A stretch of 64,000 nucleotides of DNA from Methanomassiliicoccaceae archaeon (GTDB lineage: Archaea; Thermoplasmatota; Thermoplasmata; Methanomassiliicoccales; UBA472), in the NCBI GenBank assembly GCA_963768775.1, contig CAVYIY010000005.1, positions 159,028 to 223,027 on the forward strand. The letters run 5' to 3'. Shown here piece after piece: positions 1 to 64,000 of this stretch. How positions within the stretch are numbered: the first letter of the stretch is position 1; every line of letters begins with the position of its first letter. The position numbers and the translations under genes were made by a program. Under the pieces are notes generated by a model. That model made no database searches. It saw only the letters and a program-made list of their open reading frames with translations, and was not told the DNA's origin.

Positions 1-1830
1 CGCCCCGAAGGACATCCCGACCACCGTGGCGGAAGCATCCGGGGCGGCGTGCGAAGGCTGGCGGCGTTGGTCTTCGAGAACCGGTCAGGAATCGACACGG
101 TCGTCAAAGGAGTCGTTCCGGAGACCGATGTCAACGGACAGGAGCCCAGGATCGGCGTCTTCGTCTGCGACTGCGGCATCAACATCCGCGGAACCGTCGA
201 TGTGCCAGTCGGTCGTCGAGTACGCCAAGACCCTGCCCGAACGTCGTCTATGCGGAGGAGAACAAGTACACCTGCTCCGCCGATTCTCAGGAGAAGATCA
301 AGGATGCTGATCAAGGAGCACAAGCTGAACCGGGTGGTGGTCGCGTCCTGCACGCCCCGTACCCACGAGCCATTGTTCCAGAGCACCATCAGGGAGGCCG
401 GGACTGAACCCGTTCCTGTTCGAGATGGCCAACATCCGTGACCAGTGCTCTTGGATCCACATGCATGAGCCGGAGAAGGCGACCAAGAAGTCGAAGGACC
501 TGGTGAGGATGGCCGTCGCCAAGTCCAGGTTCCTGGAGCCGTTGTCCAAGTCGAAGCTCGGCGTCACCCACTCCGCCGTCGTCGTCGGCGGCGGACTGGC
601 CGGAATGACCGCGGCGCTGGACATCGCTGACCAGGGATTCAAGGTCGACATCATCGAGAGGACCGGAGAACTGGGCGGCAAGCGATGAACAAGCTGCATC
701 ACGCACGAGGGCGGACCGCAAGCCCGAAGGAGTTCATGAACGAGCTCATCGAGCAAGGTCCAGGACTAACAAGAACATCACCGTGCACCTGAACACCGAG
801 GTCAAGGACGTGACCGGATTCGTCGGCAACTTCAAGGTGAAGATCGACCGACGGCGAGATCGAGACCGGCGCCATCGTCGTGGCCATCGGCGCCAAGGAG
901 TACAAGCCCAAGGAGTACCTGTACGGCCAGGACAAGAAGGTCGTCACCCAGACTCGAGCTGGAGGAGAAACTGGCACGAAGGGCACGCTGCACGCCAAGA
1001 AGGTCGCCATGATCCAGTGCGTCGGCTCCAGGAACAAGGAGGCCCCCTACTGCAGCCGGGTCTGCTGCTCCAAGGCGGTCAAGAACGCCATCGAGATCAA
1101 GAAGAAGGACCCCACGACCGAGGTCTACATCCTGCACAAGGACATCAGGACCTACGGGTTCCGGGAGGCCCTGTACAAGGAGGCCGGCGAGCTCGGCGTC
1201 AAGTTCGTCAGGTTCCCGGAGGACAAGGACCCAGTGGTGAGCAAGGACGGCGAGATCTGAAGTCGTCGCCGACGACACGATCCTCGGCGCGCCGCTCGAG
1301 CTCACGCCGGACATGCTCGTCCTGAGCGCCGGCATCAGGCCCAACGACGGACAACGAGGAGCTGGCCAAGATGCTGAAGGTGCCGCTGAGCAAGGACAGG
1401 TACTTCCTCGAGGCGCACATGAAGCTGAGGCCGGTCGACTTCGCCACCAACGGCATATACCTGGCCGGACTGGCCCACTGGCCGAAGTTCATCGATGAGA
1501 CCATCGCACAGGCATCCGGAGCGGCCGCCAGGGCAATGACCATCATCTCGAAGCAGTTCCTGGAGACCCAGGGCATCATCGCGGCGGTGAACGAGATGGT
1601 CTGCAACGGCTGCGGCATATGCGAGCCGGTCTGCGAGTACAAGGCGATCACCATCGTGGCGGACCCGAAGCAACCCGGAGAAGCTGAAGGCCGTCGTCAA
1701 CGAAGGACTGTGCATGGGTTGCGGCACCTGCGTGGCCGCCTGCCCGTCCGGTGCCATGGAGCAGAAGGGCTTCAAGAACAACCAGATCATCGCACAGATC
1801 GACGCCGCTCTCGTCGGAGGTGGAAAGTAA
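1..1830 (+). pseudogene. hdrA: Heterodisulfide reductase subunit A (HdrA). The 5' end is cut by the window edge and the gene is broken by many frameshifts.
   Basis: HdrA-type peptides are spread over all three + frames: RIGVFVCDCGINI, VVEYAKTLP, NVVYAEENKYTCS, LNRVVVASCTPRTHEPLF, MANIRDQCSWIHMH, VVVGGGLAGMTAALDIADQG (GxGxxG), [32 protein letters not shown] and [16 protein letters not shown]. The stop TAA is at 1828-1830. Confidence 0.9.
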
Positions 1831-2300
1831 TGTCCAAGACCAAGTTCACGCCAAACGCAGGCCAAGCCGGCCGAGACGGGCGAGTTGGAACCGAAGCTCG
1901 TGGTCTTCTGCTGCAACTGGTGCTCCTACGCCGGGGCCGACCTGGCCGGAGTGTCGCAGACTGCAGATGCCGACCAACTTCCGGGTCATCAGGACCATGT
2001 GCTCGGCCAGGGTCGACCCGGAGTTCGTCCTCCGGGCCTTCGCCAAGGGCGCCGACGGCGTCCTGGTGCTGGGCTGCCACCCGGCCGACTGTCACTACAT
2101 CGGTGGCAACTACCGGACCAGGCAGGAGGATCGCCCTGCTCAGGGTGCTGCTGGAGCAGTACGGATTCAACCCGGACCGGCTGAAGCTGGAGTGGGTTTC
2201 CGCATCCGAGGGGGCGAAGTTCCAGAAGACGATCAAGGAGTTCAACGAGACTGATCAGGGAGCTAGGCCCGAACCCGATCAACGACGGAGTAAGTCTAAT
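1830..2300 (+). pseudogene. mvhD: F420-non-reducing hydrogenase iron-sulfur subunit D (MvhD), frameshifted. The 3' end is approximate.
   Basis: The ATG at 1830 overlaps the hdrA stop (TAATG). Peptides [57 protein letters not shown] and [41 protein letters not shown] lie in different frames. Confidence 0.85.
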
Positions 2301-2320
2301 CCAGGCAAGGATGGAACGAA

Positions 2321-3364
2321 ATGGCAAAGATCAAGATTGCGCAATATTGGGGAGCCGGATGCGGAGGCTGCGATGTCGCACTCCTGGACATCGACGAGAA
2401 GATCCTCGGAGTGGCAGAGATCGCGGACATCGCGTTCTGGCCGATCGCCGTGGACACGAAGATAAAGGACGTCGAGGCGATGCCCGACGGGTACATCACC
2501 GCCACCTTGTACAACGGGGCGATCAGGAACAGCGAGAACGAGCACATGGCCAAGCTGCTCAGGCAGAAGTCGGTGCTCATCGTCTCCTTCGGTTCCTGCG
2601 CCTGCTTCGGAGGAATACCGGGACTGGCCAACGTGACCAACGCGAAGGACATCCTGGACTACGTCTACACGAAGACGTTCTCCTCGGACCAGAAGAATGC
2701 CGCGTGAACGTGTCATCCCGCAGACGCATCACCCACACCAAGGAGGGAGACCTCGAGCTGCCGGTCCTGTACGACACCGTCCTGACGCTGGACCAGGTAA
2801 TCGACGTCGACTACTACATGCCTGGATGCCCGCCGACCACCAACCTGATCAACGAGTTCCTGGGCATCGTCGAGAAGCACGTCAAGGAAGGCGCGCCGCT
2901 CCCGCCGAAGGGATCGGTCATCGCTTCCCAGAAGACCCTGTGCGACGAGTGCAGCAGGAAGAAGGACGGTCAAGAGCGTCGACAAGATCTACCTGCCGTT
3001 CGAGATCGACATCGATCCCGAGAAGTGCATGCTGGAGCAGGGAGTCATCTGCCTCGGACCGTCCACCAGGGCGGGCTGCGGCGCCAAGTGCCTCGAAGGC
3101 CAACCAGCCGTGCCGTGGATGCATGGGACCGACCGCCGAGGTCATGGACCAGGGCGGCTAGCATGCTGAGCGCTCTGGCATCGATCTTCAAGATCGGGGA
3201 CAAGGAGGCGCAGCTGAACGAGGACGACATCCTCGAGATGATGTCGCAGGTCAAGGACCCGCTGGGAACGTTCTATGCCTTCACCATGCCCAAGTCGATC
3301 ATCAAGAGGATCGTCAAGGAGAAAGGGAAGAAGAAGCAGGCAGAGGCAAAGACAGGAGGCCTAA
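2321..3364 (+). pseudogene. mvhG: [NiFe] hydrogenase small subunit (MvhG), frameshifted.
   Basis: Peptides MAKIKIAQYWGAGCGGCDVALLDIDE, SFGSCACFGGIPG, DVDYYMPGCPPTTNLI, ICLGPSTRAGCGAKC and NQPCRGCMGPTAEVMDQG occur in successive frames. A TAA at 3362-3364 sits just before the mvhA ATG. Confidence 0.85.
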
Positions 3365-3367
3365 TAC

Positions 3368-4891
3368 ATGTCACCGATACTATCAGACCCGCAACCAAGA
3401 GCGACCTCGAAGCGCATCACCATAGACCCGATCACCAGGCTGGAGGGCCACGGCAAGATCGAGATCTTCCTGAACGACGAGGGCAACGTGGCGAACGCCT
3501 ACTGGCAGGTGCCGGAGCTGAGAGGTTTCGAGAAGTTCTGCATCGGCCGGTCCGTCGACGAGCTGAACAAGATCACCTCCAGGCTCTGCGGCGTGTGCCC
3601 CGGTGCGCACCACCTGTGCTCCACCAAGGCACTTGGACGGCGTCTACGGGCCACGCCCCCAGAGACCGCGGTGAAGCTCAGGGAGCTGTTCTACAGCGGC
3701 GCACTACGTGCACAGCCACATCGCGCACTTCTATGCACTGGCGGCCGCGGACTTCGTCCTCGGGCCAGGCGCCCCGGCGGCGAAGAGGAACATCCTCGGC
3801 GTGGTCGGACGCGGTCGGCGTGGAGGTCGGCGCCAGAGGTCATCAAGCACCGCTCCTACGCCCAGAAGATCCAGGAGATGCTCGGCGGAAAGGCCACGCA
3901 CCCGGTGTGCGGCATCCCGGGCGGTATGTCCAAGCCGCATCAACGAGGACGAGACGCAAGAAGATCGAGGCCATGGCCAAAGTCATGCGTGGAGTTCTCG
4001 CAAGTTCACCATGCAGCTCTTCGAGGACGTCGTGCTGAAGAACCAGGACTACATGAACATCATCGTCAGCAAGGACATCTTCTACAACGAGACCTACAAC
4101 CTCGGGACCGTCGACAAGAACGACAAGGTCAACTTCTACGACGGAACGCAGAAGATGATCGACCCGAACGGCAAGGAGGTCGCCCGGTATACTGGAAAGG
4201 ACTACCTGAAGTACATCGCCGAGCACACCCTGCCCTGGTCGCTACGAGAAGTTCTGCTACTTCAAGCCGGTCGGCTGGAAGGGACTCGTCGATGGGAAGG
4301 ACTCGCGGCATCTACCGTGCCACCCCGCTCTCGCAGGCTCAACGTCTCGAAGGGCTTCACCACCCCGCTGGCGCAGGCTGAGTACGAGAAGATGAACGGC
4401 ACCTTCGCGCGACCTCGGCGTCAAGGGGCCGGTACACCACACCATGGCGATGCACTGGGCCCGTGTGATCGAGCTGGTGTACGCTTCCGAGCAGCTGCTC
4501 GAGCTGGCCCAGGACCCGGAGATCACCGGCAAGGACATCAAGGGCGAAGCTGCACACCCCGGACGAAGGAGTCGGCATACTGGAGGCTCCGCGTGGAACC
4601 CTGGTGCACCACTACGCGTCGGACAAGAACGGCATCACCACCGACGTGAACCTGGTCGTGGGAACGACCAACAACAACGCCCCGATCAACCTGAGCGTCA
4701 GGAAGGCCGCCACCGCGCTGATCAAGAACTGGCAGGTGTCCCACGGTCTGCTGAACACCGTCGAGATGGCCTACCGCGCCTACGACCCGTGCAACAGCTG
4801 CGCCACGCACACGCTGCCTGGTCAGTCGCCTCTGGTGGTCAACATCCGCAAGGCGGACGGCAGCATGTTCCAGCAGATCAAGAACTACTAG
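3368..4891 (+). pseudogene. mvhA: [NiFe] hydrogenase large subunit (MvhA), with many frameshifts.
   Basis: An AGGAGG lies 8 nt upstream of the ATG at 3368. The peptide ITIDPITRLEGHGKIEI is present. The N-terminal Ni-binding motif RLCGVCPGAHH and the C-terminal motif DPCNSCATH are both present. Internal peptides alternate among three frames. Confidence 0.9.
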
Positions 4892-4931
4892 AAACCCCTT
4901 CTAATCCCTTTCATTTTTCCATTTTTCGAAT

Positions 4932-5705
4932 CTAATGCTGATAGCGCTTCGGCCTCTCCACCCTCAGGCTCCTTACCGTCCCCAGGTTGATGCCGTCCAG
5001 GAGGTACACCTGCGCCCCCTCGACGTCGATCATCCCCTGGGTGAACAGTGGGCCGAGCAGCTTGCCGCCCTCCAGGTTGACCGGGCTCCCTTTGATGGTC
5101 GGGTTGAGCGAGGGCATGACGATTATCTCCTCCGGGAGATCGGTGTAGCGCTCCCTCGCATTCTCGTTGAACTTCGCCCGGAGCCAGCAGCGCTCGGTCA
5201 TGATGTTGCCGACGCCATCCTTAAACAGCACCGCTGGGTGGTTGTGGGCCATCACCAAGGTCTTGCTGGCCATGACCTCGAAGGAGGGCCAGACGTGGCC
5301 ATGGACGAAGCCTACCTCCTCGGTGGCGAAGCCGGAAGGCGAATGGATGTGGACGCCCTCGAAGGCGATGTCCTCGATCCCGACGTCGTGGTTGCCCTTG
5401 ACGACGTCGATCTCGGAGAAGACGTTCTTCAAGGCGTGGAAGAACCGCGGCAGCTCGGAATGCTCCTGTTCGCTGGTGCCGGGAACCTGATGCTTAACGT
5501 CCCCTAGGAGGATCAGCCGTTCGCTGCCCTCTGCCAGGGCGATCAGCTCCCTTTCCATCCTTATCGTCTGGCTGGGAACGATGATGCCCTTCGACTGCAT
5601 CTCGTCCTCCAGTCCGATGTGGAGGTCACCGGCACAGAGGATCGACCCTCCGTCCAGTATGCGCAGTGCGGGATGGTCGACCACGGGCGAGGCTCTCAAG
5701 GACAT
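4932..5705 (-). CDS. Metallophosphoesterase (calcineurin-like, archaeal ICC-type)
   Basis: Intact 257-aa ORF with motifs GDLHIG, LLGDVKH, GNHD and GHVW. Confidence 0.75.
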   Translation of the reverse strand: MSLRASPVVDHPALRILDGGSILCAGDLHIGLEDEMQSKGIIVPSQTIRMERELIALAEGSERLILLGDVKHQVPGTSEQEHSELPRFFHALKNVFSEIDVVKGNHDVGIEDIAFEGVHIHSPSGFATEEVGFVHGHVWPSFEVMASKTLVMAHNHPAVLFKDGVGNIMTERCWLRAKFNENARERYTDLPEEIIVMPSLNPTIKGSPVNLEGGKLLGPLFTQGMIDVEGAQVYLLDGINLGTVRSLRVERPKRYQH

Positions 5706-5757
5706 GTTACCGGATAGCCAAACCCGACCCTAGGGAAAAAGGATTACGGTTGAAAGT

Positions 5758-6435
5758 TCAGATGCCGCTGTAGAGCCGCATGGAAAGGAAAGAAGGTAGG
5801 CCACTCTCCCGCATCGCCTCCGCCACCGCATCGATATCGTATGCCAGCCTCTTCACCTCGAAGCGGCGCAGCCTGTGGTCGTAGATGACCAGGCTCGCCC
5901 TGGGATCGCCGTCCCTGGGCTGTCCGACCGAGCCCGGGTTGACGATCGTTCCCTGATCCAGGCTCTTGACAAAGGGGACGTGCGTATGCCCCAGCACGAG
6001 AAAATCACATTTGGCCAATTCCAGCAATCCCTCGTCCGCGTCCTCCTCCGGCACGTACTCGTCGGGGTTCCGCGGCGACCCGTGGAAGATGGCGATCTTC
6101 AAGCCGTTCCAGAAGAAGGATTGATGGGCATTGAGCCGGGAGAGGTAGTCCTGGCCCTCCTGCTTGAGATTCTCAATGGTCCACCAGATGGCATCCTGGG
6201 CCTGGATGTTCATATTACTGGAGTCGTGGCTGAGCACCGCCCGATCATGATTCCCCTTTATGCTGGTGATCTCTATCTTCCCCAGCCGCTCGATGACCTC
6301 GTTCGGATGAGGGCCATAACCGACGATGTCCCCGGCGCACAGTATCCGGTCGACTCCTTCCTTCTCGATCTGCTCCAGCACGACTTCGAGGGCCGGCAGG
6401 TTCGAATGGATGTCCGATATGATAGCCAAACGCAC
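5758..6435 (-). CDS. Metallophosphoesterase, YfcE/MJ0936-like phosphodiesterase
   Basis: Intact 225-aa ORF with motifs ISDIHSN, AGDIVGYGP, GNHD, GHTH and GSVGQPRDGD. Confidence 0.8.
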   Translation of the reverse strand: MRLAIISDIHSNLPALEVVLEQIEKEGVDRILCAGDIVGYGPHPNEVIERLGKIEITSIKGNHDRAVLSHDSSNMNIQAQDAIWWTIENLKQEGQDYLSRLNAHQSFFWNGLKIAIFHGSPRNPDEYVPEEDADEGLLELAKCDFLVLGHTHVPFVKSLDQGTIVNPGSVGQPRDGDPRASLVIYDHRLRRFEVKRLAYDIDAVAEAMRESGLPSFLSMRLYSGI

Positions 6436-6455
6436 GCCCTTTCAATCATTTCGGA

Positions 6456-7886
6456 CTACAAATACCTATCAAGCTGTTGCTTGAGCACGAGCGGAACGCA
6501 GTCGATTACGTCCGTGGCGAGCAGGCTGAAGCCGAGGGTCTGGTATGCCAGGTCGCCCGCAGCGCCGTTGACGAACGCGGCGATCCTAGCGGCGTCGAAC
6601 GGCGCCACCCCGCGGGAAAGCAGACCGGCCACCTCGCCGGCCAGCACGTCCCCGGTGCCTCCGACGCTCATGCCAGCGTTGCCGGTCCGATTCAGCTTGC
6701 AGCGCCGGCCGTCGGCGACCACGTCAATCCGGCCCTTGAGCAATATGGTGAAGCCGATCGCTTCGGCTAGCTCCATGGCCGGCCTCCTCCGCTCCTCATA
6801 ATCCGCCGGCAGTTTTCCTCCGCTCAGGGTCATGAACTCGCCAGCATGAGGCGTGATGACCCCAATCTTGCCGGCGAGCACGCTCCTGTCCTTGGCGACG
6901 GCGGTGATCGCGTCGGCATCGATGACCAGGGGTTTGTCGCACCCCTTCACGATTGCCCTTATGGCCTGCAAGGTCTCCTCCTCGTTTCCCAGGCCCGGGC
7001 CGATGAGGAGCGCCTCCACGTTCTTGATCAGCTCCAGCACTTGCGAGACGTCCTTCTCGGTCAGGACGTCGCCGCTCAGTTCATGGACGATGAAGTTGGG
7101 CGAATAGCCAGCTATCGGAAGGTAGGAGCGAGCGGGAGTGGCGATACGCACTAGGTCGACCTTGATGCGATACGCGCCGAAGCCAGCCAGGGCGGGCGCG
7201 CCTGTATAAGGTCCCCCGCCGACGACTAGGACGCGTCCGTTCATCCCCTTGTGGGAATCGGGAGAGGGTATGGGATAGTGCACGAACTCCCCCGGCCCGA
7301 TGTACTTTGCCGCGTCAAGCGGGATCCCGATGTCCGCGATCACGATCTCGCCGGAATTGTCCTTGCTCATGCCCTCTTTCACGTCGTGGAAGGTCACGGT
7401 GACCGTCGGCCGCACCATCTTGTCCGTTCCCAGGCCCGAAGGCACATCCACCGCCACTATCGGCCTGGAGGAATGGTTGATTCGGTCGATCAAGTTCGAA
7501 TAGGGCTCGGCCAGATGGCCCTTGGTCCCGGTGCCCAGGAGCGCGTCTATGATCACGTCAAAATCGGATAGATCCTTGCCGGCATCGATCACTAGATCCT
7601 TGATCACCAGGAACGCATCCTTTGCGATGGCGGTCTTGATCTCGGCGGCCGGCCTGGCCAGAAGCACGCTCACCTTGTTGTCCCTCTTGAGATAACGGGC
7701 CACCACGAATCCATCTCCGCCGTTGTTGCCAGTGCCGCACAGCACCGCTATGCGCTTGTGCTCCCCGAAGCGGTCGGAGACGGTCTTTGCCACGGCTCTC
7801 CCCGCATTCTCCATCAACAGTGCTGTGGGCACGCCAAGAGATTCTGCGTTGATGTCCAGGATGCGGAATTCAGAATAGGGGAGCAT
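6456..7886 (-). CDS. nnr: Bifunctional NAD(P)H-hydrate repair enzyme (NAD(P)HX epimerase / ADP-dependent dehydratase)
   Basis: Intact 476-aa ORF. The N-terminal YjeF_N signature is VLCGTGNNGGDGFVVARYL. The C-terminal carbohydrate-kinase part contains GGTGDVLAG. Confidence 0.85.
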   Translation of the reverse strand: MLPYSEFRILDINAESLGVPTALLMENAGRAVAKTVSDRFGEHKRIAVLCGTGNNGGDGFVVARYLKRDNKVSVLLARPAAEIKTAIAKDAFLVIKDLVIDAGKDLSDFDVIIDALLGTGTKGHLAEPYSNLIDRINHSSRPIVAVDVPSGLGTDKMVRPTVTVTFHDVKEGMSKDNSGEIVIADIGIPLDAAKYIGPGEFVHYPIPSPDSHKGMNGRVLVVGGGPYTGAPALAGFGAYRIKVDLVRIATPARSYLPIAGYSPNFIVHELSGDVLTEKDVSQVLELIKNVEALLIGPGLGNEEETLQAIRAIVKGCDKPLVIDADAITAVAKDRSVLAGKIGVITPHAGEFMTLSGGKLPADYEERRRPAMELAEAIGFTILLKGRIDVVADGRRCKLNRTGNAGMSVGGTGDVLAGEVAGLLSRGVAPFDAARIAAFVNGAAGDLAYQTLGFSLLATDVIDCVPLVLKQQLDRYL

Positions 7887-7982
7887 AGGTCAAAATCAGC
7901 CCTGCTAGTGAATAATGGTTTGCTTTCCTGCGAGCGCAAACGTTATTATTCGCATTGCATTCTAAATACCGGAAAGAGAACG

Positions 7983-8273
7983 ATGACAGAAATACGCAGA
8001 TTGGTGCTGGATGTGCTCAAGCCGCATCACCCCACCATCGTGGAGCTCGCACGGAAGCTGAGCGTCCTTGAAGGGGTGTCCGGCGTGAATTGCACGCTTG
8101 AGGAAGTGGACCAGGAGACCGAGAGCATTAAGATCACGATCGAAGGGAGCGCGCTGGACTTCGAGGCCATCGAGTCCGCGATTTCGGAGACTGGCGCGGT
8201 CATCCATTCGGTCGACAGCGTTTCCGCGGGCAAGAAGATGGTCGACGAAGTGGAGACGCCTCAGGACCGCTGA
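7983..8273 (+). CDS. DUF211-family small conserved archaeal protein
   Basis: The ATG is at 7983. The sequence MTEIRRLVLDVLKPHHPTIVELARKLSVLEGVSGVNCTLEEVDQETESIKITIEG matches the DUF211 pattern from memory. Confidence 0.6.
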   Translation: MTEIRRLVLDVLKPHHPTIVELARKLSVLEGVSGVNCTLEEVDQETESIKITIEGSALDFEAIESAISETGAVIHSVDSVSAGKKMVDEVETPQDR

Positions 8274-8557
8274 GAGCGCACCATTATCTCCCCGACCTTG
8301 ACTAGAAGTTGACCTTTGGGGATTGTGATGGGCACCAGAGCGCGCCCTTTCTTCAGGTGCCATTCGCCTGGGTAGGACTTCTCCTCTTCCAGAGTGAATT
8401 CGATGCCGAGCTTCGTCAGAGCCTTGGACAGCATTTCCAGGCTGGGGTCGGGCACGGCGAGCTTCTTGCTGACCTTGCGGCCTTGGGCTCGGGTGAGATT
8501 GGTATCAAAATACTCAGGCCAGAGCACCCAAGACTTCTCAGTGTCCATTTCGATCAC
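8261..8557 (-). CDS. srp19: Signal recognition particle protein SRP19
   Basis: 98-aa ORF. WVLWPEYFDTNLTRAQGRKVSKKLAV is the typical SRP19 N-terminus. Confidence 0.8.
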   Translation of the reverse strand: MIEMDTEKSWVLWPEYFDTNLTRAQGRKVSKKLAVPDPSLEMLSKALTKLGIEFTLEEEKSYPGEWHLKKGRALVPITIPKGQLLVKVGEIMVRSQRS

Positions 8558-8590
8558 CGAGTTACGGGTTTAGCGGGTGGGCGAAGTCGC

Positions 8591-8972
8591 TCACTTCACC
8601 AATACCGCGTTGATCGCTCCATCTTGGCCCGGTCTGGAGGTCACCTTTGCCATGCCGAGATCGGTCTGGATAATGGCGCCCTTGTTGATGATGTTGCGCT
8701 GCACGTAGTTTGAGTTGGCCGAGTTCTCCTTGACGGTGACGATCTTGACCTTCTGGGTCTTCTTGGTCGTCGGGTCCATCACGTTGGCGTAGATGGCCTT
8801 CAAGCATCCTGACCTTGGAGTTGCCACCGCGAACGCGGTACTTCTGCAGTCGGGTCTCGCCCAGATATGTGTATTGAGCGTCCCGGCCGATCTCGAAGCG
8901 ACGCTTCTTTCTTGATAGGCGCAGCCTTCCGCCCGAAGGCTTGCGTCGTGATTTGCCCTGCCACAATGACAT
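8591..8972 (-). pseudogene. rps8e: 30S ribosomal protein S8e with one frameshift near 8799-8806
   Basis: The N-terminal part [57 protein letters not shown] lies in the frame of ORF 8562..8972. The C-terminal part [69 protein letters not shown] lies in the frame of ORF 8591..8827. Confidence 0.85.
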
Positions 8973-9081
8973 AGTTATCCTCTTGGCAAAAATGGAGCAT
9001 GGTATAAATATGTTTCCGACAGCGGGTTATGTTCTGTCTTGGGGGAAAGGCTTATGAGTGTGCTTTTCATTTGCCTCACAT

Positions 9082-9618
9082 ATGGATTGGACGATTCTCT
9101 TAGAGATTCTATTGCCTTTAGGGATAGTAGGGGTGGCGTTCGTGGTTAGAAGTCACCCAAGAATTGATGTAAAGCTAGAATCCGAAAAGCTCGAAGGATT
9201 CGAGCATCTGCACTCCCTGAATCGGAAGATATTGCATCTCAAACGGCTGAAGGGCTCTGAAGTAGCCAACCCTCGAATCTACATCTATGTAAAAACGAAA
9301 GAGGACATTTCAAGCTACCATATTAGTGAATTTATCCATGATGACATAGAGGGAAATATCGGGACGGGATTGGATATTGCTATACCATTTCCAGTAGATT
9401 TAATCACAAATGCAGAACAAATCGCAATAGCCTATCATTATTCCAATGCCTATTTTCCGTGGAGGTCAAGAACCGTTGCGATTTACCGATTGGGAGAGAG
9501 GAATGGATTGTTGAAAGAGCGAACAAGTTACCACCAGTTTCTTGGTTTCCGTTCACAAGGCATTATAGAGAAAGAGATGAAACGGAGAAGAATCCAATGG
9601 CTGAACACATCGAAATAA
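9082..9618 (+). CDS. Hypothetical membrane-anchored protein in a low-GC patch
   Basis: This is ORF 9058..9618 with an ATG at 9082 (MDWTILLEILLPLGIVGVAFVV is a TM helix). The last 22 nt overlap the transposase start. I recognise no homology. Confidence 0.35.
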   Translation: MDWTILLEILLPLGIVGVAFVVRSHPRIDVKLESEKLEGFEHLHSLNRKILHLKRLKGSEVANPRIYIYVKTKEDISSYHISEFIHDDIEGNIGTGLDIAIPFPVDLITNAEQIAIAYHYSNAYFPWRSRTVAIYRLGERNGLLKERTSYHQFLGFRSQGIIEKEMKRRRIQWLNTSK

Positions 9619-10529
9619 CAACCACGGAGCGCACAATCGCCTGCCGTCATTGCGGTTCAACGGATGTCAGCAAGGATGGCAAATACAAGGATGCACAGTA
9701 CTACATTTGCAAAGATTGCGAGAGCAAATTCTCAGGTAAGGATTGCTATCCCAAGATGAAATACCCCAAAGAGGCCAATGTCAGAGCATTGACTTACTAC
9801 TACAATGGAATGTCGTACAAGGCTATCAATCACACGCTCAGCGACATAAGCAAGATATCGCCGAGCAAATCAACAATATGGAATTGGGTGATTAAGTACT
9901 CCAAACTGACCAACCGATATGTTCTCACACTGAAACCCCATCTATCGGACAAATGGATTGCTGATGAGACGGTAATAGACATCTGGGGTGAGCATTACTG
10001 GTTCTGGGACATAATAGACACTGAAACCAGATTCCTCATCGCATCTCACCTTTCAAGAACACGGACTGAGAGAGATGCGACTAAACTATTCCAAATGGCA
10101 AAGTTGCGGAGCAAATACAGACCTGCCATAATTATCACGGATAAATTGGGGCAGTACAACAAGGCATTCAGAAAAGTGTTTTATTCGAGTACACCAAGCC
10201 ATAAGGCATTCCATCTGACCTCAGAGGGATTCCAATCGCCTACGAATACCAATCTCATAGAGAGGTTCCACGGTACACTCAAACAACGGACGAAAGTTAT
10301 GAGAGACTTGAAAGAAAAAAATAGTGCCAGGATTGTTCTCGATGGCTATGTCACGCATTACAACTTCTTCATGGAGCATCAATATCTGGAAGGATTAACC
10401 CCTGCCGTGGCGGGTGGCATAGGCGGGGATTTGCATAATTGGGGAGACATGATAGACCAGGCTCTCAATGCACCCATTGAGAACCCCCAAATAACTCTCG
10501 AATGGGAGGAAGAATATCGTGTGGAATGA
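9597..10529 (+). CDS. IS6-family DDE transposase with an N-terminal zinc ribbon
   Basis: The ATG is at 9597. The zinc ribbon is CRHCGS...CKDCES. The IS6-type core is WIADETVIDIWGEHYWFWDIIDTETRFL...IITDKLGQYNKAF...NTNLIERFHGTLKQRTKVM. Confidence 0.8.
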   Translation: MAEHIEITTTERTIACRHCGSTDVSKDGKYKDAQYYICKDCESKFSGKDCYPKMKYPKEANVRALTYYYNGMSYKAINHTLSDISKISPSKSTIWNWVIKYSKLTNRYVLTLKPHLSDKWIADETVIDIWGEHYWFWDIIDTETRFLIASHLSRTRTERDATKLFQMAKLRSKYRPAIIITDKLGQYNKAFRKVFYSSTPSHKAFHLTSEGFQSPTNTNLIERFHGTLKQRTKVMRDLKEKNSARIVLDGYVTHYNFFMEHQYLEGLTPAVAGGIGGDLHNWGDMIDQALNAPIENPQITLEWEEEYRVE

Positions 10530-10727
10530 GGGGGTCTGACGGGGTGCCAGAATCGACTATTTCCACCAAGACCGAACGCAACCCCGACAGCGAAGGCGAG
10601 AGTGCAATGTATGCTGGCGAAATAGCTATGCCCTCGAGCTCCACCCTCCAAACCCTTACCCTCTTATTTTCTTTGTGGAGTCGGGTGAGGACCGGGCCAT
10701 GGCCGACTAGGTCGAAAAAAGTGATTC

Positions 10728-11340
10728 ATGCAAACAGAGGTATCGAATAGCGTGAGGTCGGATATCCTGAACGTTGGGTATCGGTCGGTAAACTGCTATC
10801 TTCTAATGACAGATAAGCCAAGAATGCTGATCGATGTGGGCTGGCCGGGCGGGATGCCAGAGCTCAAGAGGAGCATGGCCTTGCATGGCAGGCCGGTCAA
10901 GGAGGTTTCCCATGTCCTTATGACCCATTACCACATCGACCATGCTGGCATCGCCCAGGAGCTGAAGGACAAGGGTGCGAAGCTCATCGTCATGGAGAAC
11001 CAGAAGAGTCACCTAGACGACCTCAAGAAGTACCTGCATCCGCCCGAGGTCTTCCATGAGATAAGGAAGGATGGCAACATCCACCTTAGATTCGAAGAAA
11101 GCCGAGCCTTCCTGGAGGGGATGGGAATCCTCGGCGAGATAATTCCAACCCTGGGTCATAGTCCTGACCATGTCACTCTGGTGCTCGATGAGGGCATCGC
11201 CTTCACCGGAGATCTTCCGCCTGAGAACGCCGCGGAGGAAGGCAACGGATGCCTACAGGGACTGGAATAGGCTGCGGCCGATGAAGGTCAAACGGATCTT
11301 CCCGGTGCACGGGAATTACGATTCTATCTTGGGAAACTGA
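10728..11340 (+). pseudogene. MBL-fold metallo-hydrolase with one frameshift near 11243-11250
   Basis: The motif THYHIDHAG (HxHxDH) and LGHSPDH are present. The C-terminal DAYRDWNRLRPMKVKRIFPVHGNYDSILGN continues in another frame to the stop at 11338-11340. Confidence 0.7.
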
Positions 11341-11378
11341 GGGCTGGATGGCGAGAACCACATATTCCTCAAATATGC

Positions 11379-12026
11379 TCAGAGGTCAGGCACCGGATCC
11401 AGCAAGATGCCGCGCACTCGATCGTCCACTTCCAAAAGCGCGGAGAGGCCGTTCTTGGCCGCCCCCGGATTCATGAACAGGATGCCATTCTTCTCAATGA
11501 TGCCCCGGTTCTCGTGGATATGTCCGGAGATGACTGCAGATGGCCTGAACTCATTGACTAGCCTCAGGATCGCCGTGCTTCCAGCATGCCTTCGAGTGGC
11601 TGTAAAATCGTTATAGGAATAGGGCGGGCAATGGGTGATTAGTACCATATCCGGCTCCATTATCGGGCGAAGTCCATTGAGTATCTCGTCCTCTGGCATC
11701 TCGAATGGAGTATTGAAGATGGATATGTTCGCTCCGCCCCAGCCTCCGAAGGTCCGTCCACCGATCTTAGTCTTCTTACCGTGAAGGCAGGTGGCATGCT
11801 TCTCGATCTCTTCGATCGTCCCATAAGGGTCGCAGTTGCCCGGAACCGCGTAGGACGGTCGCTCCAATTTGCTGAGGAATTCATCGGCCCATGAGGTCGG
11901 ACCGAAGTGGGTGATGTCTCCTAGCACAAGGAAACCGTCCACCTCGTGCTCCCTGGCCAGATCGTTCGCCCAGTCGATCACCCTCTCCCGGCAATGGATA
12001 TCGGAGAGAACCAGGAACTTCGTCAT
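11379..12026 (-). CDS. Metallophosphoesterase (calcineurin-like)
   Basis: Intact 215-aa ORF with motifs LSDIHCR, LGDITHFG, PGNCDP and SGHIHE. Confidence 0.75.
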   Translation of the reverse strand: MTKFLVLSDIHCRERVIDWANDLAREHEVDGFLVLGDITHFGPTSWADEFLSKLERPSYAVPGNCDPYGTIEEIEKHATCLHGKKTKIGGRTFGGWGGANISIFNTPFEMPEDEILNGLRPIMEPDMVLITHCPPYSYNDFTATRRHAGSTAILRLVNEFRPSAVISGHIHENRGIIEKNGILFMNPGAAKNGLSALLEVDDRVRGILLDPVPDL

Positions 12027-12072
12027 CTACTGGACATGAAGGCACACTCTTTCATTAGAGCCTGCCGGTCCT

Positions 12073-12991
12073 CTAGAACGTGATCCCGAAGCTGAGGTTC
12101 TGGAAGACGAGCAGGTAGGTCAGAAGGTAGCCGATTATCGCCCCGCCGTTCAGCAACGGCAGCCCGGCCTGCGGGTTGCCTTTCAAGACGTAGCGCATCA
12201 AGCGCGAAGAAGCCGATTGTCGATCCGGCCACGGTCCCAATGGCCACCAGGAGGTTCGCCCCCTGGACGAATGCCGAGGCGCCGGGAAGGAAGACCGCCG
12301 CCGACACCGCCAGTATCGAAGGGATGACCGCATCCCCCACGCCCATGAACATGGCCTCCCTTTCCTCCGGAGGCTCCGAGGCTATGTGCTTGTTCTCCAG
12401 CTGCGACATGGAGAAGTCCTTCTTCTTGGGAATGACGAAGACAACCGGCAATTTGAGGGGGACTACCCCTTCCGCCAAAGCGATCATGTGCTTCGTCTTG
12501 TAGACCGATATGGCGTCATAGATCGCCAGGATGACCAGCAGGATGAGGACCGGCAGGATGCTCAGCGAGAGGCCGAGCAGGATCGCCGCCCCGATACCGA
12601 TGATGAAGCCGATAGTATTCACCACGTACCATTCCGGCTTGAAGAGGAGCAGCCCGATCAGGACCAGGGCTATGGCGATGGAGCCATAGACCGCGAAGTC
12701 CAGGTTGGGGATTATCTGGTAGAGGATCGGAAGCATGACGACGAACGTCGTCGTTCCCACGGCAACCACGAATATCCCCTTGATTATCTTGCCCAGCCCG
12801 TTTTTGATCAATACCAGCATCAGTCCAGTCATCGCGAGGAGCATCACGACGTAGATGATCGGGTTCGTTGGGTCGTTCGCGTTCGGGAATGCCTGATAAT
12901 CGGATGGGTATAATGGCACCAAAGCCAGGGCGACCAACTGCATCCCCACGAATATGATGAACATCAGCACTATCGGAAGCTTCTCTTTCAT
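12073..12991 (-). pseudogene. Presenilin / signal-peptide-peptidase homologue (GxGD intramembrane aspartyl protease) with one frameshift near 12194-12206
   Basis: The protein is multi-TM. It has the YD motif (LAIYDAISVY) and the GxGD motif (FMGVGDAVIP). The C-terminal PAL-like segment MRYVLKGNPQAGLPLLNGGAIIGYLLTYLLVF lies in the frame of ORF 12073..12333. Confidence 0.7.
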
Positions 12992-13186
12992 CCAGGATTC
13001 TGATGGAGCGATCGCTAGATAAGCATATCCAATCCAGCTAGCATGTTACATTATTCGGAATCGCTGGAAAGGTAGTTTCATCAGGCAGATTCGACATATG
13101 AAGCATTCCTTAGATACTAGCCCTGGGTGGGTCTGCATCCAGCTTCCTCTTGAAGCTCTCTGCCTGTTGCATCAGGTCCATCAAGC

Positions 13187-13372
13187 CTATCCTCGCTCTG
13201 CGAGTAGGGTAGGGTCTTTCAGATACAGGTATAAGATCGTCGAATAACAGAGAAGGATGAACCAGAGGCTAAATATCCAGCCTTCTGGCCAAAGGAGATC
13301 CCCGGAAAGAATGAGAATTAACGCAGGGAATGGAAGAATAAACAATAACGCGAAGATGACCTTCTTATCCAT
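13187..13372 (-). CDS. Small membrane protein, possibly a truncated remnant
   Basis: 61-aa ORF with two hydrophobic helices in a low-GC patch. No function is recognised. Confidence 0.25.
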   Translation of the reverse strand: MDKKVIFALLFILPFPALILILSGDLLWPEGWIFSLWFILLCYSTILYLYLKDPTLLAERG

Positions 13373-13672
13373 ACGTTCATATTGAGATCAGGAATATTAA
13401 TTTGCCTGTTTTCGCAATGACACTCATCTAGTTCTCCCAGATCCAATGCAACAAGTTGCTTTCGTCCATTCGCTATGCTGCCTGACGTGATCGTATCCAT
13501 ATTCAATTCGTTCAGGTCCTTCAATTTTCCATATTCTAGTTGATATCCGTCATTCTTACCGATCGATCATCTTCAAACCGAATATCAATATCCGCTTGAT
13601 GCTGGTCCTGCTTGAGACATGTTGGAGGCTGATCAATCCTTGAGCAAGGGGACGACCAGCCTCCGCACTTCC

Positions 13673-14929
13673 TTAACCCAGTTCGGTCTTTTGGCCATCG
13701 ACCCCTCCAATAGAGTCCTCAAGATAAGCTGTCTCGCCGTGGAGGCCGAAGTCCAGACCTTCCTTCTCGACGCTCTCGCTCACCCTCACCTTCGTGACCT
13801 TGTCTATCACGAAGAGCATCACATAGGTGACCACGAACGCCCAGATTGCGGCAATAACCACCGCAGCCACCTGCACTCCGAAGAATGTAGAGTTACCTTC
13901 GATCAGACCCTGCGTCCCGGCAGCGTTGACAGCGGTGGTCGCGAAAACACCCAACATGACGGCTCCCAGGATCCCGCCTACGCCATGCACGCCCCAGACA
14001 TCCAGGGCATCATCCCAGTTCCTCTTGTTCTTGTACCAAATCGCAACGTAGCATATCAGGCCTGCCAGGAATCCAATGACCATCGCCGCCCAGGGAGCGA
14101 CGTAACCGGCGCAAGGAGTGATAGTCGCTAATCCAGCAATAGAGCCAGTAAGGAGGCCGAGCATCTTCGGCTTCTTTTCGAAGGTCCAAGCCAAAGCCAG
14201 CCAGGTGGCGGCGGCCACCGATGCGGCGAGATCGGTGTTGAGGAAAGCTACGACCGTCACGGAATTAACGCTCAGCTCGCTGCCGGCGTTGAAGCCGTAC
14301 CAGCCGAACCAGAGGAGGCCGGTTCCGAGAGCGACAAGGGGGATGCTATGCGGGCCTTTCTCCTTGATCTTGCGACTGCCCACGTAGAATACAGATGCCA
14401 AAGCGGCCATTCCTGCGATCTCATGGACGACTATGCCGCCGGCGAAATCCTTGACCCCCCAAGTGGCGAGCAGGCCGCCGCCCCAGACCATATGCACGAA
14501 CGGGAAGTAGACGAACAGCGCCCAACCGATGAGGAATAGCAAATAGGCCTTGAAGTTGACCCGACCCGCGAAAGCTCCGGTGATTAGGGCAGGAGTGATT
14601 ATCGCAAACATCATCTGATAAACGATGAAAACATAGAGCGGGATGCTGGGATTTCCGGCAAAGGGCGTGCTGGGGCCGATGCCGTTGAGGAAAGCCTGGT
14701 CAAGATTGCCGATGACGCCACCGGCGCCACCGCTAAAGCAGAGCGAGTATCCGACGGCAAACCATATCACATCCACGATCGCCATCGAAGCGAAGCTCTG
14801 TATCATGATGGTCAGAACATTCTTCCTGCCTACGAGGCCGCCATAGAAGAAAGCCAGCCCCGGCGTCATCAGCATCACCAGGCTGGTGGCCACGAGCATG
14901 AAACCGACATTACCTGTGTCAAAGGCCAT
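13673..14929 (-). CDS. amt: Ammonium transporter (Amt family)
   Basis: The ATG is at 14929. The N-terminus MAFDTGNVGFMLVATSLVMLMTPGLAFFYGG and the internal DFAGGIVVHEIAG...GWYGFNAGS are typical Amt signatures. Confidence 0.9.
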   Translation of the reverse strand: MAFDTGNVGFMLVATSLVMLMTPGLAFFYGGLVGRKNVLTIMIQSFASMAIVDVIWFAVGYSLCFSGGAGGVIGNLDQAFLNGIGPSTPFAGNPSIPLYVFIVYQMMFAIITPALITGAFAGRVNFKAYLLFLIGWALFVYFPFVHMVWGGGLLATWGVKDFAGGIVVHEIAGMAALASVFYVGSRKIKEKGPHSIPLVALGTGLLWFGWYGFNAGSELSVNSVTVVAFLNTDLAASVAAATWLALAWTFEKKPKMLGLLTGSIAGLATITPCAGYVAPWAAMVIGFLAGLICYVAIWYKNKRNWDDALDVWGVHGVGGILGAVMLGVFATTAVNAAGTQGLIEGNSTFFGVQVAAVVIAAIWAFVVTYVMLFVIDKVTKVRVSESVEKEGLDFGLHGETAYLEDSIGGVDGQKTELG

Positions 14930-15885
14930 ATCGAAACACCCCCATTTCCCCGAAACTTCTAATAAGCAATTGTGAGTGTGAGTCGGAAGACCGAATATAA
15001 TGGCTCGTTTCCTTTTTGTCAATTAATTAGCCAAGAAAGGAAATCTTCATCGCTCAATTGATGTCTGGATTAAGTGATTTAACTATTTGTGCTGCAGCTG
15101 GGACACCTCGCTCAAACGCTAACAAGCAATTGATAGTCAACAGGAGAGGTATCGGTAATTCTCGAAAAAATATTTCGACTTATCGATCGCTTTCATATAC
15201 TGGCATGAAGCGGTACAATTCTTCCCAATTCCACCTCATTGGTCGATAGGAATTGAACATTCATGTCGTATATTCCACATATTTAGAAGGATTAGCCGTT
15301 ATTTCGCCATGAATAACCTGGTCATTTATGAAGTGTTGGAATGTTGGGGATTGTAAGTGCGCAATATTTGCAAGCACCCATTAGTTCTTATATTTGAGAC
15401 GAACAGAATAATGATGGCGAGCCGGGAATCCTCCTTTGCTTATCGTGGTGTGAGAGTTGGAATCAGACAGCCATTATTATGCCCCGGTCCGCCATCCTTC
15501 ATTATTGAACGCACTATGGCCGTTTAAACTGGAACCGGTTAGAAGATGGAAGAAGGTAAGGATAGAAGAAAGAAGATAGGAAGAGGTTTGGAGACATGGC
15601 GAGCATAGCGTTAAACGATTCAGCCAGCAGGTGTTATCGTCGCATTTTTCGGTTGTCAAATCTGTTTGCACCAGGAAATCAAGGTGCGCAAACATATCAC
15701 ACGCCCATCCTAGCCAGTCTACCTTATCCAGCTCCATAACGCACATCCTACTATCCCCGGTCCGTCATCCCTTCCAATCCGTTTCTCGATAATCTCCATA
15801 AGTTACCGCCATTAAGTCGATACCAGAGATTAAGAGTAAAGTTGTCAATGGTGTGAAGCTTGGTTCATTTTATTGAGGGAATGAT

Positions 15886-16977
15886 ATGATCTCTGAACAA
15901 AAGGGTCCGATGAGCGATGATATTGCCGCTAAAAAGAAGTATAACGATGTAATAAGAATCCCATTCGAACTCAATGAAAGTAGCATCCTGGCGATATGCG
16001 GGATGCTCTGCCTTCTGATCTTCTTCTTGGACGTCAGCTTAAGGATCTCGTTCCTCGTCAGCATTCTGTATGTTATTCCAGTGCTGATTTGTATCTGGTC
16101 CCCGAAAAGACGGACCATATATATTGTAGCAGGAGTATCCTCGTTCCTTACAATAATTGCAATACCCTTCAAACCACCTGGAGACATTCTAATCCCTCTT
16201 TTCAATCGGCCACTCTCATTGCTCACCCTTTGGACCGCGGTGATTCTAATTGACCGATTCAACTCCATCCGAAAGAGGTTCGAAGAGAAGTTAAAGAAGT
16301 CCAATGATGACCTCCAGCAATTCGCTTACATCGCCTCGCACGACCTTCAGGAGCCTCTGCGCACGGTCGTCAATTACCTGGCCCTCCTCCAAAGAAAGAA
16401 TATGGATAAGCTGGATCCTAAATCCCAGGAATACATCAATTTCGCCATGGATGGCGGAGAAAGGATGCGCCAATTGATCGATGACCTATTGGAGTATTCA
16501 AGAGTCGATAGCCAGGGGAAAGAGTTCACTCCAGTGAATATGCAAGACGTAATTGATGAAACTCTTGCAATACTTAAATCGCGCATAGAAGAAAGCAATG
16601 TGCAAGTGATCACCGGTCCACTCCCTGTAATCTCTGGAGATGAAACTCAAATGATAAGGGTGATGCAGAATCTGATAGGGAACGCAATCAAATTCCACGG
16701 CCCAGAGCCTCCGAAGATATGCGTTTCAGCGTCGGAAGGCAGGAATGAATGGACCTTCGCGGTCAAGGACAACGGAATCGGTCTGGACATGCAGTATTCA
16801 GACAAGATATTCCAGATGTTCCAACGTTTGCATAATAAGGAAGAATATCCAGGGACAGGTATCGGCCTTGCTGTCACGAAGAAGATCGTTGAACGTCATC
16901 GAGGAAGGATCTGGGTCGAATCGGAAGAAGGCAAGGGAGCGACATTCTTCTTCACTATTCCGATCGGCAATAATTGA
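15886..16977 (+). CDS. Membrane sensor histidine kinase
   Basis: The N-terminal part is hydrophobic. The HisKA H-box is FAYIASHDLQEPLRTV. The HATPase_c region contains NLIGNAIKF and GTGIGLAVTKKIVERHRGRIWVESEEGKGATFFFTIP. Confidence 0.85.
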   Translation: MISEQKGPMSDDIAAKKKYNDVIRIPFELNESSILAICGMLCLLIFFLDVSLRISFLVSILYVIPVLICIWSPKRRTIYIVAGVSSFLTIIAIPFKPPGDILIPLFNRPLSLLTLWTAVILIDRFNSIRKRFEEKLKKSNDDLQQFAYIASHDLQEPLRTVVNYLALLQRKNMDKLDPKSQEYINFAMDGGERMRQLIDDLLEYSRVDSQGKEFTPVNMQDVIDETLAILKSRIEESNVQVITGPLPVISGDETQMIRVMQNLIGNAIKFHGPEPPKICVSASEGRNEWTFAVKDNGIGLDMQYSDKIFQMFQRLHNKEEYPGTGIGLAVTKKIVERHRGRIWVESEEGKGATFFFTIPIGNN

Positions 16978-17415
16978 TAAAGGGAAAGGTGCCAGTTCGG
17001 CTCATCTCTTAGAGACCAAACCTGCCGTCTCGCAACGATATAACGATGATTTCCTCTGATTTCTAAATGTAAATATGAAAAAACAGATTCCGGACACTTC
17101 GGACGAATCGGACCGATTCCCTAGACAGAGATCTAGAATCAAAAAGAATTGAAAGAATTACAACCCTCGTTAATTAGATTGGGCAGGGTAATGATTCTTA
17201 TGAAATGAATGAAACGTGCTCTCGGGCTCAAGAAGAAGAGCTAAAGGGAAACACTATCTGATATTGACCTTCGGGTCTTGTTGCATTTAAAGAAAGTTGA
17301 GTAAGGGGTTTGGGGGGACAATTGGGCATTTCCTGCAATTCATCCAGTATTCTTTCATATCTCAAATTTGAGTGGTGAAGGTAGTTTCATATTTCAGCTC
17401 GGGTTTGCCGTCTTA

Positions 17416-17907
17416 ATGAGGAAAGCGAGCTTCAGCGAGTTCTTCCCTGACCGCTATGGATCAAAGCTCGAGGCGGCGAAGGACATTCCTTGCATCTTCG
17501 AGGTGGTCATGAAAGCTGTCCAGGAGACGATGGGCCTCAGACGCTCGGGTCTGGAGCTTGGCCTTATCGAACTGGAGAGCAGTCATGGATATTTCATCGG
17601 TTGCCTCCACCCCTTTGGCACGAACCTGATAGTAGTGAACAAGTTGCCTCTTAGGCGAGTGAAGGATTCATCGCCCCAGATCTGCAAATCATATTTATTC
17701 CTTGTTCTTCTGCACGAGTACATGCATACGTTTGGCATCTGGGATGAGAAGGAAATACGCGAGGGGGCCCTGGCGATGATTAGACAGCTTTTCGGGGATG
17801 ATCATCCGGCCACGAAACTGGCAGAGGGCATCGAGCAGTTGCTCCCGTTCGTCATCTATCCGACGCAGATGTCGTTGCCCAAGGGAACGAAGATGGAGTC
17901 GGTCTAG
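17416..17907 (+). CDS. Hypothetical protein with an HExxH motif, possibly a zinc metallopeptidase
   Basis: The ATG is at 17416. The LLHEYMHTFG (HExxH) motif is the only functional clue. Confidence 0.4.
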   Translation: MRKASFSEFFPDRYGSKLEAAKDIPCIFEVVMKAVQETMGLRRSGLELGLIELESSHGYFIGCLHPFGTNLIVVNKLPLRRVKDSSPQICKSYLFLVLLHEYMHTFGIWDEKEIREGALAMIRQLFGDDHPATKLAEGIEQLLPFVIYPTQMSLPKGTKMESV

Positions 17908-17953
17908 GGATTCTGCTCGAGATCTCGTGATGCCAGCTTGAGCGATTGTTGGA

Positions 17954-19165
17954 TCAGGTCGCTGGCATGACCAAGTCCTTCGACAATGGCGTATACCGAT
18001 TCGCGATAAGGTAGAGGGGGACCGAGGCTGCAGCCAGGATTGCTCCAATATACATCGCTGCCTGAAGCGATGAGCTATCGATCACCGGCCCAAGGACCAG
18101 TGTCATTCCGCCCGCGGCGAGGTTGAGCAGCGAGCTCAGCAGAGCCAAAGAGGACGCCCTGATTCGGGAAGGTATCAAGGAGTTCCTCCAGAGCATCACC
18201 GTCGGCATTGCCAGTCCGCTGGTGAAGCCGCTGATGGCGAACAGTATTCCGGACAGCAGGTAGCTTTGGACTAGGGGCTGCAGGATGTAGGAGGCGAAGA
18301 GCAGGATCCCGGCAAAAGCCAGCATCCGGTGCCTTCCCAGCCGGTCGGCCATCTTGATCGAGAGCAGGTTCCCTGCCACCATGGAGACCATCAGCACGGA
18401 GAAATAGATGCCCAGGAACTCCTTGCCCATGCCAGCTAGCACCAGATACGGCTGGTAGACGATGAAGTAGACGATGACGGCGCTGTTGCGGAGCATCTCA
18501 GCGTAGGTAAGGTCCCTCAGGGCGGCGCTGTGGCGGAAGTGCGACAGGCTCTCCTTCAGCAGTCCGGCGAAGCGGGAGCTTCTCTCGCCGAAGTTCTCCT
18601 TGAAGAAGAAGAGGGCGAAGAGCGTGGCAACGGCGGTGAGCGCCGCCCCCACCAGCATGGGGAGGTTCAGGGCGATGGCCGCGAAGACGGAACCGACCAC
18701 GCCTCCGACAATCCCGAGCAAGTTGCTGACGCTGCTGTTAACCGGGAACGTCCGCTTCGCCTCGCTCGCCTTGCCCTCCGCTCGCAGCGAATCGATGAGC
18801 CAGGCCTCGACCGAGCCGCTGATCAGGGCGGCAGAGCCGGCCAGGATTATCTCGGCCAGGAGGAAGCGAAGGATGGAGGATGACAATCCATACACCGTGA
18901 AGCCGAAAACATTAATGGCTCCGCCGATCAGCAAAGCCTGCTTCCGGCCATGCCTGTCCGCGAAGTCGCCGGCGAAGAGGTTGAGGATCGCTAGCGCCAC
19001 GAAGTTGCCCACGAAGATCAGGCTGATGTCGGTGTAGTCCAGCCCGTTTGCCGTCAGATAGATGATGTAGTAGCTCTGGAAGACGAAGAAGCCCGAGTTG
19101 AGGATCGCCATGTAGGCGATGTACTCCTTGGAGGTCCTCGAAAGGGGCATTACACGTCCTGGCAA
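17954..19165 (-). CDS. MFS transporter
   Basis: 403-aa ORF with about 12 hydrophobic segments. FAGDFADRHGRKQ is an MFS loop 2-3 motif. Confidence 0.75.
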   Translation of the reverse strand: MPGRVMPLSRTSKEYIAYMAILNSGFFVFQSYYIIYLTANGLDYTDISLIFVGNFVALAILNLFAGDFADRHGRKQALLIGGAINVFGFTVYGLSSSILRFLLAEIILAGSAALISGSVEAWLIDSLRAEGKASEAKRTFPVNSSVSNLLGIVGGVVGSVFAAIALNLPMLVGAALTAVATLFALFFFKENFGERSSRFAGLLKESLSHFRHSAALRDLTYAEMLRNSAVIVYFIVYQPYLVLAGMGKEFLGIYFSVLMVSMVAGNLLSIKMADRLGRHRMLAFAGILLFASYILQPLVQSYLLSGILFAISGFTSGLAMPTVMLWRNSLIPSRIRASSLALLSSLLNLAAGGMTLVLGPVIDSSSLQAAMYIGAILAAASVPLYLIANRYTPLSKDLVMPAT

Positions 19166-19218
19166 TCCTTGTTGTGATCAAGCTCTTGCGCGGCGAATGC
19201 CTATTCCCGTCCTTGAGT

Positions 19219-19851
19219 TCAGCGCGTCGCCGGCTCGGTAGTCAGCTGCCCGAAGGCGACGTTCCCCGAACGCTTGGCGATCTTCACTCGGACTTTGGCC
19301 CCCTTGACCGTTCCAGGGACGTAGATGATGTAGTTCTCCTTCCGCGCCACGCCATCGCCCTTCTTGCCCACGTCCTCGATCATGAGATCGTAGACGTGAC
19401 CTTCCATGATCGCGTCCTCCTCCGGGGCCTTCGGCTGCTTGCGCACGTTGACCGGTCGGTGGGCGCCGCAGGCCTCGCACTCGAGGATGAGCACGCGGCC
19501 CTCCTTGTTGATGCGCGTATCCGGTCGTCCGCACTCCGAGCAGAGGACGAAGGTCTCGGTGTAAGACATGATGCGGTCGGTGATCTGGCTCGGCGCGAGC
19601 TTCGCCTTGAGGATGAGCCTTCGGCCCTCGACGTGGCCGGGCGTCCCCAGCTCCCGCAGCAGGTACTGCACCAGGTGCTCCGGCTCGCGCCTCAGCGCGT
19701 CGATGATGTCGCCGAAGTTGCGCACCACCGTCGTCTTGCCCTCCTGGAAGACGTCCGGCTCGGGCACGGTGAAGCGCTCGTGCTTCTCTATCGTCTCGGG
19801 AAGTTGGGTCTTAGCCCGGTCAAGTAGTGAAAGGTAATCTTCGTCAGGCAT
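19219..19851 (-). CDS. eif2b: Translation initiation factor aIF-2 beta with a C-terminal TRAM domain
   Basis: The ATG is at 19851 (MPDEDYLSLLDRAKTQLPE). The zinc ribbon is CSECGRPDTRINKEGRVLILECEACGA. The C-terminal TRAM-like sequence is GHVYDLMIEDVGKKGDGVARKENYIIYVPGTVKGAKVRVKIAKRSGNVAFGQL. Confidence 0.8.
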   Translation of the reverse strand: MPDEDYLSLLDRAKTQLPETIEKHERFTVPEPDVFQEGKTTVVRNFGDIIDALRREPEHLVQYLLRELGTPGHVEGRRLILKAKLAPSQITDRIMSYTETFVLCSECGRPDTRINKEGRVLILECEACGAHRPVNVRKQPKAPEEDAIMEGHVYDLMIEDVGKKGDGVARKENYIIYVPGTVKGAKVRVKIAKRSGNVAFGQLTTEPATR

Positions 19852-19913
19852 GGTTATCCAATCTCCAAGCTGAAACCTGCTTATAAATGTTAGGTCGGAC
19901 GGCCCGAGCCAGA

Positions 19914-21524
19914 CTAGGCCTGGTACTTGCGCCTGATGGCGGCTCGGACCAGCCCGTAGTGCAGCGGGCTCGGCTTCTGCGGTCTCGACTTGAACTCGGG
20001 GTGGAACTGCGCGGCCATGAAGAAGGGATGCCCTTCCAGCTCCCCGATCTCCATCTTGATCCCGTCCGGGGAGCGTGCCGAGAACTTCCAACCGACCGAT
20101 TCCAGCTTCTCGATGAACTTCGGGTTCACCTCGTAACGGTGGCGATGCCGTTCCATGATCAGGGTCTTGCCGCCGTACAGCTCATGCGCCATCGTGCCCT
20201 CGGTGACCACCGACGGCTGGACTCCAAGGCGCATGGTCCCGCCCTTCCTCTTCACATCGCGCTGCTCCGGCAGGATGTCGATCACCGGGTATTGAGTCTC
20301 CGGGTTGATCTCCGTGCTGTTGGCGCCCTCCATGCCCAGCAAGGCGCGGGCGATGTCGATGGTGGCGATCTGGAAGCCGAGGCAGCAGCCGAGATACGGA
20401 ATGCGGTTCTCCCGGGCGAACCGGGAGGTCATGATCTTGCCCTCTATCCCCCGAGAACCGAAGCCTCCGGGTATGAGGATGCCGTCGATCTTGGCCAGGT
20501 CGGGGGTTATGCCCTTCTCCTGCACCACCTCGCTGTCCACGAACACCATCTCCACCTTGGTCTCGAGCTCCGCCCCAGCGTGGTGGAAAGCCTCCAAATG
20601 GCTTATGTAGGCGTCGGCCAGGTGGGTGTACTTGCCCACGCAGGCGATGCGCACCGTCCTGGTGGGATTGGAGACCCGGTCGAGGAACCTCTTCCATTCT
20701 GTGAGGTCCTGCATCTTCGACTCCAGCCTGAATCGCTTCAGGATGTAGTCGGTCAGGCCCTGCTCCTCCAAGATGATCGGGACTTCATAGATGGACCTGG
20801 CATCCGGGGCGGAAACCACCGCCTCCAGCGGCACGTCGCAGAACAGCGATATCTTGCGCTTGATGCTGTATTCCAATGGCTCCGTAGCTCGGGCCACGAT
20901 AGCATCTGGCTGAATGCCCAATGAGCGCAGCTCCTTCACCGAGTGCTGCGTCGGCTTGGTCTTCTGCTCTCCCACGGTCCCCAATATGGGGACCAAAGTG
21001 GTGTGGACGAACATGCAGTTCTCGCCCTTCCCCAGCTCGGTGTTCATCTGCCTCACCGCTTCCAGGAAGGGCATCGACTCGATGTCACCCACCGTTCCCC
21101 CGAGCTCGACGATGCAAACGTCAGCCCCGGTCGCTTCGGCGACGGTGCGGATCTGGCATTTTATCTCATTGGTAATGTGGGGAATGATCTGTACGGTCTT
21201 GCCCAGATACTCGCCCATCCTCTCCTTCTCGATGACCGTCCGGTATATCTTGCCGGTGGTGATGTTGTGATCGCTGGTGAGATTGATGTCTAGGAATCGT
21301 TCGTAATTGCCCAGGTCGAGGTCCACCTCGCCCCCGTCATCCAGGACGAATACCTCTCCATGCTCGAATGGGTTCATGGTGCCCGCGTCGATGTTCAGGT
21401 ACGGATCCACCTTAATCGCAGTTACCTTCAAACCTCGCGATATGAGTAGCCGCCCTATCGAGGAGGAGGTTATTCCTTTGCCCAAGCCAGATATTACGCC
21501 ACCCGTGACAAAAATATATTTCAT
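19914..21524 (-). CDS. pyrG: CTP synthase
   Basis: The ATG is at 21524 ([24 protein letters not shown]). The glutaminase domain contains [12 protein letters not shown] and LGCCLGFQ. Confidence 0.95.
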
Positions 21525-21571
21525 CGTTTCCACGGGATTGCCAAATCCGTTTGTGCATATTTCAGTCTTTG

Positions 21572-21580
21572 CACGATGGC
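21572..21580. repeat. Left copy of the 9-bp target-site duplication CACGATGGC
   Basis: Identical 9-mer at 28695-28703. Each copy directly abuts a terminal inverted repeat. Confidence 0.7.
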
Positions 21581-21584
21581 GGCT

Positions 21585-21637
21585 TTGCACTCAAAGTCGT
21601 TCTTGCACCTAAAATCATAAGTTTGCACCTAAAGTCT
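21585..21637 (+). repeat. Three phased direct repeats of TTGCAC(C)TAAA(A/G)TC at the left transposon end
   Basis: The copies start at 21585 (TTGCACTCAAAGTCG), 21603 (TTGCACCTAAAATCA) and 21623 (TTGCACCTAAAGTCT). Spacing is 18 and 20 nt. Confidence 0.7.
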
Positions 21638-21640
21638 TGC

Positions 21641-21655
21641 TTAAGTCAGACTTAA
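21641..21655. promoter_or_regulatory. Perfect palindrome TTAAGTC-A-GACTTAA, a putative operator upstream of the wHTH gene
   Basis: 7-bp arms around one central base, about 50 nt upstream of the ATG at 21707. The half-site resembles the AAGTC end of the iteron. Confidence 0.4.
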
Positions 21656-21706
21656 GACAGCAAGATTCAAAAGGGGATGAATACATGACTATTATGGTTG
21701 CAGCCT

Positions 21707-23143
21707 ATGAAGTCGAGTTCGAGTATTACTGCGAATGTTATTTGGCCATCAGCTGGCTTTTCGACTATCAAGAAGATAACCATCGCGCTCGTTAGCGGAA
21801 GGACGGTTCGTTCAGACCTCGTTCATAAGGCGAGTGTTAGCAAAAGTGCAATGAATAATGCTTTACCTATAATGCGAAATCTGCAAATCGTTCAATCAGA
21901 AGGGTACAGAAAAACCTCCCTCAAGTTGACGGAGGATGGGGAAGAACTTGCAACAGCATTGAAGAACAACAACGAAGATGGATTGAATCTCATTGGAGAA
22001 AGATTGCTCAATAATTCCCCAGTCCTGAAATCGGCTAAATCAAGACTCGTTCAGAATCCGCAAATCAATTTGGAAATCCTTGGTCACCAATTGGCCGAGG
22101 AATTTGGAATGAGATGGGACCACTCAGGTACTTATAGAAATGTAGGCCAGCACTCAAAAAGTATTCTTATGAATTTTGGGGCAATCCCACGAACTGGTAT
22201 GAGATCTTCCAATGGAGGGTATATTGTGCCCAATAGGACCACATTGGTCCCATCGACATCAGCTGAAATGATTTTTGATTTCATTAAGAAACTTGACCGA
22301 GAACAGGCAAAGCCAATTGTGGGGAGTCTGGAACCAAGTTCAACAAAGACATATCGGTTAGGGCGATTCAAATCACTTATCGACCTCGACCTTGTCGAAT
22401 CACCATTGGGGGACAAATGTTTTCGCCTAACTGAAAGTGGATTGAGATTGAAGCGAGCAATCCAAAACGGGGAGGAATCACGAGTATTTGCTGAAATTAT
22501 CTTTGAATTTCAGCCCTCCAAGGAGGTAATTCTTATTCTTTCAAATGCTAAACAGACATTCAATTCTACTGAAATAGGCAACAATATCGCTGAATATAAT
22601 GGTGCGAATTGGGGAAAGGAGACAAGCAGACAAGAAGGATTGCGATTCCTTTCTTGGCTTAGAACAGCTGGAATTGCTCAACAAAATCATGAACCAGGCA
22701 AGTATCGAATAACGCTTGCCCCTGTTCTCTTTTCTGTTTCATATGTGTCAAAAGTTGTTCCTCCATTAGAAGTAAAGAAGATCGAAATGCCTGAACCTCC
22801 ATTGCAACTAATTGTGAAAGACCATTTCGTTATGGACGAAAGGGAAATGATTAAAGAATTGGATAGATTCCTCATAAAAGCAGGGGAAATACTCCATACG
22901 AACCCAAATGAAAGTGAAATTGGAGATTATTTCGCCGAAACAGGTAGAATATTAAATGCGATTGTTGAAATTGCTGAGAAAGAAAAGAAACAAGAATGGC
23001 TTGCGATTCATCTTCGAGACCTCACCGAGATCGTTTTAAGATTGAATAATTTGGAAATGCTCGAAGAAATGGTAACTTTCGCGTATCTATGGAAGAAGGT
23101 TTTAAAAGAGAATGATGATTATTATTCGAGAACACCGGGATAG
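21707..23143 (+). CDS. Hypothetical protein with several winged-helix-like DNA-binding modules
   Basis: ORF 21698..23143 with the first ATG at 21707. The segments RSDLVHKASVSKSAMNNALPIMRNLQIVQSEGYRKTSLKLTEDGEELA, RLGRFKSLIDLDLVESPLGDKCFRLTESGLRL and GLRFLSWLRTAGIAQQNHEPGKYRIT look wHTH-like. No family is recognised. Confidence 0.55.
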   Translation: MKSSSSITANVIWPSAGFSTIKKITIALVSGRTVRSDLVHKASVSKSAMNNALPIMRNLQIVQSEGYRKTSLKLTEDGEELATALKNNNEDGLNLIGERLLNNSPVLKSAKSRLVQNPQINLEILGHQLAEEFGMRWDHSGTYRNVGQHSKSILMNFGAIPRTGMRSSNGGYIVPNRTTLVPSTSAEMIFDFIKKLDREQAKPIVGSLEPSSTKTYRLGRFKSLIDLDLVESPLGDKCFRLTESGLRLKRAIQNGEESRVFAEIIFEFQPSKEVILILSNAKQTFNSTEIGNNIAEYNGANWGKETSRQEGLRFLSWLRTAGIAQQNHEPGKYRITLAPVLFSVSYVSKVVPPLEVKKIEMPEPPLQLIVKDHFVMDEREMIKELDRFLIKAGEILHTNPNESEIGDYFAETGRILNAIVEIAEKEKKQEWLAIHLRDLTEIVLRLNNLEMLEEMVTFAYLWKKVLKENDDYYSRTPG

Positions 23144-23208
23144 CGAAGATCGGTATCGCAGCCCTCTCATCGGTAGGCAGTTCGGGGGTTCAAATCCCCC
23201 TCCCGGTA
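23134..23208 (+). tRNA. tRNA-like sequence (central CAT, so Met/Ile2-type?) with a defective anticodon stem; a possible tRNA pseudogene
   Basis: The acceptor ACCGGGA/TCCCGGT, D arm GCGA-AGATCGGTA-TCGC and T arm GGGGG-TTCAAAT-CCCCC all pair perfectly. The anticodon arm GCCCTCTCATCGGTAGGC forms only 3 clean base pairs. Confidence 0.45.
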
Positions 23209-23576
23209 CCTCTTTCCTTCTTTATCCCAGTGTCTCGAACGTCCTTGGAGCTGCCACTTCGAAGTTGCAGCCACGAAGTCGAAAGCTCCCGGACTGTATA
23301 CACTCAGGAACTAATGTGTCTTAAAGGGTTTGCGCTCATTCCTTCTATTGATTCTTAGTCGAAGCTGATATGAATGAATGTTGATGGTGCAATCGATCAT
23401 TATGATGAATTCTACCTTCAAATAAAGGATTATTATGATCTATTGAAACAAAACTGTATTACAATGGCATTACACGAATCAAATCTAAATCACAGTTGTC
23501 GATTAGAAACACGATGAATCGTTCGAACGTCCTTTTAGAGTGTTAACGATAAATAGAAAATCGAGAAGTATGAAAG

Positions 23577-23591
23577 TTGTACCTAAAGTCG
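23577..23591 (+). repeat. Extra iteron copy TTGTACCTAAAGTCG upstream of the small zinc-ribbon gene
   Basis: Matches the TTGCACCTAAAGTC consensus at 13 of 14 positions and lies 62 nt upstream of the ATG at 23653. Confidence 0.4.
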
Positions 23592-23652
23592 GCTGTGGGT
23601 AGTTTCACTGTAATTGGCGATTTGAATAGCATCCTATGACCTTCAGCAGATT

Positions 23653-23802
23653 ATGTGGTTGAAACCAAAGAAGCGAGAAGTTCTAGTCCTGAGAATGGTT
23701 GGCAAATGCCCAGAATGCGGAGCGGCTTTGTGGTCTGGATCGCAGAAATGCGGAAGATGTGGAAAATTGATCGAAAATAGATTTCATTTGGCTGGCAAAT
23801 AA
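23653..23802 (+). CDS. Small zinc-ribbon protein (49 aa)
   Basis: Hand translation gives MWLKPKKREVLVLRMVGKCPECGAALWSGSQKCGRCGKLIENRFHLAGK, with the CPxCG...CGRCG motif. It is below the 60-aa cutoff of the ORF track. Confidence 0.4.
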   Translation: MWLKPKKREVLVLRMVGKCPECGAALWSGSQKCGRCGKLIENRFHLAGK

Positions 23803-24779
23803 GTCTCTATCGTTGGATTGGGGCGAATGCCCTTTCGAATCCTTTCAACCATCGAGTTCAACTCATCCCAGTATGAACAAACACTCATGATCTCTCTGAT
23901 TGCCAATTCATCAATCTCTCCTTTCTCGGTTGAAGGTAGTTGGATTTTGAAGTCCTTTAACTTCTCGTTGAAGCACTTACGGCCATACGAATACCTCCAC
24001 GTTTCACGATTCAGCATATATTGAATGAAGATGAGAGTGGATAGCATAATTGTCTTCTTGGGCAAACAGACGGCGACGTCATCCTTGGCCGCAAAGGTAT
24101 ATGGATGGTATTTCGTGAGAAGAGGCCACGATCCATTGTAGGCGATAGTCAGGCATTGAGAATAGGTCTTATTCTTGGGCACCTCAACGAAGCCAACTAT
24201 CCCATTGTTAATATTTCCGCAAGAAACTAAAGGCGTCTTACCTGGATGCAGCTCAGACGCATTATGGTAATCGCCCGAGTTCAAGTCGAAAATGGATTTT
24301 AGTGAGTGAAATTTGAATCGGCTTATTGATGGAGTAGCAGAGTTATTCTTCCTCTCTGGCAAAATATTGTGAATGTCAGTCAGCCTTATTTTTGAGAATT
24401 GCTCGATTGGAAGCTGAATCGCCTTCAGTCTTGTAGGGGTGAGTTTTCTTCCAAAAGAAAAGCGCCATCTTGAATTAGTAATAATACTGGCAATGAAAAA
24501 TAGCTTTTCAAGTTCGATCTTTTGCTTTGGAATAAGAACGGTGATGTCATCTGGCACAGTCGAAAAATCGACGGTCTGAACGAAGGCATATCCAGCAACT
24601 CTTTCGACCGTTATTGCTGGTGCTTTAAAGCTCGGAGTAGCCTTTACAAAGCCAGTAACTCCATTGTTTTCGGTCGTTGCAGAAATTAGAGGAGTAGGAC
24701 CAGCTTCAAAATCCTCGATATAGCCGCCTTTTCCCTTCTTTGGATAAAAAAGTTCATCAATCGTCGCCATGAAATTCAT
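23784..24779 (-). CDS. Restriction-modification specificity subunit with two TRD-like repeats (BcgI-B-like)
   Basis: 331 aa with an internal duplication: ...PLISATTENNGVTGFV...DDITVLIPKQKIELEKLFFIASIITNSRWRFSFGRKLTPTRLKAIQLPI is repeated as ...PLVSCGNINNGIVGFV...DDVAVCLPKKTIMLSTLIFIQYMLNRETWRYSYGRKCFNEKLKDFKIQLP. The start overlaps the upstream methylase gene by 23 nt. Confidence 0.65.
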   Translation of the reverse strand: MNFMATIDELFYPKKGKGGYIEDFEAGPTPLISATTENNGVTGFVKATPSFKAPAITVERVAGYAFVQTVDFSTVPDDITVLIPKQKIELEKLFFIASIITNSRWRFSFGRKLTPTRLKAIQLPIEQFSKIRLTDIHNILPERKNNSATPSISRFKFHSLKSIFDLNSGDYHNASELHPGKTPLVSCGNINNGIVGFVEVPKNKTYSQCLTIAYNGSWPLLTKYHPYTFAAKDDVAVCLPKKTIMLSTLIFIQYMLNRETWRYSYGRKCFNEKLKDFKIQLPSTEKGEIDELAIREIMSVCSYWDELNSMVERIRKGIRPNPTIETYLPAK

Positions 24780-26613
24780 CTTCCTTTGCGCCTCTGATTA
24801 GGAACGCGACGTTGTCCCTGATAAGACTCTCTGCATCGAGCCTGATCTTCTCGGATGTAACAGGCTCATCGTCGAGATAGGCTTCAGGGCACAATTCAAA
24901 CAGTTCATCCTCGTCATTTATCTCGATTGCCTTCTGCATTTGAGGTATATTTGGAACGCTAATGCTCGGGTCTACCAGATATGATGCCAATATAGGTTTG
25001 AGCGTCTCCAAATCATTTGGTTCGCTTGGATTGGGGAGTCTCTTGCCTTTCTTCAGTTTATACCCATCATGGGCCGCTCGGAGCCATAACACCTTTTGAT
25101 TGCCTTGTGGCACACCTTTTCTGATGAATACTCCTACAGTTATGACCCCCACTCCAGGTTGAAATAATTCTTGCGGAAAAGAAATCACGCATAATAGGCT
25201 ATTCTCTTTTACCAGCCTTTTCCTCCAGCTAAGGTAGCCTCCTTTTTTAATCATGCATGAATAGGGCAGGACTGAAAACAGTAACCCCTCATCTTGCATT
25301 TGTTTCAAAGCCTGCTCTACGAAGAGAAATTCCTTCTTGTCGGTCTTCTTCTTTGGAAATGGCGGATTCATTAAGACCCTGGTAATTGGAGGAACCCGCT
25401 TTTCGGTTTCTTCATTAAGGTATTCAGCTCCGACTACTCCGTTTTTTGAAGACAGATTGAGATATTTGCGGAAACAATTTCCTTCAATGATGTTGTTTTT
25501 GCCATCACCCCTGAAGATCATGTTGACTAACGCAAGAGCCACAATTGTATCCTGTTCTTCGATTCCGTACAAACCGACCTTTCTGAACTCTTGGAAATCT
25601 CGATCATTTGCTTTCTTCTTGACCTCGTCGAAAGCGGCTACCAGGAAGCCTCCAGTTCCACAGGTTGGGTCAAGAACGAGGTCATTGGCGTTGATGTTTG
25701 TGACCTCTGCGGCGAGACGAGTTACGTGGCGAGGCGTAAGGACAATCCCTATCTCCTTTGCCCCATTGCCATATTTCAGGAAGACCTCGTAAAATTTGCC
25801 GAGAACATCCTTTCCCGAACGCATTGCCGAATGGATGTTTAGTCCCAGCAGTTCCTGAGTGGTCTTAACAATTGCCGATTTTAGCTTTATGTGATTATCC
25901 TCACTTGATGGAAGGTCGATATGGATAAAGGGGGAGAATTCGGATTTATTCTCAGCTTTTAGCACAAGGTCTACTCGTTGATTAATTTGGCTAACGAGTT
26001 CTGGTGGACTTAGATTCAAATCGACATCGGGCTTCCGCGTCATGGCTAGAAGGATCGCAGAAATGAACTTCGCCCTTGCATCTTTATGAATGGCGTTTTC
26101 ATGAAGAATTCCATTGATCTCCTCAGCCGTTCTGAGAAAATCTTCTTCAGAAATCTCAATGTCCTTTATGTTGGCATCGTCGTTTTTTAGAACCTGCTCA
26201 ATCTCGGTAGCAGAGAGTAAGGCGGTGACTTCTGAGTTATTCTCAGTAATTATTTCCCAGGATCCATTCACCAAATACCTGCTCGTTGCAATATATCCTT
26301 CTTCATCATTGCCAGCAATGCCAGTGCAAAAATGTGCTTTTATGAATTTGCTATTATTGATGTCATCGCAATATCCTATGGCTTCCTTGATTGCTTTTTC
26401 GAGGAGAACGCGCTTACTTTTAGCTTCTATGACATAGAATTGGTTGTTTGAAATCTCAACGATGTTTTCAGGGACTCCGCCTTTGAGTTGCTCTTTCAGA
26501 TACCTGTTATTATTGCATTCGTTTTGTGTGAATATCTTCCCCTTCCAACCCTTTTTCGACCTCAGTTCCTTAAGGATATGAACGTAAGCATGAACTTCCG
26601 TGACCGAATTCAT
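24757..26613 (-). CDS. N6-adenine DNA methyltransferase fused to an N-terminal PD-(D/E)xK-like nuclease domain (Type IIB/IIG-like RM subunit, BcgI-A-like)
   Basis: 618 aa. MTase motif I is VLDPTCGTGGFLVAAF and motif IV is LMNPPFP. The N-terminal roughly 130 aa contain VPENIVEIS...FYVIEAKSK (E...ExK). No separate restriction endonuclease or HsdR gene is nearby. Confidence 0.75.
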   Translation of the reverse strand: MNSVTEVHAYVHILKELRSKKGWKGKIFTQNECNNNRYLKEQLKGGVPENIVEISNNQFYVIEAKSKRVLLEKAIKEAIGYCDDINNSKFIKAHFCTGIAGNDEEGYIATSRYLVNGSWEIITENNSEVTALLSATEIEQVLKNDDANIKDIEISEEDFLRTAEEINGILHENAIHKDARAKFISAILLAMTRKPDVDLNLSPPELVSQINQRVDLVLKAENKSEFSPFIHIDLPSSEDNHIKLKSAIVKTTQELLGLNIHSAMRSGKDVLGKFYEVFLKYGNGAKEIGIVLTPRHVTRLAAEVTNINANDLVLDPTCGTGGFLVAAFDEVKKKANDRDFQEFRKVGLYGIEEQDTIVALALVNMIFRGDGKNNIIEGNCFRKYLNLSSKNGVVGAEYLNEETEKRVPPITRVLMNPPFPKKKTDKKEFLFVEQALKQMQDEGLLFSVLPYSCMIKKGGYLSWRKRLVKENSLLCVISFPQELFQPGVGVITVGVFIRKGVPQGNQKVLWLRAAHDGYKLKKGKRLPNPSEPNDLETLKPILASYLVDPSISVPNIPQMQKAIEINDEDELFELCPEAYLDDEPVTSEKIRLDAESLIRDNVAFLIRGAKEDEFHGDD

Positions 26614-26765
26614 TTCTTATTCCCACCCTTCTTGATCCAATCACTTAATGCCTCTTCGCCCGCTTCCGACAAGTGGCCTTTCTTCATTCCCAGTCTATGT
26701 GACACTGCATCTCTGAACCCTTCATCCACATCATCGCTGACGACTAGGAGAATTTTTTTAGTCAA
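26610..26765 (-). CDS. Small ribbon-helix-helix-like protein, a putative R-M controller
   Basis: Hand translation gives (L)TKKILLVVSDDVDEGFRDAVSHRLGMKKGHLSEAGEEALSDWIKKGGNKK. The TGA overlaps the methylase ATG (ATGA). There is no ATG, so a TTG start at 26765 is assumed. Confidence 0.4.
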   Translation of the reverse strand: MTKKILLVVSDDVDEGFRDAVSHRLGMKKGHLSEAGEEALSDWIKKGGNKK

Positions 26766-26847
26766 GTAGACCAAATATATATGTGCATATCCAATTATAT
26801 AACTATCTAGTTATGATGATAATGTGATATATGAATATCATCTTACT

Positions 26848-27012
26848 TTAATCAGTTATTGATGACTTGGTTTTGCGTCTTGGACTATCCCAATACGGGC
26901 TTTTACATTTAGGGCAGACGCGCGGCTTAGGCGGTTCGGCAACGATCTGTTTCGGAGCCCATTTGTGCTTGCATCTAAGGCACTCGAATCCAGCCACCAT
27001 GATTCTAGGCAT
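26848..27012 (-). CDS. Small zinc-ribbon protein (54 aa)
   Basis: Hand translation gives MPRIMVAGFECLRCKHKWAPKQIVAEPPKPRVCPKCKSPYWDSPRRKTKSSITD (CxxC...CxxC). It is more plausible than the antisense track ORF 26867..27067. Confidence 0.5.
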   Translation of the reverse strand: MPRIMVAGFECLRCKHKWAPKQIVAEPPKPRVCPKCKSPYWDSPRRKTKSSITD

Positions 27013-27122
27013 GATGAATGAAGGTATGTACTCTATGATATATTATCTTTCGGTTGTCATTCGGTAGCCTGGTAGCAACCTTAATATATACCTAATGAGT
27101 ATATACCTATTAGGTAAGAAAT

Positions 27123-28373
27123 ATGGCACACCTTGAAAAGACAACAAGAGAAGATCGCGCCAAGCTTATCGCGCGTAAAGCAAACTCGATTAATGAAGTT
27201 AAACCAGGCATATTCGCAGTCAAATCGCAAAGCGGAATAGGCGTATATCGAGTCGAGAATAATCGGGGCTGGAAATGCAATTGCCCAGATCATGTTACCA
27301 GGGGAGTCGATTGCAAGCATATCCTTGCGACTAGATATTACCTTGAAGCGCAGCACGAAACGCCGGAAGGTGTCGTTACGGAGAAGATTAGGCTGACCTA
27401 CAATCAGGCTTGGTCAGCTTATAATTCAGCTCAGGAGGAAGAGGTAAGGCTCTTCGACAAGCTCCTGAGCGAATTGGTTGAGGGGATACCGGAGCCAGAA
27501 CAGGTGATGGGCCGTCCTCGATTGCCGCTCAATGAGCAGCTTTTCTGCTCAATCCAGAAAGTCTATTCCCAATTGTCCAGTCGTCGCGCCCATAGCCTCT
27601 TCAAGAACGCCAATGAGAGAGGGCAGATCGGCCATGCGCCCCACTTCAACGCGCCATCCAAGCTGTTCAATCGGCCTGAGATCACGCCAATCCTCCATGA
27701 GCTGATAAGGCTCTCCGCCATGCCAGTTGCCGACATCGAGACGGACTTCGCAATCGATTCGACCGGATTTAGGACAACGACGTTCAATGCATACCACGGA
27801 GAGAAGCACAACGTCAAGAGAAAGCAGAACTGGCTCAAGGCGCATATGTGCTGTGGAGTGAAGACCAACATTGTTACGAGCATTGAGGTAACAAATGAGT
27901 TTGGCGCGGATTCCGTCCAGTTCCAGCCCCTCCTTGCGAAGACGGCTGAGTCGTTCAAGATAAACGAGGTAAGCGCGGATATGGCCTATTCCTCACGCGC
28001 CAATTTGCAGGCCGTTGGCGACCTTGGAGGAGTCGCTTTCATCCCTTTCAAGAGCAACGTGAACGGTAAACCCACTGGTTCGCCTTTGTGGAAGAAGATG
28101 TACCACTTCTTCCAGTACCACAGGGAAGAGTTCGAGGCGCACTACCATAAGCGGAGCAACGTGGAATCCACAAACGCGGCCATTAAGCGGAAGTTTGGGG
28201 AGACGCTGAAATCGAAGAACCTGATTGCTCAAACTAACGAACTATTGGCTAAGATCGTGGCCTATAACCTCACGGTGATAATCCACGAGATGTATGAGAA
28301 TGGGGTGGAGCCGGACTTCCTGCACATACATCCTAATCCGGGCAACGACGCCTTAAGCGCGGATGCATCATAA
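27123..28373 (+). CDS. IS4-family DDE transposase with an N-terminal SWIM zinc finger
   Basis: 416 aa. The SWIM motif CxCx(n)CxH is WKCNCPDHVTRGVDCKH. The DDE context is FAIDSTGF and VSADMAYSS. There is an exact IS4 YREK signature Y-(2)-R-(3)-E-(6)-K in HYHKRSNVESTNAAIKRKFGE. Confidence 0.8.
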   Translation: MAHLEKTTREDRAKLIARKANSINEVKPGIFAVKSQSGIGVYRVENNRGWKCNCPDHVTRGVDCKHILATRYYLEAQHETPEGVVTEKIRLTYNQAWSAYNSAQEEEVRLFDKLLSELVEGIPEPEQVMGRPRLPLNEQLFCSIQKVYSQLSSRRAHSLFKNANERGQIGHAPHFNAPSKLFNRPEITPILHELIRLSAMPVADIETDFAIDSTGFRTTTFNAYHGEKHNVKRKQNWLKAHMCCGVKTNIVTSIEVTNEFGADSVQFQPLLAKTAESFKINEVSADMAYSSRANLQAVGDLGGVAFIPFKSNVNGKPTGSPLWKKMYHFFQYHREEFEAHYHKRSNVESTNAAIKRKFGETLKSKNLIAQTNELLAKIVAYNLTVIIHEMYENGVEPDFLHIHPNPGNDALSADAS

Positions 28374-28394
28374 ATAGGACGAAATAACACAACA

Positions 28395-28556
28395 TTACTT
28401 GGACATCGCGTCTTTCCATTGTTCCATCCATTTCCTATATGCCCATCTATGCAATTTGCATGCATTACGTTTTGGAATGCTGTGCGCATGAGGACATACT
28501 TCGTCGTCGGTGATCTCCAACTCTCCTTTCTTTAAAGATTCCACGAACCATGACAT
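28395..28556 (-). CDS. Small Cys/His-containing protein (53 aa)
   Basis: Hand translation gives MSWFVESLKKGELEITDDEVCPHAHSIPKRNACKLHRWAYRKWMEQWKDAMSK. It lies inside the transposon and is below the ORF-track cutoff. Confidence 0.35.
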   Translation of the reverse strand: MSWFVESLKKGELEITDDEVCPHAHSIPKRNACKLHRWAYRKWMEQWKDAMSK

Positions 28557-28630
28557 CTTTTTTCGCCTTCTTTGTTCAATAGAAGCTTTTGAGGCTTACA
28601 ACAACCTTCCGGGGTGATTCTCAATATCGG

Positions 28631-28665
28631 TTGCACCTAATGTCCATATTCCGCACCTAATGTCC
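28631..28665 (+). repeat. Two phased direct repeats of (TT/CC)GCACCTAATGTCC at the right transposon end
   Basis: The copies are at 28631-28645 and 28651-28665, an exact 13-nt repeat with a 20-nt period. IR-R (28676-28694) carries a related copy in the opposite orientation. Confidence 0.65.
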
Positions 28666-28694
28666 TCGTTCATGGTCACTTTAGATGCAAAGCC

Positions 28695-28703
28695 CACGAT
28701 GGC
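28695..28703. repeat. Right copy of the 9-bp target-site duplication CACGATGGC
   Basis: Identical to 21572-21580. Confidence 0.7.
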
Positions 28704-28897
28704 CAGAAGAGTACGTTGAGGCGCTCGTTGGCAAAGCGACTGCTAGTCTCGCGATTCTTCTGCTCCCTTTCTCGTGCAGACGAGCTGAGAAGAGGGGAAA
28801 GAAAAAAACTTAGATGGCGCTCGATGCAAACCTTTGGTGCTTGATGTCCTGCCAAGGAATTGGTGGGGAGGCAACGAATGCCTCCCCTTGGTCACGT

Positions 28898-30366
<1,469 letters not shown>

Positions 30367-30627
30367 CGATCCTTGATGCTTAATCCATTACTGATTACTG
30401 CTAAGGATTTAACACGAAATTGGCAGGATTACCAAGTTTCACCGGCGATACCACTTCAATATTAGTGATATTCGCCATCGATCGTCAGAACCAAGAGAGC
30501 ACGTCATTCTTGACGGAGATCTCAGTTCTCCATTATCGCTCACAGCTCTTTTTTGCGATACAGGCCAGAAGACCCATATTGCTCTTTTTCTGCTGTGTCT
30601 CAGCTTAGAATCCCCTTAACTTCGGTC

Positions 30628-30637
30628 ATATATATAA
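30628..30637 (-). promoter_or_regulatory. Candidate TATA box (TTATATATAT on the minus strand) for the 16S rRNA transcript
   Basis: An AT-rich box lies about 260 nt upstream of the mature 16S 5' end. A 9-nt complementarity (TTGGCAGGA) between the 5' and 3' flanks (about 30421-30429 and 28846-28854) fits a processing stem. Confidence 0.3.
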
Positions 30638-31086
30638 CCGTTTCGAGGTGCTAGCTTAGGTCCCACGCGTTTCCGCGCGGCACCTATTATCTCTCTAATC
30701 CTTCGTGGTATAAGAGGGTTTGCATGAACGAGCCAGAGGAACGGGGCCTCGGGGCATTGGTTTGCGTTGCGAAGGACAGATGCGGTCAATGGATTTCACG
30801 CCGATTTCCGTCAAATCCGAACAGCGATTCTGTTCCGGAAAACGATTCTAAGATTTGATGCATCCTGCGAGTCTTTTCTTCCTACATTCATTTCTCCTTA
30901 TCACACGCTGTTGGCGAGTCATGGCCAAGATCATGATGCGCGATTGGGCATTCGATCTCTTTCATCGAAGCGATTCGATTAGCTCGTCATGTCGATTGAC
31001 ATTGATCTGGGCGACGTGCGCGGTGCGAATGGAAGGTATTGTCCCGAGAAAAGCTTTAAGTGAGATATCTGCTTTCTCAGGCCGAA

Positions 31087-31191
31087 GCGGAGGTGGCCCA
31101 GCCAGGCAAGGCGTTGGATTGCTATCTCGCCCTAGCGGGGCAAACATCCAATGTCCGTGAGGACTCGGGGGTTCAAATCCCCCCCTTCGCG
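31087..31191 (+). tRNA. tRNA-Ser (anticodon GCU) with a 21-nt intron at the canonical 37/38 position
   Basis: The acceptor is GCGGAGG/CCTTCGC. The anticodon stem is TTGGA/TCCAA and the loop is TT-GCT-A. The intron spans 31125-31145. There is a 15-nt variable arm (class II) and the T arm is GGGGG-TTCAAAT-CCCCC. Confidence 0.85.
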
Positions 31192-31195
31192 CTCC
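31184..31195 (+). repeat. Left copy of the 12-bp direct repeat CCTTCGCGCTCC (tRNA-Ser 3' end; putative attL)
   Basis: Exact copy at 33048-33059. Confidence 0.5.
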
Positions 31196-31550
31196 TATTT
31201 CCTATGGAAGCTGGCTCTTTTGGGGTTTTTGGGTGGAAAAGGGCCATTTTTTACGATTGTTCGTCTGTACCAGATAGGGATTTTCTCTGCGATTTCGAAA
31301 TTCGAAGGGAAAGGGTTTGCCGAGGTGGAGGGAGAGCGGAGACGATTAGATAATTGATGCAAATGTTGTTTGAGGCAGAGTGTCAATTAAGAAGAAATAA
31401 TGAGCCCCGCTAGACCTCCCCTATTTAGGCTGCATCTTCGGCGCCCGCTCCAGCAATATCCATCAATTGAGCGATATTACCATCTTCATATAGGGAATAG
31501 TTTCTTAAATCTGCATATCAATCCATTAGTGTTAAGAGAGAGGTGGAGTT

Positions 31551-31982
31551 ATGGTCAAATTAGCTGAATATTCTCATGACTTCAAAGTTAAAAGGAAGGA
31601 AGAAGTATTCGATGGAATCATTCGCTGGCTGAGTACAGAGGGAGCAGAAATCGAGAACTCAAACAAGCCATTACAAATCACTGCGATGCATGGCTCCAGA
31701 AAGACCGTCTCTGTATGGAAGAGGAATGCCAGGAAGAAGCTTGATTTCAGTCTCACCGACACAGCAGAGGGAACTCATGTGCAGGTCGAGGCGCATACTG
31801 GTTCGATGATGTATCTCGATGACGTTGCAACCTGGAAGAAGCAGATATATGTCAACTATGGTTTGCTGTTGGAAGAGATATGGGCAAGTGTGGATGGCGT
31901 TCCGTTTACATATCCTGGGGAAGAAACGACAACTCAACCACCTGAAACGGAGAAGAAATCGAAATGGAAGCTCTTCAAATAA
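31551..31982 (+). CDS. Hypothetical protein (143 aa)
   Basis: Intact ORF with a GGTGGAG 5 nt upstream, in the low-GC insert. No homology is recognised. Confidence 0.45.
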   Translation: MVKLAEYSHDFKVKRKEEVFDGIIRWLSTEGAEIENSNKPLQITAMHGSRKTVSVWKRNARKKLDFSLTDTAEGTHVQVEAHTGSMMYLDDVATWKKQIYVNYGLLLEEIWASVDGVPFTYPGEETTTQPPETEKKSKWKLFK

Positions 31983-32000
31983 ACAACCAGGTGTAATTTA

Positions 32001-32255
32001 ATGGACAGAGAAGAACTGCTTAGGGCCAAAGCCGAGATGTCAAAGAGAGACCGAACGATTGGCAGAGCGAGCATGAGACTGGGAGCGATTATTGCGGTGG
32101 TATCTTTCGCTCTGGTTGTCCTCATTGTCTCGATTAATGGTCCGCTCACAGACAACATTGGCTCAATAATTGCCTATGTCTTGGCATTTGGTGTGGGACT
32201 TGGAGTTCTTATGTTGCTATATGGTCTACTGCAATATCGGTCCAGCAAAGAATGA
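32001..32255 (+). CDS. Hypothetical small membrane protein (84 aa)
   Basis: Two predicted TM helices. It follows the previous ORF by 18 nt. Confidence 0.4.
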   Translation: MDREELLRAKAEMSKRDRTIGRASMRLGAIIAVVSFALVVLIVSINGPLTDNIGSIIAYVLAFGVGLGVLMLLYGLLQYRSSKE

Positions 32256-32317
32256 ACGCATGACCCATTTCTGCCTACACATGGTCTTACTATCGAAGGT
32301 CAGAAGTGTTAGTCATT

Positions 32318-32491
32318 CTATTCAGATTCGATTGTCACCTTGATTTTCAACGGGGTCTTCCCGGCAAATGCTGCCTTTTGAACGTACAGCGTACCAATGA
32401 CTGGGGTCGATGTCGGGTCTTTCACATCTTCCATGAATCTGAACGTGTTCTTAGTGGCCTTTTCAAAAGTCATAGTCAATTCTGTTTTCAT
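32318..32491 (-). CDS. Hypothetical small protein (57 aa)
   Basis: Hand translation gives MKTELTMTFEKATKNTFRFMEDVKDPTSTPVIGTLYVQKAAFAGKTPLKIKVTIESE. A GGAGG lies 8 nt upstream of the ATG. It is preferred over the antisense track ORF 32306..32542. Confidence 0.45.
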   Translation of the reverse strand: MKTELTMTFEKATKNTFRFMEDVKDPTSTPVIGTLYVQKAAFAGKTPLKIKVTIESE

Positions 32492-33047
32492 GCGAATGCC
32501 TCCGAGATAGTATGTGACCCTCCATTCTTACTATTTTCCTAATTGCGAGGTGGTGGAGCCTAGAGAACCCATCCGAGCCATCCGAGCCGTCCAGAACTCG
32601 CTTACTTTCTTAAACATCATGAGACATCGAGGTTCAAATTACACCCCCCGCACCTTAATCAGAGGCAGTATTTGTTTCTCAAAAATGTCACCGCCAAGCG
32701 TTAGCATGATTCAACTTTTTATTAATCCTTGTCCTGCCCCCCCAGTGTTCTGGCTCGGGGGATCTATTTGAGGTGGGTACGCTTTTTAGAATAGTCTCAT
32801 TAGTTTTAACTCCCTGGTATCACCATCCTTCACGGATAACTATGAGCACAATGAAAAAGAAAAAAAAGGGAGCAGATGATCCGCCCGTGAACAACAATCG
32901 GTCAGATCATAAGAGTTCGAGAACCCCATCCAACATTACAGGCGCGGACAACAAATCAAACCAGAAAAAAGGATCGAAGGGCAAGAATTAATAAACCATT
33001 GAAAGAAACTGGAAGGCTTAATGGCCCAGCGAAATGAGACGGACTCT

Positions 33048-33059
33048 CCTTCGCGCTCC
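33048..33059 (+). repeat. Right copy of the 12-bp direct repeat CCTTCGCGCTCC (putative attR)
   Basis: Identical to 31184-31195. It is preceded by GGACTC, which also precedes the T arm in the tRNA. Confidence 0.5.
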
Positions 33060-33384
33060 CCTTTTTAGCCATATTCCAATTCAAGCACTTCAATTGGCGG
33101 GGAATAGAGTTCTTGCACCCAAGCGGCTTGGAGCAAGTCCAAGGCGCTCCTTCTTGATTCGTCTATAGTGGATTCCATGGTTGGTCGTTGCAATGACCGA
33201 TGCTCAATACTTCCGCGAGGATGGAAGAGCTGGATTCCTTTCTAGCATGAGTTCTCGCTTTCCAGCCAAGCTCCATGGAAATAGCGGTGGACGAAAAATT
33301 GATTAACAATGGGCACAGGGTAAGCTTCGGGCGGCTCGAAGGAAGAGCCGCACTCAATCGAAAGAGGTGAGAAGAGCGTACGTC

Positions 33385-33663
33385 ATGCAGAAAAGCAAGC
33401 ATACCCCCGAGAGTTGCCCAACGGTGAATGCGACCAACAAGAAAGTGATGGTGGCCCAATTGAAGAAAATGGATTCCCTACTGGCCAAGCACGGGATCAA
33501 GCTGGTCGGAAGCTGGGCCGAATCTCCCATGCACTTGCTCTACAACTTCTACGAGACGCCTAATATGGAAGCCATCTTCAAGTTCAGTATGGAGCCGGAA
33601 ATGGTGGCCTGGCTTGGATTCAACACGGTGGAAACCAAGGAAGTCAAGTCGGCAGGACGTTAA
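33385..33663 (+). CDS. Hypothetical small conserved protein
   Basis: The ATG is at 33385 (MQKSKHTPESCP...). No confident family assignment. Confidence 0.4.
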   Translation: MQKSKHTPESCPTVNATNKKVMVAQLKKMDSLLAKHGIKLVGSWAESPMHLLYNFYETPNMEAIFKFSMEPEMVAWLGFNTVETKEVKSAGR

Positions 33664-33907
33664 GGCATTGCTCAAAATGAAGCGAATGGCCTGAGCCATT
33701 TCCTTTCCCCCTTTCTTTTTACCGTCTCCTCTGATTGAATCCCTTTTCGAGACCCCTGACTTGAGGAGGCGAGTCTACCTTCACACCTCATTAAATGACC
33801 AGTTGTTCTTTGTCAAATAATCAGAATGCGCGGAAGACACGGCGAAGGTGATGGCGCGCACGGCTCGATTCGAAGGTTTAAGTATCCCTTGCACTCACAC
33901 AACTTTC

Positions 33908-34336
33908 ATGAAGGCCATCGACCCCTATCTCAACTTCAACAACGAGACCGAAGAGGCTTTTCTATTTTACAAATCCGTTTTTGGAGGTGAATTCTCCTCG
34001 GTGCAACGGTTCAAGGATATGCCTGGTGCAGAAAAAATATTGCCCCATGAGATCAACAAGATATTGCACATTGCGCTGCCATTGGGGAAAGGCGGCGTCC
34101 TCATGGGGAGCGATGCTTTGGAATCAATGGGGCGCAAGGTTGTCTACGGCAACAACGTACACCTCATGATCGATATGGAGAGCGAAGCGGAGGCGGAGAA
34201 GCTCTTCAAGGGCCTTTCTGCGGGAGGAAAAGTGCAGATGCCATTGGAGAAGACGTTCTGGGGGGCGCTGTATGCTTCCTTCACGGACAAGTTCGGCGTC
34301 CAGTGGATGATCAACTACACGGAGGCGAGCAAATAA
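33908..34336 (+). CDS. VOC / glyoxalase-fold protein, PhnB-like
   Basis: The sequence MKAIDPYLNFNNETEEAFLFYKSVFGGEF...ILHIALPLGKGGVLMGSD...FWGALYASFTDKFGVQWMINY follows the PhnB-like pattern. Confidence 0.7.
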   Translation: MKAIDPYLNFNNETEEAFLFYKSVFGGEFSSVQRFKDMPGAEKILPHEINKILHIALPLGKGGVLMGSDALESMGRKVVYGNNVHLMIDMESEAEAEKLFKGLSAGGKVQMPLEKTFWGALYASFTDKFGVQWMINYTEASK

Positions 34337-34503
34337 CATTGGCAAGATCCCCAGAATGGCAAGACATCCACCCGTTAAGGTCGGCGCTGGAAGCGTGATG
34401 GCCGCTCAGCCGGATGGCTTGAATAGCTTAAAAAGTGGCAAGACGCTAGATATTTAACCAGATGGGACAGTTAGTTCATTTCGATGGTTCAAGGTGAGCA
34501 AGA

Positions 34504-35166
34504 ATGAATCCTCTCAACGTCAAGAAAATCAACAGTGCTCTTGATTCTCTCATCGGTTCCAGGCAATCGGTCAGCAAGTTCAATCGAGAGACGCCGCCAA
34601 AGCATCTGGTGAAGCAGATCATTCAAGCCGGCCTGCAGTCGCCTTTCGCCGGACTGAGCCAATCGAGAAAGGACTTCCGCAGATTCATCGTGATCCCCAG
34701 GGAAAGCGAGGCAACGCAAGTTGCCGCGACGCTGATCCAGCGAAGAAGCGTGGCAATGCTCGAAATGCTAGAGAGGCAGCGGGAGCAGATCGAGTTCCAG
34801 CGGGAGCTGGGCCGGAGTAGTCAAGGCGAACTGGTGATACTGAGGCAAGACGCTGCATCCAACATCGGGATCGCTCCCTACTTCATCGTCGTGGCGGAGG
34901 AACGAGGCATACTCGCAGAGGAGCAGCTTTCCCTTGCACATTGCCTGGAGAACATGTGGCTGAAAACCGCTGCCCTCGGCCTGAACTTCCAATTGCTCTC
35001 GATCACGGCGCAAATGGCGGAAGACAGAATGTTTTGCGAGCTGATCGACATCCCCTTCGGAAGATATGCTTTGGACGGATGCTTGATCGGGTATTCCAGC
35101 GAGCCAATGGCATCACCGCCCCCGCCATCTGAAGCAGAAGTGGACAGCGTCACGAAATGGCTTTAG
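34504..35166 (+). CDS. Nitroreductase-family protein
   Basis: 220 aa. The N-terminal RQSVSKFNRETPPKHLVKQIIQAGLQSPFAG is typical of the family. Confidence 0.6.
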   Translation: MNPLNVKKINSALDSLIGSRQSVSKFNRETPPKHLVKQIIQAGLQSPFAGLSQSRKDFRRFIVIPRESEATQVAATLIQRRSVAMLEMLERQREQIEFQRELGRSSQGELVILRQDAASNIGIAPYFIVVAEERGILAEEQLSLAHCLENMWLKTAALGLNFQLLSITAQMAEDRMFCELIDIPFGRYALDGCLIGYSSEPMASPPPPSEAEVDSVTKWL

Positions 35167-35243
35167 CGCGAAGAAGTCAGCTATGATTGTGATTCGGATA
35201 CGGTTTTATATTGCAAAATGTTCATAGGCCAATTGGTGCCAGG

Positions 35244-36839
35244 ATGCCTTTCACTCACGAGAACACATGGAGCAGCTTCATAGGACGTGGCGGAGAAAGC
35301 GCGTTCCATTCGGATTTTGAGAGGTCGATCGACAGACTCTTGGTCAGGCTAGCTGAAGGAGAAGAGGCGCACACCAATTTCATAGGTGGCGAGGCAAGGT
35401 CGACGGAATCCCATTTCAGCTTAACAAGTCCGATAGATGCAACGATCATTCTAGGCAAGTACCCGAAGGGAACTCCGAGGGATGTGACTGATGCACTGGC
35501 ATCGGCGCAAGGTGCGTTCGAGCTCTGGAGAAGGACTGACTTGTCTGAGCGCCTCAGGATATTCCGAAGGGCAGCGGACATCATACGGAAGGACAAGTTC
35601 GACATCGCCGCCCTTCTCACTATCAACAACGGCAAGAACCGCAGGGAAGCTATGGGCGAGGTCGACATGGGAATCGACTACATGGGATACTATGCCAGTG
35701 AAATGGAGCGGAACAACGGTTACGCAAGGGAGACCACGATCCCTAGCCCAGGAGAAGGGGCGAAGAACGTTCTCCTTCCTTACGGGGCGTGGGCCGTGGT
35801 GTGCCCATTCAATTTCCCCTTCGGCATTGCGCTTGGCATGACCACGGGCGTCCTCATCACCGGCAACACCGCTGTTGTTAAGCCAGCATCGCCAGCGCCC
35901 GCCCTGGTTTATACGCTGTACGATGTCCTGGCGAGGGCGGGCCTTCCGCCCGGGGTCCTCAATCTGGTGAGCGGGTCAGGGGCAGAAGTCGGAGAGGCCC
36001 TGGTGACCCATCCGAAGGTAGGTGGGATCATTTTCACCGGCTCGCTCGAAGTCGGTCAGGGCATCCTCAGGCGTTGCTCTGAGCGGTTGCACCCTATCCC
36101 GCTGATTTTCGAGCTCGGCGGTAAGAATGCCGCAATCGTGAGCGACAAAGCGGACCTCGCCGCGGCTGTGAAGGGAGTCGTCTCCTCCGCCTTCGGGTAT
36201 AGCGGCCAGAAGTGCGTCGCATGTTCGAGGGTGTACGTCCAAAAGACAGTCCGGGATGAGTTCCTGGGGATGCTGGTGAACGCTACCGAGGCGTTCACGG
36301 TGGCCGATCCGAGGAAAAGGGAGAGCCGAACCGGCCCGGTCATTCATTCCAAAGCGGCTCAGGACTACGAGGAGGCAGTCTCGAGGGCGAAGCGCGACGG
36401 TCGAATACTCGCAGGCGGTGCGAGGCTGATGCAAGATGGCATGGACCGAGGCAACTACGTGGCTCCCACGGTCGTCACTGGCCTGCCAGAATCGCATCCT
36501 ATGGTGAAGAACGAGCTATTCCTACCGATCCTCTGCGTTCAGGAGTATACCGACCTGAAACAGGCGGTGGAGAACGCGAATGATGTGGCATACGGCCTCA
36601 CTGCAGGCATCTGCAGCGAAGATCCGCAGGAGACCGACTATTTCCTGGATAAAATCCAATGCGGGACCGTTTTCGTTAACGGTGTTAGGGGAGCAACCAA
36701 TGGCGCTATCACCGGCATTCATGCCTTTGGCGGGTGGAAGGCGAGCGGGTCGACCGGCAAGGGATCGGGTGACATCTATTATCTGCTTCAGTTCCTTAGG
36801 CAGCAGAGCAGAGCCTTTCCCTTGAAGAAGACTGGCTAA
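35244..36839 (+). CDS. NAD(P)-dependent aldehyde dehydrogenase (1-pyrroline-5-carboxylate / glutamate-semialdehyde dehydrogenase-like)
   Basis: ALDH motifs are FTGSLEVGQ, ELGGKNAAIV and the catalytic Cys context GYSGQKCVACSRVYV. Confidence 0.8.
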   Translation: MPFTHENTWSSFIGRGGESAFHSDFERSIDRLLVRLAEGEEAHTNFIGGEARSTESHFSLTSPIDATIILGKYPKGTPRDVTDALASAQGAFELWRRTDLSERLRIFRRAADIIRKDKFDIAALLTINNGKNRREAMGEVDMGIDYMGYYASEMERNNGYARETTIPSPGEGAKNVLLPYGAWAVVCPFNFPFGIALGMTTGVLITGNTAVVKPASPAPALVYTLYDVLARAGLPPGVLNLVSGSGAEVGEALVTHPKVGGIIFTGSLEVGQGILRRCSERLHPIPLIFELGGKNAAIVSDKADLAAAVKGVVSSAFGYSGQKCVACSRVYVQKTVRDEFLGMLVNATEAFTVADPRKRESRTGPVIHSKAAQDYEEAVSRAKRDGRILAGGARLMQDGMDRGNYVAPTVVTGLPESHPMVKNELFLPILCVQEYTDLKQAVENANDVAYGLTAGICSEDPQETDYFLDKIQCGTVFVNGVRGATNGAITGIHAFGGWKASGSTGKGSGDIYYLLQFLRQQSRAFPLKKTG

Positions 36840-37061
36840 ATCGGCAGAAACGCGCCTATTCCGCCGCGATCTCGGCCCTTAAGCGATCGAGACGTTTTTT
36901 CAGCCATGTTTACGTCTGGAACTGATGCCAACGCCGAGGACAGGGACTCATAACAGGCATCTGGATATCAAGCGGAGGGCGTTTCCCACCTTCGCGCAGA
37001 TTTTCAAGATAAAACCTCATCCTTTACTTCGTTAATTCGGTGAAAATAGGAGTTTTTCCAC

Positions 37062-38558
37062 GTGGTCCAAGCATTTAAGTACGCACCTTCCGGTTGGGGG
37101 TTCATGAACCAAACTACCACTGCACCAGCCCCTCCGGCGGCTGACAAGAAACTCGAGCCCAAACCGGATCCCAAGCCCGAGATATCCGCGATGATGGAGC
37201 GCGCTCGCAACGCCATGAAAGCCATCGAGCACTACGACCAAGCCCAGGCCGACATGCTAGTCATGGCAATCGGGTGGGCCGTCGTCAAGGAGAAAGAGTC
37301 CCTCGCCAAGCTCGCTGTCGACGAGGGTGGCTTCGGAACAGTCCCGGACAAGATCCAAAAGATCCGCCTGCGCATCACCGGAACAATCCAGGACATGCAG
37401 AGCATCAAGACGGTCGGCGTCGTTGAGGTAGACCCAACCAAGGCACTGGTCAAGATCGCGAAGCCGGTTGGTGTTGTGGCGGCAATCATCCCGTCCACCG
37501 GCCCGGACGCGACCCCGCCCATGAAGGCACTCTGCGCCTTGAAGGGAAAGAACGCCATAATCGTCGCCGCGCACCCCAAGACTCAGAAATCTTCCGAGCT
37601 AGCAGTCAACCTGATGCGCCAGGGCTGCAAGGCGATCGGAGTCCCGGAGGACCTAATCCAGATCATCATGAAGCCATCAATCCCCAAGACCCAGGAGCTC
37701 ATGCGCCAATGTGACCTCATCGTTGCTACCGGTGGTGTCGACATGGTCAGGTCCGCATACAGTTCGGGAACACCCGCCTACGGTGTCGGTGTTGGAAACA
37801 GCGTTCACGTGGTCGACGAAACCGCCGATCTAGATGACGCCGCGCTCATGATCTCCCGCGGAAAGACGTTCGACCTTGCGACCAGCTGCCTCGCCGACAA
37901 CTCCGTGGTCGCCCATGAAGCGATCTACGACTCACTCGTAGAGAAGATGGTGAAGAACGGAGCATACATATGCAGCGATGAAGAGAAGGCCCTCCTGCAG
38001 AAGGCCATGTGGCCAGTTCCAGCGCCAGTTCCGAGCCTTGCGGTCATCGCCAAATCCGCCGAGCACATCGCTGGGCTTGCGGGCATCAAGTTGCCGCCGG
38101 GCCGCACATACCTTGTGGTTAAGGAAACAGGCACCGGACCAGAACACCCGTTCTCCGGCGAGAAGCTATGCGTCGTCCTAACCCTATACAAGTATCGCGG
38201 AGCGATAAGCAACGCAGTGGACCTCACGAACAAGATCACCGGGTACCAGGGACTGGGTCATACCTGCGGAATCCACACTAAGAACGATAAGCACGTGGAT
38301 GCGTTGGCATTCGGAACGAAGACCGGTCGAGTGATGGTGAACCAGAACATGAACGAGGGTGCAGGCGGCCCGAGAAACGGCATGCCCTTCACTCTCTCGC
38401 TCTCGTGCGGTACCTGGGGACGCAACATCACCACTGAGAACGTCAACGCCAGGATGTTCGTGAACCTCACTTGGGTCTCGCGCCTGCTCCCAACCCCGAA
38501 GGCGATCCCGACCGATGAGGCGCTCTTCGCCGATTACTGGGCCAAGTACGGCAAGTAG
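37062..38558 (+). CDS. CoA-acylating aldehyde dehydrogenase (EutE/PduP/SucD-like)
   Basis: Peptides include PVGVVAAIIPSTGPDATPPMKAL, ATGGVDMVRSAYSSGTPAYGVGVGN and the Cys context DLATSCLADNSV. The start is uncertain (an alternative ATG is at 37104). Confidence 0.7.
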   Translation: MVQAFKYAPSGWGFMNQTTTAPAPPAADKKLEPKPDPKPEISAMMERARNAMKAIEHYDQAQADMLVMAIGWAVVKEKESLAKLAVDEGGFGTVPDKIQKIRLRITGTIQDMQSIKTVGVVEVDPTKALVKIAKPVGVVAAIIPSTGPDATPPMKALCALKGKNAIIVAAHPKTQKSSELAVNLMRQGCKAIGVPEDLIQIIMKPSIPKTQELMRQCDLIVATGGVDMVRSAYSSGTPAYGVGVGNSVHVVDETADLDDAALMISRGKTFDLATSCLADNSVVAHEAIYDSLVEKMVKNGAYICSDEEKALLQKAMWPVPAPVPSLAVIAKSAEHIAGLAGIKLPPGRTYLVVKETGTGPEHPFSGEKLCVVLTLYKYRGAISNAVDLTNKITGYQGLGHTCGIHTKNDKHVDALAFGTKTGRVMVNQNMNEGAGGPRNGMPFTLSLSCGTWGRNITTENVNARMFVNLTWVSRLLPTPKAIPTDEALFADYWAKYGK

Positions 38559-38810
38559 GGCGAACGGCAAGCTTGAGAATCGAGCAGTCAAACCCCTTAT
38601 CTTATCCCTTTCTTGTTTTTCTGGCATTCTTGGTGCGAGGCCATCCTATCTTAGAACGCAACTCTCGCACCCCGGCTGTCGCATCGGAAAGGTAAGTGCT
38701 AGGTGAGCTGCGGTTTCCGCCAGAGGCCGATTCAACCAACAGCTTTTCGAGTGATTGTTGAAGCTCGAAGAAGGAAATATTAAGAAGACGAAGCTGGAAT
38801 AAAACAAACC

Positions 38811-39788
38811 ATGGCAGGCAAGGAGCGAAGCAAGGAAGTAGGAATGATCCTCATCACGCGCGTCTTCAATGCTCCGCGCGAGCGCCTCTGGAGAGCCTGG
38901 ACGGAACCTGAACTGATTATGAAATGGTGGGGGCCGAGAAGCTTCACCTCACCGGTCGTCAAGATGGATCTGAGGGCCGGCGGTAAATATCTAAACTGCA
39001 TGCGCTCCCCCGACGGCAAGGATTACTGGTCTGCCGGGACTTACAAGGAGATCATCAAAGCAGAGCGGCTGATCCTCAGCGATTCCTTCTCGGACTCCGA
39101 AGGCAAGATCGTGCCTGCCTCGTACTATGGGATGAGCGGCGATTGGCTATTGGAGCTGCAGGTGACAGTGACGTTCGAGGAGGATGCGGGCAGGACCCGT
39201 CTCACTCTGCGACATGAGGGCATGCCCGAGGGCCAGATGAGTGAATTGACCAAGGCAGGCTGGAATGAGTCCTTCGACAAGCTGGCCGAGTACTTGGAGA
39301 AAGGAAGTGTCAGTATGCCGAAGACGACGTTCATCGCTGAACCAGGGAAGCAGGAGATAATCGTCATCCGGGTCTTCGATGCGTCCCGGGAGCGCGTGTT
39401 CAAGCTGGTCACGGACCCCAAACTCCTGCCTCAATGGTGGGGGTCGAGGCGCTTGACCACCGTGGTGGACAAGATGGACGTGAGGCTGGGCGGTCCCTGG
39501 CGCTTCGTCCAGAAGGACAGCAGCGGCAAGCAATACGCCTTCCATGGCGTATACCACGAGGTCGCACCGCCTGAGCGACTGGTATATACCTTCGAATTCG
39601 AAGGAATGCCCGGTCATGTGCAGCTGGAAACGGTGACATTCGAGGATATCAACGGCGTAACGAAGGTGACGGACAGGTCCATCTTCCAGAGGGTGGAAGA
39701 CCGAGATGGGATGGCAATGGCAGATATGCAGGCGGGATCGAGCGAATCAATGGACAGATTCGCCGAGCTGCTGGCGAAACAGATCTGA
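38811..39788 (+). CDS. Tandem SRPBCC (AHSA1/START-like) domain protein
   Basis: Two repeats occur, each with a ...RVF(N/D)A(P/S)RERL/VW/F...P.......WWGP/S... pattern. Confidence 0.7.
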   Translation: MAGKERSKEVGMILITRVFNAPRERLWRAWTEPELIMKWWGPRSFTSPVVKMDLRAGGKYLNCMRSPDGKDYWSAGTYKEIIKAERLILSDSFSDSEGKIVPASYYGMSGDWLLELQVTVTFEEDAGRTRLTLRHEGMPEGQMSELTKAGWNESFDKLAEYLEKGSVSMPKTTFIAEPGKQEIIVIRVFDASRERVFKLVTDPKLLPQWWGSRRLTTVVDKMDVRLGGPWRFVQKDSSGKQYAFHGVYHEVAPPERLVYTFEFEGMPGHVQLETVTFEDINGVTKVTDRSIFQRVEDRDGMAMADMQAGSSESMDRFAELLAKQI

Positions 39789-39979
39789 GGATCTGGTCAC
39801 AATGCGCTTCCATCCCATGGTCATCTCCCAGAAGCCTGGCAATGAGATGCCCTGCGGCCCTGAGGAGCGAGAGCAAGGGCGGATCATCCGGATCAGAGGC
39901 AGAGAGACGATGGCAGTAACTAAAGTTGGCGGGATGAGAATCGAGGCACGCACATGCATCAAGGTTGGAGGTAAGTGAA

Positions 39980-40423
39980 ATGGACGCATCCCAGCCCATC
40001 CGAATCCTCTTGGTTGACGACAATCCCGCGGACGCAACGCTGGCGAAGGAATTGATAATGGAAACTGAGGTCCCGGCCGTGATATCGGTGGCGACGGACG
40101 GAGAGGGCGCGATCGACCTGATCGAGGAATTGCTAGAATCGCACACTGAGATGCCCGAACTGGTCCTGCTGGACCTGAACATGCCGAAGAGAGGCGGACA
40201 TGAGGTGTTGAGGCTGCTCAGAGGCATGCCCGATATAATGACGATGCTCATAGTGATCTACACTGGCTCGCGTTCACCCCTCGACCTGGAGACTGCAAGG
40301 ATCAGCGGGGCAAGTGGGTACATCGTCAAACCCATCGATGCAAAAGAGATCGACGAGACGATCGTGGCATTCAGAGAACTTCTTAACCTATTGGTCGAGA
40401 TGAGGTCCGACGACTTCTTCTGA
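39980..40423 (+). CDS. Stand-alone response regulator receiver protein (CheY-like)
   Basis: The ATG is at 39980. IRILLVDDNPAD, LVLLDLNMPKRGG and GYIVKP carry the acidic pocket, the phosphoacceptor Asp and the conserved Lys. Confidence 0.8.
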   Translation: MDASQPIRILLVDDNPADATLAKELIMETEVPAVISVATDGEGAIDLIEELLESHTEMPELVLLDLNMPKRGGHEVLRLLRGMPDIMTMLIVIYTGSRSPLDLETARISGASGYIVKPIDAKEIDETIVAFRELLNLLVEMRSDDFF

Positions 40424-40836
40424 CCTCGGGCTGCGCCAAATGCCTCAATGGTCGACGACCCTCGGTCGAATGACCGAACAGAGCTCCTTCTTCATTCGAT
40501 TCATTGCTCCGGCTCGGACGATCAGCATCGATAGCCAAGACTATCACGAGTTCTAATCCGTTTTCTTCTTGGTCTATCTCATGACATTCATAAGCATCAA
40601 CCTCAGCCTCCTGATCTGAGAATGAATCCGATGATACCGGCTTGATTCAGTTCGATTTCATTGCTGTATCTGTTCGATGCGAACGGGAGTGATTTTTGAT
40701 GCAAGGGAGGCCATCGGACGGGTCCAATGGATCCATTATGTCTGTTTCTAATCGCATCGTGGGCAGTCCTAATATGTTCCATTCCTGAAGCGTGCAAAGC
40801 TAGCAAGCATAAATATCGGAACGGGGTTGGCAAAGC

Positions 40837-42093
40837 GTGCGTTTCTTTGTCGAGACCTATGGTTGCACGATGAACCAAGGCGAGGGCCATGAGATGGAGC
40901 GCAAGCTAGCCTCGCTGGGCCACTCAATGGTCGCCTGTGCCGAGGATGCGGACGTAATTGTAGTCAACACTTGCGTCGTGATCGAGGCCACCGAGCTCAA
41001 GATCATGAAGCGGATGAGGGAGCTGGAAGAGAAGGCGAAGCAACTCGTCGTTACCGGTTGCATGGCTTCAGTGGAGGGAAGCACGGTGATGGGCGAATTC
41101 CCGGATGCCCTCCTCATCCCCCCTTCGGTATATGGGTCGTTTGCGAACAGGGTCGTCGAGCGTTTTGGCACGGGTGAGGCAAAGGTCGACCGGATCAGGC
41201 TTCCTTCTGGCATAACCTTCATCCTGCCCATCGCCCAAGGCTGTCTGGGTCATTGCAGCTACTGCATCACTCGACTTGCTAGGGGCCGATTGAGAAGCTA
41301 TCCGCTGGAAGGTCTTATCGACCTGGCGCAAGCGGCCGTCAACGATGGTGCAAAGGAGCTGTTGATCACCGCACAGGACACTGCCTGTTATGGCAAGGAT
41401 TCAGACAGCAGCCTGAGGGAATTGATCGAGAGGATATGTCAGATAGATGGCGAATTCAAGATTCGGATAGGGATGATGAATCCTGACAGCCTGCGCGGAC
41501 AGGAAGGGGACCTGGCCCGGATCATCAAGCATGATAAGGTCTACAAGTTCCTCCACCTCCCGGTCCAGACCGGCAGCGACCGATTGCTGAAGGCGATGGG
41601 CAGAGGGTACGTTGCCATCGAGTTCGAGGAGCAGGTTCGAACGATCAGGAGAGAGGTTCCACGGCTGACCCTCTCGACCGACCTCATCTGTGGGTTCCCT
41701 GGCGAAAGCGATCGGGACCACGAGGAATCGTTGGAACTGCTGCGGAGGACGAGGCCGAACATCGTCAACGTCACTCGATTCTCCAGCCGGCCTGGTACGG
41801 AGGCAGTAGCAATGGGCTCTCAGGTGGTCAGCCGCATCGCCAAGGATCGATCGAGGGAGATTGCGAAATTGCGATTCGAGATAGCCGTAGGCATCAATGC
41901 AGCACGGGTCGGCGAATGCGCTGATGTCATGGCCGCCGAGGTGGGAAAGACGGGCACTACGATCTGCAGAGACCTTGCTTACGCTCCGATCGCCGTCCCT
42001 TCTGAGCTTCCGTTGGGATCCATGGTGAGAGTGGTCATAGCGGATTCGCGTCCAACTCATCTGATCGGGCGATTGATGATTGACACACCGTAA
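40837..42093 (+). CDS. Radical-SAM methylthiotransferase, archaeal MiaB/MtaB (CDKAL1)-like, with a C-terminal TRAM domain
   Basis: GTG start. The N-terminus is FFVETYGCTMNQGEGHEM and the radical SAM motif CLGHCSYCITRLARG is present. Confidence 0.85.
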   Translation: MRFFVETYGCTMNQGEGHEMERKLASLGHSMVACAEDADVIVVNTCVVIEATELKIMKRMRELEEKAKQLVVTGCMASVEGSTVMGEFPDALLIPPSVYGSFANRVVERFGTGEAKVDRIRLPSGITFILPIAQGCLGHCSYCITRLARGRLRSYPLEGLIDLAQAAVNDGAKELLITAQDTACYGKDSDSSLRELIERICQIDGEFKIRIGMMNPDSLRGQEGDLARIIKHDKVYKFLHLPVQTGSDRLLKAMGRGYVAIEFEEQVRTIRREVPRLTLSTDLICGFPGESDRDHEESLELLRRTRPNIVNVTRFSSRPGTEAVAMGSQVVSRIAKDRSREIAKLRFEIAVGINAARVGECADVMAAEVGKTGTTICRDLAYAPIAVPSELPLGSMVRVVIADSRPTHLIGRLMIDTP

Positions 42094-42184
42094 GAAAATC
42101 CTGACGGTCCAGCCATCGAAAACGATTGCTTTGGATTTTCCGCAACCGAACCCTGGCGCGAAGCCAGATGCCGTTGACTCATTC

Positions 42185-43333
42185 TCACTTTCTTCCGGCC
42201 GAGGCCAGCTTCATCGTCAGCGCCATGACGGCGCACAGGATTATGCAGGAGACGTTCACCGCTGCTATGCCCCAGGCGAGGTACGGCGCGGAGAGCACGA
42301 CCGCTGCCAAGGAACCGCCCAGGAACCCGGCGCTAGTGAAGAGCGAGGAGATCGTCCCGCGCATCTGCGGGGATAGTTCCACCGCCAGAGTCAGCTGCGA
42401 AGCCCATGCGATGGCGGACCCGATGGCGAAGATGGCGAGCGCCACCGTGTAGAGCAGCGCCGTGTCGGATGCGAGCATGAGGGCGAGGGAGCTGGCCATG
42501 ATGGCGAAGCCCAGTCCGGCGCTCTTGAAGAGCCCCATCCGCACCACCAGTTCCCCGGCGACCCTCGATGCCAGCAGGCCGACCAATCCCGCGGCCGCAA
42601 GTATCACACCAATCCCCTCGCTGGTGATGAGCAGGGGCGGCTCAGACAGTCGGTTCGAAACGAAGGCCTGGTTCCCGATATAGCACAGCACCTGCATGAA
42701 GCCGGTGATGGAGAGGAAGACTACCGGGCGGAGCCGCCAGGCCTTGCCGATGCGCGAGAGCACGGACCTGACCCAGTCCGACCCGGCATCTTTGCTTGTC
42801 TCGGTTCCGCCCTTGTGCAGGAACGCCAGCATGAATGAGAGGATCGCGATGAACCAGAACGTCAGGCGCCAATCGACGATGGAGAATATTCCGGCCACCA
42901 GCGGGCCGAGCGAGATACCGGCGGTAGTCGCCCCCGTGAAAAGGCCCATCGCCACCCCCTTTCTGTCCCCGGGAACGATGTCCCCCAGGAGGGCGACCAG
43001 GACCGGTTGAAGGAAGGCGAAGCCGATGCCCTGGACCGCTCTTGATAGGTAGAATGTCACCAGCTCGGGCGCCAGGGCGGTGACGATGCAGCCGATGGCG
43101 TAGACCAGGAAGCCGATGCGCAGTACTTTCGTCCGGCCCAGAACGTCCGAAAGCGCGCCGGTGAAGAGCGAAAACAGCGCGAAGGGCAGCATGAAGAAGG
43201 TGATCGACAGGAGCACCTCGGGCGCGCCAGCGTTGAAGGAGGCCTTGAGCTCCGGCACCAGGGCCAGGACTGCGTTGGAGGCCAGAGGCCCGATGAATGC
43301 ACCGGTGTAGATGGCGAAGCGGCGCGCGTCCAT
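42185..43333 (-). CDS. MFS transporter
   Basis: 382 aa with about 12 TM segments. The motif is GALSDVLGRTKV. Confidence 0.75.
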   Translation of the reverse strand: MDARRFAIYTGAFIGPLASNAVLALVPELKASFNAGAPEVLLSITFFMLPFALFSLFTGALSDVLGRTKVLRIGFLVYAIGCIVTALAPELVTFYLSRAVQGIGFAFLQPVLVALLGDIVPGDRKGVAMGLFTGATTAGISLGPLVAGIFSIVDWRLTFWFIAILSFMLAFLHKGGTETSKDAGSDWVRSVLSRIGKAWRLRPVVFLSITGFMQVLCYIGNQAFVSNRLSEPPLLITSEGIGVILAAAGLVGLLASRVAGELVVRMGLFKSAGLGFAIMASSLALMLASDTALLYTVALAIFAIGSAIAWASQLTLAVELSPQMRGTISSLFTSAGFLGGSLAAVVLSAPYLAWGIAAVNVSCIILCAVMALTMKLASAGRK

Positions 43334-43454
43334 GTTCGGCTACCTGACCGCCTTAATACGTCATTTATCAAGAACCTGCGCATCTGCTGGTGATGCACTT
43401 GGCTCGGTTCTGGACTCTCCTCTTTATATACGAGAAATCAAATCGAGGCAACAC

Positions 43455-43530
43455 AGCCCCGTAGTGTAGTGGTCAATCATGCTGGCCTTTGGAGCCGGTG
43501 ACGGCAGTTCGAATCTGCCCGGGGCTACCA
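43455..43530 (+). tRNA. tRNA-Pro (anticodon UGG) with genomically encoded CCA
   Basis: The acceptor is AGCCCCG/CGGGGCT. The anticodon arm is CTGGC-CTTTGGA-GCCGG. The T arm is GGCAG-TTCGAAT-CTGCC, followed by ACCA. Confidence 0.85.
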
Positions 43531-43653
43531 CTCACCTTTCACGCCCGTTCCATCAGACTCGGTATTTCGGGACGCGTGGATCAAAAACGGACGTTGGCGG
43601 CTCAGATAATAGCTGATCCCCAAGCGGAATTGGATGCAAACGGGGCCGATCGA

Positions 43654-44172
43654 TCACCATTTCTCCTTGTGGACGACCTCGCTGACGCCCAAACGGGAAG
43701 TATGGAAGCCCTCCTTCATCGGGCGGCCGATTGGCAATATGGCGACAGGACGGATGTTCTCCGGTATGCTCAGCACCTTCGAGACCTCGCGCTCATCGAA
43801 GGCCCCGACCCAGCAGCTTCCATAGCCTTCGCTGACGACGTAGAGCAGAATGTGTTCGATGGCGGCAGCGGCGTCCTGCAGGCAATAGAGCTGCGCCCCC
43901 CTAGTGCCATAGTTCCTGATCCGGTTCTGATTGGCGCAAACGACGATGACCACCGGCGCCTCCTCGATGAATGCCTGTCCGAACGCTGCTTTCGCCAACC
44001 GTTTCTTGGACAGGGCGTTCCTGATCACAATGAAATCCCTTGACTGCAGGTTGCCCGCCGAGGGCGCAAGCGTCGCCAATCTCAGAGCCTCGTTGACCAC
44101 TTTATCTGGTATGTCTTCCTCGGTGAAGGACCGAACGCTCAGCCTGGCCTCTATGCTCTCAATTAGTTCCAT
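43654..44172 (-). CDS. Nitroreductase-family protein
   Basis: The ATG is at 44172 (MELIESIEARLSVRSFTEEDIP...LAPSAGNLQSRDFIVI). Confidence 0.75.
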   Translation of the reverse strand: MELIESIEARLSVRSFTEEDIPDKVVNEALRLATLAPSAGNLQSRDFIVIRNALSKKRLAKAAFGQAFIEEAPVVIVVCANQNRIRNYGTRGAQLYCLQDAAAAIEHILLYVVSEGYGSCWVGAFDEREVSKVLSIPENIRPVAILPIGRPMKEGFHTSRLGVSEVVHKEKW

Positions 44173-44340
44173 ATCGTGACCTCCGCTTCGTTGCGATGAT
44201 AGCAAGGACACTAGAGCAGGAATTCAAGTTTATACATTATGCATCCGACTCTCGAAAGCTCATGCAGCGATCTTCACGGCGCTCGCCTCGCCGACGCGGT
44301 CATCAGAAGATAGTTAATGTGGTCCGCTGCTCCACCGCGC

Positions 44341-44601
44341 ATGCAGGTTCAGTGCGTCATCGAGCTGGATTACAGGAACGCGGAGGAGGCCGAAAAGGTA
44401 GCCAGATCGATATCCCTCGACAATGGGAATTATGCCCAGGCAGAGGTCTGCGGGAACCGGCTCACCCTGAGGGCATCAGCGGCTTCGGCGGCCTCCATGC
44501 TCCATACGCTGGAGGACCTGCTCTCGTGCGTCAAGGTCGCTGACGAGATGATGAAAAGCATTGCTGGCTCAGGCGATGGCCTCTCGGACCTTGACGACTA
44601 G
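44341..44601 (+). CDS. pcc1: KEOPS complex subunit Pcc1-like
   Basis: MQVQCVIELDYRNAEEAEKVARSISLDNG...RLTLRASAASAASMLHTLEDLLSCVKVADEM fits the Pcc1/CTAG pattern. It converges on and overlaps the tgtA 3' end by 33 nt. Confidence 0.55.
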   Translation: MQVQCVIELDYRNAEEAEKVARSISLDNGNYAQAEVCGNRLTLRASAASAASMLHTLEDLLSCVKVADEMMKSIAGSGDGLSDLDD

Positions 44602-46519
44602 TCCTTTCTTCACGGCGAGCATCTCCTCCCTGACCAAGAGCGTCCGCCCGATGGCGATCAACCGGTCCGCGTCGTCGACGATGAGGACCTCGTCCATCGG
44701 CACCAGGTCTGGGTCGCAATCCAGGACGAAGCCGCCGAAGACGTTCTTCCCCTCCCTGTTGAACTCGGCCGAATCCGCGTTCACGATGACCCTCATCCTG
44801 GGCGAAGCGAAGCGCTTATGCAGTTTCTCCGCCCCGGCGGGCCGCAGGGTGAACAGTCCGTCGGGCGCCCGCATCGAGACCACGTGCTTTCCGTCGACAA
44901 GGACGTTCCTTATCTTGCCGGTTGTCTTCGACTTAACAATCTGTAGTACGCCGTCGAAGAGTTCGTCCGCTGCGCCCTTCCCGAATTGGTAGTCCGCCAC
45001 GGCCTTGACCTTCGCGACGTCGATGTCGAAGCTGCTCTTCTCCCCCGACAGCGATGAAAGCATTTCCATCGTGCTATTTGCATCGTAGATCAGGCACATG
45101 CCATATTGCTGGCAATGGGAGAAGCGCTCCATTAGGTCCTTGATGTGCTCCTCCATCTCCCTATCCTTGATCCTGGGGAAGAGCGATTGGGCGATGGGAT
45201 AGACCTCATCGAGCTCTATCGGCACCGGGCCGAAGGGGGACATCACCAGGAAATGCGCGTCCCCCACATCTGACAGCTTCGCCATGAGCGGGGCGAAGGT
45301 ACGGGAGTACGGGCGCTCGGCGTCCTCGAACCCGACCAGGATCTTGTTCTCGGGCTGGCGGTAGCGCTCGAAGTATCTTTCCTCGTAGCGCTGGAAGCAG
45401 GGCCGGTTCAACGTCTCCGGTCCGGTGTAGAACATCGCCCCGTCCCGGCTGAGCGGCTCGAAGCGCTCCAGGAACTTGCGGTGCTCGCGCAGGCGCCTGA
45501 GACCGTCCAGGAGCGCAGGGTGCGAGCGGCAGCGGGTCTCCACCAGCTCCCACAATGTCCCTTCCTGCATCGCGCGCTTGGCGTGCTCGATCTCCTTCTT
45601 CGAGACGTACAGGTTGTGCTTGGCGAGCGTGAGCATGCGCTCCTTCTCCGGAAGCGCCCGCAGGGATTCCAGCGTGTGAGCGCGGCAGGCGGGGCACTCG
45701 CACTCCAGCGTCTTCATGTCCGCCAGGTGCATCGTGCCTTCGGCGGAACATCAGCCGGTCGTCACGGGCGAACTTGGCATAGGAAGCCGAATCGAACATA
45801 TCGCAGCCGAGCAGGATGGCGAGCGCGAAGACCATCGGATGGCCCGCCCCGAAGAGATGCACCGGCCTGGCCGGCATCAGTCCCTTCTTGGAGGCGATGA
45901 TCACGTCCACCAGGTCGGCGAAGCGGTAGCGCTCCATCAGCGGCACCACTCCGCCGATCGGATGGATGTCCACATCCATCGAGGCCATCTCCCGGGCGCA
46001 GTGCTCCCTCTGGTCGGGATAGATCGAGCCTTGGACCACGCCGGCGAGCATCATTTCCTCCTTGATGGCAGCGGCCTCCCTGGTCCGGTGCAGGGTCTCA
46101 TCGACCGCCTGTCTCGTCTTCTCCGGTCCCCAGTCGGGCTCGGTGAAGATGTCCAGGACCGTCCCGATGTCCGAGCCGATGTCCCTTTGGAAGGCGACGA
46201 TGTCCTTGTTAAGGACCTCGACCTCGCCGTACATGTGGCTCTGGAAGGTGCCGCTGTCGGTCATGACTATCCCGTCGTATCCGATGAGCTGATGCACCCC
46301 CTTCTCTAAGGCAGCCTGCCTCAGCGTCGGGTCGTTGCGGATGATATACGAATTGGTGATGAGGGCCTGGAAGCCAAGCTCCTCCTTCAAGACCGATGGA
46401 GCGATGGTGATCAAGCGCGGGTTCAGCACTGGCAGCAAAGCCGGGGTCTCCAAAGCACCGTGCTTCGTCTCGAACCGGCAGATCCTTGCCAGGCCGTCGC
46501 GCTTCAGGATCTCGAACAT
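44569..46519 (-). pseudogene. tgtA: Archaeosine tRNA-guanine(15) transglycosylase TgtA with a C-terminal PUA domain; one frameshift near 45738-45750
   Basis: The N-terminal part (ORF 45206..46519) is MFEILKRDGLARICRFETKHGALETPALLPV...LFGAGHPMVFALAILLGCDMFDSASY. The C-terminal part (ORF 44569..45732) is MHLADMKTLECECPACRAH...PUA-like end. Confidence 0.85.
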
Positions 46520-46853
46520 GGCTGAGTGTAGGCGGAGTCGATATTAAGGCTTTGATGTCGACCCGACCGGTAGGTTGAAAAGAAACGAGCCATTGGCGGC
46601 AGCAAAGGTTTATGATAGCCTGAAATTGGAACATCTAAGTCAGCTGGATGAAGCGTCTAACCGCTATGCTCACCTGTTCCCTAAACCCCTTTCGATCTTT
46701 CTCGATTCCTAAGAGGTTAGGACTATATGCAAAAACCTTCGTCAATTTCCATCTCCAACATCATTGTAGGCACGCACATTATGACGATAGTTTTTTTATT
46801 TGGGATTGCAGATAGGCTTCAAGTAAACACGGAAAGATTAGGTGCGATTAAAA

Positions 46854-47051
46854 ATGGCAACAAGAGCATCTAAGGTGACCATTGGTGGGTTTATAATAAT
46901 TATTGTTGGATTGATAATAGTAATTGTTCATGCCCTCAACATGGGCACGCTTGATAGCGTTCAAACAATGTTGCCTGAATTAGGATTGATTTTGATAGGT
47001 ATAGCTGTTCAACTGCTGGGATTGGGCGCAATACTTGTTAGCAAGAAATAG
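46854..47051 (+). CDS. Hypothetical small membrane protein (65 aa)
   Basis: The ATG is at 46854. Two hydrophobic helices. Low-GC patch. Confidence 0.35.
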   Translation: MATRASKVTIGGFIIIIVGLIIVIVHALNMGTLDSVQTMLPELGLILIGIAVQLLGLGAILVSKK

Positions 47052-47622
47052 AATTGCCCGTTGCTTTTTCATGTTCTAGGTCGAAAAGCGCCAATTCTGC
47101 ACCACCTCGCTCTGACCGTCACTTTAATTCAAGAATCGCAGGGCAACGGCCATCTTGGGGGTTCTCCGAAGCTTCAATGAGGAGCGGCCCTCTCCCCCCC
47201 TTCCCTTATGACGGGCCAGCATGATTTAGGCATTATACGACTTCGAGGCTCAGAAAACAGATGTTATTCACGATGCGGTGAGGTTCGGGCTCTGATGAAT
47301 ATGCAGAGAGAGTCCAATAAAGGGGTTGATTTTGAGACAATGGGGTTTGGGCCGAGGATGGCCGGAAACTAAAAAAAGAGGGGCTCGGAAAATGAACACC
47401 ATGACAATTTTATCAACCAAGCCCCGGCCCATTATGTGAACGGCGTTTACTTATTAAAATTAACCCTGTTAACATATTGTTAAATGTTATAGAAGCACAT
47501 TCTGTCAACCAGTACCTTCTATCGATTCCGATTCGAGGAACTCCGCTATATTTGCGGACTGACTGGCTATGATTGAGACCTTATCGGGATGCGGGAGATT
47601 CGAGCCGAGCAAGCGTTCTCGT

Positions 47623-48024
47623 TCAGAGACCTTCGGCAAGCTCGGTCTTCAATGCCTCCCCTTTCTTCCCCAGCCAATCGAACTTGCCACACGCTCTCAA
47701 ATCAGCGCATCGCGAACACGAGGAGTAGCCTTTCCCTCTAGAGCACACGCGAATCGGACATTCCGAACTGCCTCCTCCGTTCAAGCAGCCAGGGCATTTC
47801 AATGAGTTCCGCACCCAGTTAAGGTTCTTCTCGAACAGCTTGAAGTCGATGTCGCCCCCGCCTGGAATATCATGAGCCCAGCTAGCCACCTCATACTTCT
47901 GGAGATACTTACTTAGCTCCATCGCTGTCTCCGAAACGGTGCCATTGCCCAGGGGGCATTCTCCACACCGGATTCCGCAAGGAGCAACCTGACCCTTCAC
48001 GATGGCATAATCCTCAGTCAGCAC
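47623..48024 (-). CDS. Cysteine-rich DUF3795-like protein
   Basis: The Cys spacing CGIRCGECPLG...CPGCLNGGGSSECPIRVCSRGKGYSSCSRCADLRAC is typical of DUF3795. Confidence 0.6.
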   Translation of the reverse strand: MLTEDYAIVKGQVAPCGIRCGECPLGNGTVSETAMELSKYLQKYEVASWAHDIPGGGDIDFKLFEKNLNWVRNSLKCPGCLNGGGSSECPIRVCSRGKGYSSCSRCADLRACGKFDWLGKKGEALKTELAEGL

Positions 48025-48135
48025 GCGTTTCCATTGTCACTGCATTGTATATATCTGTCGCTGGCCAAGCCTGTAAGCAACAATACTTTGATGGTCTGAT
48101 GACATTGGCACAAAGGTTTATGATGTGCCTGGGAG

Positions 48136-48516
48136 GTGTTCCTGCGGATGCCAGCGACCCAGTTCGAAAACAAGATGGTCATCGCCGTACGCAAGGACCT
48201 CAAGCTCTCGCCAGGCAAATTGGCGGCGCAGGTGGCCCACGCGGCTGTCAATTGCGCCCTCATCTCCAAGAAGCGGAAGGCCGATTGGTTCGAAAGGTGG
48301 TACGCCGAGGGCCAGAAGAAGGTTGTGGTCAAGGTCAACGACCTGAAGGAGCTGCTCGAACTCAAGATGGCGGCCGAGAGCGCTGGATTGGTCACGTCGC
48401 TCATCACCGACGCTGGCATGACCGAGCTGCCTCCCAACACCACCACCTGCCTCGGCATCGGGCCGGCGCCGGACAACCTTATCGACAAGGTGACTGGCCA
48501 TCTAGGACTGATGTGA
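48136..48516 (+). CDS. pth2: Peptidyl-tRNA hydrolase, archaeal type (Pth2)
   Basis: Peptides are KMVIAVRKDLKLSPGKLAAQVAHAAV and LITDAGMTELPPNTTTCLGIGP. Confidence 0.9.
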   Translation: MFLRMPATQFENKMVIAVRKDLKLSPGKLAAQVAHAAVNCALISKKRKADWFERWYAEGQKKVVVKVNDLKELLELKMAAESAGLVTSLITDAGMTELPPNTTTCLGIGPAPDNLIDKVTGHLGLM

Positions 48517-48517
48517 C

Positions 48518-49090
48518 GTGAAGCCGCATATCAGGGTGCTCGGTATCGACGATTCCCCTTTTTCGTTCTCTGATTCCAAGGTCACGGTCATCGGCGTGGT
48601 CATGCGCGTGCCTGGCTACGTCGAGGGAGTGATGCATTCGCGCCTTACCATCGACGGGGAGGATGGAAATGACGTCCTGACCAGAATGATCAACTCGTCC
48701 CGCTACAAGGAGCAGCTGCGTCTGGTCATGCTGGATGGGATTGCGATGGGCGGGTTCAACGTGATTGATATCGAGGCCTTGAACCAAGCGACCGGGTTGC
48801 CCATCGCCAGCGTGACCAGGGACCTTCCCGACCTGGCGAAGATGGAAGCCGCATTGAGGAAGCATTTCACCGATTGGGAAAGGCGCCTGAGCATCATCAC
48901 CCGATCAACGTTGTTCCAGGTGCAGACGGGGCACAAGCCATTGTCTGTCGCGGCAGCAGGGATCGGCAAGGAGGAGGCCGTTGAATTGATCGGTGCCAGC
49001 ATCGTGCGTGGCGCTTTGCCTGAACCAATACGGATCGCTCATCTAATCGCGAGAGCGATCGAGAGAGGGGAATCCAAGGGTGATGCTTAA
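48518..49090 (+). CDS. DUF99 / UPF0215-family protein (endonuclease-V-like fold)
   Basis: IRVLGIDDSPFSF...VIGVVMR...VMLDGIAMGGFNVIDIEAL is the typical UPF0215 pattern. Confidence 0.65.
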   Translation: MKPHIRVLGIDDSPFSFSDSKVTVIGVVMRVPGYVEGVMHSRLTIDGEDGNDVLTRMINSSRYKEQLRLVMLDGIAMGGFNVIDIEALNQATGLPIASVTRDLPDLAKMEAALRKHFTDWERRLSIITRSTLFQVQTGHKPLSVAAAGIGKEEAVELIGASIVRGALPEPIRIAHLIARAIERGESKGDA

Positions 49091-49908
49091 GCAGGGCCTT
49101 CCAAACAACCTTTCAGCCTTAGAGCAATCTCTGAGTTCTTCTCGTTGATGTTCTCAAGGAGCACTTCGGTGCTACTCCTGTTCATGGGTAGAATATGGAT
49201 TCGGAGACCGGAATCAGGGAGGTCCAAATGGCAGATTGACCCGTCGCCGGTCCGCTTATGGCTGTGCCCTATCAACTTCAAATGCTGAACCAATCTATCT
49301 TCGATCTGTCTCGGGTCTGACGAGAAGAACCTCTTCTCGCTTGAAAGGAAGCGCTCCTTGTTCTGCGATTGGTAGGTCATCAATCCTATCAGGGATAGAA
49401 GCAGTCCCGCCTCGACGGCAAAGGTTGCCGGATGTTCCGGGTTGAAATCGACAGTGAACGATAGTAGCGAAACGGCGAAGACGCTTATGGCTGCAATATA
49501 GATCATCCCCACGACGCTGGTTATCAGCTTCGAGGGCAACGAATTGCGAACCCAGGTCTCGAAATGAAGGCTATGCATTCTTTGCGCTGGAATTATCATC
49601 AATACTGCGATGATGATGGAGAGTGCAAGGAAGACTAATGTGAGCTGGTTGAATAGAACGTAGGAAAAGAGCATTGCGGCCAATATTCCAGGAACAACCG
49701 CCGCCATGACCAATTGGATAATGTTCTCGGCTCGTTCGATTTCGGCCTTCGGGTCGCGTGCCATGGCTGACTTTCCCATCCCATTCCTATAACGCGATTT
49801 CTTGTATAAAATATGTCTGCTGTTTGTCTGACGCTGAGCTCGAGCTTGTTCATACGGTAATGAACCCAGGTTACCCGATAGGATTCGATCATGGCAGCGA
49901 GGATTCAT
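49087..49908 (-). CDS. Hypothetical membrane protein
   Basis: 273-aa ORF with about 5 hydrophobic segments. The start is uncertain. Confidence 0.4.
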   Translation of the reverse strand: MNPRCHDRILSGNLGSLPYEQARAQRQTNSRHILYKKSRYRNGMGKSAMARDPKAEIERAENIIQLVMAAVVPGILAAMLFSYVLFNQLTLVFLALSIIIAVLMIIPAQRMHSLHFETWVRNSLPSKLITSVVGMIYIAAISVFAVSLLSFTVDFNPEHPATFAVEAGLLLSLIGLMTYQSQNKERFLSSEKRFFSSDPRQIEDRLVQHLKLIGHSHKRTGDGSICHLDLPDSGLRIHILPMNRSSTEVLLENINEKNSEIALRLKGCLEGPA

Positions 49909-50087
49909 AGCTGATCATCGCATCTGTCCTGTCGGTAACAATGATGCACGATCTCAAGGGAGCTTTTTCTGTCGATTATCATGCTCCGCGATTTTGCCTC
50001 GGTTGCGCCTACTGGCTATCAACGGATAGTTATTAATACTGCGGTGCTATAGGACGGGTGCTGAAGCGACCAAAAAACCCTCAACGC

Positions 50088-50098
50088 TTAAATATAAT
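50088..50098 (+). promoter_or_regulatory. Candidate TATA box (TTAAATATAAT) for the rps12 operon
   Basis: It lies about 45 nt upstream of the rps12 ATG and is embedded in the inverted repeat CGCTTA...TAAGCG. A GGTGA lies 6 nt before the ATG. Confidence 0.35.
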
Positions 50099-50140
50099 AA
50101 GCGTAATAGGGCGACAGCTTCCCATTCAAAGGTGAAATTA

Positions 50141-50569
50141 ATGGCTCGAGGTTTATACACTGCCAGCAAGCTCCGGAAGGACAGGCAGAGATTCCGATGG
50201 AGTGACAGCACTTACAAGAGGAGAATGCTCAGGTTGAAGGAGAAGTCTGACCCGTTAGAGGGTGCTCCACAGGCACGAGGCATCGTCCTTGAAAAAGTGG
50301 GTATAGAGGCAAAGCAGCCCAATTCCGGCATCAGAAAGTGCGTTAAGATCCAGCTTATCAAGAATGGTCGCCAGATCACCGCATTCACGGTCGGCGATGG
50401 TGCCATTAACTTCATAGACGAGCACGATGAGGTCCTGGTGGAAGGAATCGGGGGCAGGATGGGTCGTTCCTATGGTGATATCCCCGGTGTCCGTTTCAAG
50501 GTCGTTCAGGTGAACAACGTTTCCCTGAACGAACTGGTCAGGGGCAGGAAAGAGAAACCGGTGAGGTGA
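50141..50569 (+). CDS. rps12: 30S ribosomal protein S12 (uS12)
   Basis: Sequence [22 protein letters not shown]...[19 protein letters not shown]. Confidence 0.95.
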
Positions 50570-50574
50570 ACAAG

Positions 50575-51183
50575 ATGGAAGAAACACAAGTCACAACCGC
50601 AGCGCCGGCCCCACCGGCCAAGGAAATGCTCCTATTCAGCAAGTATAGTTATTTCGAGATCGTCGTCAGGGATGCCGGACTGGCAAAGTACATCAATCTG
50701 TCGTCGACGTCAGTTCCGCATTCCGACGGTAGGCACGCCAACCGATCATTCGGGAAGGCGAAATTGAACATCGTCGAGCGATTGATCAACAACATGATGC
50801 GCACCGAAGTCTTCACCGGGAAGAAGCTGAAAGCCTATCGAGTCGTCTCGGAGGCTTTCGACATCATCGCCACGAAGACCAAGAAGAACCCGATCCAGGT
50901 TTTGGTGGAGGCTCTAGAGAACGCCGCGCCGCGCGAGGAAGTCACCAGGTTGCAGTTCGGAGGCATATCCGTACCGAAGGCAGTGGACGTCGCGCCGTCA
51001 CGCAGGCTGGACATCTCCCTGAGGAACATCACCAAGGGCGCCATCCAGACGAGCTTCAAGAACACCAAGCCCATCCAAGAGTGCCTCGCGGACGAGCTGA
51101 TACTCGCTTCTAAGAACGACATGAACAGCTTCGCCGTGGCCAAGAAGGAAGAGGTAGAGAGGGTCGCATCCTCGGCTAGGTGA
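50575..51183 (+). CDS. rps7: 30S ribosomal protein S7 (uS7)
   Basis: The ATG is at 50575. Peptides are LLFSKYSYFEIVVRDAGLAKYINL and NAAPREEVTRLQFGGISVPKAVDVAPSRRLD. Confidence 0.9.
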   Translation: MEETQVTTAAPAPPAKEMLLFSKYSYFEIVVRDAGLAKYINLSSTSVPHSDGRHANRSFGKAKLNIVERLINNMMRTEVFTGKKLKAYRVVSEAFDIIATKTKKNPIQVLVEALENAAPREEVTRLQFGGISVPKAVDVAPSRRLDISLRNITKGAIQTSFKNTKPIQECLADELILASKNDMNSFAVAKKEEVERVASSAR

Positions 51184-51214
51184 GCGAGAGCATCTGCAAC
51201 TTTGGGGTGTTTCC

Positions 51215-53413
51215 ATGGGACGCAAAGAAGAGAATATCAAAAAGGCTCAGGCCATCATGCGCATTCCCGCTCAGATACGCAACATAGGGACTGCGGCGCA
51301 TATCGATCACGGGAAGACCACCCTCAGCGACAACCTGATCGCCGGCGCAGGGATGATGTCAGAAGACCTAGCAGGCAAGCAGCTCATGCTCGACTTCGAT
51401 GAGCAGGAGCAGGCAAGAGGTATCACGATCAACGCGGCAAACGCTTCGATGGTCCATGTTTTCGAGGGCAAGGAGTATCTGATCAACCTTATCGATACCC
51501 CAGGTCACGTCGACTTCGGCGGGGACGTCACCCGAGCGATGAGAGCATTGGATGGCGTCATCATCCTAGTCTGCGCGGTCGAGGGCATCATGCCTCAGAC
51601 CGAGACCGTCATCCGCCAGGCTTTGAAGGAGCGAGTCAGGCCGGTCCTCTTCATCAATAAGGTCGACCGACTGATCAACGAGCTCAAGGTCACCCCGGAG
51701 CAGATGCAGCAGCGCTTCGTTCAGATCATCACAGAGGTCAACCGCAGGATAATGTCGCAAATGCCGGCCCCCCTGAATAAGGAGTGGCAGGTCAGCGTGC
51801 AGGACGGCACCGTCGCCCTTGGTTCAGCGTTCCATAACTGGGCAGTTAGCGCGCCGTACATGAAGAAGTCCAACACGTCGATGAGGGACGTGTACGAGCA
51901 CTGCAAGAACAACGACCAGAAGACTTTGGCCAAGAAATCGCCGGTGCACGAGGTATTGCTGGACATGGCGATCAAGCATGTCCCCAATCCCTTGGAGGCG
52001 CAGAAGATCCGTATCCCAGTCATTTGGAAGGGAGACTTGGAGAGCCCAATCGGGAAGGCTATGATGAACTGCGACCCGAACGGACCGACCACCCTGATGG
52101 TCACGAAGATCATCATGGACCCACATGCCGGTGAGGTCGCGGTCGGAAGGCTATTCTCAGGAAAGGTCGTCAAGGGAATGGAGATGTATATATCCGGCAT
52201 GACCAACACCAACAGGGTCCAGACCGTCGCGTTGAGCGTCGGTGCCGACCGCATCGCGGTCGAGGAGATGGACGCGGGCAATATCTGCGCCGTCGGTGGG
52301 CTGAAGGATGCCGTCGCCGGTTCTACCGTCACCACCATGAAGGACATGGAGTCCTTCGAGAAGATCACCCACTACTCCGAGCCGGTCGTTACGGTGGCGA
52401 TCGAGGCGAAGCACATGAAGGACTTGCCCAAGCTGGTCGAGGTCCTCAGAACGGTTGCCAAGGCCGATCCGTCGCTCAGTGTCCAGATCAACCAGGAAAC
52501 GGGCGAGAACCTATTGTCCGGAATGGGCGAGCTGCACCTCGAGATCACGATCTACAGGATAGTCAACGAGCATAAGGTCGAGATAAATACCTCGCCGCCA
52601 ATCGTCGTTTACCGAGAATGCGTGAAGCAGAAGGGCGGTCCGTTCGAGGGCAAGTCCCCGAACAAGCACAACAAGTTCTACATCGAGGTAGAGCCGTTGG
52701 AACAGGCGGTCTACGACGCCATCAAAGCGGGCGAGATCAAGACCGAAGGCAAGATCAAGGACCCGAAGGCCCTAGCCAAGCAATTGCAGGACCTCGGCAT
52801 GGATCGCGATGAGGCCCGCGGCATTGTGTCCTTCAAGGATACCAATGTCTTCATGGATATCACTAAAGGTATCCAGTATCTCAATGAGACGCTCGACCTA
52901 GCCAAACAGGCATTCGACGAGGCCATGACTGTCGGTCCATTGGCGCAGGAGAAATCGATGGGCATGAAGGTCAGATTGGTCGATGCCAAGCTCCACGAGG
53001 ATGGAGTCCATCGCGGTCCGGCGCAGGTCATCCCGGCAGTTCGTTCCGGTATCTACGGGGCGATGTGCCTTGGCGAGCGCGTCCTCATGGAACCGATCCA
53101 GAAGATCTTCATCAACGTTCCCCAGGATCTGATGGGTGACGCTGTAAGAGAGATTCAGGCACGACGCGGCGTCATCGAGGACATCAGCCAGGAGGGAGAG
53201 GCAGCGGTGGTCTCCGCGAAGGCTCCAGTGGCAGAGATGTTCGGGTTCGCGAGCGCGATCCGCGGTGCGACACAAGGCCGCGCCCTATGGTCGACCGAGA
53301 ACTCTGGGTTCGTAAGGGTGCCAACCGAGATTCAGACCAAGGTCGTGGCAGAGATCCGCAAACGCAAGGGACTCAATCCAGAGCCCTATGATGCAGCCTA
53401 TTATTCAGGCTGA
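51215..53413 (+). CDS. fusA: Elongation factor 2 (aEF-2)
   Basis: 732 aa with G motifs AHIDHGKTT, DTPGH and NKVD. The diphthamide-loop context is HEDGVHRGPAQ. Confidence 0.95.
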   Translation: MGRKEENIKKAQAIMRIPAQIRNIGTAAHIDHGKTTLSDNLIAGAGMMSEDLAGKQLMLDFDEQEQARGITINAANASMVHVFEGKEYLINLIDTPGHVDFGGDVTRAMRALDGVIILVCAVEGIMPQTETVIRQALKERVRPVLFINKVDRLINELKVTPEQMQQRFVQIITEVNRRIMSQMPAPLNKEWQVSVQDGTVALGSAFHNWAVSAPYMKKSNTSMRDVYEHCKNNDQKTLAKKSPVHEVLLDMAIKHVPNPLEAQKIRIPVIWKGDLESPIGKAMMNCDPNGPTTLMVTKIIMDPHAGEVAVGRLFSGKVVKGMEMYISGMTNTNRVQTVALSVGADRIAVEEMDAGNICAVGGLKDAVAGSTVTTMKDMESFEKITHYSEPVVTVAIEAKHMKDLPKLVEVLRTVAKADPSLSVQINQETGENLLSGMGELHLEITIYRIVNEHKVEINTSPPIVVYRECVKQKGGPFEGKSPNKHNKFYIEVEPLEQAVYDAIKAGEIKTEGKIKDPKALAKQLQDLGMDRDEARGIVSFKDTNVFMDITKGIQYLNETLDLAKQAFDEAMTVGPLAQEKSMGMKVRLVDAKLHEDGVHRGPAQVIPAVRSGIYGAMCLGERVLMEPIQKIFINVPQDLMGDAVREIQARRGVIEDISQEGEAAVVSAKAPVAEMFGFASAIRGATQGRALWSTENSGFVRVPTEIQTKVVAEIRKRKGLNPEPYDAAYYSG

Positions 53414-53480
53414 GGCGGAAAAACCGTTAAATATGAAATACGGTATGGAGAACTTAAATCGATAAATAGGAGGCTGGAAT

Positions 53481-54761
53481 ATGGCAGAGAAACCTCACTT
53501 GAACTTGGTGTTCATTGGTCATGTCGATCACGGAAAGTCAACTGCAGTTGGACGCTTGCTGAGCGACACTGGCACCATCGAACCCTATCTGATTGAGAAA
53601 TACAAAAAATTGGCAGAGGAGAAGGGCAAGGCTACCTTTGAATTCGCTTGGGTCATGGACTCTCTGAAGGAAGAGAGGGAACGCGGCGTCACTATCGATG
53701 TGTCCCATAAGCGGTTCAACAGCGACAAGTACTACTTCACAATCATTGATGCCCCGGGCCACCGTGACTTCGTGAAGAACATGATCACTGGTACCTCACA
53801 GGCAGATGCGGCCGTTCTGGTCGTCTCAGCTGTTGAGGGACCGCAGGCCCAGACCAAGGAGCATATCTTCCTGGCCAGGACCTTGGGCGTTACCCAGGTG
53901 ATCGTTGCGATCAACAAGATCGACGCTACCAAGCCAGCCTATGACCAGAAGCGCTTCGATGAGGTCAAGGAAGAGGTCACCAAGCTCTTGAAAGGCGTCG
54001 GCTACAAGATGGAGAAGGTGCAGATCATCCCCCTGTCCGCGTATAAGGGAGACAATGCCGTCAAGCCATCGCCCAACCTGCCATGGTACAAGGGCCCGAC
54101 ACTGCTCCAGTCTCTTGATATGCTGGAGGTTCCGCCTCAGGCGACCAACCTACCGCTCAGGCTGCCAATCCAGGACGTCTACACCATCACCGGTATCGGA
54201 ACCGTCCCGGTCGGAAGGGTCGAGTGCGGCATCTTAAAGCCGGACATGAAGGTCATCTTCATGCCGTCCAACAAGATCGGCGAAGTGAAGAGCATTGAGA
54301 TGCACCACGAGCAGATGCTAATGGCCAAACCTGGTGACAACGTCGGCTTCAACGTTCGCGGCCTCGCCAAGAACGACATCAAGCGCGGCGATGTGGCCGG
54401 ACCGGTCGATAACCCGCCGATGGTGGCCAAGACCTTCACTGCCCAGATAATGGTCCTCAATCACCCGTCGGTGATCACGGTTGGATACACACCTGTGTTC
54501 CACTGCCACACCGCACAGGTCGCATGCACCTTCATCGAGCTCCAGAAGAAGATGGACCCGAAGACGGGACAGGTCAAGGAAGAGAACCCACAGTTCCTGA
54601 AGGCAGGGGACGCGGCGATCGTGAAGATCCAGCCGACCAAGCCCCTGGTCATCGAGAAGGCAAAGGACTTCCCCCAGCTGGGAAGGTTCGCCATCCGTGA
54701 CATGGGCCAGACCGTCGCGGCAGGCATGTGCATCGATGTCGAGAAGAGGGACATGACCTAA
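53481..54761 (+). CDS. tuf: Elongation factor 1-alpha (aEF-1A)
   Basis: 426 aa with motifs [17 protein letters not shown] and NKID. Confidence 0.95.
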
Positions 54762-54798
54762 ACCACTTGATAACTTCTTCATTTTTTGAGGCATCGAT

Positions 54799-55110
54799 AT
54801 GGCACAACGCGCACGGATTTCACTGAGCGGCACCGACCCGAAGAAGGTCGACAGTGTCTGCAGTCAGATCAAGTCTATCTCCCAGAGAACCGGAGTGGCC
54901 ATTCGTGGTCCGATCCCCCTGCCCACCAAGAAGCTGAAGGTGCCCTGCAGGAAGAGCCCCGATGGCGAGGGCTCGGAGACCTGGGACCGATGGGAGATGA
55001 GGATACACAAGCGCCTCATCGATCTGGATGCCGACGAACGCGCCCTCAGGCAACTGATGCGCATACAGGTTCCCGATGGCGTGAATATCGAGATCGTGTT
55101 GCGCTCGTAG
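54799..55110 (+). CDS. rps10: 30S ribosomal protein S10 (uS10)
   Basis: Sequence [46 protein letters not shown]. Confidence 0.9.
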
Positions 55111-55255
55111 GCCAAACCTTCCTTCTCAAACCCCAACAAACCCAATCCAGCACTTCTGATTGCTTATCGTCTCATGTCCGCAAGGGTCGCGCCGCCTCCG
55201 GTTTCTCGCTGCGCAAAGATAATTGCATGGCACAGTGTTCCAGCATGGGATCAGC

Positions 55256-56905
55256 ATGCGGAGCGACGCGGTCAAGAAAGGAATCGAGAAGGCCCCCAGC
55301 AGGAGCCTGCTGCGAGCGACTGGACTGGATGACGAGGAGATGTCCAAGCCGTTCATCGGCATTGCCAATTCATGGAACAACATCATCCCCGGGCATCTGC
55401 ACCTCAATGAACTGGTGGAAGAGGTCAAGCAAGGGATAACCGAAGCGGGCGGCAGGCCTTTCATCTTCGGCGTGCCAGGCATATGCGATGGCATCGCTAT
55501 GGGGCATTCGGGGATGCGCTATTCGTTGGCATCCAGGGAGACGGTGTCGGATTGCGTCGAGCTCATGATCCAGGCGCATTGCTTGGACGGCTTCGTAGGT
55601 GTGACCAATTGCGACAAGATCACTCCTGGCATGCTGATGGCCGCCGGCAGGATGAACGTCCCCAGCATCATTCTGACAGGGGGACCGATGGAAGCAGGCC
55701 TGTCTTCTTCTGGCTCTCGGTTGGACTTGCAGAGCGTTTTCGAAGCGCTGGGTAGCTACGCGGCCGGCAAGGTCGACGAGAAGGCGGTCCGGGACATCGA
55801 GAGATGCGCCTGCCCAGGCGAGGGCGCCTGCGCCGGACTGTTCACCGCGAACTCCATGGCTTGCGTCACGGAGGCATTGGGCCTGAGCCTGGTCGGCTGC
55901 GGCACGAGCATGGCCAACAGCCGCAAGAAGCGAGTGATTGCGCGGAAAACCGGTAAAGCAATCGTCCAATTGGTAAAGAAGGACATCAAGCCCCGCGAGC
56001 TGGTGACAAAGGCGTCGTTCCTGAACGCGATCCGGGTAGATATGGCGATCGGCGGATCGACCAATACCGCTTTGCACATCCCGGCCATCGCCAAGGAATT
56101 CGATGTCGACATAGATCTAGAAATCTTCGATAAGATATCGCGAGAGGTTCCTCATCTCATAAGCATCAGACCCAGCGGACCATACGTAATGAGCGACTTC
56201 GAGAAGGCAGGCGGAGTGCCTGCGATATTGAAGAGGCTGAAGACCAAGATATCCGACGAGCGGACCGTCAGCGGAAAGACGCTGCATCGGATCGCGGATG
56301 AGGCCAAGGTAATGGACGATGAGGTCATTCGACCATTGGACAGACCATTCCACAAGGAAGGCGGGATAGCGGTCTTGTATGGTAATCTCGCTCCCAAAGG
56401 CAGCGTCGTGAAGCAAGCCGCAGTCAGCGAGAAGATGATGCGGTTCACAGGCAAAGCCAAAGTGTTCGATTCAGAGGATGGCGCCATGATAGCGATCAGG
56501 GGAAAGAAGGTCGTCTCAGGGGATGTTGTGGTCATCCGCTACGAAGGTCCGATGGGAGGGCCAGGCATGCCGGAGATGCTTTCTCCCACGAGCCTGATCG
56601 CAGGCATGGGCCTGTCGGATTCGGTGGCATTGATAACTGATGGCCGGTTCTCTGGGGCGACGAGAGGTCCCTGCATCGGCCATATCTCACCGGAGGCATT
56701 CGTGAAAGGGCCGATTTCCGCTGTGAGGAACGGTGACAAGATCCGCATCGATATTCCGGGGAGGAAGATCGAGCTCCTGGTCTCGCAGAAGGAATTGAAA
56801 GGCCGCCTTGATAAGGTCAAGGTCGTCGACAAGCATCCATCAGGAATGCTGCTCAAGTATCGGAAGCTGGTCAGCCAATCCTCAGAGGGAGCGATCTGCC
56901 GTTGA
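55256..56905 (+). CDS. ilvD: Dihydroxy-acid dehydratase
   Basis: The ATG is at 55256 (MRSDAVKKGIEKAPSRSLLRATG). Motifs are CDKITPGMLMAA and DGRFSGATRGPCIGH. Confidence 0.95.
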   Translation: MRSDAVKKGIEKAPSRSLLRATGLDDEEMSKPFIGIANSWNNIIPGHLHLNELVEEVKQGITEAGGRPFIFGVPGICDGIAMGHSGMRYSLASRETVSDCVELMIQAHCLDGFVGVTNCDKITPGMLMAAGRMNVPSIILTGGPMEAGLSSSGSRLDLQSVFEALGSYAAGKVDEKAVRDIERCACPGEGACAGLFTANSMACVTEALGLSLVGCGTSMANSRKKRVIARKTGKAIVQLVKKDIKPRELVTKASFLNAIRVDMAIGGSTNTALHIPAIAKEFDVDIDLEIFDKISREVPHLISIRPSGPYVMSDFEKAGGVPAILKRLKTKISDERTVSGKTLHRIADEAKVMDDEVIRPLDRPFHKEGGIAVLYGNLAPKGSVVKQAAVSEKMMRFTGKAKVFDSEDGAMIAIRGKKVVSGDVVVIRYEGPMGGPGMPEMLSPTSLIAGMGLSDSVALITDGRFSGATRGPCIGHISPEAFVKGPISAVRNGDKIRIDIPGRKIELLVSQKELKGRLDKVKVVDKHPSGMLLKYRKLVSQSSEGAICR

Positions 56906-57026
56906 AGCTGGGATGTTAACCAAGGCCCGACATCGAAACCGAAGAAGAATGGGTTGGCTAGATTCAGCACATCGAGCGCTTGCCACGAAACCTATTTAAT
57001 CGGCTGGGCGTTACAAGCACACCAGT

Positions 57027-57100
57027 GGGCCGGTAGATCAGCCCGGAAGATCGCCTGCTTTGCAAGCAGGAAGTCCGGGGTTCAAATCCCCGCCGGTCCA
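57027..57100 (+). tRNA. tRNA-Ala (anticodon UGC)
   Basis: The acceptor is GGGCCGG/CCGGTCC with a G3:U70 pair. The anticodon arm is CCTGC-TTTGCAA-GCAGG. The T arm is CGGGG-TTCAAAT-CCCCG. Confidence 0.9.
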
Positions 57101-57117
57101 CCTTCTTCCTATCTGGC

Positions 57118-58194
57118 TCATGCGTCAATAACCACCTTTTTTGACATATCGATCGGATTCTTCATCCAGGCGTCGCGGAGTTGTTTGCTGACCGATTCGT
57201 GCTCGATCTCTGCATAGAACCGCTGCGTCGTTGTTAGGCTCGTATGCCTCAGCTGCCGACTTACTGCAGGAAGCAGGGAGAGGTCTTCATTGACGGTCAT
57301 CGAGGCGCAGGTCGAGCGGAAGTCCTTCAAACGGAAGGAGACGCCGGAGATCTCTTCCACTTCGCCCTTGATGACCCTGAACGAGTTTGCTGAGAAGAAC
57401 TCGTCCCTGCCCCTCCAAGTGTTGGGGAACAGGGCAGAGGCCTTCTCGATGCCGATCTCGTTCAGATGCTCCTCTCTTTCGTTGAGATAGCGCATGAGGA
57501 GCGGGACCACTTCGGCCCTGACGATATCGACCTCCTCCTGAGCTCCCCACGATCCTTCGCCCTTCGGATGTCGTACGAAGAACCTCATCCTCGATAGCTT
57601 GAGGTCTTCGACATGGGCAAGGCGGAACTCCTTCGGCCTCAGCATGCAGCCCATCGCCAATGCCGTCATGCCCCGCGCTACCGCCCCGTGCCATCCTTCC
57701 ATCCCGCCCACTGTCGCGAAGATAGTCTCGAGGTCATCCTTTGGGATGACCCTGATCTTGCGATGTGCCTTCTTCGGAAGGTCGCATCCTCTTCGCTCCA
57801 TGTCCAGGAAAGCATAGTTGCCGCAGAAGGCGAAGAACCCCTTGAGGTACTGGATATGCTTCAGCTGGGTCTCCCCATTGAGTCCTTTCCTTCTCATCCA
57901 AGCAAGGAATTGCCGTACCTCCGGCTCGGTGATGTGTCGAGGATCCGACGTGCTGATCAGCCCGTTGGTCTTGAGGTCCTCTAACACATCCCCGATGTAC
58001 CGGAGCTTCCGTTCTTCTTCCCTGTATGTGCTGTCGGCCACTATGCCCACCCGTGTCCCCATGTAATAGGGGATAAGCGCGTGGCAAGGCCGCGCCCCTA
58101 GGTGCAGCCTTGCCACCTCCTTGTCGTCGCTGAGGCTCCGCGCCAATCGCTTGCGCGTTCGCGATCGCCTCCGGGATGAGCATCGGCGGGACAT
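57118..58194 (-). CDS. Tyrosine recombinase / phage-type integrase
   Basis: The catalytic-domain pattern is GCMLRPKEFRLAHVEDL (Arg I), LKDFRSTCAS, and LRHTSLTTTQRFY (RH...Y). Confidence 0.85.
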   Translation of the reverse strand: MSRRCSSRRRSRTRKRLARSLSDDKEVARLHLGARPCHALIPYYMGTRVGIVADSTYREEERKLRYIGDVLEDLKTNGLISTSDPRHITEPEVRQFLAWMRRKGLNGETQLKHIQYLKGFFAFCGNYAFLDMERRGCDLPKKAHRKIRVIPKDDLETIFATVGGMEGWHGAVARGMTALAMGCMLRPKEFRLAHVEDLKLSRMRFFVRHPKGEGSWGAQEEVDIVRAEVVPLLMRYLNEREEHLNEIGIEKASALFPNTWRGRDEFFSANSFRVIKGEVEEISGVSFRLKDFRSTCASMTVNEDLSLLPAVSRQLRHTSLTTTQRFYAEIEHESVSKQLRDAWMKNPIDMSKKVVIDA

Positions 58195-58205
58195 TTCTTA
58201 AGTCC

Positions 58206-59528
58206 TCACTTGGTCAAAAGTCGGTCTACGATCGCCGCTATGCCCGATTCTCTCATTTCTGTGAATGACTTTAAACTTCGTTCGATTTGCTGCTTGACCG
58301 TCTTTGCCAGCAATTCGCGGTTCGCGAAATTCGTGTCTAAAATAAACGTTTTAGAATTGTTTAGACTTAACGGCGTGTACTCGAAGGTTCGTGTCTCTAG
58401 GCCCGACATGTAGTCGGTGCGCTTTCGCGATGTAAGCAGGTTCTTCTTCTCAAGATCATGCGCGTAGACGTAGCAAGATTCGGCACTCATCGCCTCTCCC
58501 CATTTCTTCTCTGTCCGGGCGGAGAGCTCCACCTTCGTGAGCCATTCTTCCGGCTCGAACAGCTTCAAGAACCTCGTCAGATACTCCGGGGTGCTGGTCC
58601 GCTGCGCCTCCTCGTTCGCCTCGTAAATGGCCATCCCCGCCCGGATGTCGGCCATGGATGTCAGCACCAGAAGCGTCTCGTCGTCCTCGAATGTCGTGCT
58701 TTGGAACCGGTTGGCGTAGGCGATCGCAGATATGAGCGCGTCCAACATCGGGCGGCGATTCCTGCGCCCGTGCTCCGTCTCGCAGATGTGCCTACCGAAT
58801 GGATTCAAGACCAGCGGACGCTTGGGCTGGAGGTTGTCCAGGTCCATTATCTTCTTGATGATATGACGCGCTGCTGACACCGCCGGCGATTCATCACATC
58901 GTCGGCCGAAGGTCGATTGCTCCTGTTGCATCGTCTCGATCGCGTAGCCTTGCTCGTCCGTGTTCTCGTGATTCACCTTGAAGAAGCGGTTATGCAGTTG
59001 GTTGCCAGCATCCTCGACCAGCTCGTAGGTGTTCGTCCATACCACCGGCAGCCCCTCGATCGTCATCTCCCGGTACTTCTGATCCTCCACGGTCTTCAGG
59101 GTGAGCCGCTTCCGGTCGTTGGTGGTGGCCTTCTTGACGAACTGCCGTAACATTTCGCTCATGTCGTTGAGCTCGTCAATCATCACAATGCGGCCATCGT
59201 ATAGGCGCGGGTTCCGCTTCTCGCGGATCTCATAATACATCGCTTTTGGTGAGATCTCGGTGATGTCCTCGAATATGCTCGGAAACAGCACCATGCCCGT
59301 CTGCGTCTCCAGGAACGTCTTTCCGTGCTGCGATTCAGCCATCGTGAGCATGTGGAGCTTGGTGGGCAGTCTCGCGCTTATTCCCGAATATAGAAGCGAG
59401 TCCTTGACGTTCCTCTCCCCGGCCACGTTCTCATTAATAGCGTTGTCGACGTACTGCTTCCAGGTGCCACTCACAAGCGACTCGTCGGCTAGCTTGAGAA
59501 TGTCACCCATCGTCTCGGGAAGGTCCAT
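58206..59528 (-). CDS. P-loop NTPase, superfamily-3-helicase-like putative replication protein
   Basis: Walker A is AESQHGKT, Walker B is RIVMIDELND and motif C is like VVWTNT. The ATG at 59528 is preferred because it abuts the RHH stop; the ORF track extends to 59648. Confidence 0.55.
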   Translation of the reverse strand: MDLPETMGDILKLADESLVSGTWKQYVDNAINENVAGERNVKDSLLYSGISARLPTKLHMLTMAESQHGKTFLETQTGMVLFPSIFEDITEISPKAMYYEIREKRNPRLYDGRIVMIDELNDMSEMLRQFVKKATTNDRKRLTLKTVEDQKYREMTIEGLPVVWTNTYELVEDAGNQLHNRFFKVNHENTDEQGYAIETMQQEQSTFGRRCDESPAVSAARHIIKKIMDLDNLQPKRPLVLNPFGRHICETEHGRRNRRPMLDALISAIAYANRFQSTTFEDDETLLVLTSMADIRAGMAIYEANEEAQRTSTPEYLTRFLKLFEPEEWLTKVELSARTEKKWGEAMSAESCYVYAHDLEKKNLLTSRKRTDYMSGLETRTFEYTPLSLNNSKTFILDTNFANRELLAKTVKQQIERSLKSFTEMRESGIAAIVDRLLTK

Positions 59529-59529
59529 C

Positions 59530-59703
59530 TCAGTGATCACCGCACTTACCTGAGCGGAGTGGCGTCTCGAGTTCTTCGAGATGGTCTCTGACAGCGGCCT
59601 CAATGAAAGCTGAGCGCGAAACGGCTCCACAGTTGGTTTGGCGCTCACTATCGATCGTGTCCAAAAGCTCTTTTTTTATCGAAATCGCGATTCGCGTTTT
59701 CAT
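59530..59703 (-). CDS. Ribbon-helix-helix (CopG-like) DNA-binding protein
   Basis: The ATG is at 59703. MKTRIAISIKKELLDTIDSERQTNCGAVSRSAFIEAAVRDHLEEL follows the beta-alpha-alpha RHH pattern. Confidence 0.6.
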   Translation of the reverse strand: MKTRIAISIKKELLDTIDSERQTNCGAVSRSAFIEAAVRDHLEELETPLRSGKCGDH

Positions 59704-59801
59704 CGCAAAGGACATTAGTATTAAGGATAATATCTTTGAACAAACATACACTTCAAAGAAATGTGTAGGCAAGTTCAATTGTGGGAGGAGTGGAGGCTTG
59801 A

Positions 59802-60743
59802 GTGAAAGGAACGAATATCGGATGGAAAGAGGCAAAGAAATGGAATCTCCCAATAGGATGGTTATTGGAAGCTCAGGAATTGAAAACGAAAGACCTATTC
59901 GAGCACAATAGAAAGGCATTCAACGAACAATACATTGCGTATCGGCTCGAGATCAATAAGTTGTTTGGACTGGGCTCGATAATTAGGGATCCAAGATTCC
60001 AGGATTATGACAAGATTGTTAAGAGTGAAAGGGCTAAGGCAAACGGCCGAGAGTTGGTACGTATTCTAGTCGATGAGGCATCAAAGCCACCCTCAGCATA
60101 CGAGGAAAGTCGTAAAGGACGAGGTTCTCCTCATACTACGCTCGAAGCCCGAAGGCTCTGGCTCCAGGAATTCATCCCGAGAGCACATGTTCGTAGATTG
60201 CTAGTCGTCCCAAAGAATTGGAAGCCAGATCCAGAAGACCTGAAAGCCTTTAAAAAGAGGGAGGATTACATTGTTGCACTCAAAAAGATCGAATCAGGGG
60301 CTTTTGAGAATGACGAGAAGCGCCGAAACGCAATTGAAGGATTCCAAATAAGGTATGCTCTAGCTCGCGTCGAGAACCTCAAATTCATCTTCAAATATGA
60401 CCGCGAATTCGACCGAGTGATCGAAAAGCTGATTGAAGTCAGGATCATCGAGCGCAAAATGCCCAAAGATAGGAAGTTAAGTGGATTCACGTTCTATCGA
60501 GTGATTCCTCGCTCGCAAGAACAAGGTTCCACTGAATTTAGAAATCGACCATTGACTGAGCACGAACTCAAGGAAAATGTGCGAGTCACGTTAGCGAAGG
60601 AAGCCCTTTATTGGGCTGGCCTGGACGATTCGAATCATTATCAGATCTTGAAAATGGACAAATCCATCCTCAAGAGATTGCAGGATCACATCAAGCATCG
60701 TCTGGCCGAAATATTTGAGGTTAGCGAGTCAGAGATTGATTGA
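59802..60743 (+). CDS. Hypothetical protein (313 aa, basic, helical)
   Basis: GTG start with a GGAGG 5-6 nt upstream. It is followed by the perfect palindrome GACGAGCCGGCTCGTC at 60773-60788. No homology is recognised. Confidence 0.45.
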   Translation: MKGTNIGWKEAKKWNLPIGWLLEAQELKTKDLFEHNRKAFNEQYIAYRLEINKLFGLGSIIRDPRFQDYDKIVKSERAKANGRELVRILVDEASKPPSAYEESRKGRGSPHTTLEARRLWLQEFIPRAHVRRLLVVPKNWKPDPEDLKAFKKREDYIVALKKIESGAFENDEKRRNAIEGFQIRYALARVENLKFIFKYDREFDRVIEKLIEVRIIERKMPKDRKLSGFTFYRVIPRSQEQGSTEFRNRPLTEHELKENVRVTLAKEALYWAGLDDSNHYQILKMDKSILKRLQDHIKHRLAEIFEVSESEID

Positions 60744-60969
60744 GTGAGTGATTATTAGACGGCATATAATCTGACGAGCCGGCTCGTCGCTACATCAGGT
60801 GAGGCGATGGGATTATTCCATGCCTCTTGCCTATATGATCGATAATTATGAATGAACGCCAGTTAGCTGATATCCGCCAGGGGTCCGAATCGGTCACTCG
60901 ATGATCATTGCGGAATCCTCGCATAGTGTACTACACGAGTTGAGCTCAATGTCGGAAGGTTGAAAGGCA

Positions 60970-61425
60970 TTGCCGCTGATGATGTCGAGGAAGGACATGG
61001 TTGTCGGCGAGGACATCCTGATTGATAGGCTGCTGGGTGCGCTGGCCGCTTGGTATGGCAGAAAAAAGGACCAGAAGGAAGCGGCACGAAAGACCCTAGT
61101 GGACCTTCGAATCGCGGTCAAACAGATCAAACTCCACATGGACCTATCGAGATTGCCGGGGGATGGAATTAATTACGGCAAACTGAAACCTTTATTGCCG
61201 GGGGATGTCGAATATCTATTCAAGGCAATCGAGACACATAAGGACGACCTTGACTTGGATCTCACGAGCGCCTTATTCGCCTTCCAAGAATTTCTTGTCC
61301 ATTTTGTCCAGAAGACGAACCTCATGGGCATCGGCAATAACCTATCCACGGATGAGAAGTTAATTGAATCAGTGGCAATTAAGCTAGATGAGAAAATCTC
61401 GGATCTGCTGAAAGATCTAGGTTAG
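60970..61425 (+). CDS. Hypothetical protein (151 aa)
   Basis: Intact ORF inside the integrated element. Confidence 0.4.
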   Translation: MPLMMSRKDMVVGEDILIDRLLGALAAWYGRKKDQKEAARKTLVDLRIAVKQIKLHMDLSRLPGDGINYGKLKPLLPGDVEYLFKAIETHKDDLDLDLTSALFAFQEFLVHFVQKTNLMGIGNNLSTDEKLIESVAIKLDEKISDLLKDLG

Positions 61426-61470
61426 AAGAGTCGGATCGAAACAATCAATTTATTAATTTGCACGCGATTA

Positions 61471-62065
61471 TTGAATCCAGCTGAAAAGATGGTTAAGCCT
61501 ACAGATTTTGATTATTACTGCAAGTTAGTGGATATTTGGAGCCATCAGGACGAGTCTTTCTGGGCATCATATAACATTTTTCTAGTTATGCAAGGTATTC
61601 TTTTTATTGCCATCTTCCAAGCCAAGAGCATCGCATCGTTTGGGCAGAATCCTTACGAGTCTTATTGCGGTAGTTGGATTCCTCATTACGTTGGCTTGGC
61701 TCTTCACTGGCAATAGAAGAAAACTTGCAATCCGACTAACTAGTCGCCAGGCTCGATACCTGGAGAAGAAAATATTTTCGGAAGAACTTCAATGGGAGAA
61801 TGGAATACCGAAAGGTAGGGTTGAGGATTATTTTCCCATGTTCTTCAGCGGAAACAGAGCGGTGATGGCTAGCGCTGATTTCACCCTTGAACCTCATGAA
61901 GAGAAAATCAAGGAGCACTTCTCATCCACAAAGACTAAGCCAAAAACAATATCTGGGAAAATAGACCAGCACTTTTCCCATAATAGTGAATCAAACGTTA
62001 TGACGGTATGGGTCCCGTTTCTCTTTTTGTTCGCTTGGGCAATCCTCTTTCTTTGGCAGCTTTAG
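61471..62065 (+). pseudogene. Hypothetical membrane protein, either frameshifted near 61625-61650 or two overlapping ORFs
   Basis: ORFs 61471..61716 and 61607..62065 overlap. A hydrophobic helix continues across the frames (..GILFIAIFQ / ILTSLIAVVGFLITLAWLF). Confidence 0.3.
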
Positions 62066-62112
62066 CACTGTTGAAAATCGTCCTTGCTGATAAGCGACGT
62101 CGACGATCGCCG

Positions 62113-62859
62113 TTATGGTCGAAAGTGCTTCTTGCTCCTAATTAGAGGTTCCTCACTCCGCGATTTCCTCTTTCTCAATGGTGCGATGAAAGTCAAATAC
62201 GATATCGACATTTCGATGGCAGCGATGAATAGCAGGATTTCGGTGACCACGAAGTTCAGAGATACCAGGTCATTCTGATTCCTGAACGTGCTCGATTGGA
62301 CTGAGACACTGGAAATGAATGGCTGGGTATAATTCTTGCCGGTGTCAAGATCCTGAACCTTCAAATACAATGGCCTATCCCCCGCAACATGGTAATTGAC
62401 CCAGATGTTATCGATCCACATTCCAGACTGTGCATCTCTATTCAGTTGCATGAAGCCAAATTGATTAATGTCAGACACGCTAGGCCCGTAGTAGGCTCCA
62501 TCAGCGAAGATCTCAACGGTGTAGTTACCCGCTGTGACGATTTGCCCCGAACTCCTATCTATCTCTATCAGGATGATTGCTTCATTTGTGTCTCCAACGA
62601 CGATATCGGGGCCTGCGTTCTCAAAGATAAATTTCGCCTCCATCGTTCCTGTTGGCAATTTGAGTTCACCTAATGCTGGTTGGGGACCAGGACTCTTGGC
62701 CTCGAAATTGAGTTGCAGAAGATTATAGCCAATTGCGCCAAGAAGTATGATCCCAATTAGAAAGGGGATAAAGCCAGCCCACCACAAGATCCTTTTCTTT
62801 CGTCCAGGCCTTCCTAAGAAGTATCTCAAACGGCCAAAGGCTTCCATATCATCAATCAC
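62113..62859 (-). CDS. Hypothetical membrane-anchored protein with N- and C-terminal TM helices and a beta-rich ectodomain
   Basis: 248-aa ORF. The TM helices are ILWWAGFIPFLIGIILLGAIGY and VVTEILLFIAAIEMSISYLTFIA. Confidence 0.45.
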   Translation of the reverse strand: MIDDMEAFGRLRYFLGRPGRKKRILWWAGFIPFLIGIILLGAIGYNLLQLNFEAKSPGPQPALGELKLPTGTMEAKFIFENAGPDIVVGDTNEAIILIEIDRSSGQIVTAGNYTVEIFADGAYYGPSVSDINQFGFMQLNRDAQSGMWIDNIWVNYHVAGDRPLYLKVQDLDTGKNYTQPFISSVSVQSSTFRNQNDLVSLNFVVTEILLFIAAIEMSISYLTFIAPLRKRKSRSEEPLIRSKKHFRP

Positions 62860-62879
62860 TTCCTCGAGCGCTGCTGCTT

Positions 62880-63311
62880 CTACGTCCTGAGCTTACGGTG
62901 CTTGTCGAGTCGGTTTAAATAGTAACCCGATGCTGTTGTCTGATAAGCGAGCGCGGTTACACGCTCTGCCGCGGCGATTGGCTTTTTGTTGTTCCTTATT
63001 TCGCTAATAGCATCCTCCAGGATGATGGCAATCTCGTCAAGCATTTTGTCATCCAATGGTATTGTGGTGTCTCCCTTGTTGATTGCTTTCAACCTTGCTG
63101 AGAGCTGAGCGTGCGCATCTCGCAAGATTATGCCAAACACCTGCCAAGAGTGATTGTCATTCAGCCTTGCCGCAATGTCCAAAGCCTCAGCGGCAGCGCC
63201 AAAGAAGAAAACTCTTTCAGCGATGTCCTTCCCATTGTTTATCATCTTCACGATAAAATAGAGTTCATCTGTCAATTGCGTTCTGACGTCATATCCAAAT
63301 GGGTTGTCCAT
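62880..63311 (-). CDS. Hypothetical protein (143 aa, helical)
   Basis: Intact ORF in tandem with its neighbours. Confidence 0.4.
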   Translation of the reverse strand: MDNPFGYDVRTQLTDELYFIVKMINNGKDIAERVFFFGAAAEALDIAARLNDNHSWQVFGIILRDAHAQLSARLKAINKGDTTIPLDDKMLDEIAIILEDAISEIRNNKKPIAAAERVTALAYQTTASGYYLNRLDKHRKLRT

Positions 63312-63315
63312 TGAA

Positions 63316-63549
63316 TCACCCTAGTCCGGGGAATAATTCGGCTTCGCGCTCTTTGACGATTGTGATGGAGGCCTCTACCCAATTTGAACGATTGGCGAAG
63401 ACATGTCTGCCACCATTATTACGGACAAAACCCCGTTTCAAAACTTGTCGAACGAAATGACATCTTGTGCCAACCGTTATTGCAGATAATGGGCTCATTG
63501 ACCTGTAATCACACTCCCTTGGTCGACGATTTGGAATTCTTCTTATCAT
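63316..63549 (-). CDS. Hypothetical small basic protein (77 aa)
   Basis: The ORF overlaps the upstream ORF by 41 nt. Weak support. Confidence 0.25.
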   Translation of the reverse strand: MIRRIPNRRPRECDYRSMSPLSAITVGTRCHFVRQVLKRGFVRNNGGRHVFANRSNWVEASITIVKEREAELFPGLG

Positions 63550-64000
63550 GATATGTTAAAGAACTCTGATATCCACAAGCGTTCCATAACGAATCTATGG
63601 CGTTGGACATTAGATCATGTACATCGGCCTCATAGTCATCAACAATCGATTCAGGCAAAGTTAGCACATCTCGGTCAATTTTAGCAGGCCTAGCCTCACT
63701 GAACCACATCATCCCTCTTCCAGAAGGCGCTTCGTACCCCTTCACTCCGACCAGAGTAACGAAAATATAAACCGGAGGCGGAACATTCTGGTGTTTCAGA
63801 ATTTTGAGCATCTCAGAGATGAATTCCGGGATCATCTTTTCAAATTCTTGAAGAGGCATGTATCTTCGTCCATTATCAGATGCGAGAGCGCCAATGCTCA
63901 ATAAAGCACCCTCAACTTCCTCAATGATGCCCTTCTTATAGAATTGAGTGTAAGAGCGACACAATTGATTGGACCCACTGTCGATTCTGAACATAAGGAT
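63509..64000 (-). CDS. Hypothetical protein, possibly 5'-truncated by the window edge
   Basis: The frame stays open from 63994 to the window end (..IL-MFRIDSG..). Confidence 0.4.
   Translation of the reverse strand: MLMFRIDSGSNQLCRSYTQFYKKGIIEEVEGALLSIGALASDNGRRYMPLQEFEKMIPEFISEMLKILKHQNVPPPVYIFVTLVGVKGYEAPSGRGMMWFSEARPAKIDRDVLTLPESIVDDYEADVHDLMSNAIDSLWNACGYQSSLTYHDKKNSKSSTKGV

Follow-up and report, generated by a model that had tools for sequence, protein, structure and literature searches.

The stretch of DNA analysed here, referred to as the window, comprises 64,000 nt of a Methanomassiliicoccaceae contig, and its last part (57027–64000) opens with a tRNA-Ala(UGC) gene adjoined by a tightly packed minus-strand operon that runs in the order RHH, rep and int, followed by genes of lower GC content (Table 1). 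In the host flank, ilvD has relatives named as Methanomassiliicoccales. The RHH gene product exceeds the Pfam cutoff for RHH_1 (23.3 bits versus 20.5), and its stop codon (59530–59532) lies 1 nt from the rep ATG (59526–59528), in agreement with the original prediction of an RHH gene preceding, and abutting, a helicase gene. Moreover, a small gene occupies the same position in the related contigs L006, where it also encodes an RHH protein, and L032/L041, where it encodes 75 aa.

Table 1. Features between the tRNA-Ala(UGC) gene and the end of the window (positions in the window).
Feature	Position	Strand	Evidence or remark
tRNA-Ala(UGC), intact, integration target	57027..57102	+	ARAGORN; Rfam tRNA, 65.3 bits
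Predicted att core AATCCCCGCCGGTCCACC	57085..57103	.	Analogy with the L035/L037 element
GCCAGATAGG motif, between tRNA and integrase stop	57108..57117	-	Possible integrase-binding site, predicted
Tyrosine integrase, 358 aa, intact	57118..58194	-	Pfam and PHROG matches
Replication protein, 440-aa P-loop protein, predicted MCM-like AAA+ plus winged helix	58206..59528	-	Motifs, AlphaFold, Foldseek
RHH (CopG-type) protein, 58 aa	59530..59706	-	Pfam RHH_1 above cutoff
313-aa protein	59802..60743	+	ORF; divergent from the RHH-rep-int operon; low-GC cargo starts here
151-aa protein	60970..61425	+	ORF
8xMP-like membrane protein gene, two frames (61471–61716, 61607–62065)	61471..62065	+	Pfam 8xMP
248-aa protein, N- and C-terminal segments hydrophobic	62113..62859	-	ORF and translation
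143-aa protein	62880..63311	-	ORF; exact product also on Logan contig L002
Schlafen/AlbA_2-domain protein, C-terminal part of 404 aa	63509..64000	-	Runs past the window end

The integrase matches Pfam Phage_integrase above the cutoff (E 7.2e-9) and PHROG integrases (E 1.4e-20), and alignment locates its catalytic set at R186, K211, K290xxR293, H317 and Y327, with the catalytic Arg, Lys, Arg, His and Tyr residues all present, as expected of the full-length tyrosine integrase that had been predicted. However, the box previously read as HxxR is in fact KxxR (K290-D-F-R293), the SSV1-type consensus; according to She et al., KxxR characterizes SSV1-type integrases and YxxR the pNOB8-type ones (PMC8371274). 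The pNOB8-type signature R...YxxR...Y is absent from the window integrase, as is the hallmark of SSV-type integration, an att site inside an integrase gene that is split on integration, since the gene is whole. The pNOB8-type assignment made earlier consequently stands for the mode of integration, which is non-splitting and leaves the integrase intact, but not for the integrase signature. The gene adjoins the tRNA, as described, but ends 15 nt, not 18 nt, from the ARAGORN tRNA end, and in contigs L003 and L016 only the last integrase codons overlap the tRNA 3' end. A Xer-like identity was considered and discarded, with XerA/C/D models scoring only 32–37 bits versus cutoffs of 220–335. Omega values of 0.07–0.11 for int and 0.09 for rep indicate strong purifying selection on both genes.

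The 440-aa P-loop protein, hereafter Rep, carries each of the motifs attributed to it beforehand, namely Walker A (AESQHGKT, residues 64–71), Walker B (VMIDELND, 115–122) and TN (164–165), and the N-termini of homologues favour its ATG start over a 480-aa GTG call. Walker A K70, Walker B D118/E119 and the motif-C-like N165 fall within about 100 residues, a spacing that is compatible with SF3 helicases but also with other AAA+ clades. When the AlphaFold model of Rep (pLDDT 91.4) was compared with the PDB by Foldseek, the top 50 matches were all MCM subunits (E 5e-9 to 1e-6), with TM-scores of 0.43–0.47, or 0.6 against ATPase-only chains, and sequence identity of about 10–14%. In the model, a beta-hairpin at 141–158 (strands 141–148 and 151–158) stands ahead of the sensor-1 strand (162–167), where TN164–165 represents sensor-1, and R181 of the NRFF motif, invariant among 54 sequences, would be the arginine finger; by our own reading of the motif order, it occurs where MCM has SRFD. 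A C-terminal winged helix was found by profile comparison with PDB sequences, and archaeal MCM also has one (PMC4357721). The ATPase domain, the pre-sensor-1 beta-hairpin and the winged helix are thus the features that Rep would share with MCM helicases. Unlike MCM, Rep has only about 60 helical residues before Walker A, with no N-terminal OB/zinc domain, and its model contains no hairpin between helix 96–104 and the Walker B strand, so that a helix-2 insert is not evident. The model confidently portrays Rep as an MCM-like AAA+ ATPase with a C-terminal winged helix and without the MCM N-terminal domain. In this respect Rep resembles the truncated MCM-like helicases of mobile elements such as BcMCM of a Bacillus cereus prophage (PMC2715239), whose resemblance to MCM is likewise confined to the AAA+ part. 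The Pfam MCM model does not match Rep itself. Searches returned 166 relatives of Rep, some of them fused to Prim-Pol, a DnaG zinc ribbon or Gins51_C.

Beyond the operon, the base composition changes. The GC content is 0.578 in the integrase gene, 0.551 in rep and 0.563 in the host flank, and 0.45 from about 59.5–59.7 kb; the fall had been placed at the tRNA, but it starts beyond the RHH gene, and int and rep are host-like. The cargo encoded there yields few family matches. The 313-aa protein has no match in Pfam, PHROGs, NCBIfam or PADLOC, and the AlphaFold model built from its sequence alone is too poor to use (pLDDT 34); no significant family match was obtained for the 151-aa protein in Pfam, PHROG and further profile searches, nor any for the 248-aa protein in Pfam, PHROG, PADLOC and further profile searches. 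Both halves of the split 8xMP-like gene match Pfam 8xMP, each below the curated cutoff, and a Logan contig lacks one A at about 61647, which would turn both frames into a single one. Logan contig L002, 100% identical to the window over 2343 nt, adds 5966 nt, and on it the Schlafen/AlbA_2 gene is complete (5244–6458; Pfam SLFN_AlbA_2, E 1.3e-13). With this extension the element reaches at least 12.9 kb from the tRNA, to a terminase large-subunit (TerL) gene, the C-terminus of which (89 aa with an HDD motif, at extension position 69699–69965) lies about 12.6 kb from the tRNA and is 73% identical to a protein of contig L010 that matches PHROG terminase families (E 7.5e-12). The presence of this terminase gene suggests that the plasmid-type module has become incorporated in, or joined to, an element of viral origin. 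Moreover, given the host-like GC of int and rep versus the low-GC cargo, and TerL at 73% identity versus the integrase at 95% with respect to L010, the parts may differ in history or belong to separate elements.

Comparison with related genomes bears out the prediction of an integrated mobile element at tRNA-Ala. In three relatives (L011, L013 and L030), the site is unoccupied, the same tRNA being followed by a DEAD helicase gene, in an empty-site gene order that also includes DUF1801 and a response regulator, and homology with the window ends at about 57102–57106, that is, at the tRNA 3' end. The existence of these empty sites, which the original prediction proposed to look for, means that int, rep and RHH are not conserved in synteny in all relatives. 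In contrast, L010 has at the same tRNA site an integrase with 95% identity to that of the window, together with unrelated neighbouring genes, and a TerL gene is also present. At the nucleotide level, the window and L010 agree at about 83% of positions in ilvD and at about 94% between the tRNA and 57909, and from 58210 onward their sequences are unrelated; dS amounts to 1.0 for ilvD versus 0.32 for int, which indicates recent horizontal spread of the integrase. Taken together, the empty sites, the same integrase with different cargo in L010 and the step in identity and dS at the tRNA imply that the segment is mobile.

The int-rep module is found in three different chromosomal contexts. In a second lineage, it lies at tRNA-Ala(GGC) beside purF on at least 24 contigs (rep 87% and int 86–87% identical), whereas L046 provides the empty counterpart, with Rieske, tRNA and purF uninterrupted. 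In a third host, more distant copies (rep 40%, int 55%) are located at tRNA-Ala(UGC) beside ilvD-S10. Homology between L003 and the window covers exactly rep, int and the tRNA, ending at the rep start. The tRNA-Ala(GGC) element (L035/L037) is 6.6 kb long and, at the sequence level, evidently bounded by att repeats, in the form of an 18-nt perfect direct repeat (E 3e-5) that corresponds to the last 17 nt of tRNA-Ala plus 1 nt.

By analogy with this close relative, the att core of the window element probably spans about 18 nt, at approximately 57085–57103, and the 43-nt repeat proposed beforehand (about 57060–57102) is probably too long. In tRNA-Ala(UGC), the 5' part belongs to the chromosome and attL is made up by the 3' end. 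As anticipated, the 3' end of the tRNA is not repeated anywhere in the window, even with 3 mismatches allowed, but the repeat expected downstream did not appear either, with no core copy within the 12.9 kb available (window plus the 5966-nt extension), in which the right end is not reached; the case for one att-bounded element therefore falls short of proof. An exact 30-nt scan of the 64-kb contig of L010 gave no second copy, 30 nt being probably longer than the core. The motif GCCAGATAGG, which occurs once in the window, is kept beside the tRNA in L010 and L035, and in the latter it takes the form of an inverted pair, TTTTTAGCCAGAGGAG and CTATCTGGCAAAAA, flanking the 18-nt core on both sides, so it is possibly an integrase-binding site. 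Separately, assembly breaks inside the tRNA in L001 (57054) and L012 (57051) were considered as a sign of excision, and a strain SNP at 57052 explains them better.

Region 57027–64000 is thus, very probably, the left end of a mobile element integrated at the 3' end of tRNA-Ala(UGC) in a Methanomassiliicoccales chromosome. The integrase would have acted on two sites, the chromosomal tRNA and a short copy of its 3' end carried by the element, and their recombination would have left both the tRNA and the integrase gene intact in a lambda/pNOB8-like mode; the second core copy should then sit at the far end of the element, outside the window. Int could both integrate and excise the element, the CopG-like RHH protein could repress the RHH-rep-int operon, and Rep could act as a ring-forming AAA+ helicase or initiator that would replicate the excised circle, while the low-GC cargo past 59.7 kb would be carried along with the TerL gene. 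Overall, we infer a viral or plasmid lifestyle for the element.

Among the other readings, the one that survives best, although it stays tentative, is a complete temperate head-tailed provirus, perhaps of 30–40 kb, in which the MCM-like helicase and the RHH protein would belong to a replication/lysogeny module and TerL would start the structural module beyond. Helicases of the MCM type occur widely among viruses and proviruses of archaea. MCM is also listed among the genes of integrated elements (PMC6563490). The homology of the TerL fragment to the PHROG-matching terminase of L010, the fact that L010 likewise carries both an integrase and a TerL gene at this tRNA site and the lack of an internal att copy separating int from TerL are consistent with a provirus. 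Nevertheless, Pfam and PHROG searches of the available 12.9 kb detected no capsid, portal or tail gene, TerL is followed downstream by a PKD membrane protein instead of a portal, searches of IMG/VR and INPHARED gave no relative of rep, int, TerL or cargo, and the closest rep-int relative is in the 6.6-kb element, which has no viral genes.

It is rather unlikely that an integrative plasmid of small size (int-rep-RHH, slightly more than about 2.7 kb) inserted at the tRNA beside a low-GC island or decayed provirus of greater age, the att copy that separated them having been lost or eroded. Such an arrangement would account for the step from host-like GC in int and rep to 0.45 from 59.7 kb onward, for the different divergence of int, rep and TerL from their counterparts, and for the limits of the homology, which covers exactly rep, int and tRNA in L003 and exactly tRNA and int in L010; moreover, tandem integration at a single site is known in archaea (PMC8371274). 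However, neither a core copy nor GCCAGATAGG turned up between 59.7 and 69.97 kb, even with 3 mismatches allowed, and in L010 the same integrase is accompanied by the same TerL family, as would suit a single backbone whose middle module was exchanged.

An integrated plasmid resembling pRN1 or pNOB8, with a superfamily 3 helicase as its replication protein, is improbable. The spacing of Walker A, Walker B and TN (70, 118 and 165) fits SF3, D5-like and NrS-1-like primase-helicases in a viral structure library match Rep at E of about 1e-8 to 1e-6, and two Rep relatives carry Prim-Pol, as pRN1 ORF904 does (PMC2777425). Nonetheless, TM-scores to SF3-type viral proteins reach only 0.25–0.38 versus 0.43–0.47 to MCM, no SF3 structure occurs among the 50 best PDB matches, SF3 Pfam families match neither Rep nor 54 relatives whereas MCM (PF00493) weakly matches two of these, and the integrase box is KxxR instead of the pNOB8-type YxxR. 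The absence of an SF3 Pfam match, the uniformly MCM PDB matches and the C-terminal winged helix therefore argue against the SF3 helicase originally predicted. Finally, it is very improbable that these are fixed, domesticated chromosomal genes that have lost mobility, for example a cellular AAA+ protein and a recombinase of the Xer kind. On at least 24 contigs, which come from many samples, the related rep-int pair does occupy the same place at tRNA-Ala(GGC), and both genes are under strong purifying selection. Relatives nevertheless have empty sites, dS falls threefold from the adjacent ilvD to int with an abrupt change at the tRNA, three different chromosomal contexts occur and the XerA/C/D scores fall far below their cutoffs.

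The mobile element preferred here resembles the type II (lambda/pNOB8-like, non-splitting) archaeal tRNA elements (PMC8371274) in its intact integrase gene beside the tRNA 3' end, in the element-borne 3'-end copy that would restore the tRNA, in the empty sites of related genomes and, in its close relative L035/L037, in the direct repeat at both ends; it departs from them in the KxxR box, SSV1-type according to She et al., and in the att core of its relative, which is only 18 nt long. Methanomassiliicoccales has 0 occurrences in that review of archaeal integrated elements (PMC8371274). Like pRN1 ORF904, which combines prim-pol, SF3 helicase and winged helix (PMC2777425), Rep unites a P-loop helicase core and a winged helix, in that order, in one large plasmid replication protein, and a few members of its family are fused to Prim-Pol, but Rep lacks a primase domain and its ATPase core seems closer to MCM than to SF3 structures.

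A further comparison concerns pME2001 of Methanothermobacter marburgensis (pMTBMA4), a 4.4-kb multicopy plasmid used as a replicon (PMC8609365, PMC3087415), whose protein MTBMA_p00010 has a putative Rep role (PMC4379921). Precomputed annotation assigns Rep and all its close relatives to PF27228 (MTBMA_p00010_2nd; E <= 1e-5), while our own Pfam hmmscan gave no PF27228 match to Rep; the Pfam copy used may lack this recent model. Rep is a putative member of the MTBMA_p00010 family. The closest relative of the window module also lies in an element of plasmid size (6.6 kb), but in the window the rep gene is linked with genes for an integrase and an RHH protein and is integrated in the chromosome of a host from a different order. 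Integrated elements of this kind are well documented and ordinary; the replication protein that this one carries is uncharacterised.

The S10 ribosomal protein gene and ilvD, whose closest named proteins belong to Methanomassiliicoccales, lie to the left of the tRNA-Ala(UGC) gene that borders the element, and a 16S rRNA gene is also present within the window. When this locus was compared on contigs with ilvD proteins 91-92% identical to that of the window, three states of it were found. In two of these contigs (L011 and L013) a DEAD/ResIII helicase gene directly follows tRNA-Ala, and the JGI contig L030 shows the order ilvD, tRNA, DEAD helicase; similarity of all three to the window ends no more than a few bases from the 3' end of the tRNA, and they provide the empty tRNA-Ala site anticipated in relatives by the original prediction. 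DUF1801 and response-regulator genes accompany the DEAD/ResIII helicase gene in the flank of L011 and L030. In contig L010, the same site is occupied by an integrase gene with a product 95% identical to that of the window, all genes between it and the gene for the terminase large subunit (TerL) are unrelated to those of the window, and a different 450-aa P-loop protein is encoded where the window has rep, so the replication module is swapped on a common int-to-TerL backbone. Nucleotide identity between the window and L010 is about 83% in ilvD and 66% in the spacer, rises to 97% and subsequently 94% over the stretch from the tRNA across most of int, and collapses at 58210, the start of int, while synonymous divergence is 1.0 in ilvD and 0.32 in int; therefore, the integrase segment is younger than the split of the hosts. 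The boundary of this segment falls at the tRNA, as a horizontally spreading element would predict. Moreover, omega values of 0.07 for int and 0.09 for rep indicate that both genes are kept functional. The empty sites and the identity step at the tRNA thus show the predicted insertion at tRNA-Ala, and the unsplit int supports non-splitting integration.

Other differences among these contigs were observed to the left of the tRNA. A 291-aa mechanosensitive-channel gene lies between S10 and ilvD in L010-L013 (L010 9056-9931), where the window has just 77 nt (55133-55209), and small genes, among them those for a DSPc phosphatase and CsbD, fill about 3.1 kb between ilvD and tRNA-Ala in L011 (2698-5777) and L013 (5211-8290), a block lacking from the window, L010, L012 and L030. 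In the occupied site of L010 (12946-21650), the 450-aa protein has the Walker A motif GPTNSGKT and a weak Parvo_NS1 match (E 0.0012). Assembly breaks inside the tRNA (L001 at 57054 and L012 at 57051) were considered as att evidence and discarded, as a strain SNP at 57052 explains them.

Genes of the module at tRNA-Ala(UGC) in the window
Feature	Position	Strand	Evidence
tRNA-Ala(UGC)	57027-57102	+	intact; ARAGORN and Rfam agree
Tyrosine integrase (int), 358 aa	57118-58194	-	Pfam Phage_integrase E 7.2e-9; PHROG integrase E 1.4e-20
P-loop protein (rep), 440 aa	58206-59528	-	AESQHGKT 64-71, VMIDELND 115-122, TN 164-165
RHH/CopG gene, 58 aa	59530-59706	-	Pfam RHH_1 23.3 bits, cutoff 20.5

The three protein genes are tightly packed on one strand and all directed towards tRNA-Ala, with gaps of 1 nt between the RHH stop and the rep ATG, 11 nt between the rep stop and the int ATG, and 15 nt between the int stop and the tRNA end. 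Gene callers start rep at a GTG, which yields 480 aa and an overlap with RHH; the 440-aa start is favoured by the N-termini of homologues, and all the motifs originally read in the protein are there. The GC drop perceived at the tRNA is, in turn, displaced, since GC remains host-like through int (0.578) and rep (0.551; host flank 0.563) and drops to 0.45 no earlier than about 59.7 kb. Neither iterons nor notable repeats were found around the operon.

The catalytic set of the integrase comprises R186, K211, K290xxR293, H317 and Y327, the box being K290-D-F-R293 and not the HxxR proposed before. According to a sequence rule for archaeal integrases, the SSV1 type has R...KxxR...Y, while pNOB8-type enzymes have R...YxxR...Y (PMC8371274), and the KxxR box is what the window integrase has in common with the SSV1 type. 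However, its gene is unsplit and its integration mode is therefore type II, the non-splitting mode of pNOB8 and lambda. Thus, the earlier pNOB8-type assignment holds for the integration mode and fails for the sequence box. The XerA, XerC and XerD models score far under their cutoffs.

A word-indexed protein search returned only four relatives of rep. The closest (87% identical), accompanied by an integrase 86-87% identical, lies beside tRNA-Ala(GGC) near purF, L37e and LSM, a different chromosomal place from that of the window, and this arrangement, with a member of its cluster, recurs on at least 24 contigs. In the related elements of contigs L035 and L037, a perfect direct repeat, AGTGGACCGGGCGAGATT, consists of the last 17 nt of tRNA-Ala(GGC) plus one base; its two 18-nt copies stand 6.6 kb apart (E 3e-5) and enclose a 104-aa gene, a sulfatase gene, a 158-aa gene, rep and int. 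The corresponding empty site is found in L046 (15220-15447), where the Rieske protein gene, that for tRNA-Ala(GGC) and purF directly adjoin one another. The sulfatase gene of the 6.6-kb element (L035 3589-10198) has host-like GC, and another contig, L036, is 99% identical from the sulfatase rightwards, with a different left flank and no attR copy. An inverted pair, TTTTTAGCCAGAGGAG / CTATCTGGCAAAAA, flanks the core of L035/L037, 5-6 nt outside each side, and both the window (57108-57117) and L010 have the GCCAGATAGG motif in the interval separating tRNA from integrase. Furthermore, a third host carries a more distant module (rep 40%, int 55%) at tRNA-Ala(UGC) beside ilvD and S10, and contig L016 has a 51-53% identical integrase at the same tRNA. 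Related integrases are repeatedly found at tRNA-Ala and, therefore, the integrase family targets tRNA-Ala genes.

By analogy with the 18-nt repeat of L035/L037, the att core of the window probably spans about 57085-57103, shorter than the 43-nt repeat first envisaged, and the candidate copy at the right end would read AATCCCCGCCGGTCCAC, with GCCAGATAGG about 10 nt or less before it. No second copy of the tRNA 3' end is present in the window, in agreement with the earlier statement that the other att copy lies outside it. An exact 30-nt pattern of the tRNA 3' end gave 0 matches in IMG/VR and 18 in JGI metagenomes, the 64-kb L010 contig carrying one copy only; this pattern is probably too long, given that the core of the relative measures 18 nt. 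Ten of the JGI matches, uncalled by ARAGORN, were rejected as att fragments, as they appear to be intron-containing tRNAs of other archaea. A scan of IMG/VR with a 17-nt core retrieved 4 contigs, all unrelated.

Local Pfam, PHROG, NCBIfam and PADLOC scans gave no match for the P-loop protein (Rep), and precomputed annotation assigns it and all its relatives to PF27228 (MTBMA_p00010_2nd). The MTBMA_p00010 locus tag belongs to plasmid pMTBMA4 (pME2001) of Methanothermobacter marburgensis. pME2001 is a 4.4-kb multicopy plasmid that can serve as a replicon (PMC3087415, PMC8609365), and a putative Rep gene has been reported for it (PMC4379921). An exhaustive HMMER search yielded 166 cluster representatives of the family, and the 20 clusters looked up bear no functional names except "hypothetical protein" and, once, a PadR regulator label. 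Among 54 aligned relatives, Prim-Pol was matched in two, the DnaG zinc ribbon and Gins51_C in one each, the MCM P-loop model weakly in two, and SF3 families in none. In a profile search against PDB sequences, the C-terminal part matched a TFE/MarR-like winged helix (E 8e-8) and MCM was matched weakly (E 0.008). The AlphaFold model is confident (pLDDT 91.4, pTM 0.91), and the best 50 Foldseek matches in the PDB are all MCM subunits (E 5e-9 to 1e-6), with TM scores of 0.43-0.47 relative to the query and, for chains that hold only the ATPase, of about 0.6. The best named match in a viral structure library is A460 of fusellovirus SSV-K1 (TM 0.59), followed by D5-like and NrS-1-like primase-helicases (TM 0.25-0.38). 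The model shows a beta-hairpin (141-158) ahead of the sensor-1 strand, and the invariant R181 of the NRFF motif is taken as the putative arginine finger, as in the SRFD of MCM. Rep lacks the N-terminal domain of MCM, and a helix-2 insert is not evident. Given its fold, winged helix and family evidence, Rep is called an MCM-like AAA+ helicase or initiator carrying a winged helix, and it falls outside MCM proper; the SF3 assignment originally made is unsupported, with no SF3 family among the 54 relatives and only MCM among the 50 best folds. No relatives of Rep were found in IMG/VR, PLSDB or INPHARED. Two more distant relatives of rep have complete type I restriction-modification operons within a few kb on their contigs (L004 115-6327 and L046 311-6067).

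To the right, Logan contig L002 is 100% identical to window positions 61658-64000 and adds 5966 nt, with GC of 0.42-0.50 up to about 68.5 kb. It encodes a Schlafen/AlbA_2 protein of 404 aa, a pair of small paralogous membrane proteins, a DUF5677 protein, an uncharacterised 353-aa protein and a PKD-domain membrane protein, and ends in the last 89 residues of TerL on the minus strand. This fragment is 73% identical to the L010 gene, which matches PHROG terminase families (E 7.5e-12). A search with the L010 TerL fragment retrieved one distant protein, P0273, on contig L034, which has a split TerL, two integrases and no recognisable capsid genes. No relatives of int, TerL or two cargo proteins were found in IMG/VR, PADLOC gave no match on the cargo, and a 313-aa neighbour yielded an unusable AlphaFold model without alignment (pLDDT 34). 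The downstream search for an att repeat found no copy of the core or the GCCAGATAGG motif in the 12.9 kb available. TerL and the lack of a core copy leave two options: either a single element of more than 12.9 kb with a virus-type packaging gene, or a composite in which a small rep-int element lies against an older island and the junction has eroded.

Within the cargo, the paralogous membrane protein genes occupy L002 1491-1919 and 4455-4928 (window-equivalent ~65.0-68.5 kb), and one product has a weak TrbC/VirB2 pilin match under the cutoff (E 6.8e-5). An 8xMP-like membrane protein gene (61471-62065) is split between two frames that overlap (61471-61716 and 61607-62065); Logan contig L001 stops at 61648, reading GCAGATC against GCAGAATC in the window, and one A fewer would join the frames, whose split could reflect misassembly, variation between strains or a genuine frameshift. 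Elsewhere in the window, a low-GC island (0.40-0.45; 21700-28400), with a solitary 16S rRNA gene (28898-30366, minus strand) as its immediate neighbour, carries genes for a winged-helix protein of 481 aa, an N6 DNA methylase paired with a type I specificity subunit (23784-26613) and a transposase of the DDE_Tnp_1 family (27123-28373). At the edge of the island, ARAGORN reports a tRNA whose anticodon has four bases (catc; 23134-23210), unconfirmed by Rfam at the gathering score; a 105-nt tRNA called by Rfam (31087-31191) and missed by ARAGORN probably contains an intron; and an IS240-type DDE transposase (9459-10529) lies in another low-GC patch (9-11 kb).

CopG-type proteins autoregulate their operons. 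Insertion, gene identities, selection and the fold of Rep are shown by the sequence and model data, and we infer the activities of Int and Rep and the regulation by RHH as follows. The excised circle would carry attP, formed by the 18-nt core and flanking motifs just downstream of int, and Int would carry out recombination between attP and the tRNA-Ala 3' end. Rep would melt or unwind the origin of the element, probably in ring form, and RHH, co-transcribed just upstream of rep, would autoregulate the operon; the 1-nt gap between both genes suggests translational coupling.

As a tentative joint reading, rather unlikely as a whole, the element would be a plasmid-virus chimera or satellite with an uncharacterised Rep lineage between MCM and SF3 helicases. 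A self-sufficient pME2001-type module (an RHH protein, an MCM-like helicase truncated at its N-terminus and an integrase specific for tRNA-Ala) may then circulate among Methanomassiliicoccales, alone as the 6.6-kb integrative plasmid and also as an insert in a backbone that encodes a terminase, where an unrelated helicase module may have given way to it.

The finding is solid and not surprising, as integrase and helicase elements at tRNA genes are common in archaea, where tRNA-integrated elements of this kind are well known (PMC8371274, PMC6563490). Its moderate interest comes from the host order and the uncharacterised Rep family. Methanomassiliicoccales is an order of methyl-reducing methanogens for which, to our knowledge, few mobile elements have been described and no genetic tools exist; likewise, we know of no replicon other than pME2001 used for Methanothermobacter vectors. 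The locus gives a defined integration site at tRNA-Ala, an integrase family targeting tRNA-Ala in no fewer than four lineages, an att core of probably 18 nt, by analogy with the related element, and a compact RHH-Rep-Int module related to pME2001, and this combination is a possible starting point for integrative or replicative vectors. Moreover, Rep, with its MCM-like fold and no N-terminal MCM domain, is relevant to the question of how mobile elements acquired or donated replicative helicases.
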